The notes under the pieces: generated by a model
What the model saw: the letters and a program-made list of their open reading frames with translations, nothing else
What the model was told of the DNA's origin: nothing
Database searches by the model: none
Program-made: the position numbers and the translations under genes
Virus record (IMG/VR): IMGVR_UViG_3300046721_000217
Location: 1-37,582 of that record
DNA from: a virus
Lineage: Duplodnaviria; Caudoviricetes
Length of the DNA: 37,582 bases
Reading direction: 5' to 3' (one strand)
In this document: piece after piece, positions 1-37,582 of the stretch
How the letters are laid out: each line of letters begins with the position of its first letter
Position numbering within the stretch: the first letter of the stretch is position 1

Positions 1-385
1 GATGTTCCCGCCGCAGCAGAAGATGGTCATCGTACAGATCATGAATGCCGCCGGGATCATCATCAAAAAGTTCGTCGAGCGATTCGATATCGAGAACCTG
101 GACGAAGTCGTGCCCACGATCATGACGGCGATGCAGAACATCGGGAATGCGATGGGCATGATGGGCGGAGGCGGTATGCAGCCCGGTATGGGCGGAGGCC
201 CGCAGGGCATGATGGGAGGACCAGGTGGACAACCAGGAATGGGCGGCCCTCCCGGAATCGGCGCAGGTGGCGCTGGAGCGGTTCCTGGAGGCGGAACTCC
301 TCAACAGTCAGGTGCGGTTGGTCCGGGAGGAGAGTCCGGAAGCGATGCTTCGTCGGCAGGGCGAAGCACAGTTCCTGTCACGTAA
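1..385 (+). CDS. Portal protein, C-terminal fragment (5' partial)
   Basis: Frame open from the window edge; helical segment (KKFVERFDIENLDEVVP) then a G/P/M-rich tail; lies before scaffold and capsid. Call is positional. Confidence 0.55.
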   Translation, partial: MFPPQQKMVIVQIMNAAGIIIKKFVERFDIENLDEVVPTIMTAMQNIGNAMGMMGGGGMQPGMGGGPQGMMGGPGGQPGMGGPPGIGAGGAGAVPGGGTPQQSGAVGPGGESGSDASSAGRSTVPVT

Positions 386-458
386 ACTGGGCGAAGTGAG
401 AGACTTCGCCGCAAAGGCAAAGGAGCCAGAGAATGGCAGGCGAAACGCCAGTTATTGA
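225..458 (+). CDS. Small helical protein overlapping the portal tail
   Basis: GTG start preceded by GGGAGG; amphipathic sequence (ALERFLEAELL...MLRRQGEAQFL); sits in the usual portal-scaffold slot. Confidence 0.6.
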   Translation: MDNQEWAALPESAQVALERFLEAELLNSQVRLVREESPEAMLRRQGEAQFLSRKLGEVRDFAAKAKEPENGRRNASY

Positions 459-1233
459 CCCACGGACCGGCTTGTACACAACCGGCCGCTTCGCGGGCTT
501 CAGTGCGGAGGATGTAGCAAACTATGCGGAAACACTTGAGACGGCGAGCCGAGGCGGAAAGCCTCCTGCAGAGAGGCCACCTGCTCAGCAAGCTACTCCT
601 CCTGCTCAAGCTCCACCGCCACAGAATACTCCCGAGGCCCGCCTGGCCGCGGCGAACAACGCACGGATGGACCCTCTGAACACGGGCGTCGTCCTGCGGA
701 TGATCCAGGACGACATGGACGCGTTCAAAGCGACCGTGACGGACTACGACAAGTACGCGGAGAAGATCGAAGAGATCAAACGGAACATTCCTCCGCACCA
801 GTTGACGCAGAAGGGCCTGCACAGGCAGATCTACATCAACGTCAAGTCCAGCGACCCGGAGTTCGCGGCGCGTCTGATGGAACCCGGAGCTCCGGCAGCG
901 GAAGGGGAAGTACCGCCTGAGACGCCGCCCGCTGCTAAGACGGTTCCAGTAGCTGCTCATACGCGCACCGCGCCACAGGCGAAGCCTGTGCCACCCGCGC
1001 TGCCGCCGACACCGGGATCCAGGACCTCTGCTCCTCCTCCCGCGGCCGCAACGACGAAGCTCAAACCGAACGAGAAGATCATCAAGTTCTGCCGCGCCAC
1101 CGGGCAGGACGTTACGCAGTACCTTTCCCGTCTCGAACAGATGGGACAAACACAGGCGGACATCGACGCTCCGTCGACGGCAACACAGAGCGCGCCAAGG
1201 AGCGTTTATGACCGGTCGCTTGCCAAACGGTAG
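433..1233 (+). CDS. Probable capsid scaffolding protein
   Basis: AAGGAG RBS; P/A-rich linkers with a helical core; located between portal and capsid. Confidence 0.6.
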   Translation: MAGETPVIDPRTGLYTTGRFAGFSAEDVANYAETLETASRGGKPPAERPPAQQATPPAQAPPPQNTPEARLAAANNARMDPLNTGVVLRMIQDDMDAFKATVTDYDKYAEKIEEIKRNIPPHQLTQKGLHRQIYINVKSSDPEFAARLMEPGAPAAEGEVPPETPPAAKTVPVAAHTRTAPQAKPVPPALPPTPGSRTSAPPPAAATTKLKPNEKIIKFCRATGQDVTQYLSRLEQMGQTQADIDAPSTATQSAPRSVYDRSLAKR

Positions 1234-1627
1234 GATCGATCGCCTGTTCGTGTCGGACATGGACCCCGAGTACTACTATCGGTGGGCCAACACGAAGGAC
1301 ATCAACGTGATGTCCATGCAGCTGGACGGGTTCGAGCCCGTCATAGGGGAGGATCCGAAGATGTCCCTCACCCCCCTCCCCGTCGCAGGGCAGAGTACGG
1401 AAAACCCTGTGTCTGCCGGATCCCGCATGCGCGGTGATCTTGTCCTCATGCGAATTCGAAAGGAAGCGTACGAGGAGACAGTCGGCGAAGAACTGAGAGC
1501 GGCGAGAGACCGCCAGAACGTGTCTCTGGACACTATGGTCCAGCAGGCAAACGAAAACGCCCGAAACGCAGCGAAGCAGGCGGGATTGAAAAACGTCCCC
1601 AAGCAGCTCGTCTTCCGGGAGGAGTAG
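1208..1627 (+). CDS. Hypothetical head-module protein
   Basis: YYYRWAN...GFEPV...GDLVLMRI pattern resembles small genes found between scaffold and capsid. Confidence 0.6.
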   Translation: MTGRLPNGRIDRLFVSDMDPEYYYRWANTKDINVMSMQLDGFEPVIGEDPKMSLTPLPVAGQSTENPVSAGSRMRGDLVLMRIRKEAYEETVGEELRAARDRQNVSLDTMVQQANENARNAAKQAGLKNVPKQLVFREE

Positions 1628-1636
1628 GAGCAATTC

Positions 1637-2155
1637 ATGGCAACGCAGAGCAAGTTCCCGATGCGCGCCGTGAAGACTGTCAACGCGGTGCCGATTCCGC
1701 GCTACTCCTGGGGTGAGAAGGCTCTCAACACGCATGTTCGCGGGGCGCTGCTGTTTCTCGACACCAGCGGTCGTCTCACGGAATGCGGCGCTGACCCCGC
1801 TCTCATCGCAGGCGTAGCAACGGCACCCGGGACAAACAACGCTGTGGATTTCGCGGCCTCCGGTCTCGTGGAGATCGCCCATCCCGACGTCGTCTTCCGC
1901 GCGTACGCTGACACCAGTGCTTCCGAGGGAACTGGTGTCCTCACGACAGCTGCTATCGGCAAAGCGTACGGTGTCGCCAAAGCGGCCGCAGGCGGACTGT
2001 GGTACGTCGACATCGCCGACACGACTGCCGATCGCATGATCATCTGGGGGAGCTGGGATGAGACGGTCCCAACGCCATACGCCCTGACCGACATCCGTCC
2101 CCACGTTTACGCGTCGTTCTGCGCAGCTGTTTGCCAGACACGCGTGGGCACGTAA
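1637..2155 (+). CDS. Probable capsid decoration/cement protein
   Basis: AGGAG RBS; 172 aa, A/G/T-rich and beta-prone (ALIAGVA); directly upstream of the major capsid gene. Confidence 0.55.
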   Translation: MATQSKFPMRAVKTVNAVPIPRYSWGEKALNTHVRGALLFLDTSGRLTECGADPALIAGVATAPGTNNAVDFAASGLVEIAHPDVVFRAYADTSASEGTGVLTTAAIGKAYGVAKAAAGGLWYVDIADTTADRMIIWGSWDETVPTPYALTDIRPHVYASFCAAVCQTRVGT

Positions 2156-2167
2156 GGAGCATAGAAC

Positions 2168-3088
2168 ATGGCAGTCTCTTCAGGTCAGTTCTCCGCGCTC
2201 CTTGCACCTGGTCTCTTCGATGTGCTCTTCAACGAGATCGACGCTCAGCCGAACCAGTGGCAGGGCGTGTTCAACACCGATACCTCGGTGAGAGCGTACG
2301 AAGAGGAACTCAAGGTCGCGGGGCTCGGAACGATGGTGCCGAAGCCGGAAGGCACGGCAACGGCGTTCGACGATCCACTCATCGGATCGGCACTTCGCTA
2401 CACGCACGCATCGTACGGCCTCGGGTTCCGTATCACCCGGGAGATGTACGATGATGATCTGTACGACATCATGAGCAACATGGCCGCCGAACTGGGCCGC
2501 GCGTGCTCGTACAAGGTCGAGACGGATGCGTGGAGCGTCTTCAACAACGCGTTCAGCGCCTCGTTCGTCGGCCTGGACGGCCTCTCCCTGTGCAACACCG
2601 CGCACACCCGGCTCGACGGTGGTGCGACGATGGGCAACAGGCCGTCCACGGACGCCGACTTCTCCTTCACGTCGTATCAGGCGGGGCTGGATCACTACAA
2701 CCAGATCCTCGACGATCGCGGTCGGCCCATCGTCATGAGCCCGGCTCTGGTCATCCTGGACCCCACGTTCCAGTGGGCCGCGAAGGAGATCCTCCAGTCC
2801 GAGTACAAGCCGTACACGGAGAACAACGAGATCAACCCCCTCAAGGGCGAGGTCACCGAGTTCCTCACGTGCCGGTTCTTCACCAGCGCCCGTCAGTGGT
2901 TCCTGGTGTGCCCGCCGAAGTCGCAGAAGAAGTCGGGCGGTCACGACGCCAAGTTCTTCTGGCGTGTCCGGCCCGAGACGGCCAACGCGGACGACTTCAC
3001 GAGCGGCGATGCGCTGTTCAAGATCTACGCCCGATACTCGAAGGGCTTCTCCGAGTGGCGCGGCGTGTACGGGTCCTCTGGCGGATAA
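2168..3088 (+). CDS. Major capsid protein (HK97 fold, Mu gpT-like family)
   Basis: 306 aa with LAPGL, PKPEG, YGLGFRITREMYDDDLY, GLDGLSLCNTAH and a C-terminal WRGVYGSSG; strong AAGGAG RBS and highly biased codons. Confidence 0.88.
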   Translation: MAVSSGQFSALLAPGLFDVLFNEIDAQPNQWQGVFNTDTSVRAYEEELKVAGLGTMVPKPEGTATAFDDPLIGSALRYTHASYGLGFRITREMYDDDLYDIMSNMAAELGRACSYKVETDAWSVFNNAFSASFVGLDGLSLCNTAHTRLDGGATMGNRPSTDADFSFTSYQAGLDHYNQILDDRGRPIVMSPALVILDPTFQWAAKEILQSEYKPYTENNEINPLKGEVTEFLTCRFFTSARQWFLVCPPKSQKKSGGHDAKFFWRVRPETANADDFTSGDALFKIYARYSKGFSEWRGVYGSSGG

Positions 3089-3090
3089 CA

Positions 3091-3165
3091 TTTGAGTGGC
3101 TGGGGGCACGGACAGTCGTGCTCTCTGGGGGGTTTGCCCGATTAACCGGTTCCCAGCCACTTAAA
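3091..3165 (+). promoter_or_regulatory. Structured intergenic element 1 (multi-stem RNA or operator)
   Basis: 3091-3105 TTTGAGTGGCTGGGG pairs with 3151-3165 TCCCAGCCACTTAAA (two G-U pairs), enclosing the hairpin GCACG-gacagt-CGTGC; ends just before the AAGGAGG RBS. Confidence 0.6.
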
Positions 3166-3179
3166 CAAAGGAGGACTGA

Positions 3180-3791
3180 ATGGCAGCATCAAAGTCTCGT
3201 CGGCCCCTTGCGGGCTTTTCGCGTCAGACCCGGGAATCAAGCGCACTGGTCGGTGGTGTTCCTCTCACTGGCAAAGCCCCCGCGGGGCAAATCTTCCAGG
3301 ATGGGGACGGCAACGACTGGTACATGTGGTTCGACAACGCGGGCACGATGCGCGTTGCGGACGCAGCCACCGTTGAGGCCGCGGGCTTCAGCGCGTGGAA
3401 TACCGGGGGCGGAGTTGCTTCAGCTCGATCGGTCGGCATTCCGCTCACCGGTACCATGGTTGACCAGCACGTCTTTGTCGCGGACAGGGCGTACAAGGTA
3501 ACCGCGGTCAACGAGATCCACTCCGTTGTTGGCGGCGCCGGTGCTAACGTCCGTCCTCGTAAGATCACGGACACCTCAGCTCCCGGTGCTGTTGCAGGTG
3601 CGACGGTTAAGGAACTCACGACCGCGGTGTTCGACCTCACTGCGGTGATCAACACCACACAGACCGGGGTGCTGTCGGCAACCGCTGCCGACCTGCTCCT
3701 CGCTACGGGCGACAAGATCGCTCTGGATTTCAGCGGGACCATCACTGGTCTGGTTGGAATGCTGACGATCACACTCGCCCCCGTCGGGTAA
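3180..3791 (+). CDS. Putative virion accessory protein
   Basis: AAGGAGG RBS; T/A/G-rich beta-sandwich-like C-terminal half (LLLATGDKIALDFSG); follows the capsid gene. Confidence 0.6.
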   Translation: MAASKSRRPLAGFSRQTRESSALVGGVPLTGKAPAGQIFQDGDGNDWYMWFDNAGTMRVADAATVEAAGFSAWNTGGGVASARSVGIPLTGTMVDQHVFVADRAYKVTAVNEIHSVVGGAGANVRPRKITDTSAPGAVAGATVKELTTAVFDLTAVINTTQTGVLSATAADLLLATGDKIALDFSGTITGLVGMLTITLAPVG

Positions 3792-3800
3792 AGGGACTAA

Positions 3801-3902
3801 GGTGGACCGAGGGACCTGGGAGCGAAACGCCGACAGGTCTCCCACCAAGGTAACGTTGGGATGGGGAAACGGGGAGTGCGTTAACCGCTCCCCAACCACG
3901 TT
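3801..3902 (+). promoter_or_regulatory. Structured intergenic element 2
   Basis: Stems GGTGG/CCACC, GGGACCTG/CAGGTCTC, GCG-aaa-CGC, GGGGAGTG/CGCTCCCC and AACGT/ACGTT fill an unusually long gap in a tightly packed operon. Confidence 0.55.
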
Positions 3903-3917
3903 TAGAAGGATTACAAC

Positions 3918-4202
3918 ATGTCAGTAACACGAGGCAGCAACACAATCGTCATGACCGCCAACGGTGACTTGTTCGCCGGGCGGCTGCACATTCTCTCGAT
4001 CCACTTCTCCGGAACTGGATTGACGGTAGGCCAGCTCGTTGAGATCAAGGACATCAACGACGGCATCATGGCCGAGCACTACATCATGGCCACGTCGGAG
4101 GATGCGGACATCCTCACCGGCGCCGAGAAGTTCCTTTCGAACGGGGTCAAGCTCGTCACTGCGGCGACGGGTACGCTCAAAGTGGTCGTTCAGCTGAGGT
4201 AG
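3918..4202 (+). CDS. Small virion-associated beta protein
   Basis: GAAGGA RBS; 94 aa, beta-rich; in the structural operon. Confidence 0.6.
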   Translation: MSVTRGSNTIVMTANGDLFAGRLHILSIHFSGTGLTVGQLVEIKDINDGIMAEHYIMATSEDADILTGAEKFLSNGVKLVTAATGTLKVVVQLR

Positions 4203-4210
4203 GAACGAAC

Positions 4211-5341
4211 ATGGCACTCATCAGGCTTGACAGTTTCGGACACTACACCGACGCAGACATCACCGCGGGCAAGTGGACATCGAGGGCCGCGGGTACTGCC
4301 GGTGCCATCTGCTTCCTGATCACACCAGCGTACGGGCCAAGGGGTGGACAGGCACTGAAGCTTACTGTGACCAACCCCGCTGCCTTCAGTAGTGGGATCC
4401 TCAGCCTCGTTCCAGCGTTTCCCACCCCTTCCGGTGCTACCTTCAACTGGGGTGTGAACTTCAGGTCCGTGTCTGCGTTCTCCGCTCCCAACAGTGCAGG
4501 GACGAACCCGGACGGAGTCGGTGGCGGTGCGGGTGGGACCTCAACGCTCATCTGTCTGCGGCAGAACAGCAACAACCAGTGCTGGTTAAAGTTGGAGCCG
4601 ACCGGGAAGATCTCCTTCTGGGTCGGCTCGACGCAGATCGGGCAGACAGCGCAGCCTCTGCTCCAGAACGTGTGGCAGTACATCGAGTGGCAGGTTGTCC
4701 TGAGTGGGACTGCCACCGGGTCGGTTACGATCAAGATCGACGGCGGTCCTGCACTAGCGATGACGAACCTCATCACCCGTACGGGCTCCGTGAACGCCTG
4801 GGACGAGATTCGCTTCGGGCAGTTCACTTCCGGTGGCGCACTGGGTGTCGAGTGGTCCATGGCAGACATGTACCTCAGCGATGGTACCGGCGCCGACGGA
4901 TGGACTGGGTTGAAGGGTCCCCAGCGGGTCGATGCGACGTATCCCAACGCACCTGGTTCGAACTCCGGTTGGACCCGTTCCACAGGTGCGGATCAGTCGG
5001 CCACTGTGGACGAGGTCCTTGCAAACGGTGACACGGACTACAACTCCACGAACGTGCTGAACGCGAAGGACTCACTGAACTTCCCGTCCTTCCCCGTGTC
5101 CGGTGCGGTTGTGAACGGCATCCAGCACGTCCTACAGGCGAAGAAGACGGACGCTGGTCCCGTGGGCATCAAGGCACTGGCCAGGATCGGTGGTGTCGAC
5201 TACCTCACGGCGCAGGAACTGTTCATCCCGACGACGTACGGGTTCATGTGCTACCCACAGGGGCTGAGCCCGGCGACGGGCATTCCGTGGACTACCGCGG
5301 AGTACGACGCCGCTGAATTCGGACAACAGAAGACGACGTAA
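4211..5341 (+). CDS. Putative virion fibre/lectin-like (LamG-like) protein
   Basis: Beta-rich with QNVWQYIEWQV...TIKIDG and ADMYLSDG; ends WTTAEYDAAEFG, resembling phage carbohydrate-binding virion proteins. Confidence 0.55.
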   Translation: MALIRLDSFGHYTDADITAGKWTSRAAGTAGAICFLITPAYGPRGGQALKLTVTNPAAFSSGILSLVPAFPTPSGATFNWGVNFRSVSAFSAPNSAGTNPDGVGGGAGGTSTLICLRQNSNNQCWLKLEPTGKISFWVGSTQIGQTAQPLLQNVWQYIEWQVVLSGTATGSVTIKIDGGPALAMTNLITRTGSVNAWDEIRFGQFTSGGALGVEWSMADMYLSDGTGADGWTGLKGPQRVDATYPNAPGSNSGWTRSTGADQSATVDEVLANGDTDYNSTNVLNAKDSLNFPSFPVSGAVVNGIQHVLQAKKTDAGPVGIKALARIGGVDYLTAQELFIPTTYGFMCYPQGLSPATGIPWTTAEYDAAEFGQQKTT

Positions 5342-5929
5342 ATGGCTGATGTAAAAATCTCCGCCCTGACGGCTGCGGGTTCTGCTCTCTCGACGGACGA
5401 GGTACCCGTCAATCAGGGTGGAACCACGAAGAAGGTCACCCTGGCCCAGGTATCCGCTGCGATCGGGTCCCTGGGTGCTGGAAAGGTCGTCCAGGAGGTA
5501 TACTTCGAGACCGGTGCGTATGCCGCGGGGTCTACGATCATTCCACTGGACGATACGATCCCTCAGAACACTGAGGGCGACCAGTACATGACAGTATCGA
5601 TCACCCCGACCAGTGCGACGAATCGGCTCAAGATCGACGTAGTCTTCAACTCGATGGGTACGGCAGCAGCGATCCTGACCCTGTGCGTTTTCCAGGACGC
5701 GATCGCCAATGCAATCGCCACCACGTTCACCTACAATAGTGATGCGACGGTCGGTCAGCAGATAGTGCTCACGAAGAGGATGCTCGCAGGTACGACCAGC
5801 GCCATTACATTCAAAGTTCGAGCGGGGTATCACGTCGGTGGGACGGTTTACTTCAACGGTCAAGCTGCCGCTCGAAAGTACGGCGGCACGCTGGTGTCCT
5901 GCATCTCGGTTCAAGAGATCATCCCGTAA
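5342..5929 (+). CDS. Putative fibre/spike protein
   Basis: N-terminal MADVKISALT...DEVPVNQGGTTKKVT motif; C-terminal head-like domain (GKVVQ...SITPTSATNRLKI...ISVQEI). Confidence 0.65.
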   Translation: MADVKISALTAAGSALSTDEVPVNQGGTTKKVTLAQVSAAIGSLGAGKVVQEVYFETGAYAAGSTIIPLDDTIPQNTEGDQYMTVSITPTSATNRLKIDVVFNSMGTAAAILTLCVFQDAIANAIATTFTYNSDATVGQQIVLTKRMLAGTTSAITFKVRAGYHVGGTVYFNGQAAARKYGGTLVSCISVQEIIP

Positions 5930-6955
5930 ATGGCCGACCGGATTCTTGCGGAAACTGGCGACAAGATCCTACAGGAGGATGGAACTAGCTTCATCCGTAC
6001 TGAGGTTGGGTTCTTCGTCATCGTCAGTACGGGGGCCCGGTCCACCGACTCACTTTCAGCTACGACTCCTGCCGTTGATACCACCGGGGCAAATCTTCTC
6101 GTTGCGTTCCTCTCGAACGACGCTGCTACGATCCCAGCGGTCACGGATAGTAAAGGGAACGTCTGGGAACGGGTTACGACACTTGCGATAGCAGGTGGTG
6201 CACGGTGTACTGCCTTCGTTTCACGACCAACTAGTGTCGGTGCGAGTCACACGTTCACCTCACCTAGCATCGGCTCTGCACGATACCCGTCCATTGCCGT
6301 TCTGGCGATGCAATGGACGAATGGGATCTCCTACAACGGTCCTCCTCAATTCGTGGTCACGGGAGCGAATTCCTCTGTTATACAATTCATAGGCGTTACT
6401 CCAGATCGACCTGACTCACTTGTTGTCTTTGGTGGCTCCGCGGAGAACAACTGGGTCCCGTCGGGGGTGAGTTCGCCATTTACGGTCGATCAGGGAATCG
6501 CGGGTCTGGGAGCGATTGCCTACGGTACCTTCCTCGGGCATGTTATCCAGACGGCACCGATCGGGGCAGAACCACTCGTCACGATGACGGGTACGGGAAA
6601 CATCAACGGTATTGAGTTCGCCCTGTTGGACGCCCTTGGAGAGATGCGCGTCTCTCAGGACGTGGTTGAGACTGCCTGGCCTGGAGATACGGCGGGGCGG
6701 GTATCGCAGGATGTGGTTGAGGTTGCCCACGACGGTGCAACTGTCGGTCGCTTGTCGCAGGACGTGATCGAGACCGCACTGTGGACCCTGGGTGCGAGGG
6801 TCTCCCAGGACTGTATCGAGGTTGCATATACGATCCTAGATAAGGTTCCCCCGAAGGGTAACAACGGTCATCACGGTACACCCCAGGGCAAGAAAGCATT
6901 CAACACCTCCAACTGGATCCCCTGGTGTGAGGTTAACTTCTTCGGAGGCAACTAA
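5930..6955 (+). CDS. Putative virion protein with C-terminal RVSQD repeats
   Basis: N-terminal ILAETGDKILQEDG motif, beta-rich middle region, four R(V/L)SQD repeats. Confidence 0.6.
   Translation: MADRILAETGDKILQEDGTSFIRTEVGFFVIVSTGARSTDSLSATTPAVDTTGANLLVAFLSNDAATIPAVTDSKGNVWERVTTLAIAGGARCTAFVSRPTSVGASHTFTSPSIGSARYPSIAVLAMQWTNGISYNGPPQFVVTGANSSVIQFIGVTPDRPDSLVVFGGSAENNWVPSGVSSPFTVDQGIAGLGAIAYGTFLGHVIQTAPIGAEPLVTMTGTGNINGIEFALLDALGEMRVSQDVVETAWPGDTAGRVSQDVVEVAHDGATVGRLSQDVIETALWTLGARVSQDCIEVAYTILDKVPPKGNNGHHGTPQGKKAFNTSNWIPWCEVNFFGGN
6647..6829 (+). repeat. Four tandem 16-17 aa repeats R(V/L)SQD(V/C)(V/I)E(T/V)A
   Basis: Units start at 6647, 6698, 6749 and 6797; codons have diverged while amino acids are conserved. 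Confidence 0.85.
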
Positions 6956-7599
6956 TGCCGTCGTATGTAACACCTAAGAAGAACGCGGCGTTCATCCTAT
7001 ACGCTGCTCTCACAGCTCAGAGCGACGTGAAGACGTTGCAATCTGCACCGACCATCGTTGCAGGAGATGTGAAGGTGTCCGTTGACGGGGGCGCGTTTGC
7101 CAATCTAACCACTCTACCAACCGTGGTGCCCGGAGCCAGTGTCGCCGTGAAGGTTACACTCTCCGCGGCCGAAATGAACGGGGACAACATAATGGTCACG
7201 TTCATTGACCAGGCCGGGGCACAGTGGTGTGATTTGGCCATATCGATCCAGACGTCCGTGAAGCAGATGGACGACCTGGGCACCGAGGTCAAGCAGGACA
7301 CGATCCTGGGTGCGGTCAACTCCGTCATTACACTGCTCGGCAGCGGTCTCTCGCTCTCCACGGCGGAGAAGATTGCCATCGCAGATCAGGTCCTCACGAG
7401 GGATTGGACCTCGATCAACCCCGAAACGGTAGCGGACCGTTGTGCACTGCAGGCCCTTCGGTTCCTCCGTAACGCTTGGGCCATTGCAGACGGTACGTTG
7501 ACCGTCTCCGGAGACGACGACACTGGCGTTGCTTGGGGCAAGCCCGTTACGTTCGAAGCCCGCAACCCGGTGAACTCCATGGGCAACGACATTGGGTAG
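6955..7599 (+). CDS. Putative virion structural protein
   Basis: TAATG coupling; GDVKVSVDGGAFANL...LSAAEMNGD motif; C-terminal LTVSGDDDT. Confidence 0.6.
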   Translation: MPSYVTPKKNAAFILYAALTAQSDVKTLQSAPTIVAGDVKVSVDGGAFANLTTLPTVVPGASVAVKVTLSAAEMNGDNIMVTFIDQAGAQWCDLAISIQTSVKQMDDLGTEVKQDTILGAVNSVITLLGSGLSLSTAEKIAIADQVLTRDWTSINPETVADRCALQALRFLRNAWAIADGTLTVSGDDDTGVAWGKPVTFEARNPVNSMGNDIG

Positions 7600-7888
7600 C
7601 CTGTACCTCCTCTTCGACGGCTTTCCTCCCGTTGCCTCGGAGGCGGAGGAGATCATTGAGGAATGGTCGAAGAAGCGCCGTCGCAAGCTGCGGAAGTTCA
7701 TCTGCGGGTCCTGTGGCTTTCAGTTCTGGCAGGACCAGGTCGTTGTGCAGAATGGCCTGATCCGGTGTCAGGGTCCGAACACGAACAACTGTGTTGATCA
7801 GCCTGGGTATCGGCCCGCACGGCGTTCGCTCATGCTCCCGATTGAGAAGCCCGATCCACCGCTTCCGATCATCGATGAGGATCTCTAA
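7592..7888 (+). CDS. Small Cys-rich (zinc-ribbon) protein
   Basis: CGSCGF...GLIRC...CVDQP; precedes the adaptor gene; start codon uncertain. Confidence 0.6.
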   Translation: MGSLYLLFDGFPPVASEAEEIIEEWSKKRRRKLRKFICGSCGFQFWQDQVVVQNGLIRCQGPNTNNCVDQPGYRPARRSLMLPIEKPDPPLPIIDEDL

Positions 7889-8505
7889 TGGCAAGGCGAA
7901 TCGTATCGGACTTTGACGCTGAGATCCTCCAGAGGCTGGGAAACCGGACGGATCTCACTCCGACACAAAGGGGCTTCTTTCTCCGTGACTCCTATATGGC
8001 GGTCTCTAAGAGCTTCGATCATGTCCAGCTGCAAGGCGACGCGGCGGACACGATCGTTAACGGAAGCGATAGCCTGTCTCTTGCGGCAATCACGGACCTC
8101 TGGTGGCCGGTTCAAATACGAGATACGATTTCGGACAGGATCATCCTCCCTGCGGACAAGGACGAGATCGACAACATGCAGAAGTATCCGAGTCCCCCGA
8201 CTCGGTACTACTGGTGGAACGAGAAGTTCATTTTCGACACCCGAGCCGACAAAGTCCGGCCGGTCACGATCAAGTACAAGAAGCGGCCGGTGATGTTCAC
8301 AGCGTCACCGGTCCTGGACGAGATATACGACCAACTCCTGATCCTGAAGGCGGCGCAGATCGGGTTTGAGACGGCACGCGACCTCGAGCAGGCTGGCGGG
8401 GTGATGGGTCTCTACCGGGCGTACATCTCTGAGTACGGCTTGGTCCCCGCAGCCGAGGAGAAACTGAACGATTACCGGACCGGGTTCCGAGTGAGGTACA
8501 GGTAA
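7888..8505 (+). CDS. Probable head-to-tail adaptor (tail tubular protein A-like)
   Basis: 205 aa; helical ends with a PTRYYWW beta insert; size and position match podoviral adaptors. Confidence 0.6.
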   Translation: MARRIVSDFDAEILQRLGNRTDLTPTQRGFFLRDSYMAVSKSFDHVQLQGDAADTIVNGSDSLSLAAITDLWWPVQIRDTISDRIILPADKDEIDNMQKYPSPPTRYYWWNEKFIFDTRADKVRPVTIKYKKRPVMFTASPVLDEIYDQLLILKAAQIGFETARDLEQAGGVMGLYRAYISEYGLVPAAEEKLNDYRTGFRVRYR

Positions 8506-8690
8506 TGGGACTGCTACAACTCGTGATCATTCTGTGCATCGTCGGCGCGGTCGTCTGGCTGATCGAGACCGCCCCGTTCATCTCTGAGTCGATGAAGCCG
8601 ATCATTCGGTGGCTGATCATAGCTATCGTGATCATCTGGTTGATATCCGTCTTCGTGGGGGACATTCCGCTCCCACGCTTCCGTAGATAG
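8505..8690 (+). CDS. Small two-TM membrane protein (Thivi_2564-like; holin candidate)
   Basis: Two hydrophobic helices and a basic C-terminus (PRFRR). Confidence 0.65.
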   Translation: MGLLQLVIILCIVGAVVWLIETAPFISESMKPIIRWLIIAIVIIWLISVFVGDIPLPRFRR

Positions 8691-8699
8691 GAGTCCTGC

Positions 8700-9314
8700 A
8701 TGCAGTTACCATCTGAAGCACTTGCCGTTCGAGACCGGTACGTCACGGCGTTCCCACTCTGGACGATGCCCGCCGGTCCAGCCGCGGAAGAACGGGCGCG
8801 GACCTGGACGTTGGGCCTGTGCAATCAGCTTGCTCACGACCTACCTGGGAAGGGGTACGGTACGAAGCGGGCTGAGAAGGACAGGCCCATCAGCAAGGAT
8901 GCGGTCGCGCAAACGCAGCCGAACGGGGCACTGTTCATCTGGGACATGCTGTCCGAGGCCGGGTCCGGGGCGCCCACGTTGAACAAGAACCCCGAGTCTC
9001 AGGACGTCACCGGCCAGATCTTCGTGGCGGTGGAGGGTGTGGACGTGATCGCCGGTGAGGGTCATGGCCCGGGTGGTGGAACTCCACCCCCTGCTGAGGT
9101 CCCCCCATACAACGAGGACTACAGTATCCAGTTCGGCAACGGGTGCAACCAGGCGTACAAGGAGGCGAAGCAGGCCGGCTACGACTCCGGTATGGTCGCA
9201 GTTCATGCGTCACGGGCGGCGTGGGACTACTACTCCGGGAAGCTGTCCTGGGACGATTCGTACAAGTTGCACCTCAACGACTTCCGGAAAGAGTACGGGC
9301 TGAAGCCCCTCTAA
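8700..9314 (+). CDS. Hypothetical two-domain protein
   Basis: AGGAG RBS; two domains joined by a GHGPGGGTPPP linker. Confidence 0.65.
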   Translation: MQLPSEALAVRDRYVTAFPLWTMPAGPAAEERARTWTLGLCNQLAHDLPGKGYGTKRAEKDRPISKDAVAQTQPNGALFIWDMLSEAGSGAPTLNKNPESQDVTGQIFVAVEGVDVIAGEGHGPGGGTPPPAEVPPYNEDYSIQFGNGCNQAYKEAKQAGYDSGMVAVHASRAAWDYYSGKLSWDDSYKLHLNDFRKEYGLKPL

Positions 9315-9323
9315 GGAGCAACG

Positions 9324-10271
9324 ATGCCAGCCACTAATCCTTGGGATGAGACCAGGCCTTTTGGGTCCGAGGCCGCGAATACTCTGGATACGATTATCCA
9401 GAACCTCAAGATGGACATCCGGGAGCGGCTGAACATCCAGCACGTGTTCGGACAGGACCAGACCCTCGACGGGGCACACCGGAACATCCGAATCCTGCCG
9501 GCTCACATGGCGGCGAACGTTGCGATCCTTGAGGGCCTCGGGTACAGCCTGACGGGTGCCGACGTTCACCCCATGATCGACGTACAGGGCACCCTGAACA
9601 CATCGGGTGCTCCGAACCTCGTGAACATCGACATTGTCAAGACGGCAGCCGGGCCGGGTCGTGCCATTTCTTACAAAGTCGGCGGAGTTGAAAAGTTCTA
9701 CGTCGACCTGGACGGTAACATCGCTACGACAGGTACGATCAGCGGTGTTGCGGCAATCACCTCAATCCCAGCGGGTCTGGTCTTCCCCTACGCAGGTCCA
9801 ACTCCACCCGGAGGGTACCTCGAGTGTGATGGTGCTGCGATCTCCCGCACGGTGTACAGTGCCCTGTTCGCGGCAATCGGTGGGTACTGGGGGGTCGGAG
9901 ATGGATCCACAACGTTCAACGTTCCCAACCTCCTGGGTCGTGTGGTCGTCGGCGGTGGTGCAGGAGCTGGTCTCACTCCACGTCCGCTGGGTCAGTATAT
10001 GGGTGAAGAGACTCACGTCCTTCTGGTCGGAGAGCTTGCGGCCCATGGGCACGGAATAGTTGATCCGGGGCACATCCATAGTGCGGTTTCCGTGATAAGC
10101 GGCGGAGGGGGGCCTAATGCATTCCCTGAAGCGGGTGACTACGTGACGGGTTCGGGCTTCTCTCCCACCGCTGCCGCCGTGACGGGCATTTCGATTGCGG
10201 CAATGGGCTCTAACGCACCTCACAACATCATGCAGCCTGGTGCGGCACTGAAGTATGTGATCAAGTACTGA
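9324..10271 (+). CDS. Tail fibre protein with phage tail-collar domain
   Basis: IPAGLVFPYAGPTPPGGYLECDGAAISRTVYSALFAAIG...GDGSTTFNVPNLLGR...HNIMQP...YVIKY. Confidence 0.9.
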   Translation: MPATNPWDETRPFGSEAANTLDTIIQNLKMDIRERLNIQHVFGQDQTLDGAHRNIRILPAHMAANVAILEGLGYSLTGADVHPMIDVQGTLNTSGAPNLVNIDIVKTAAGPGRAISYKVGGVEKFYVDLDGNIATTGTISGVAAITSIPAGLVFPYAGPTPPGGYLECDGAAISRTVYSALFAAIGGYWGVGDGSTTFNVPNLLGRVVVGGGAGAGLTPRPLGQYMGEETHVLLVGELAAHGHGIVDPGHIHSAVSVISGGGGPNAFPEAGDYVTGSGFSPTAAAVTGISIAAMGSNAPHNIMQPGAALKYVIKY

Positions 10272-10272
10272 G

Positions 10273-11832
10273 ATGCCACTCCCCAAGCGGAATCTACCGG
10301 TGCGGCCCATCGGGGGCATGGTTGCGATGGAACAGGCGCAGAACCTGGATCCATCGCAATCGCCTGATATGCAGAACTTCCAGGTGTATCAGGGCGTGCT
10401 GCGCAAACGGCCGGGGTTTCAGCCGTACCCACGGGGACTCACGTCAATGGGCGGCCGAGTCTGTGGGCTTTACTCGACACACGACGTGAACGATAAGTCC
10501 TACCTCTTCGCCGCCTGGGAGGACGGTATTGTCCTGTACGACGCACTCGCGCGTGTATGGAACCCTCTAACGGGGACAGCGTTGACTGGCCTCAACACTG
10601 ACCTGTTCTCCTGGGCGACCTCACAGGCCAAGGTTGCATTCTCACAGGGTGTGGATCCAGTTCAAATCATCGATCTGGTCACGCCTACCTCGTACGCCCG
10701 TCTCAGTGTGGACTGCCCCGCGGCTAAGTACATGACCCGCTTTGCGGACCGGCTGTTCCTAGGCTTCACCGTAGAGGCGACGATTCCGAAGCCGTTCCGT
10801 GTCCGGTGGCCGGTCAACAACGATCATACCAACTGGACTGGAATCGGCTCTGGGTTCCGCGATACGGGTGAGGAACCGAACTTTGTCCGGAACATTCTGA
10901 AGCTTCAGAACTCCCTTGGCGTCTACACCGAACGATCCATCTGGCTGGGTGAACGGACTGGAGCTGCTACTGCGCCTACTCGTTATACTCTGGTTGCTTC
11001 TGACGTTGGGCTTTATTCCGCTCGTACCCTTGTTGGGTTTCGAGAGAGCCATTTCTTTCTGGGTCCGGATAATTTCTACCTCTTCAATGGTGGAGCACCG
11101 ACCGCCATTGGTGAGGCGGTTCGGGACGCAGTCTTCTCTGAGTTGAATCCAGAGTCCCTCAACAACTCCTGGTCTACGATCCTCAGCGACACACAGGAGT
11201 ATCTGACGTTCTGTTGCACAGGGGACCGGAACTACCCTTCGAAGATTTGGGCCTTTAACTACGGTCGCAATATTTGGTACCCCTGGGTCGCTCAACGGCA
11301 TACGTGCGGTGCAACTCATCGGCTGGACGCTACGGTGCGCATCGACGATCTGATCGACACGATCGACGCGCAGACCTGGCTCTTAGACGATGTGTTCAAC
11401 TCGAACGCGTATCCTTCGCTTCTTACAGGGCATACCAATGGCCTCATCTACCGGTGGTCCAATTCATTCCCGTCTGACGATGGGATCGCAATCGATGCGT
11501 ACTGGACGTCCAAGGACCTTACAGCTGACGATGTGTCGGAGGGTTTCTCCCACCACTTTGTCCGCATTAAGAAGGTTGGCGTTTCATATCGCGACCCTGG
11601 ATCCGTGTTTACGCTCCTCTTCAGCTTCTCAACAAATGGCGGGCGGTCCTGGTCAGCGGAAGAAGCAGTGACCATGGGTGGGACATCGACCGGCGGACAT
11701 GGCGACGCAACGTGGTTTCGAGAGATCACGGACAAGCGCGTTAGAATTAAGTTCCGCAACAATAGTGCCAGTGAGACACCTTTGCTAACGAAGTTGTTCT
11801 TTGACATGGAAATCGACGCTCAGGTGTTCTGA
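10273..11832 (+). CDS. Tail nozzle / DNA stabilisation protein (P22 gp10 / T7 gp12-like)
   Basis: 519 aa, beta-propeller-like; LRKRPG near the N-terminus and a late FSTNGGRSWS motif. Confidence 0.75.
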   Translation: MPLPKRNLPVRPIGGMVAMEQAQNLDPSQSPDMQNFQVYQGVLRKRPGFQPYPRGLTSMGGRVCGLYSTHDVNDKSYLFAAWEDGIVLYDALARVWNPLTGTALTGLNTDLFSWATSQAKVAFSQGVDPVQIIDLVTPTSYARLSVDCPAAKYMTRFADRLFLGFTVEATIPKPFRVRWPVNNDHTNWTGIGSGFRDTGEEPNFVRNILKLQNSLGVYTERSIWLGERTGAATAPTRYTLVASDVGLYSARTLVGFRESHFFLGPDNFYLFNGGAPTAIGEAVRDAVFSELNPESLNNSWSTILSDTQEYLTFCCTGDRNYPSKIWAFNYGRNIWYPWVAQRHTCGATHRLDATVRIDDLIDTIDAQTWLLDDVFNSNAYPSLLTGHTNGLIYRWSNSFPSDDGIAIDAYWTSKDLTADDVSEGFSHHFVRIKKVGVSYRDPGSVFTLLFSFSTNGGRSWSAEEAVTMGGTSTGGHGDATWFREITDKRVRIKFRNNSASETPLLTKLFFDMEIDAQVF

Positions 11833-12215
11833 TGCGTATCAAAGACACATTCCCCTGGGCACAGCGCGAGGAGCCACGTGACATTAAAACACTCCTGCAG
11901 TGGTTCCGCCTCTTCTTCGCAGACACTGCCACAATCATCAACGGTGACATTGGCTTCGGAGATGGCGTTGACCCAGACAATATGGGCGGCGTTTGGGTTA
12001 CGATCCCAAACACTGGTTCGGTTGCCAGTGACGTTGCCGTCGTGCACAACTTGGGCGTGGTGCCAGTCGGATTCATTCTGATGGTTCCCCCTGCAACGGG
12101 GACGATTAACAAGGGAGCAACGCCGTGGACCACGTCAACGATATACATCAGGTGCAGCACAGCGAACCAAGCGTGCACAGTGTTCGTGCTGAACCCGAGG
12201 CTAACCCACGACTGA
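11832..12215 (+). CDS. Putative tail-associated protein
   Basis: TGATG coupling; VVHNLGVVP motif common in tail proteins. Confidence 0.65.
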   Translation: MRIKDTFPWAQREEPRDIKTLLQWFRLFFADTATIINGDIGFGDGVDPDNMGGVWVTIPNTGSVASDVAVVHNLGVVPVGFILMVPPATGTINKGATPWTTSTIYIRCSTANQACTVFVLNPRLTHD

Positions 12216-12661
12216 AGCTCCTCGTGATTCGTGACGAGATGCACGCGGCTGAACTCCTGGCGAAGTACCACGCGTTGAGCATCCCGAAGGAACATGTGCA
12301 GCTTTTCCAGATGCACCTGCTCGGCCGCCGGGATTCGGTCTTCCACGAAGTCGGCGACAACGAGGGCCTGGTGTTCTTCACTAACGTGATGCCGCGGTAC
12401 AAAGCCACGTTCGGTCTCCTGTTCTGGGATAGGAAGCTTTCTGCGAGACGCCGGGCCGCTGTTCGGGAGGGCATCGTCGACGCGTTCAAGAACTTTGAGC
12501 TTGTCCGTGTGCAGGCGGACATCTCAGCCAAGAATGCTCCGATGCGAACCTTCCTTCAGCGGCTCGGCTTCGTCTACGAGGGCACTCTCCGCTCCGATTG
12601 GGTCGATGAGTCTGGGATCGCCGATCGACTGACGTTCGGTCTCCTCAGGCAGGAGCTGTAA
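12125..12661 (+). CDS. GNAT (RimJ/RimL-like) acetyltransferase-fold protein
   Basis: RVQADISAKNAPMRTFLQRLGFVYEGTLR; start may be further downstream (ATG at 12239). Confidence 0.75.
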   Translation: MDHVNDIHQVQHSEPSVHSVRAEPEANPRLKLLVIRDEMHAAELLAKYHALSIPKEHVQLFQMHLLGRRDSVFHEVGDNEGLVFFTNVMPRYKATFGLLFWDRKLSARRRAAVREGIVDAFKNFELVRVQADISAKNAPMRTFLQRLGFVYEGTLRSDWVDESGIADRLTFGLLRQEL

Positions 12662-12662
12662 C

Positions 12663-14669
12663 ATGGCAATGGATGTCCCCGGCGATGACTTCTTCGGAAC
12701 GGGGTACGTAGCTTACAACCCGTATCAACAGCAGCAGGACAATCAGCAGGCGCAGACCCAGCAGAACTTCGAGAACAACCAGCAAACTACGCAACAGAAC
12801 TTCGAGAACCAGCAGACTCAGCAACAGGCGACGGCTGGTCAGTATCAGACCCAGCTGCCAGTATCGACCTCTCAGAACACCGGGATTAACGGGGGCGCGG
12901 GTGTGTCCAACACGCCAGCTCCGAAGCCGCAGTCGTACGGCTTCATGGAGGGCGTCGATCAGAACAAGATGAACGACCAGAGCGTGACGTCGCCAAAGTA
13001 CATTGCGTCACGCATCCTTGCTAGCGGCGGCTCGTTGCAGGACGCTGCGAAGGCGATCGGTGCGACTATGACAAGTCCCACCAACATGCGCCTGTCGACC
13101 GGTGAAGAGATCGATACACGGCGGGATGAAGAAGGCGCAAACGCCCTTCAGTGGCTCGTGCTCGGTGGAGGCGGTGGTGGAGCTACAATGCCTACAGCAA
13201 CTGGAGGACAGCAAACGTTGAACATGACCCCGGGCGCCAACGGGTCATATGCATACAACCCTATGCAACAAGGGGCGTACAACCCCTACATGTACGGGAT
13301 GGGTGGGAGTCAGTACGGTTACAACGGGATGACCGGATACGGGGGTAATACCGGCATCAACGGTGGCGGTTATCCAATGGTCAGTGAATATGCTGGCAAT
13401 GCTAACACCTACCGAAACGCCGGGTACGGCCTACCTGGGCAGACCTACGGACAGTACTCTCAGGGGGGCTACCAGGGTCTCACCGGTGGATATCAAGGTG
13501 TTGGCGTTCCGGGTCCTGGGGGTGGTCCTGGGCAGGACTACACTGGGGATACCGGAAGAGACGACGGTACTGGTACAGGTACTGGTACCGGTACTGGAGG
13601 ACAAACGGGAGGGGTGTACTCAGGCCCCATGCCACCGGATCTGGGCCCCCTACGGGAGCAGCTGTCGAACTACCTGATGGGTCAGCTTGCAGCGAACCCA
13701 ACACCCAGTCCGTACCCCGGTTCCCTTCAGACCGGTGATCCCTGGGGTATGATGGCTGCGTACGATAGGTACAGGGCGGGGCCGGATATCACGGACCAGC
13801 GGGTCCAGGGCATCGCCGGTACCTTCGGCGATGTGTACAACCAGGGCCGAAGCTTGATGCAGACCGGTGGGATGCAGGATCTCAACCCGTACATGGATGC
13901 GATTCAGAAGCGGTCCCAGTTGCAGATGGACAACAGCCTGGCGCAGATCAAGGAACAGTACGGGGCACTGGGCCTTGGTGCCGGATCTGATGTCAGCGGT
14001 GCACTGGCACAAGGCGCTGCTACCGGGACTGCACAGATGCAGGAACAGATGCTTGGAACTGCACTTCAGGCATCTATGGCTGCCGGACAGAACAGGGTGA
14101 GTGCGTTCCAAGGGATGGGTAACCTCGCCGGCCAGTACGGTAACCTCCAGCTTGGTCAGGGCCAACTGTGGAACCAATCCGCACAGGGCCTGCTGGGCGT
14201 AGGCGCACTCGAGCAGCAGGTGAACGAGGGCAACGTGAACCGCGGGTATCAGGAATACATCCGCCAGAACAGTCCAAGTCCCTGGACGCAAGCGGCGCTG
14301 GGTTACGCCACCGGATTCCCGCCGATGGGTCAGTCCGGCGGGAACGGCGGCGCATATGCGTCTGCGGGTGCTTCAGTTGCCACCGCACTGATAATCGCGG
14401 CCGCAATGTCCGATCGGAACGTCAAGGAAGAGATCACTCCGATCGACGTCAAGGAAGTCCTCAAGGGCGTTCGGTCGATTGACGTCACGCGGTGGAAGTA
14501 CATCAAGTCCGATCCGAAGCATATGGGCCCGATGGCACAGGACTTCAAGGAGATGTTCGGCGTGGGTGATGGTAAGGTCATCATGACCGTCGACGCCGTG
14601 GGTGTTCTGTACGGAGCGATTCAGGCCCTAGCGACGAAGGTCGAGGAATTGGAGGCGCGCCTTGGGTAA
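12663..14669 (+). CDS. Putative ejection/pilot protein with C-terminal peptidase S74 chaperone domain
   Basis: Q/G/Y-rich low-complexity body; SDRNVK...WKY...MGPMAQD followed by a coiled coil from 14409. Confidence 0.75.
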   Translation: MAMDVPGDDFFGTGYVAYNPYQQQQDNQQAQTQQNFENNQQTTQQNFENQQTQQQATAGQYQTQLPVSTSQNTGINGGAGVSNTPAPKPQSYGFMEGVDQNKMNDQSVTSPKYIASRILASGGSLQDAAKAIGATMTSPTNMRLSTGEEIDTRRDEEGANALQWLVLGGGGGGATMPTATGGQQTLNMTPGANGSYAYNPMQQGAYNPYMYGMGGSQYGYNGMTGYGGNTGINGGGYPMVSEYAGNANTYRNAGYGLPGQTYGQYSQGGYQGLTGGYQGVGVPGPGGGPGQDYTGDTGRDDGTGTGTGTGTGGQTGGVYSGPMPPDLGPLREQLSNYLMGQLAANPTPSPYPGSLQTGDPWGMMAAYDRYRAGPDITDQRVQGIAGTFGDVYNQGRSLMQTGGMQDLNPYMDAIQKRSQLQMDNSLAQIKEQYGALGLGAGSDVSGALAQGAATGTAQMQEQMLGTALQASMAAGQNRVSAFQGMGNLAGQYGNLQLGQGQLWNQSAQGLLGVGALEQQVNEGNVNRGYQEYIRQNSPSPWTQAALGYATGFPPMGQSGGNGGAYASAGASVATALIIAAAMSDRNVKEEITPIDVKEVLKGVRSIDVTRWKYIKSDPKHMGPMAQDFKEMFGVGDGKVIMTVDAVGVLYGAIQALATKVEELEARLG

Positions 14670-16479
14670 GTGGGTCTACGGGAATCAACAACAGAACGAT
14701 AACGCACTCACGGCGCGGATCATCGCTCAGATCGGTGATCAGATTACTCAGGCCCTTCTCACGAAGGCTGCGATGAAGCAGAAGGAGGGCTCATACAAAC
14801 AAGCGGCGTCGGACAACCTGACGAAGTTCGTTGGGATGACTGCGGACGAGCGGCAGCAGTTTCTCAACTCTCCAGGTGGGATCCAACAGGTCACCGAGAT
14901 GGTAGATCCTCACCTGTACTCTAAGCATGATACAGGGAAGGAAGGCTTCGCAAAACCGTCCTACGAGGGCATTCTCGGGATGGGCGCGGAGACTGAGCCG
15001 GAACGGGCGATTCGGGGCGGGAAGGAGGCGCAGGCAGCTAAGTTCGGTTTTGAGGCGAACAAAGCGGCACTGGAGCTCAACGAGAAGATGGACCAGATGA
15101 AGTTCCAGTCCGAATTCTTCGACATGGGCAAAAAGTTCGAAGCCGGTGGCGAGGACGCTCCTACACCCAAGGAGTACATGGGCGCTGCCCTGCGAGCTGG
15201 ATACAAAGAGGCCCTCTCGAATCCAATGTCTCTCCTGGACCCGGGGTCCCTCGTCAAGCAGGAGGAGCAGAAGGTCGTCGGATCGGATGCGTGGAAGAAG
15301 CTCAAGGGTGCTGAGATGCTCACAGAGCTCCAGAAGCAGCGTCCGGTACACAACCAAGAGCAAGCGGATCAGATGGTCAACCTGGGGAAGTACCTCGGGG
15401 GTGACACATCAGCCGTTGTGGATTGGACCAAGATCAACCCTGACTGGCGCGACGCCGAGAACGATCTGAAGAAACAACAGCTCGATGTGCAGAAGCAGGA
15501 GTTGTGGCGGAACACGTTGAAAGATACGTCGGATCTGTACACCACGATCGTGACCAACGGGGTCCCGGCAAAGGACGCAGAGAGGTTCCTCGACGAGTTC
15601 CAGAAGACCGGACGTCCACCCAAGGACATCCCGTGGCCACAGGACAAGATCAAGGTGCTGCAGGCTCAGGTCGAACAGGCCAACCTGAACAAGATGACCA
15701 TCGAGGCGAAGCACGCAGAACAGGAGCTACCGGAGTTCAAGCAGGCCCTCGACCTGTGGCGTGCCACCGCGTCGGACGACGTCAAGGGCCAGGCACGTGC
15801 GGCGAAGCAGGCCTGGGACCTCTTCTACAAGATGCACCCGGAGTACAAGGGCATGCCTCAGCCCGGGTTCTGGGACAAGATGCTGGGCTTCATGAAGGGC
15901 ACCGGGAACTATGCACAAGGTGCCGCGGGGGTCGCTGGAGCAACCGCATCAGACGCTGCCGCAGGCATTGCGGGCCAGCGGACACCCGATTCAGTGTGGC
16001 CAATGGGCCAGGATATCATGAACGTGTCCCGTGCTGTTGGGGGTGGGCTCACAGCTGCCGGGAACTATGTCGACTCCGCGGTCAAAGAGGTCGGCGCGGG
16101 TGCTGCGAACGCTGCCGTGTCAGCCGCAGGGTACGCCATCCCGGGTGCGAAACAGTTCACTGATAAGGGCAGGGCAGCCTTCGGTACTCTGGCCGACGCA
16201 TTCAAGGCAGCGGGGGAGAAGCCGTCGGACATCCAGGCGCCAGGGTTCCACCCGCCCACAAAGACCGGCAAAGTGGCGGAGACCCACCCCGAACTGGCAC
16301 GGATGAAAGAGACGCTCAAGGCGCAGCTCAAGGAGATCGGGAAGCGCCAGTCCAGCATGTCCGTGCAGGAACAGACGTACTGGTACGACATCGCAAAGAA
16401 CCTCGACGCAGCGAAGGACGACCCTGCTGCACTCGCTGCACTGTTCGTCCAGATCAACATGGGCTCCGGGGCCAAGTAG
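14662..16479 (+). CDS. Putative internal virion (ejection) protein
   Basis: 605 aa, helical and K/Q/E-rich with A/G-rich segments; lies between two other ejection-type genes. Confidence 0.6.
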   Translation: MGKWVYGNQQQNDNALTARIIAQIGDQITQALLTKAAMKQKEGSYKQAASDNLTKFVGMTADERQQFLNSPGGIQQVTEMVDPHLYSKHDTGKEGFAKPSYEGILGMGAETEPERAIRGGKEAQAAKFGFEANKAALELNEKMDQMKFQSEFFDMGKKFEAGGEDAPTPKEYMGAALRAGYKEALSNPMSLLDPGSLVKQEEQKVVGSDAWKKLKGAEMLTELQKQRPVHNQEQADQMVNLGKYLGGDTSAVVDWTKINPDWRDAENDLKKQQLDVQKQELWRNTLKDTSDLYTTIVTNGVPAKDAERFLDEFQKTGRPPKDIPWPQDKIKVLQAQVEQANLNKMTIEAKHAEQELPEFKQALDLWRATASDDVKGQARAAKQAWDLFYKMHPEYKGMPQPGFWDKMLGFMKGTGNYAQGAAGVAGATASDAAAGIAGQRTPDSVWPMGQDIMNVSRAVGGGLTAAGNYVDSAVKEVGAGAANAAVSAAGYAIPGAKQFTDKGRAAFGTLADAFKAAGEKPSDIQAPGFHPPTKTGKVAETHPELARMKETLKAQLKEIGKRQSSMSVQEQTYWYDIAKNLDAAKDDPAALAALFVQINMGSGAK

Positions 16480-19400
16480 ATGCCAACCAAAGACGAGATC
16501 AACGCGCGGGCGGCAGAGCTCCTAAAGAACTCGAACTATCGCTGGGCGAGCGAGATGGAGCCTTCACCCGAGCTGATCGAGAAGCTCAAGGGGCCCCGTG
16601 AGGGGAACTTCCAGGAAGATGCGTACGAAGACGCTGGCGACTGGGCCATCGGCTACGGCATGCAGTACTGGAAGGGTAAGAAAGTCCACGAGGGGATGCA
16701 CATCACGCAGGAGGAGGCGGACGAGGAGTTCGATCGTCAGCTCCATACGATCTACAAGCCCCGGCTGGACAACGCCCTCAAGATCCCGGTCAACCAGCAT
16801 CAGTACGATTCCCTGATCTCCGTCTCCTGGAACAGCCCTGCGGCGGGGGAGAACCTGGCGAAGAAGATGAACGCCGGGAAGGTCCTCGGGGAGCACGACT
16901 TCACCGCCTCTGCGACAATCAAAGGCGAACCTGACAAAGGCCTCATCCGCCGCCGCAAAGCCGAGTATGCGGATTTCCAGGCGCCGGACGATACACCTCC
17001 CGTTTCCGATCAGCGGAGGATGGAACCGGGCCCCGTAGCGGCAGCTGTTCCGGCTCCTCCAAGCACGATGCCAGTGGAGGATGTTCCGCAACAGGAGATG
17101 CCTCCAACAGATACTTCCCCGCAGCGGTTTGACCCACGTATCGACCCTGGTGTCTCCGGGCCCATGTCGGCTCCGCAAGCGCCGATGCCGCCACAGCAAT
17201 TCCCTATGGGCCGGGCACCGCGGATGTCAGGGCCGGCGGCTCCGGTCGCACCCGGACAACCTGGTGTACAGATGTCCCCGCAGCAGATGCCGATGACGCA
17301 GCCGGGGCCGATGCAGCCGCCGATGCCTCCCCCTGGGACGTTCCCTTTCGCAGGAGGGCCCAATGCGTCGTTCACAGATCCCCGGTCCGTCAAGGTCACG
17401 AATCCGGCGTCAGAGGCCATACCGGAACCTGAGGGGCGTCCAACCCTGTTCGGGATCGCACCACCCAAGGATAACAGCCTTGGCCCGCGGACCGTCTCCG
17501 AAGACGTGGAGATGAAGGAGATCCTCGACTCTCTCCGCCCGATGCCTGGCCCAACCGTTCAGCAGATGCGGCAGTTTGCCCAGGACCACTCGAAGATGGG
17601 GATCGACTACACCCATCCAGGTCAGGAGGCAGAAGACGCAGTGGGGCCGAAAGTCAACACGTACATGGCCCCAGGGGATCTGGCAGCTGCATCCGGTCGA
17701 TCAGCAGCGCTGGGTCTCGCACAGGCGATTATTGGTCCGTTCGGATCCCTTGCGCCGAACACGTGGAAGTCGTTGACCCTGGCGCAGCAGGAGCAGCAAC
17801 AGAAGCTGAAGGGCTACCTGTCGACGGATGAGATGACCAAGGCGATGTCCGGCCCGTTCGGTCCTCCGACGGACACCACACGAGGCTTGCTGACGGCGAC
17901 CCCTGCCTTGGCTGGTGAGGTCGTAGGTTCGTTCATCCCAGGTGAGCCGATCATCAAGGGGGCGGACAAATTCGCACGTCTTGCTGTGAAGTCACCCTTC
18001 GCTCGGAAGTTCGTTGCAGCAGCCGTTGGTACCACCGCCTTCAGTGCGTTCGCGAACATCGAGCCTGGTGAGTCCCGTTCTGTGATGATCGGGAAGAATC
18101 TGGCACTGTTCGGTGCAATGGATCTGGCCTTCCGGCACATCGGAACAGGTCTACAGGAGGAGTTGGGCGGTGTGTATCACGACACCGTAGATCGTGTAGC
18201 AAAGGCTACCGGAAAAGCTGCCGATCAGGCGGAAGACGCTCTAATCGCGATGCGGGCGAATCCTGCGAACGGTAACATCGCAACCGCGAAGGCAGTGATC
18301 AACATCGGAGCAGAAGACGCGAATGTACGGATGTCGCCTCTGTACAATGCGGCCGCGAAGGTGTACGAGAACGAGATCCAAAAGCACTTCCCGAAGAACC
18401 TCGTGCTGGACCCGATGCTCGGGGACAACTTCGGTGTCAAGTTCAATCTGTCGATCGGTGATCAGCCTCTAACACCGGTGCACCTCACATCGAACCCGCA
18501 GGACCATGGGCAGTTCGCCAAACAGGTTGCCACGATCAGGGAACAGATCAGCAAGGCGTGGGAGCAAGGCACTCCGATTAAGGTGGATAACATTCAGATC
18601 GGGAACGAGGGCACCAAGTCCAGGTTCTTGAACTTGATGTACCGTCCGATCACCGACGCGAAGGAGATGGTCCCCGGCGCCGCAAAGGTGAACACGGCTG
18701 CGTTCGGCGGGACCATGCCCAAGCCGGGTGACACGGTGCACGTTGTCACTGCGGATGGCACCGCAGTCCACACGGTAGTCGAGTCCCCGCTGCCGCGTAC
18801 ATACGATGCCGCAGGTACCCGTCCATTCGTCCCTGGTGGCACAATCGATGAAGCAACGGAGTCTCTGAATCCGAGTACCGGTCGTATCCATCGAAAGGAG
18901 GACCCAAATACACGGCTGCGGGCTCGGGTAGCTGCGGCCCCGCCGACAGGCGTTGACCAGTGGGCAGCGACGGAGTCCAGGGGCACCGGTCGCAATCCGG
19001 ATGAGGAGTTCTGGGTCGACCGACCGAGCGGGGGCGGAGAACCTCCTTCGGGTGGCGGAGGTGGAGGGGATGAAGGTCCTTCACCGTTTACCCCGAAGAA
19101 CATCGATGCGGACTTCACTCCACGTGAGTTCGCGATGGATCTGTTCCACAGGATCAAAGCAGACGGTGGCACATCGTATCTCGACCCACAAAGGGGAGGT
19201 AAATCGCTCGCCGAGGTTATCGCGATAACAGCTGATCGTCTGGGTATGATCAACTCCCCTGAGGACGTCTTTGATATCATCACTCGGCCCCGCCGTGAAG
19301 TGATGAAGGAGTTCCTCGAGCGTCTCGCTGCAAATCAAGCAGATCAGCGACAGGCTGCAAGGGAGTTCTCAACGGCGGCTCGGGGTATGGCAGCACATGC

Positions 19401-22400
19401 TGAGGAGTCCGAGGTAGACGATTCCATTGCCCAGCTGTGGAAGCCGGGGGGTCTGGTCGACCAGTTGAATCAGGAAATGGGTGAGGACACAACCAAGATC
19501 TACACCCAAGCAGATTTGATGCCTCCTCCAGCGCCGTCCCGTAATGTGCCACGGCAGATGCGGGAAGAGACAGACGAGGAGTGGGCGGAGCGGGCAGCAC
19601 GATGGAAAGCCCGCCAGGAGGAAGCGAAGCGATCCAAGAAGGCAGTAAAGGTCGGCCCTCGTCAGGTCCAGGAAGAAGAAGATCGGAACACTACCGGTCA
19701 CGGCTTCGACGAGCAGGGTGTTCCGCATGTGTGGACCCGCGACTCGAAAGGGAACGTCCAGACGGTCCCGTTGTCCTCCATCGTCGTACGGATGCCGCGG
19801 CCGGGTGAACACCTTGAGATCAGTGCGCACCCGGACGGCTCCGCCCGCCATGCACTGATCCATGTGGAACGGCCGGACTACGAGACACAGATCTCCATGC
19901 AAGGGTACGGGGATTTCAATCCGAAGTCCTACTTCACGTCCATGTTCTTCAAGAACGTCGACCATGAGCAGACGCATGGTAACGAGGTGCGAGCGTTCTT
20001 CCACAAGGGTGGAATTACCCTCTCAGTGACACCCGGGGAGAAGATCTGGGAAGAGCGGGGCTTCTATGGAGACCCAATCGGGGAGTACGGTTGGCTTGAC
20101 TCTATCGACTGGAGGAGACAGCCATCAAAGCCGGGCTATGCCGGGGGCGGTTCAGCTACTGGGCACCTGGCAGGCTCCGAGGTCAAGCCGAAGCTGGTCA
20201 AGATGAAGGGTGGCGGTACTGCTATAGAGGGGACCCGCATCGGTGATCCGAGACCATCTAGGGCAGCGGGAACCGAGCAGGGGATGTGGATGAACGCCGG
20301 GGCAGGGAAGGGTGAGGACGAAGCTTACCCCGCTCTGACAAAGGCAGCGAAGGAAGCTACGAAGCAGCAACTCAGCTTTGGTCCAGTTCGCGATCCCACA
20401 ACAGGTGACCTGTCTTACTTCGCCCCCCGGCCGAAGAACGAGAAGTGGAAGCCGTACGCAGGGTTCATCCCGGGGCCGATGCGGGATGAGCGGTGGTCGA
20501 GGAACTACTATACGGGGGGCTGGGAGCCGCAAGTCCGTCCGTTCGCAGGTCGAGAGACTCGGATTGACAATCCCTTCCAGCCACAGGTGCCAACACCGAA
20601 CGTGAAGTACTATCGGAAGGGCAGCGCGTTCGCTGGGAAGATCAAGTCCGTCGACTCGGGCGAGACGATCCCGCACGCCGAGACGTCATCAAGGGCAGCG
20701 TGGAAGGTCCGCCGGGGTAAAGAGTTCACTCGCATGACTCCTACGAAATGGGATGTCGAGGGTGAACCGATCGAGATGGGACCCAGTATCGGCATCTCCA
20801 GGATGGGCCCGGAGGACAGGTCGAAGCAGAAACCCTGGCCGGACTTCGAGATCCACCCGGACTACCATGGGCACGCGGAGTTGGCGGATGCGATCAAGTC
20901 GGCCCGAATCCTACTACGACACGGTGTGGATGGGGATACTCCTGTGGCCGTGATGGCTGCGTACACCCAGCACCAGCCGAATTGGACGTCTACCCGGCCC
21001 TGGACCGTACAGGAGCTGGCGGATCATCAGCCACCCCAGATCAGTCTGACACGGCTGCGGGACGAGGCAACACCTAGGGGCATCGAGACGTACGTAGATG
21101 GACCACGGATGATCCTCCGCGCTGCCGACGGCTCTTGGGAGAAGACCTTTGACTCACATCTCGCAGCGGCCCGCTTCGTGGAAAAGATGCCCGGACGGGT
21201 ACTGGATAGACCACTGGACGATGCGTTCGAACAGGCGTTGGGCATCGGGAAATCCCGTAGCTTCGACGCCGACGTCGACGCAGGTGCCTTCCACAAGGTC
21301 GATCTTCAGGAGACCGCGACCAAGGAACTTATCGCAGGGAAGCGACCGCTGATCGTCCTACATGGAGAGGATCCGACGTCCATCTCGAACGCAATCCGTG
21401 CGATTGAGATGATGAACGATCTTCCTCCCGGGACCCACACAGTGCTGCCGTTGAAGGGCACTGGGCACGGGAAGAACGCGGTTGCTATCTATGATACATT
21501 GAGAGCCCGCCAGATGTTGGGCTCCGTGAAGGAAGATGTTGCCCGTCTCGGAGTAAATACGGAGCAGCCGTTCCAGGACGTCCTGCAGGAACTGAGTAAC
21601 AAGAAGTGGGGTCTCGCAGCCCTCTTCGGACGGCCGGAGGGTCCACAGCAGGCCCTGCACTACTCGTGGCTTCGGGAGCACGGGATGAGGGAGTCCTGGA
21701 CCCGCGGGAAACTGACACAGGACTCGATGGGCCCGTACAGGACATTCGATCCGAACGAGATCCTCCTCTCCCGCCGTGGTGGCCCCGGGTCCATGTTCGC
21801 CGGTGGTGAACCGCCCCCGCCATACAATCCGACGTTGGACTTGGAGGACGTGATCCCCGGGTTCCACCCTGATGCACGTATGCACATGCCGCCCGGACCA
21901 GGGATGGCAGAGCCTGAACACCCCGGTTGGTACGGTGACATGCACCCGGAGACAGAGGATGCAACGTACCACGACTGGGGCTGGGGTAAGGGCGACGAAG
22001 CAGCCGAAGCAGCCGAAGCAACCGGTGGCGACGCCGGAGGGGGCGGAGAAGGCGGGGGCGGAGGAGGTCTTCCTACTGGTCCACCGGATACGCCAGAGCA
22101 GAAACGAATCGCGGAGGGCTTCAAGTCCGTCTTCAGCGGCCCGTTCAACCAGCTAGCGCACTTCTTCCGTGTACCCGCGGAGATGTTCAAGGAGTGGGAA
22201 GTACGTAGCGGGATTCCGTTCTCTACGTGGTTCACAGCGATCGAAGACCGGCGGAGTGCCGTCGAAGCCACAATGGGACCCCTCATGGAGAACATGCATG
22301 AGTTGTTCCGTGGCACTACCCAGGACCTTCGGGAAGCAGCCCAGCAGGTCTTCGATGCGCACGCGACGGGCAAGATGCAGGACATTGCGCACATCACGGA

Positions 22401-24015
22401 CGATGCGGCCCTGGCACTCGGAGAGAAGGCCCACGAGTTCTTTACCCGCTGGATGACCGAGACGATGGGTCACAGCAAGGAGGACGTCGAGGCCTTGTTG
22501 AAGGAGCTCCCGCAGATTCGTAAGTCAGGGCAAAGCTTTTCGGACTACAAAGGTTCCCGCGGTCTCGGGCTTCCTAAGCTTCTGACAACGGAGTCGAAGA
22601 GCTTCGAGAAAGGCGCGGTGATCCTGAGCAACCGGGAGATGGACGTCCGGAAGAACTTGATCCGGATGGGTCGGGCATTCACGAACGAGAAGGAGATGAT
22701 GCCCACCTGGTCAGCGATCAGCAAGGCGTATCAGGCGTACAAGATGGTTGATACCCCGCTGACTGACTCCGGGGCGTTCACCGTGTTCGACTCGTACATC
22801 CGGAGTGCGCTGCATCAGCAGGACCACGTGTCGAACACGATCGCTAACGTGTTCAAGAAGGTCGCAGAGAAGCTCGAAGGCATCGGGGTCATCTCGGACG
22901 CGGATGCAACTGACTTTACGTCGGTGATCCTGGGCGCCGGGTACTTTGCGAACATGGCCTTCGGTCCTGGTAACGTAATGCGGAACGCGTTGCAGACGCT
23001 TCAGACGGGAACCGGCCTCGGCGTAGGACCGTGGGCACATGGGTTCAAGCAGGCCATGAAGTATCTACGGGATCCGGACTTCGAGCAGGAGCTGCTGCAC
23101 AGGGGAATCATCACCCGGGATCGTACTGCACAGATGTGGGCGGATGCGCGAGGTGCCAATGAGATGATCATGAACCTCGAAGGGTCATCTTCGAAGATCA
23201 TCGCGAACACAACCCGCCTCGCTTCGATGGGTACGGCACCGTTCAAGAAGGTGGAAGACCTGAACCACATCATCGCGTACTACTCCCAGCACCAGCTCGC
23301 GGAGAAGTTCGGGAAGCAGTACCACGCGGGTAAAATCACGTGGGATGAGTTCCTCGAGAAGTCGTACATCGACATGAGGGACATGAAGGACGGGCCGACG
23401 CATCGGGGCATCAAGGAGGCCCTGGACGCGGGCGAGATTGATGTCGCAGCTGACATTGCGTCGATTGACTACATGAACGCCACCCAGTTCAAGTACCGCC
23501 GGGGTGTCACGCCGTACTGGATGCAGAACACCGTAGGCCGAATGGCCGGACAGTATGGCACGTGGCCGTCCTACTTCGCAGAGTACGCCTACGACTCGAT
23601 GACCCGCGGGTCCGTCAAGAACCGGATGAAGGTCGCCGCTCGTTGGGCAGCCGCCAATGCCGCCATGTACGAGATCGGATCCCAGGCGTTCGGGGTCGAT
23701 ATGGGCCGCTGGCTCTTCTTCAGCCCCTTCGGGTACACAGGTGGTCCGATGGTAGAGGTTGCGGGGCAAGCCCTTTCAACGACGAACATGCTGGTCCAGG
23801 GTCAGATCGACATGACGGGCCAAGCGAAGAAGGGGGCGGATCCGGCAGACGCCATTGCACTAGCGAGGTTTAAGAACTCGTGGCAACAGTTCGTCCCGCT
23901 GCCGACCGGGCAGTACAACCGGACGATGCGAGCGTTGGACCAGATCCAGCTGGGGGATTGGTCGAAGGGAACCAAGTACTTCCTTGGATTCCCCCCGATC
24001 AAAGACACGTATTAG
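16480..24015 (+). CDS. Giant internal virion protein with N-terminal GH24-like lysozyme
   Basis: REG...AYEDAGDWAIGYG...ITQEEA...NQHQYDSLIS...GLIRRRKAE; P/M- and G-rich linkers; helical C-terminal region (TQFKY...GRMAGQYGTWP). Confidence 0.8.
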   Translation: MPTKDEINARAAELLKNSNYRWASEMEPSPELIEKLKGPREGNFQEDAYEDAGDWAIGYGMQYWKGKKVHEGMHITQEEADEEFDRQLHTIYKPRLDNALKIPVNQHQYDSLISVSWNSPAAGENLAKKMNAGKVLGEHDFTASATIKGEPDKGLIRRRKAEYADFQAPDDTPPVSDQRRMEPGPVAAAVPAPPSTMPVEDVPQQEMPPTDTSPQRFDPRIDPGVSGPMSAPQAPMPPQQFPMGRAPRMSGPAAPVAPGQPGVQMSPQQMPMTQPGPMQPPMPPPGTFPFAGGPNASFTDPRSVKVTNPASEAIPEPEGRPTLFGIAPPKDNSLGPRTVSEDVEMKEILDSLRPMPGPTVQQMRQFAQDHSKMGIDYTHPGQEAEDAVGPKVNTYMAPGDLAAASGRSAALGLAQAIIGPFGSLAPNTWKSLTLAQQEQQQKLKGYLSTDEMTKAMSGPFGPPTDTTRGLLTATPALAGEVVGSFIPGEPIIKGADKFARLAVKSPFARKFVAAAVGTTAFSAFANIEPGESRSVMIGKNLALFGAMDLAFRHIGTGLQEELGGVYHDTVDRVAKATGKAADQAEDALIAMRANPANGNIATAKAVINIGAEDANVRMSPLYNAAAKVYENEIQKHFPKNLVLDPMLGDNFGVKFNLSIGDQPLTPVHLTSNPQDHGQFAKQVATIREQISKAWEQGTPIKVDNIQIGNEGTKSRFLNLMYRPITDAKEMVPGAAKVNTAAFGGTMPKPGDTVHVVTADGTAVHTVVESPLPRTYDAAGTRPFVPGGTIDEATESLNPSTGRIHRKEDPNTRLRARVAAAPPTGVDQWAATESRGTGRNPDEEFWVDRPSGGGEPPSGGGGGGDEGPSPFTPKNIDADFTPREFAMDLFHRIKADGGTSYLDPQRGGKSLAEVIAITADRLGMINSPEDVFDIITRPRREVMKEFLERLAANQADQRQAAREFSTAARGMAAHAEESEVDDSIAQLWKPGGLVDQLNQEMGEDTTKIYTQADLMPPPAPSRNVPRQMREETDEEWAERAARWKARQEEAKRSKKAVKVGPRQVQEEEDRNTTGHGFDEQGVPHVWTRDSKGNVQTVPLSSIVVRMPRPGEHLEISAHPDGSARHALIHVERPDYETQISMQGYGDFNPKSYFTSMFFKNVDHEQTHGNEVRAFFHKGGITLSVTPGEKIWEERGFYGDPIGEYGWLDSIDWRRQPSKPGYAGGGSATGHLAGSEVKPKLVKMKGGGTAIEGTRIGDPRPSRAAGTEQGMWMNAGAGKGEDEAYPALTKAAKEATKQQLSFGPVRDPTTGDLSYFAPRPKNEKWKPYAGFIPGPMRDERWSRNYYTGGWEPQVRPFAGRETRIDNPFQPQVPTPNVKYYRKGSAFAGKIKSVDSGETIPHAETSSRAAWKVRRGKEFTRMTPTKWDVEGEPIEMGPSIGISRMGPEDRSKQKPWPDFEIHPDYHGHAELADAIKSARILLRHGVDGDTPVAVMAAYTQHQPNWTSTRPWTVQELADHQPPQISLTRLRDEATPRGIETYVDGPRMILRAADGSWEKTFDSHLAAARFVEKMPGRVLDRPLDDAFEQALGIGKSRSFDADVDAGAFHKVDLQETATKELIAGKRPLIVLHGEDPTSISNAIRAIEMMNDLPPGTHTVLPLKGTGHGKNAVAIYDTLRARQMLGSVKEDVARLGVNTEQPFQDVLQELSNKKWGLAALFGRPEGPQQALHYSWLREHGMRESWTRGKLTQDSMGPYRTFDPNEILLSRRGGPGSMFAGGEPPPPYNPTLDLEDVIPGFHPDARMHMPPGPGMAEPEHPGWYGDMHPETEDATYHDWGWGKGDEAAEAAEATGGDAGGGGEGGGGGGLPTGPPDTPEQKRIAEGFKSVFSGPFNQLAHFFRVPAEMFKEWEVRSGIPFSTWFTAIEDRRSAVEATMGPLMENMHELFRGTTQDLREAAQQVFDAHATGKMQDIAHITDDAALALGEKAHEFFTRWMTETMGHSKEDVEALLKELPQIRKSGQSFSDYKGSRGLGLPKLLTTESKSFEKGAVILSNREMDVRKNLIRMGRAFTNEKEMMPTWSAISKAYQAYKMVDTPLTDSGAFTVFDSYIRSALHQQDHVSNTIANVFKKVAEKLEGIGVISDADATDFTSVILGAGYFANMAFGPGNVMRNALQTLQTGTGLGVGPWAHGFKQAMKYLRDPDFEQELLHRGIITRDRTAQMWADARGANEMIMNLEGSSSKIIANTTRLASMGTAPFKKVEDLNHIIAYYSQHQLAEKFGKQYHAGKITWDEFLEKSYIDMRDMKDGPTHRGIKEALDAGEIDVAADIASIDYMNATQFKYRRGVTPYWMQNTVGRMAGQYGTWPSYFAEYAYDSMTRGSVKNRMKVAARWAAANAAMYEIGSQAFGVDMGRWLFFSPFGYTGGPMVEVAGQALSTTNMLVQGQIDMTGQAKKGADPADAIALARFKNSWQQFVPLPTGQYNRTMRALDQIQLGDWSKGTKYFLGFPPIKDTY

Positions 24016-24419
24016 ATGGGATCCGTCACCGGAGCCTCCTCCGGTGACGACTCTTCCAGGGCCTTCGTGATTTCCTTCTCCAAGTCCTTCTTCTTGATCC
24101 CCAGGCTGTAGTACAAACGGCTGTACAGAGCCTGGGGCGACACACCCAGTTGCTTGGCGGTCGTTGGGATGCCCTGCTGTTTGATCTTCAGCAGGAGGTC
24201 ATTCGTCACCTGAACCTTCACACTGTTAGGCCCGCCCCTCTTTCGGATTTCGAGTTGGAGGGACTTGAGCCTGCTTCTCACTGTGTGGGGCGAGCATGCG
24301 AACTTCAAGGACAGCTGGCTGATCGAGAGTTTTCGCTTCTCGTACAGCTCCTTCCACATCTCCACTTCTCCGGGGAACCCTAGCGACTGTGCGAGTGCTT
24401 CCCATTGGGTCATTTCCAT
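24012..24419 (-). CDS. Helix-turn-helix DNA-binding protein
   Basis: Two HTH-like segments: LSISQLSLKFACSPHTVRSRL and IPTTAKQLGVSPQALYSRL. Confidence 0.75.
   Translation of the reverse strand: MEMTQWEALAQSLGFPGEVEMWKELYEKRKLSISQLSLKFACSPHTVRSRLKSLQLEIRKRGGPNSVKVQVTNDLLLKIKQQGIPTTAKQLGVSPQALYSRLYYSLGIKKKDLEKEITKALEESSPEEAPVTDPI
24024..24049. terminator. Perfect 11-bp hairpin at the convergence point (possible terminator or pause site)
   Basis: CGTCACCGGAG-cctc-CTCCGGTGACG, starting 9 nt after the + strand stop; no strong U-tract. Confidence 0.45.
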
Positions 24420-25798
24420 CCCTCAGGCGTCAGGAAGTACGACTTTGTTTTCTGGTCGTACTCGATTAGCTTGGCCTGGCGCATAGTGTCCACGCGCTCC
24501 CGGAACATCCGAGAGTCCATTTTGTTACTGTTCAGGCGGAGCCACTTGCTGTGTTCAAGAGTCCCTCCGTGATTCTTGACCTGCTTGAGCATCCGGGCAT
24601 GGTCCTCCCCGATGTTGCTCTGCGTCAGCTGTTCGAACGTGGCGGGCAGCCACAGCTCCAGCCACTCGAGTATCCGTAGCGCCTGCTTCAGGTGGTGCAC
24701 GTTCAGCTTCTGTGGATCGCCATGTTCCGACGCCGCTAGGATCATCGCGAGTCGAATCATGTGGTCGGGTTTCCTTTCGGAGTAGCCCGCGAACTGCCGC
24801 TCCTCATTCCCGGCGCCGTGTTTGCTGTTGTACCACTCTTCATACCAAGCACGTGTATCAGCGTTCCCAGTATAGAAGGGTACTTCTCCACGGGCACGAG
24901 TAAGAGCAATGAGACCATTACGGAGTTTGGCCTTGAGCAGCTCATCTGGTGGAGGAGGGATTGGAAAGGATCGTGGTGTATCCTCTTGCACAACGAATAG
25001 CAAGCGGGACATGAAACCACCCCCGAAAGCATCACGCGGTATGGCTGTTTGGATCCAATCCAACGTCGATGCCCCGAGGAACGACAGGGCAACATTGTTC
25101 AGCTTCAATTCTCCCCGTCCTATGGTTAACGAACTCCATTCGGCCGGGGCGTCGAATAGAGACGTCAGCATTGGGATCATGCCCTCCTGGTATTTCTGCT
25201 TCCCCAGAAAGACCGCCAGCTCCGGGGCATATAGTAGCCCGCAGGCTGTCTCTCGCTCACGGAAAGCTTCCACCAGAGCCTCAGGCGTAGCCTTGTCAGC
25301 AATGACTTGTCCTCCGAAAGAGCGTACGAGACCCACACTAATATTGCATGCGCTCGTCTTTCTGCACTTTCCGGAAGGGGCCACCAAAACGACGCAGAGG
25401 TTTGGGTAGACGGAGTAGTGACCCTTACGGACGTATACATTACGCTGCATAGCGGCACCGATAGCAACCAGCCCCGCAAAGAAGTGGAAGACGGTAGGTG
25501 GTTCTGTACTCCGGGTGAATTCCACGTAGTCTCGAATCCACCCTGAGGAAGGGACAAGGTTATCGAAATCCGGTATCTTGGTTTTGGGCTGGAGTCGACT
25601 GTCGAGGGTTTTGTCATCGAGTAGGAACTTCTCCTTTATCAGAAGCAGGAGTTCTATGGGACGGCCGCCGGGGGGAACGTCACGTACCCAGTCAAGGATC
25701 TTGTCCAGCGACGAGTCACCAGATGACGTGACGGTCCGCGAACGAAGATGCTGCATCAGCAGTTTGACCTGTTCAGACAGGGGTACAGGGTTTGGCAT
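24410..25798 (-). CDS. DUF3987-like P-loop ATPase / putative replicative helicase
   Basis: EPPTVFH...YPNLCVVLVAPSGKCRKTS, ATPEAL and GGGFMSR motifs; winged-helix-like C-terminus. Confidence 0.7.
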   Translation of the reverse strand: MPNPVPLSEQVKLLMQHLRSRTVTSSGDSSLDKILDWVRDVPPGGRPIELLLLIKEKFLLDDKTLDSRLQPKTKIPDFDNLVPSSGWIRDYVEFTRSTEPPTVFHFFAGLVAIGAAMQRNVYVRKGHYSVYPNLCVVLVAPSGKCRKTSACNISVGLVRSFGGQVIADKATPEALVEAFRERETACGLLYAPELAVFLGKQKYQEGMIPMLTSLFDAPAEWSSLTIGRGELKLNNVALSFLGASTLDWIQTAIPRDAFGGGFMSRLLFVVQEDTPRSFPIPPPPDELLKAKLRNGLIALTRARGEVPFYTGNADTRAWYEEWYNSKHGAGNEERQFAGYSERKPDHMIRLAMILAASEHGDPQKLNVHHLKQALRILEWLELWLPATFEQLTQSNIGEDHARMLKQVKNHGGTLEHSKWLRLNSNKMDSRMFRERVDTMRQAKLIEYDQKTKSYFLTPEGWK

Positions 25799-25799
25799 C

Positions 25800-26528
25800 T
25801 TACATGTACTTACGGGCGAATGCTACGTTGAAGAAGATGTTGGCGAACTGCTCGGAGTCGAACTTCTTCCCGTTGTGATCCAGGAGGCCCTTCCCCCGCA
25901 GCTCGGTGTACTCGTCGATTGCTTGTTTGGCGATCCCGAACTTGACCAGTTTGCCGGTGTCCACGGACGTCCTGTGTGAGATGCCCAGATCGTTGAACAG
26001 GTCAGCGAACAGCTTCATCTCCTGCAGGGACTTCATTCCGAGGAGGTGGATCCTCGGCGGCCACTTAATGTGCTTCGGAGTCGCGTCCACCAGCTCGGAG
26101 AAGTTGCTGTATCGTTCGGACTTGAACGGGAGGCAGAGGAGGTGGGTGTCACTTCGGACCGCGTTGAAGAAAGATACGCGCTCCTCTCGAGTCTTACCCT
26201 GAAGAACGGTTCCCAGCTTGTACGCCGATCCGAGCTTCTTCTTTGTGGCGGTGAAACCTTCGTACGTACGGGCCGCGTCGCCGAGCCAGTCAGGCGCAAT
26301 GACCACGTTGGGGGCGCATCGTTCCGCGGCCTCCGCAATCTCAGTGAGAGACAGAGGCTCACCTCTCTCGTGGAAGCCGTTGTCCAGGATCTTGAAGCGG
26401 GTGGACTTCCGGAAGAACTCGGCATAGTCTGGATCCTCCAACACGAACTGTGCCAGGATGAAATCCAGGTCCACCAGGCTTGAGATTGTCTTGAGCAACG
26501 CCGTAGGTATTTCCATCGATAACTTCAT
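25800..26528 (-). CDS. TGT/DpdA-fold guanine transglycosylase-like protein (short, divergent)
   Basis: Ordered TIM-barrel motifs ILDNG, IAPD, VLQG, IHLLG and SVDT parallel the TGT DSGG, D, QG, LMG and catalytic D motifs; que genes lie nearby. Confidence 0.7.
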   Translation of the reverse strand: MKLSMEIPTALLKTISSLVDLDFILAQFVLEDPDYAEFFRKSTRFKILDNGFHERGEPLSLTEIAEAAERCAPNVVIAPDWLGDAARTYEGFTATKKKLGSAYKLGTVLQGKTREERVSFFNAVRSDTHLLCLPFKSERYSNFSELVDATPKHIKWPPRIHLLGMKSLQEMKLFADLFNDLGISHRTSVDTGKLVKFGIAKQAIDEYTELRGKGLLDHNGKKFDSEQFANIFFNVAFARKYM

Positions 26529-28921
26529 CCGAACAGCTCCTTGTAGAGGTCCTTGTTTCCGTCCTTGGACTCCATCCAGTTGTTGCCGACGGTTACCTCG
26601 GCAGGGGCACGGAAGCCCTCGGGGAAGTATTTCTTGCAGTTCTCCGGATGCCGACTCTGTGCCACGATCTCCGGCCAGATCCGGTTCATCCTTTGCTCGA
26701 GGATCTCCTTCGCGATACGCGCTTCGTCCTTCGCGACCACGAGGACCAGTTCGTCGTGAACCGTGGCCCGAATGGTCGACGCCTTGGCGTGCTGGGTGAG
26801 GTCATCATCCACATCGCACACGCTGACGTACATCATATCCGCACCGGTGCTCTGAATGGGGAAGTTGTACATCTCAGTGACCTGCCGTGTATACCACCAG
26901 CGCCGACGGCCGAAGGGATTGATGAGACACGAGTCCCGTTCAACGGTGTCCATGAAGGTCTCCCGCCACTCGTGCCATTGCGGGAAGAGCTTAAAGATCT
27001 TCTTCATGAACGTCTCGATGTCGGTCTGCGACCGCTTCGTCTGCTTGGCAATGTCCTTAGCCCCGCGGCCGTAGGCCATGCCGTACCAGATGAACTTCGC
27101 CATGTACCTCAGGTGTTCCTGAGACCCGCCCTTGCGGCATTGATCCTTTGAGACCTGGTACGCGTCAGCTGCCATTGACACCAACCAGTCCTCGCCAGAT
27201 GCCAGAATCTCCAGGCCCTTCTCGTCTCCGCTGAGGAACATGGCAATCCGGGTTTCGACCTGGGACCAGTCAGCGGACATGAAAACGTGGTCAGGACTAT
27301 CCGGTACGTAGATCTGTCGAAGTTCCAGCGGGATGTTTTGGAAGTTCGGATCCCAACTGTTGAGGCGTCCTGTTGCTGCTTTAGCCGTACCGAATCTGGG
27401 ATGGACATAGTTGTTCTCATCCTTCTCCACGTTGATGTAGGTGTTGCGGGTGTGATCCAGGGATCGGACCTTACTGATCCCTTGGAGCAGAGGGTCGTCG
27501 TACTGAGCGGCCAGCTTTTCGATAGCTTCCGCATTGGCTGTCGGACGCATCTGCTTGGTCTTCTGGTCCTTGATCTTCTGGACGGGAAGCCCCAGTACGT
27601 CGTAGAGGACGTGCATTACGTCCTTGGATGACTTGGCGTTGAACGACTGACCAAACACGGCACGGAGCTTCTCCTCGTACTCCCGGGCCTTCATGTCCAT
27701 CGCCATGTCCCACCGCAACGCGAGCAACTCGTCCTGCTTCATGCCCAGCTTGTTCATCTTGCGTAGCTTGGGCTGGATCCGGCAGACCGTCCGCATGAGG
27801 TCTTCCATGCCGAGGTCCTTCAGTTCCTTCCGCAGCGAGACTGCACTCCGCCGCTGACCCAGGACGTCCTTCGCGTTGTACAGGAACAGGTTGTCCGAGG
27901 CTGTGTCCTTGTGATACTCCATGTCGGTGTGCAAAGACATGATGTGTCCAAGGTTCTTCGGCTGGTCAGAGTTCGTGAGATGGAACGCTTGTAGTGTGTC
28001 CCACGTTGGCCCGTTGAACGTTATCCCTTTCTCTTCGCAGAAGGGGATGTCGAAGGATTCGATATTCTGGCCTTCGATTTCAATGCCTGGATCAGAGGCC
28101 AGAGAGTTGAACCATTCGGCAACGGCAGGGGTCCAACGGAAAACGTAAGCTGTCTCTTCGTCAACCGCAAAGCCGTTACAGATAATCTGACCTGTGCGAG
28201 GGTCGAGCCCTCCCTTGGGTCCTGGTCCGTGGGTCTCGATGTCGAAGTCAAGAACTCCATGCTCTCTAGCAAGTCGCGTAAGAAGCGTTCCGTGTTCCGC
28301 AAGGCTTGCGTCGAGAACATAGTTGCATGGACGACGTCTGACTTCTGGAAACGCCGACTGGATTTGCGCCCTGTGGAGGTCGTAGATGACCAGGGGCCAG
28401 TTCTCTTGCTGTCGCATGATGTGGGCGGGGTGGAGGGTGGCGAAGACTTTGAGCTTCGTATCTCCCATGGCCGCCTCAATCGGTACTCCACGCTGTTGAT
28501 AAATACCGTTGCGACCCGTTGTGGCGTAGAGTGCTGTTGCTCCGAGGGCGACAACGACATTTGGACGAACGGCTCCCAGCTCGCGGGCAAGAAAGGGAGC
28601 ACAGTGGCGGATTTCGTCATCCGTCGGCGTCCGGTTGTTATTTGGACGACACTTGACGACGTTTGTGACGAAGGCTGCGTCCCGCCGAACTCCAGCCTGG
28701 ATGCACTGCTTGGTGAGGATTCGTCCAGAGCCCCCGATAAAAGGTCGCCCTGGCTTTCCTTGTCTGATGGGGGCAACTTCGTCTTCACCTGGAGCCTCCC
28801 CGAGGAAGAACATCTTTGCAGGCGCCGGGCCCTCTCCCTGGACGGGCCCGGGGTTGTTGAACAGAGGGCAGCCTGTGCACCACTCTGCTTTGCCGTTGGG
28901 CAGTTCGCCGAACTCAAACAC
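26525..28921 (-). CDS. polA: DNA polymerase family A with N-terminal family-4 uracil-DNA glycosylase and 3'-5' exonuclease domains
   Basis: UDG motifs CTGC, GEAPG, PFIG, NVVKCRP, HPA; Exo motifs DIET, NIESFD, YNAKD; Pol motifs TGRL, DWSQVE, KFIWYGMAYG, VHDE. GTG at 28921, overlapping the csp end, is preferred over the 28978 start. Confidence 0.93.
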   Translation of the reverse strand: MFEFGELPNGKAEWCTGCPLFNNPGPVQGEGPAPAKMFFLGEAPGEDEVAPIRQGKPGRPFIGGSGRILTKQCIQAGVRRDAAFVTNVVKCRPNNNRTPTDDEIRHCAPFLARELGAVRPNVVVALGATALYATTGRNGIYQQRGVPIEAAMGDTKLKVFATLHPAHIMRQQENWPLVIYDLHRAQIQSAFPEVRRRPCNYVLDASLAEHGTLLTRLAREHGVLDFDIETHGPGPKGGLDPRTGQIICNGFAVDEETAYVFRWTPAVAEWFNSLASDPGIEIEGQNIESFDIPFCEEKGITFNGPTWDTLQAFHLTNSDQPKNLGHIMSLHTDMEYHKDTASDNLFLYNAKDVLGQRRSAVSLRKELKDLGMEDLMRTVCRIQPKLRKMNKLGMKQDELLALRWDMAMDMKAREYEEKLRAVFGQSFNAKSSKDVMHVLYDVLGLPVQKIKDQKTKQMRPTANAEAIEKLAAQYDDPLLQGISKVRSLDHTRNTYINVEKDENNYVHPRFGTAKAATGRLNSWDPNFQNIPLELRQIYVPDSPDHVFMSADWSQVETRIAMFLSGDEKGLEILASGEDWLVSMAADAYQVSKDQCRKGGSQEHLRYMAKFIWYGMAYGRGAKDIAKQTKRSQTDIETFMKKIFKLFPQWHEWRETFMDTVERDSCLINPFGRRRWWYTRQVTEMYNFPIQSTGADMMYVSVCDVDDDLTQHAKASTIRATVHDELVLVVAKDEARIAKEILEQRMNRIWPEIVAQSRHPENCKKYFPEGFRAPAEVTVGNNWMESKDGNKDLYKELFG

Positions 28922-29114
28922 CGTACTGCACGTTCTCAGCGCGGAGGCCCTTCGGTCCTTTGCTGGGCTGGAATTCAACCTCGTCGCCTTCCTGCAGGGT
29001 ATCGAACTCGATCCCGATCAACCCCGAGCGGTGGAAGAAGTAGTCGTTGTTGTCGGTGCCGCGGATGAAGCCGAAGCCCTTTTCGCGCGTGAGCAGCTTG
29101 ATCTGTCCGGTCAT
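28914..29114 (-). CDS. csp: Cold-shock domain protein
   Basis: RNP1 KGFGFI, RNP2 YFFH, and GPKGLRAENV; AGGAG RBS. Confidence 0.95.
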   Translation of the reverse strand: MTGQIKLLTREKGFGFIRGTDNNDYFFHRSGLIGIEFDTLQEGDEVEFQPSKGPKGLRAENVQYGV

Positions 29115-29123
29115 GTGACGCTC

Positions 29124-29456
29124 CTAGTTGACGATCGGCGGCTTTTCGGTGCCGATGGGAAACCTTGCGACTTCAACATCTAACGTGGACGCTCCGAACC
29201 GAGGACAGCCCGCAGTGTAGTGGGATGCCATCGACATGGCGAGCATGGCCATCAACTCCCGATACGTCTCGGGGCCGATGACCCAGCCGATTGACTTAGC
29301 ACAGAAGGGGCAGACGGCCTCATACTGGAAGCCGTCTTCAGGGTTGCCCCACTGTATGAATGCGACCGGGAAGTTGTGTTGATCCTTCTTCCCGTTCGCA
29401 TCCAGTATCTTCGTGTCGTCGATGATGCACACGAGGATATCATGCACTTTCTTCAC
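29124..29456 (-). CDS. Hypothetical protein, possibly Zn-binding
   Basis: CPFC...HYTAGC; GTGA coupling with folE. Confidence 0.6.
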   Translation of the reverse strand: MKKVHDILVCIIDDTKILDANGKKDQHNFPVAFIQWGNPEDGFQYEAVCPFCAKSIGWVIGPETYRELMAMLAMSMASHYTAGCPRFGASTLDVEVARFPIGTEKPPIVN

Positions 29457-30016
29457 ACATCACCTATGAGCTGGAACAGCTCCTCACGGGCCGCGGGGTT
29501 GAGGAGGAACTGCCCGTACATATTGCTTGTGACGACGTCACCAGTGGACTTGACCCCCCTGCAGCGCATGCAGCCGTGAACTCCAGCGATGACGCACCCA
29601 GCGGCCTTCGGATCCAGTTCGGAGACGAGCATGTCCACAATGGCCTGAGTCAGCTCCTCCTGCAGAATCGGTGCACTGAGCTGGCTCTCTACCGCACGTG
29701 CCAGCTTCGAGAGGCCGAAGACTTTGTGACCCGGAATGTACGCTACGTTGGCGCTCATCTCGAACGGAAGCAGGTGATGAGGGCAAACGCCGAACGCCCG
29801 GTGGTGCCTGAGAAGGACGATCCCCGCCCGCTTTGCTGCGTCGGGAGGGAGGTCGAACGCCTTCAGGTTGTTCGCCGGAGGCGAGAACAGCTCCTTGTAC
29901 ATCCGGGCGACCCGGTCCGGTGTCTCCTTGTAGTGCGGGTCCTCGATGTCTACACCGAAGCCCTGGACGAGCAGCTGCCGAATGGCGAGAAGCGTTTCAG
30001 CTTCGTTGTACTTCAT
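29453..30016 (-). CDS. folE: GTP cyclohydrolase I
   Basis: ETPDRVARMY, CPHHLLPF, GLSKLAR, LQEELT and HGCMRCRGV. Confidence 0.95.
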   Translation of the reverse strand: MKYNEAETLLAIRQLLVQGFGVDIEDPHYKETPDRVARMYKELFSPPANNLKAFDLPPDAAKRAGIVLLRHHRAFGVCPHHLLPFEMSANVAYIPGHKVFGLSKLARAVESQLSAPILQEELTQAIVDMLVSELDPKAAGCVIAGVHGCMRCRGVKSTGDVVTSNMYGQFLLNPAAREELFQLIGDV

Positions 30017-30017
30017 G

Positions 30018-30680
30018 TCACCTCGTGTTCAAGAATTTGTGTAGCTGCGCGGAGACGCGCAGCAGGGGATTCCTCTCGCAGATGTGTACGACGTCGGCCA
30101 GCCGGTCCACGTTGATCGTATGCACGTAGTTCTGGGGCTGGAGATACACGATCTTGCCCTGCTGGGCCCAGCCGACTGCGTCCTCGATGGAGGCCCAGCC
30201 GACAGAGGAATCTCCGAGCCCGCCGTGGATGACTTTGATCTCGTCGGCCTCCTGGATCATCTCGTACAGATACCCGGGTTTGGGGGACACGGTCAAGTGG
30301 ATCATGTTCCTGTAGTGTGGATCCTCGAGCCAGTGAGGCATCACAGTGCCGCTGGTCTCGATCTGGACCTTCAGTCGGCCCTTACCCAGCTTGTTTACGA
30401 GCTCCGTGAGATCCCTGTCGAGGGGTTCTCCGCCCGTGAAGCAGACGTTGGGGATACCTTGAGACCAGGCGTACAGTGCGGTAGCTGTGTACATCCCGCC
30501 GCCCATGTTCTCGTAGCACTTGTCGAAGTCCGTGTCGCAGTGAGTGCATACGCCTTTGCCAACACTGCACCCGACAAGACGGATAAAGGCGGTCATGACG
30601 CCGGTGAGCAGTCCCTCGCCCTGGGGGGCAATGAACTTCTCGGCGAGCGGGTACCGTTTGTCACTCAAGGACCACCCCAC
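30018..30680 (-). CDS. queE: 7-carboxy-7-deazaguanine synthase (radical SAM)
   Basis: QGEG...FIRLVGC, CTHCDT, TGGEP, IETSG, VSPK, YLQP and QLHK. Confidence 0.93.
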   Translation of the reverse strand: MGWSLSDKRYPLAEKFIAPQGEGLLTGVMTAFIRLVGCSVGKGVCTHCDTDFDKCYENMGGGMYTATALYAWSQGIPNVCFTGGEPLDRDLTELVNKLGKGRLKVQIETSGTVMPHWLEDPHYRNMIHLTVSPKPGYLYEMIQEADEIKVIHGGLGDSSVGWASIEDAVGWAQQGKIVYLQPQNYVHTINVDRLADVVHICERNPLLRVSAQLHKFLNTR

Positions 30681-31050
30681 AGTCCCGCGTCTCCTTGACC
30701 GCGATGTAGACGTGATGGATCGGGAAGGACTTCTGCAGTTCGTCCCGCCAGGTGATTGCGAGCTCCTCCGCCGTCGGGTGAACGGGCAGGAGGATCAGTC
30801 GAGCGTAGGCACGGATCTCTTCGGCGGCGGGGTCAAGCTCGTGGAGAGCAAAGGCGTGATCCCACCGTTCGAAGATGCCCTTGACACGGGTCTTCAGGTC
30901 GGAGAAGTCGATGACCATGCCGGTCATGTCCACGTGGCCCTGGAGCTCCACGCGGATGAGATAGTTATGACCGTGTAGGTAACGACACTTGCCCTGGTGG
31001 TTCATCAGTCGGTGCCCCATGGGCAGTTCGTAGTCAAAGGTGAGGAGCAT
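30661..31050 (-). CDS. queD: 6-carboxy-5,6,7,8-tetrahydropterin synthase
   Basis: GHRL...GKCRYLHGHNY, GMVIDFSDLK, WDH, PTAE and KET; start placed at ATG 31050. Confidence 0.93.
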   Translation of the reverse strand: MLLTFDYELPMGHRLMNHQGKCRYLHGHNYLIRVELQGHVDMTGMVIDFSDLKTRVKGIFERWDHAFALHELDPAAEEIRAYARLILLPVHPTAEELAITWRDELQKSFPIHHVYIAVKETRDCGVVLE

Positions 31051-31246
31051 CAGCGGCACCCGGATCATGGAGTAAGGCCACATCGGCGAGGAATTTCGCG
31101 ATGAGGGTTTCGAACTTCGAGTCCAGCAGCCGTCGGACAGCGGGTGACCCGACGTCGCTGAGGATGGAGTGAGCGTCACCGGTCGTTGTCTGCATCGTCA
31201 CGGTCAGCTTGATTCCGCGGCGTTCGCAGATGAAGGTCTCCATCAT
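31034..31246 (-). CDS. Hypothetical protein
   Basis: ATGA coupling with the upstream gene; 70 aa (MMETFICERR...). Confidence 0.5.
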   Translation of the reverse strand: MMETFICERRGIKLTVTMQTTTGDAHSILSDVGSPAVRRLLDSKFETLIAKFLADVALLHDPGAADAPHL

Positions 31247-31713
31247 TTGAGTCGCTCCGTACGTTCGAGCTCCATGAGGGCGAAGCATCCCCAAGCGGCA
31301 GCGGCAAGGTCATCTCCGTCGGTTTCTCTGCCACGGGTGACGTGGATCGCCGCCGTTTCTTTGGAGACGCCACCGAAGTCTCTGACGTCACCTTCGGAGA
31401 CTTCCCGGAGGAACTCCTTGCGGCGCTCTTTGTACTTCTCGAGGTGCTCGATGATGTGATTGAACGTGTCGTCGAAGGGGAGCCCGAGCTTGTAGTTGTG
31501 CTCGCCGTACTTGAGCCCCATTTCGAAACGAGCCGCGAGGCGAACCAGGCCGGAATTGGGAATGAGATCATAGCGTGGTTTGACCTCACTTCTCTGAGCC
31601 CCGGTTTCGAAGGTGTGAACGGGTTCGATCGGAGACGTACCGCTCGCCTTCAGGCCAGCGTCGAGGCGGAGGCCCGCTCTTGCGATCGGACCAGGATCGA
31701 TTCTCTCGCTCAT
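31243..31713 (-). CDS. dATP/dGTP diphosphohydrolase domain protein (DUF5664-like)
   Basis: FETGAQR...KPRYDLIP...GLKYGEHNYKLG...HL...DDLAAAAW; AAAGGAG RBS. Confidence 0.8.
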   Translation of the reverse strand: MSERIDPGPIARAGLRLDAGLKASGTSPIEPVHTFETGAQRSEVKPRYDLIPNSGLVRLAARFEMGLKYGEHNYKLGLPFDDTFNHIIEHLEKYKERRKEFLREVSEGDVRDFGGVSKETAAIHVTRGRETDGDDLAAAAWGCFALMELERTERLK

Positions 31714-31728
31714 AGAACTCCTTTAACG

Positions 31729-31767
31729 AAAAAGTCGGGAGGAGGACCTTGCGGTCCGTCCCCCCGA
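31729..31767 (-). terminator. Rho-independent terminator
   Basis: Minus strand reads TCGGGGGGACGGACC-GCAA-GGTCCTCCTCCCGA-CTTTTT: GC stem, GNRA loop and U-tract, just after the SSB-like gene. Confidence 0.8.
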
Positions 31768-31791
31768 ACAGTTTACGGAACCACGAGAAGA

Positions 31792-32256
31792 TTACGCCTT
31801 CTCGTTCTGCGTGGCCATGTACCGCCCGACGCGGTTCTGGGCCTGGTAGTAGTTCCCGTCCTTGCCCTTGCCGGCCTTCTGACGGGTGACGACGCCGTAG
31901 CACTCACGGTCGATCCAGGTATCGGTGTCGAGAGGCTCGTCCTCGTCGAACTCGAGCGCCTTCATGATCTGGCGGATCTTCCAGTCGTCGCCGGGCGCGA
32001 GCGACAGGTAGTTGTCGAAGACGTGACGGCCGTACGTCTCGCCCTCGTCCTGGACGACCAGGTCCAGCGTGAGGTAGGGGTAGGTGTCCTCGCCCTTCTT
32101 GTTGCGGTACACCGGGATGCCGAACTCGTTCTCGCCGCTCTGCTCGGAGTCCTTGGGCTCCTTGAACGTCACCTTGTTGACGCGCAGGCGGTAGGTGGCC
32201 TCGGGGATCGTGTTGTCCTCGGCCATGTCCTTCTGACGGAAGTTGTCGAAACGCAT
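31792..32256 (-). CDS. DUF669-like single-stranded DNA-binding protein
   Basis: IPEATYRLRV...YGRHVFDN...QNRV; follows the Sak4-like ATPase; strongly biased codons. Confidence 0.7.
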   Translation of the reverse strand: MRFDNFRQKDMAEDNTIPEATYRLRVNKVTFKEPKDSEQSGENEFGIPVYRNKKGEDTYPYLTLDLVVQDEGETYGRHVFDNYLSLAPGDDWKIRQIMKALEFDEDEPLDTDTWIDRECYGVVTRQKAGKGKDGNYYQAQNRVGRYMATQNEKA

Positions 32257-32261
32257 GATCG

Positions 32262-32351
32262 TTATCTCCTCTGACGTTCATTAGTGATGAGCACCATGAT
32301 CACCACTGTGACTAGAAACAAGCCCGGGTTTAGCGCGAACAGAAAGATCAT
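32262..32351 (-). CDS. 29-aa single-TM microprotein (not in the ORF track)
   Basis: MIFLFALNPGLFLVTVVIMVLITNERQRR*; nearly fills the gap between the ATPase and SSB genes. Confidence 0.5.
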   Translation of the reverse strand: MIFLFALNPGLFLVTVVIMVLITNERQRR

Positions 32352-32355
32352 CGCG

Positions 32356-33183
32356 CTAACTACGAACGGGGACAGGAGCTTCAGCCTTCCTCTGTGCGAC
32401 GAGCGCTTGCAGTGCGCTCTTGTCTCCCATCGTGAGCTTGAACACCTCGGTCATGTTCGTACCGATGTACGTCGGGACCGAGAAGTTCAAGGGGACGCGG
32501 AACCCAGCCACGGTCCGGGCAATGGTCGTGGTGCAGATCATCCGCTTCCCGTTCTGGATGACGCCACGCAGTGTAGCGTCCGGCCAGCCGGGCAGTTCAC
32601 GAGGTAGCTTCTGTCCGGGGAGCTCAGGAGCCCAGAAGACGATTTTCTCCTTGCCCTGGCCTTCCTCGATGACCGCCTCGCGAGCGAGGAACAAGCAGTG
32701 GGCGTCGAGGCCCATGATGATCTTCGCTGTCTGACGGCCCTTCTCTGCGACGTAGGGATAGGCTTGCCGTGGGTCCTTACGTGCAACCCCTTTGGGACCG
32801 TCTCCTGCGTCCCAAACCATGTCCCAGCCGTGGATGGCCTTAGCCTCGTCGAGCCAAAGCTCCCCGGTAGCGCTGAGGGAGTCGAGCACGATTGTCTCGA
32901 ACGTTTCCCCAGCGTATTCGACCTTCCCCGACTTGCGACCGAGTTCCGCCACCACGGCGTGCAGTGTGTCGATGTCCTCGATCTCAATGAAGGGGATGTC
33001 GTCGTCCTTGAGTGACTGGAGCCCTTTCGTATCTCCAATCTCCGTTGCCAGGACGAGAGGCTTCGGACACGTGCGGATGAGAGTGGTCTTGCCCCACCGT
33101 GCAGGTGCGTAGAGCAGCACCTTCGCCCGCGTGTTCTGCATCTGGGACGTGCGCTTCAGAGGTGGTAGTTTTCCAGGCGGCAT
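32356..33183 (-). CDS. Sak4-like / AAA_24 ATPase (single-strand annealing)
   Basis: Walker A YAPARWGKTT and Walker B IVLDS; part of an exonuclease-ATPase-SSB module. Confidence 0.78.
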   Translation of the reverse strand: MPPGKLPPLKRTSQMQNTRAKVLLYAPARWGKTTLIRTCPKPLVLATEIGDTKGLQSLKDDDIPFIEIEDIDTLHAVVAELGRKSGKVEYAGETFETIVLDSLSATGELWLDEAKAIHGWDMVWDAGDGPKGVARKDPRQAYPYVAEKGRQTAKIIMGLDAHCLFLAREAVIEEGQGKEKIVFWAPELPGQKLPRELPGWPDATLRGVIQNGKRMICTTTIARTVAGFRVPLNFSVPTYIGTNMTEVFKLTMGDKSALQALVAQRKAEAPVPVRS

Positions 33184-33189
33184 GCCATG

Positions 33190-33420
33190 TTATCCTTTGT
33201 TTGGACGTTTACCGACGACTCCGTAGTGGAGTTTGTTATCCAGGACGATGAACGTCTGGAAGTCTTGCCAATCCAGACCGTCACGATCGACCTGTACCTG
33301 GATAAGTGTCGCCCCGCCGTATTGCGCGAGACGACACTGCCCCCAGTGGTTGTTCTCCTCGTCATAGAGATCGAAGGGAACGGAGTACTTCTCACCGATC
33401 CGTGTCGGGTTCGGTGACAT
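33190..33420 (-). CDS. Hypothetical protein
   Basis: ATG 33420 with GAGGA upstream; globular-looking sequence (MSPNPTRIGEKY...). Confidence 0.5.
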   Translation of the reverse strand: MSPNPTRIGEKYSVPFDLYDEENNHWGQCRLAQYGGATLIQVQVDRDGLDWQDFQTFIVLDNKLHYGVVGKRPNKG

Positions 33421-33595
33421 CGGGGTCCTCGTCCGGCTCGGGCTCGTCGACGTCTCCCACGATGTCCGTGACGACATCCTCGTACGCGAGCTCGTCGCTG
33501 AGGTTGTTGACGTCGTCCTCCGTGAGGTCCCGGTTCTCCTTCACGGCGGTGGTGACCTTGTTCACGAGGAGCTCGACGAATTCATCACGCTTCAT
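33392..33595 (-). CDS. Small highly acidic protein
   Basis: MKRDEFVELL...; D/E-rich; strongly biased codons. Confidence 0.6.
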   Translation of the reverse strand: MKRDEFVELLVNKVTTAVKENRDLTEDDVNNLSDELAYEDVVTDIVGDVDEPEPDEDPDVTEPDTDR

Positions 33596-33893
33596 ACTGC
33601 TGCTCACCTTCTTCCAGAATGGCGAGACAGGATCCTTCTGGCAGGATCCAGAACTCTGTGTCTCTCAGAGTGAAGCGACGCCCGGCGAATTTGTCTACAA
33701 GGACCCACTGGCCCGTGAGATCCTCGCCGAATCGAAACGTCGCTCTGTGCAGGTGGCAGAATGCCCTCTGCGCCAGCTTGTGTGCGGTGTCAGGTAAGAT
33801 CAGTGTGGCTCTTGACCCCGGCACCTGATGGGTCGTCACCTTCCGGGCCTTCGACACGATCATCTGGCCGAGTAAGGGACGTAACGAGTTCAC
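33585..33893 (-). CDS. Divergent GroES/Cpn10-like co-chaperonin
   Basis: LRPLLGQMIV...LILPDTA...GQWVLVDKFAG...EFWILPEGSCLAILE follows the Cpn10 pattern. Confidence 0.7.
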   Translation of the reverse strand: MNSLRPLLGQMIVSKARKVTTHQVPGSRATLILPDTAHKLAQRAFCHLHRATFRFGEDLTGQWVLVDKFAGRRFTLRDTEFWILPEGSCLAILEEGEQQYEA

Positions 33894-34080
33894 TGAACGT
33901 CCTCTCCAGGAACTCCGTCTCCTGGGACAGCTCTGCGTTCAGTCGCATCACTGTCGGGATGTGAGGGCCCCTGCTCAGCTGCGTCGCCAGCTCGGCCTGC
34001 AGCCTCGATACCTCGCTGATGTGCAGCGTTAACCGAGACTGGATCGATGGCTTTGGATCCCCTGTCTGCGTCGTCGACAT
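33790..34080 (-). CDS. Candidate fully overprinted helical protein
   Basis: ATG 34080 with GAGGGACAAGGA upstream; amphipathic helices encoded in the alternate frame of the exonuclease tail. Confidence 0.4.
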   Translation of the reverse strand: MSTTQTGDPKPSIQSRLTLHISEVSRLQAELATQLSRGPHIPTVMRLNAELSQETEFLERTFSELVTSLTRPDDRVEGPEGDDPSGAGVKSHTDLT

Positions 34081-34972
34081 AGTCCTTGTCCCTCTGCATG
34101 AACAGTGCCCGCTTGACGGGATTGTCTTCCAGGCACAGATCGCGGTACGGGCAGGTTCCGTATCTAAAGCACTCCTTGGTGTTCTTGTACCACACGTTCT
34201 TCGGGTTCTCTCCTGCCTTGACACGTGCGCGGCGCCAAGCGATCTCCCGCACCATCTCGACGAACTCGCCCTCGAAGTCCAGCAACTCGTCGTCGGAGCG
34301 CGCAAACGGCTCCTGGTGGAACTTGATCGTTTGGGCCTTCGTGATGACGTCCACGATGACCCCTGCGACTCGCTCGCCCAGGATCTTCGACGCTCCGTAC
34401 ACGTACGCGGTGAACTGCAGGTCCATCTCGTACTTCATGACGTCCCGCATGTCCAGTTTCGCGGCTGTCTTGTGATCCACGATCCAGATGCGGTTCGCCC
34501 AGTTCACCAGGCGATCCGTTCGGAATACGAGGAAACAGCCGGTGCCTTCACCGACCTCCACGCGGCCGCTGCATTCGATTCCGAGGGGCTGGTACAGGAC
34601 CTTCCCACCGTACTCGATGTCGTACGCTCGGATGAGCCGCTCGACAAGGATGACGTGTTCCTTCAGCTCCGTTTCGTCGTACATGAGCTTCTGCTTGGGA
34701 AGGGACTCACGCAGTGATTCAGTCGCGGCACGCACCGCCTTCTCTACACCGTGACCCCCGCCCATGACAGCCATTCCTTCGTGAAAGGCTTTCCCGTCCT
34801 CGAGTGCCCACCGCGGCCTGTCTGGGACCAAACCGATCTCGAACAGCCACCAGTACTTCCGTTTGCAGTCCAGGAAGAACTGCAGGCGGGACTGGTTCAT
34901 ATTCGTGATCGGGCTGAAGAAGTCCTCGAACGGGATCAGCTCCCCGTCCAGCTCGATGGCGAAGCTATGCAT
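33890..34972 (-). CDS. Cas4/AddB-like PD-(D/E)XK exonuclease
   Basis: DCKRKY, G.AFH, RTDRL, VDHKT, QFTAY and C...CPY..LC (four Cys, Fe-S type); start at ATG 34972 after GGAGG. Confidence 0.85.
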   Translation of the reverse strand: MHSFAIELDGELIPFEDFFSPITNMNQSRLQFFLDCKRKYWWLFEIGLVPDRPRWALEDGKAFHEGMAVMGGGHGVEKAVRAATESLRESLPKQKLMYDETELKEHVILVERLIRAYDIEYGGKVLYQPLGIECSGRVEVGEGTGCFLVFRTDRLVNWANRIWIVDHKTAAKLDMRDVMKYEMDLQFTAYVYGASKILGERVAGVIVDVITKAQTIKFHQEPFARSDDELLDFEGEFVEMVREIAWRRARVKAGENPKNVWYKNTKECFRYGTCPYRDLCLEDNPVKRALFMQRDKDYVDDADRGSKAIDPVSVNAAHQRGIEAAGRAGDAAEQGPSHPDSDATERRAVPGDGVPGEDVQ

Positions 34973-35189
34973 TGTCGTCCTCCTCGAAGGACTCGAGTGC
35001 ATCCATGGCCGCGTTGTACCACAACTGGGCCTGCTCGGCGTTGGTCATAGCGACCGCGATCCGCCGCTGGTAGTTCGGGTCGTCCGTGTTCAGCGTCTTG
35101 GCGGACTTGAGCGTCGCCGCCAGGTCCATGAACAGGGCGTCAGCGGCCTCGACGTTCTTCTGCTTGTCGTAGAACTTGGGTTTGGCCAT
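34965..35189 (-). CDS. Hypothetical helical protein
   Basis: MAKPKFY...RRIAVAMTNAEQAQLW; GAGGA RBS. Confidence 0.6.
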   Translation of the reverse strand: MAKPKFYDKQKNVEAADALFMDLAATLKSAKTLNTDDPNYQRRIAVAMTNAEQAQLWYNAAMDALESFEEDDNA

Positions 35190-35190
35190 G

Positions 35191-35379
35191 TCAGTCCTCG
35201 TGCAAGTCGAAGTGGACGCGGATCTTGCTGTGCTCATTCAGCCACTGTTCCATCTGGAGGATCATCGCCGTCTCCGACAGCTGCAGGTCGTTCATCGGGA
35301 CGTTCAGCGTCTCCTGCATCTGTTGATGGATTTCCTGGCTCGGTGGGTAGATGAAGGTCATTCTCAGTACTAGCGGCAT
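35191..35379 (-). CDS. Hypothetical protein overlapping the upstream gene tail
   Basis: AAAGGAG RBS before ATG 35379; MPLVLRMTFIYPP...RVHFDLHED. Confidence 0.55.
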   Translation of the reverse strand: MPLVLRMTFIYPPSQEIHQQMQETLNVPMNDLQLSETAMILQMEQWLNEHSKIRVHFDLHED

Positions 35380-36049
35380 TCTCTGCTCCTTTGGCTGGCG
35401 TGTTAAGTCCGAACAAGTATGAGCAGGCCATGGGGACGTTGCCATCCCGCGGCCTGATGTATCCCTCGAAGGGGTGATCGTATCCACCGGTTTCCCCAGA
35501 AGGGATGCTAAGCCGAACACGGAGCATCTCTCCTTGGTACCGAATCGAGAGCCATCCACCACCGACCAGACCGGTCATTCGAATGGTCCGTTCGATGATC
35601 GAAGGGATGACCACGCAGCCGCTCAAGTCGGGCCAGATTTCCCGTTGCGTCGGGATCTGTAGTACTTCAGGGTCAGGCGCGGGCTCTTGCTCCATCTTGG
35701 AGATGGCAACAGCGACTGCGTCGGCGAGTTTCGGGTCCATCTTGACTGCATCGTCCTCGACGAGGAAGTCTTTGACGGACTGCCGGAAGCCGTAGCTGGT
35801 CCACTTGGTACAGAGCATGACGATGTAATCAGCACAAGTGGTTTCGTCCCATCCGAGTGAGACCCACTTGAGCATGTACTTGCGGTAGGGTCCCGCTGCG
35901 TTAGGACCCAGGATCTGGAGACCCAGAAGGGCGTCTCCTTCGTTATTCGTTCGGAGCCAGCACTTGGATCCTTCGTCCCAGGTCCAGATGTCCTCTCTGC
36001 CATGGAAGTGCTCCTCGAGTTCCTCGACTTCCCACCAGGTGAGGATCAT
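35234..36049 (-). CDS. Hypothetical protein
   Basis: ATGA coupling at 36046-36049 (MILTWWEVEE...); acidic disordered tail. Confidence 0.55.
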   Translation of the reverse strand: MILTWWEVEELEEHFHGREDIWTWDEGSKCWLRTNNEGDALLGLQILGPNAAGPYRKYMLKWVSLGWDETTCADYIVMLCTKWTSYGFRQSVKDFLVEDDAVKMDPKLADAVAVAISKMEQEPAPDPEVLQIPTQREIWPDLSGCVVIPSIIERTIRMTGLVGGGWLSIRYQGEMLRVRLSIPSGETGGYDHPFEGYIRPRDGNVPMACSYLFGLNTPAKGAENAASTENDLHLPTEPGNPSTDAGDAERPDERPAAVGDGDDPPDGTVAE

Positions 36050-36243
36050 GCCTTTTCCTTGGTGAGCTCGTCGTAGAACTCGCCACTGAACAGGCGGTAT
36101 TGGCCATCGAACATGTCGAGGTACATTACACCGGTGCCCTCGGTGCCGTTGATGATGACCGTGCCAACCTGCTTGTAGAACTTCTCGCCGTTGTTGTTGG
36201 TCTTCTGCTTCTTGATGACGAACTTCGTAGCCTGTGCGTTCAC
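36046..36243 (-). CDS. Small beta-rich protein, possibly nucleic-acid binding
   Basis: GEKFYKQVGTV...YLDMF; GTGA/ATGA coupling on both sides. Confidence 0.6.
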   Translation of the reverse strand: MNAQATKFVIKKQKTNNNGEKFYKQVGTVIINGTEGTGVMYLDMFDGQYRLFSGEFYDELTKEKA

Positions 36244-36452
36244 TTCTTTGCGCTCCTTCGGCGAATGCTACGTTCCAATTCACGCCGGTACACGAGATTC
36301 CCTTCGAGGTAGTCCAGGACGATGTCCGTGAGAAAGCGGGAAAGCGTCATACCCTGTTCCTCCGCCAACTGGGCGCAGAATCGCATGACCTGTTTCCGAT
36401 CCTTGCGGACATACGTGCTGTGTGCGTAAGCGTTTTTTCCAACTCGGTACAC
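36240..36452 (-). CDS. Ribbon-helix-helix-like regulator
   Basis: HSTYV strand followed by helices (AQLAEEQGMTLSRFLTDIVLDYL); AAAGGAG RBS. Confidence 0.65.
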   Translation of the reverse strand: MYRVGKNAYAHSTYVRKDRKQVMRFCAQLAEEQGMTLSRFLTDIVLDYLEGNLVYRRELERSIRRRSAKK

Positions 36453-36481
36453 GAGAGACTCCTTTGCTTAGAAACGGTCGA

Positions 36482-36667
36482 TCAAACGATGTCGATGACG
36501 TCCTGGCCTCTGATGATGGCCTGTGTGTAGTAGATTGCCTCGTCGATCTCCAGGTCGATCCCATGGTTACTCAGGAACGTGAGGAAGTCGAACACGAGAC
36601 GGATTTCCCACTCCTCAACAGTGAAGTGGGGCGGTTTCGGCGGAACACGGAACTCCAGGATGGTCAC
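36482..36667 (-). CDS. Hypothetical protein
   Basis: GTG overlaps the queC stop (TAGTG). Confidence 0.55.
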   Translation of the reverse strand: MTILEFRVPPKPPHFTVEEWEIRLVFDFLTFLSNHGIDLEIDEAIYYTQAIIRGQDVIDIV

Positions 36668-37335
36668 TAGGTGTTCTCGTATACCGTCGGATCAGTGACG
36701 CCAGCGTCGAAGAACGCCTCGCGGCGCTCGGTACACGTTCCACAGACACCGCAGTGCACGCCCTTGGCTCCCTTGTAGCAGGAGTATGTCATGTCCCACG
36801 GCACGTGCAGCGAGTGACCCTTGGTGACGATGTCCGCCTTGCTCTGGTTGAGGAACGGCACGACCAGCTTGACCTGCTTCCAGTCGCACAGCTCGAGGGC
36901 CTTCTGCATCGCCTTGACGAACTGTGGTCGGCAGTCAGGGTAGATTGCGTGGTCACCAGCGTGAGCACCGTAGAAGATCTGTTCGGTCCCGTTCGAGATC
37001 GCAAACGCTGCCGCAATGCTGAGCATCATCATGTTCCGATTTGGAACGACGGTGCCCTTCATCGACTCGTCGGCGTAGTGACCTTCGGGCACTTTGACGT
37101 CCGGGTTGACCAGGGATGAGTCCGAGCCGCTGAAGATCCGCGATCCGCTCAGGTCGATGATCGTATGTGGGACGTTGAAGTGCTGTGCGATTACCGACGC
37201 CGAGATCAGCTCGGTGCGGTGGCGCTGTCCGTAATTGAACGACAGGGCGTGCACGTCGTTATCGAGGTACTGGGCCAAAGCCAGGACGGTGGTGGAGTCC
37301 ATTCCGCCTGACAAGAGGACGACTGCTTTACTCAC
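36667..37335 (-). CDS. queC: 7-cyano-7-deazaguanine (preQ0) synthase
   Basis: SGGMDS, YGQRH, VPNRN, YPDCR, TYSCY and CGVCGTC.ERREAF. Confidence 0.96.
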   Translation of the reverse strand: MSKAVVLLSGGMDSTTVLALAQYLDNDVHALSFNYGQRHRTELISASVIAQHFNVPHTIIDLSGSRIFSGSDSSLVNPDVKVPEGHYADESMKGTVVPNRNMMMLSIAAAFAISNGTEQIFYGAHAGDHAIYPDCRPQFVKAMQKALELCDWKQVKLVVPFLNQSKADIVTKGHSLHVPWDMTYSCYKGAKGVHCGVCGTCTERREAFFDAGVTDPTVYENT

Positions 37336-37559
37336 GGTTGAGCCCTCCGTAGGAGTTCGTTGTAGATGTCGATCGCGCGGCCGACTTCACAGGGCACTCC
37401 GTAATCGTCTTGGAGCTGCGCTGCAAGGTCAGCGTTTTCGGTCATAAGGCGTTTTGGATAGGCGAATTCTGCCCGCCAGCCTTTGACTTCGTTCCTGTAT
37501 CCCGTGTCGTTGTTGATCTCGGCCACGCGTTGTCCACACTCGATCAGCGTGCCCCACAT
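37332..37559 (-). CDS. Hypothetical protein (start may lie outside the window)
   Basis: GTGA coupling with queC; contains a YPKRL segment. Confidence 0.5.
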   Translation of the reverse strand: MWGTLIECGQRVAEINNDTGYRNEVKGWRAEFAYPKRLMTENADLAAQLQDDYGVPCEVGRAIDIYNELLRRAQP

Positions 37560-37582
37560 GTAGACTTGGCCGAAGACGTAGT

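Follow-up and report, generated by a model that had tools for sequence, protein, structure and literature searches.

The 37,582-nt stretch of Caudoviricetes virus record IMGVR_UViG_3300046721_000217 analysed here (the window) carries a variant of the known DpdA3 system. The chances are about even that this phage replaces nearly all of its genomic G with preQ0, most likely by base exchange on free dGMP before replication. The genome type is 49 kb long with a short-tail-type gene set and a GC of 0.59; a sister, G001, is a complete genome and supplies 11.5 kb that the window lacks. The genes named in the initial annotation (folE, queD, queE, queC, a TGT-fold gene, DUF5664 and polA) are all real, as judged from profiles and fold, and all lie on the minus strand. 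The features are as follows.

24410..25798, minus strand: replication protein of the DUF3987 primase/helicase type, immediately following dpdA3 (profile match)
25800..26528, minus strand: dpdA3, predicted 242-aa TGT-fold guanine transglycosylase (tblastn, phrog_19058, HHalign, fold, motifs)
26525..28921, minus strand: UDG-PolA, DNA polymerase of family A that carries a 3'-5' exonuclease and, at the N terminus, a family-4 UDG domain (PF03167 2e-25, PF00476 1e-60)
28914..29114, minus strand: csp, cold-shock protein (profile match)
29124..29456, minus strand: 110-aa ORF with no assigned function, in 4/5 complete clade genomes
29453..30016, minus strand: folE, GTP cyclohydrolase I (PF01227 1e-41)
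30018..30680, minus strand: queE, radical-SAM CDG synthase (PF04055 3e-7; PHROG QueE 1e-18; Cx6CxxC spacing)
30661..31050, minus strand: queD, CPH4 synthase (PF01242 2.3e-24)
31034..31246, minus strand: 70-aa ORF between DUF5664 and queD with no assigned function; relatives have similar small ORFs in the same place
31243..31713, minus strand: predicted member of the DUF5664 / dATP-dGTP diphosphohydrolase family (PF18909 1.2e-9, 38.5 bits against a cut-off of 27)
36667..37335, minus strand: queC, preQ0 synthase without a glutamine-amidotransferase fusion (PF06508 1.7e-66; TIGR00364 204.5 bits against a cut-off of 150.3)

At the polA stop, polA and dpdA3 share 4 nt. Probable starts are the GTG at 28921 for UDG-PolA and the ATG at 31050 for queD; the ORF finder runs on too far in both, to 28978 and 31179. 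A queD-queE-folE-csp-polA-TGT run headed by DUF5664 had been described; its genes are present, but it is interrupted by the two unassigned ORFs at 31034-31246 and 29124-29456. The queC gene lies about 5 kb upstream of the rest of the run, with exonuclease, Sak4 and SSB genes between. The cold-shock protein varies within the clade and is probably outside the pathway.

By homology, the 242-aa TGT-fold protein is a DpdA3. In tblastn it matches 14 Campylobacter and 4 Flavobacterium immuto phage records and, weakly, one from Aeromonas. Against the named members of the family (phiST CGPG_00065, CP220 and immuto gp65) the E values are 2e-9 to 3e-8 with 74-82% of the query covered, and identity is only 21-29%. 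HHalign to the CP220/immuto pair (99.9%, E 3e-31, 235 columns) extends the homology to the full length, and the PHROG assignment is phrog_19058. Sequence searches of Pfam, NCBIfam and the PDB gave no match. The structure model (pLDDT 95) has DpdA 7ui4 and TGTs as its best PDB fold matches, and in a viral fold search the phiST protein ranks second (TM 0.74). The motifs are D49-N-G, A-P-D80, Q110-G, H161-L-L-G and S188-x-D190; D49 and D190 are invariant in all 12 rows of the alignment, and D80 is found in 11. These three aspartates, matched by motif, are presumably the TGT catalytic residues. The gene had been taken for a separate TGT subfamily; it belongs instead to DpdA3, a family that the initial annotation had not named.

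Profile similarity to DpdA1 was not detected (HHalign E 0.25 against 9g DpdA; no phmmer match in the five complete inner-clade genomes, G001-G005). Charge, length and zinc motif together did not separate DpdA3 from DpdA1: median pI is 5.5 for 16 DpdA3 and 6.3 for 10 DpdA1 proteins, with the window protein at 8.4, and the CxCxxC motif is absent from both sets. No relative of the inner-clade DpdA3 was found in GTDB genomes, so these give no host lead.

With the TGT gene placed in the DpdA3 family, the genome-wide G replacement proposed earlier is well supported as a prediction. DpdA3 is the family of three phage lineages with measured complete replacement; dG was undetectable in CP220, phiST and immuto_2-6A (Cui 2023). 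The preQ0 gene set FolE, QueD, QueE and QueC is complete and intact. Apart from a weak FolE cross-match, QueF, Gat-QueC, DpdL and DpdN had no phmmer match in the five complete genomes, and the reported absence of QueF and Gat-QueC holds in the complete sister, including the 11.5 kb outside the window. The ArcS-type family had no match among the ORFs that were profile-scanned. QueF could come from the host. From the presence of QueC and the absence of QueF, DpdL and DpdN, near-complete dPreQ0 is predicted in this phage's DNA, with the balance tipping slightly in its favor.

Replacement through the free nucleotide would take five steps. FolE, QueD, QueE and QueC, families with established chemistry, would convert GTP to preQ0. 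The candidate hydrolase DUF5664 would split dGTP into dGMP and PPi, lowering dGTP and feeding the exchange, a step not needed in all relatives. As gene context suggests, DpdA3 would then exchange guanine for preQ0 on dGMP. The triphosphate would be made by host guanylate kinase and NDP kinase, assigned here because no phage kinase was found, and UDG-PolA would incorporate the analogue with no need for special selectivity. The nucleotide-level idea is not new. Hutinet 2019 already cites a modified-dGTP route for the Campylobacter phages. In favor of the route itself, ADG nucleoside has been detected in the cytoplasm of CP220-infected cells. The paper that named DpdA3 takes editing of finished DNA as the route, an activity not demonstrated there, and Cui 2023 regards all such modifications as post-replicative and DpdA3 as unlikely to insert preQ0. 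Contrary to this published view, gene context across the family, mainly the kinases, suggests the nucleotide-level route.

All seven cultured phages opened (CP220, immuto, phiST, MA9V-3, Ahp1_CNU-2021, Youna2 and BSP7) have a nucleotide-kinase-like gene no more than 0.7 kb from dpdA3, and in six of them the two genes are direct neighbors. These kinases fall into four profile families (phrog_2107, phrog_761, phrog_19196/AAA_18 and T4-type DNMK). In a control set of 10 dpdA1 genes, the flanking 4 kb yielded no nucleotide kinase. Since the P-loop pattern missed 2 of the 7 known kinases, that control also draws on annotation, the DUF3310 profile and a Pfam scan in which 31 selected ORFs without annotation were examined. 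In the immuto clade, which is one clade, well-flanked loci have a kinase in 59/59 cases and a MazG-fold gene in 58/59. At 12 other metagenomic dpdA3 loci, the ORFs scanned gave a kinase match in only three cases and any nucleotide enzyme in six. No kinase of the tested families occurs in the five complete inner-clade genomes, the sister included. DUF3310, the family of the T7 dTMP/dGMP kinase gp1.7, is found in 8 of the 29 dpdA3-positive clusters of the window's own clade, seven of these on branches without DUF5664.

Under the published post-replicative model (Cui 2023), DpdA3 would be a very efficient DNA transglycosylase that puts preQ0 into new DNA; given its place between polA and the primase/helicase gene, it might be coupled to the fork, and DUF5664 would be a housekeeping dUTPase-like partner of the UDG domain. 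The model agrees with the lack of a kinase in this phage, with dUTP being a DUF5664 substrate, and with the position of dpdA3 between polA and primase, which most of the clade retains with or without DUF5664. DpdA1 and DpdA2 do modify DNA in E. coli, and DpdA3 has catalytic aspartates in common with DpdA1. However, the model leaves unexplained five kinase families beside dpdA3 and none beside the 10 dpdA1 genes. At 0.59 GC a 49-kb genome would need about 29,000 exchanges. DpdA1, DpdA2 and DpdA4 modify no more than about 32% of G, and DpdA3 produced no DNA modification when tested in E. coli (Cui 2023). On this evidence the model appears unlikely, though still a serious contender. A mixed scheme, in which DpdA3 acts on DNA or oligonucleotides and turnover frees modified nucleotides that are re-phosphorylated, is improbable. 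There the dGTPase would shift the pool, and kinases and hydrolases would be optional, pushing the level towards 100%. Patchy accessory genes fit such recycling, as do phosphoribosyltransferase genes near dpdA3 (51/59 immuto-clade loci, and loci L013, L148, L149 and L188), but it needs more steps, and direct hand-over is the better fit for kinase genes that adjoin dpdA3 directly in 6/7 cultured phages.

Exchange on the free nucleotide can be extended, more tentatively and at somewhat less than even probability, to the whole family. DpdA3 would be a dGMP transglycosylase, the first TGT-fold enzyme to use a free nucleotide, and with interchangeable dGTPases (DUF5664, MazG, DUF1599-like) and kinases (thymidylate-kinase-like, T4 DNMK, T7 gp1.7-like or the host's) it would replace G in the whole genome before replication; genomes of the ~49-kb clade would be the first that are fully dPreQ0. 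To our knowledge, characterised TGT-fold enzymes all act on polynucleotides. If DpdA3 does work on dGMP, the failed DNA-modification tests would be explained, the TGT fold would gain a new activity, and a small gene set would be available for DNA without canonical G. This phage is a weaker case rather than the strongest example: it lacks a kinase, 2/5 complete genomes of the clade are without DUF5664, and selectivity of its PolA is unsupported.

DUF5664 had been proposed to deplete dGTP. In the clade survey, anchored on the DUF3987 gene, 16 of the 29 dpdA3-positive clusters have it at the head of the que run, and in one more that slot holds a DUF1599-like gene. Counting T7 gp1.7-type kinase genes as well, 24/29 clusters have one of the three; 5/29 have no nucleotide gene. 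The TGT and DUF5664 also occur together in an unrelated phage, L160, where they lie 2.9 kb apart. Two of the five complete genomes (G003 and G004) lack DUF5664 and gave no match to the other hydrolases searched for. DUF5664 is also found in 1/5 dpdA3-negative relatives. In a quick tree the dpdA3 genomes with DUF5664 all fall in one branch, and the pairing in this clade may go back to one acquisition. For the characterised DUF5664, kcat is about 0.48 (dATP), 0.22 (dUTP) and 0.053 (dGTP) per s, and the family is also found in phages with canonical genomes. The DUF5664 protein of the window may be a dUTPase; its single-sequence structure model (pLDDT 40) is too poor to use. The case for a dGTP depleter is weak: the gene is dispensable in this clade (present in 3/5 complete genomes), and dGTP is the poorest of these three substrates for the characterised member. 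Hydrolases are less specific than kinases for dpdA3, since 2/10 dpdA1 genes have a dNTPase-type gene within 5 kb (Dp-1 dUTPase, BcepGomr MazG).

The initial annotation in its strong form combined a DpoZ-like, analogue-selecting polymerase with DUF5664 as an obligatory dGTP remover. The 4-nt polA/dpdA3 overlap and the 16/29 clusters with DUF5664 at the head of the que run speak for it. Against it, the DpoZ model NF038380 gives UDG-PolA 65.6 bits where the cut-off is 500, what we take to be polymerase motifs A-C and the exonuclease motifs are ordinary, and complete relatives lack DUF5664. Ordinary polymerases accept 7-deaza-dGTPs, according to Hutinet 2019. A dedicated PolA finds no support, and the strong form is very improbable. 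Polymerase adjacency was rejected as evidence, as dpdA1 genes likewise have clamp and polymerase genes for neighbors.

The named DpdA3 systems (2023, PMC10516641) are like the window in full-length DpdA3 homology, in FolE, QueD and QueE, in a nearby gene of dNTP-pyrophosphohydrolase type (MazG-fold in phiST and immuto) and, in immuto, in a nearby polymerase. In contrast to them, the window phage has QueC without QueF, DpdL or DpdN, DUF5664 as its hydrolase, no adjacent kinase, and a UDG-PolA in a 49-kb genome with a short-tail-type gene set. The window thereby adds a large uncultured QueC-only clade with full dPreQ0 predicted, and two accessory families new to dpdA3 loci, DUF5664 and DUF3310. 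Among cultured phages, Bacillus phage BSP7 and Weizmannia phage Youna2, for which no published base analysis was found, have queC-queD-queE-folE-dpdA3-polA in one run with dpdA3 overlapping polA; they differ in a thymidylate-kinase-like gene that overlaps dpdA3 and in lacking DUF5664 in the stretch seen. The DpdA1 dPreQ0 systems of CAjan, Rosebush and iggy have the same four preQ0 genes and a TGT-fold enzyme by replication genes, but DpdA1 is about 50 aa longer, modification is 16-32%, no kinase is nearby and the profile E is 0.25. The Z-genome pathway (PurZ, DatZ/DutZ, MazZ/DUF550/DUF5664, DpoZ; PMC12884076) has DUF5664 in common with the window, and the route proposed here would share its logic, in which dGTP is cut to dGMP, a new nucleotide is made, and host kinases and a phage PolA do the rest. 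Unlike that pathway, the window phage has no PurZ, its PolA is not DpoZ, and a base-exchange enzyme would take the place of the synthetase.

The modification likely serves to protect the DNA from restriction enzymes, a role established for the 7-deazaguanines of other phages. Palindrome counts do not bear on the degree of replacement: observed/expected ratios for AT-only and G-containing palindromes in the window plus L026 are 1.24 and 0.99 for 4-mers and 0.93 and 0.94 for 6-mers, and relatives are mixed.

The window is a virus record of 37,582 bases. Its left part carries capsid, tail-collar and ejection-type genes, and the right part is a replication block on the minus strand. In profile searches folE, queE, queD, queC, DUF5664, csp and UDG-PolA each match their own family, so that all the gene assignments made for folE, queD, queE, queC, DUF5664 and polA in the initial annotation are upheld. 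The FolE-QueD-QueE-QueC families convert GTP to preQ0, and TGT-fold enzymes exchange guanine. The sister genome G001 (49,073 bases, rated 100% complete, >99% identical to the window where compared) supplies 11.5 kb absent from the window, containing portal, terminase and small early ORFs; no additional nucleotide enzyme was found there. QueF, DpdL, DpdN and an amidotransferase domain were found in none of the five complete inner-clade genomes (G001-G005). Features of the window are as follows.

25800-26528, minus strand: dpdA3 (242 aa), with a 4-nt overlap at the polA stop, its own end lying 1 nt before the DUF3987 primase/helicase gene
31034-31246, minus strand: small ORF (70 aa) in the que run, recurrent in relatives
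29124-29456, minus strand: small ORF (110 aa) in the que run, recurrent in relatives, without match in family searches
33585-33893, minus strand: GroES-like ORF within the replication run, with no family match of its own; the same-position ORF of locus L143 weakly matches Cpn10
34965-35237, minus strand: Acb2/Tad1 hairpin-like ORF (below-threshold PF24729 match, 25.2 bits against 27, E 1.9e-5)
16480-24015, plus strand: virion protein of 2511 aa, a lysozyme domain at its N-terminus

The QueE of the window (30018-30680, minus strand) has Cx6CxxC spacing in place of Cx3CxxC, and the six-residue spacing occurs in 41 of 49 pattern matches across all loci, duplicates counted.

The 242-aa TGT-fold protein belongs to the DpdA3 family. 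It has no match in Pfam, NCBIfam or PDB sequences, and a search of 50,697 phage records matched 19. Of these, 14 from Campylobacter and 4 from Flavobacterium immuto phages score E 2e-9 to 3e-8; the last, from Aeromonas, is weak. The immuto homolog is annotated as a DNA guanine transglycosylase. A profile of the immuto/CP220 pair aligns end to end with that of the window protein (99.9%, E 3e-31), and the DpdA1 of phage 9g does not align with the latter (E 0.25). The AlphaFold model (pLDDT 95) retrieves DpdA 7ui4 first and TGTs next from the PDB, and a phiST protein second-best (E 2e-13) in a viral fold search. In a 12-row alignment including seven cultured members, D49 and D190 are invariant and D80 nearly so; presumably these correspond to the TGT catalytic residues. 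The family is large, with 4,778 representatives at E 0.001. The phiST, CP220 and immuto proteins are published DpdA3 members (Cui et al. 2023).

Modified DNA in these lineages has been characterized. For example, phiST lacks dG and carries dDG, immuto lacks dG and carries fdPreQ1, and CP220 is cited at 100% dADG (Cui et al. 2023). Since all three measured DpdA3 lineages show complete replacement, near-complete replacement of G is probable in the window phage. Given replacement, the base is fairly likely to be preQ0; a host QueF could lead to preQ1 instead.

How the base enters DNA is where readings differ. Cui et al. (2023) propose that all such deazaguanine modifications are post-replicative and deem preQ0 insertion by DpdA3 unlikely; their E. 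coli tests of DpdA3 failed. They also mention the phiST MazG/dUTPase and ADG nucleoside in infected cytoplasm, and dismiss phiST CGPG_00066 on the ground that other deazaguanine phages lack homologs of it; the word 'kinase' is absent from the main text. Alternatively, DpdA3 would exchange guanine on dGMP before replication. The idea is not new: for Campylobacter phages, a modified dGTP serving as polymerase substrate had already been put forward (Hutinet 2019, crediting Crippen 2019). Evidence bearing on it comes from gene neighborhoods. A kinase-like gene lies within 0.7 kb of dpdA3 in all seven cultured phage records examined, and in six of them the two genes are immediate neighbors. The seven phages represent only about five lineages.

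CP220 gp057 and immuto gp68: phrog_2107
phiST CGPG_00066 and its MA9V-3 homolog: AAA_18
Ahp1: DNMK (1.7e-17)
Youna2 and BSP7: phrog_761

CGPG_00066 (L040:7520-7999) is P-loop kinase-like (AAA_18, E 1e-6) and immediately precedes dpdA3. Flanking genes are of MazG fold in immuto and phiST and of dCTP-deaminase/dUTPase fold in MA9V-3 and Ahp1; the CP220 flanking gene encodes an HD plus P-loop protein. Controls were ten DpdA1 loci, 9g and nine chosen for spread among 233 records; DpdA1 modification levels are treated in PMC10484667. No kinase lies within 4 kb of any of the ten, a 5-kb radius takes in a dNTPase-type gene at two, and clamp and polymerase adjoin most. The sole nucleotide-transfer enzyme among the controls is a nucleoside deoxyribosyltransferase 0.9 kb from DpdA1 in Edwardsiella phage ZHS (L167:6718-7128).

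Flanks of 2.5 kb on both sides are available for 59 of the 80 immuto-clade loci; all 59 have a kinase and 58 a MazG-fold gene. By contrast, selected ORFs of at least 80 aa in 12 other metagenomic loci (L145-L154, L158, L160) gave a kinase match in three, a dNTPase-type match in five and neither in six. Within this set, L151-L154 all have QueC and three have QueF, with no kinase or dNTPase among the ORFs scanned. By eye, L153:11399-12178 resembles a second DpdA3-type gene. Kinases of five families beside one enzyme make finished DNA hard to reconcile as the product of that enzyme, and exchange on dGMP is, at the family level, an even or slightly better prospect. The window phage, with no kinase of its own, would rely on those of the host.

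The window's own clade was surveyed from the primase gene. dpdA3 is present in 57 of 65 loci; the other eight are remote relatives, at 26-37% primase identity, without que matches. With four metagenome loci added (69), the 42 that extend as far as ssb, sak4 or exo were retained and collapsed, at a primase identity of 90%, to 34 clusters, 29 of them dpdA3-positive. DUF5664 occurs in 16 of the 29, a DUF1599-like gene in its slot in one, an extra MazG-like gene in two and DUF3310 in eight; 24 have at least one such gene and five none. The five dpdA3-negative clusters, a small control, have DUF5664 in one and DUF3310 in none. L224, left out of the count, has a weak DUF3310 match.

L206:9481-9975, L207:9562-9885, L209, L212, L213, L215, L218: DUF3310 (T7 gp1.7-type kinase; PMC10700055, PMC7693777) in the que/dpdA3 run
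L189:1839-2183, L190:2201-2578: phrog_1485 protein in the exact DUF5664 slot, the ssb-queD interval

The phrog_1485 profile is also matched by the DUF1599 protein of L158. In branches without DUF5664, DUF3310 lies within or heads the que/dpdA3 run in seven of seven clusters. A quick tree confines the combination of DUF5664 and dpdA3 to a single branch of 21 rows, and the outer branches are occupied by DUF3310; because each is grouped by branch, the links reflect few independent events. Among the complete genomes, DUF5664 is found in three of five; DUF3310 and the other kinases and hydrolases searched for are found in none.

The characterized DUF5664 enzyme converts dNTP to dNMP with the preference dATP > dUTP > dGTP, and the family also occurs in canonical-genome phages; the available text does not mention deazaguanine (PMC12884076). 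A preference for dATP would harm a phage with normal A. DUF5664 might serve as the dGTPase, a tentative assignment; since the PolA bears a UDG domain, it could about equally well be a dUTPase. The dedicated PolA postulated earlier finds no support; nothing special is seen in this polymerase.

Deazaguanine DNA systems of this type are already known. Two things are new: a sizeable uncultured clade that combines DpdA3 with QueC only, and the link of DUF5664 and DUF3310 to dpdA3/que genes. A literature search, with subscription journals mostly outside it, found no paper testing DpdA3 on nucleotides or linking DUF5664 to que genes. Exchange on nucleotides is a testable challenge to the post-replicative model, with the window as a supporting case. 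Youna2 (L036), BSP7 (L039), MA9V-3 (L037) and Ahp1_CNU-2021 (L038), in which dpdA3 and the neighboring kinase are annotated 'hypothetical', are cultured test material at hand.

CTAG is rare in the window plus locus L026 (O/E 0.53). Its O/E in 9g is similarly low (0.62), and a general bias is the probable cause. The ORF at 34965-35237 (minus strand) is a possible anti-defence sponge, and locus L008 has a similar match (L008:12152-12400).
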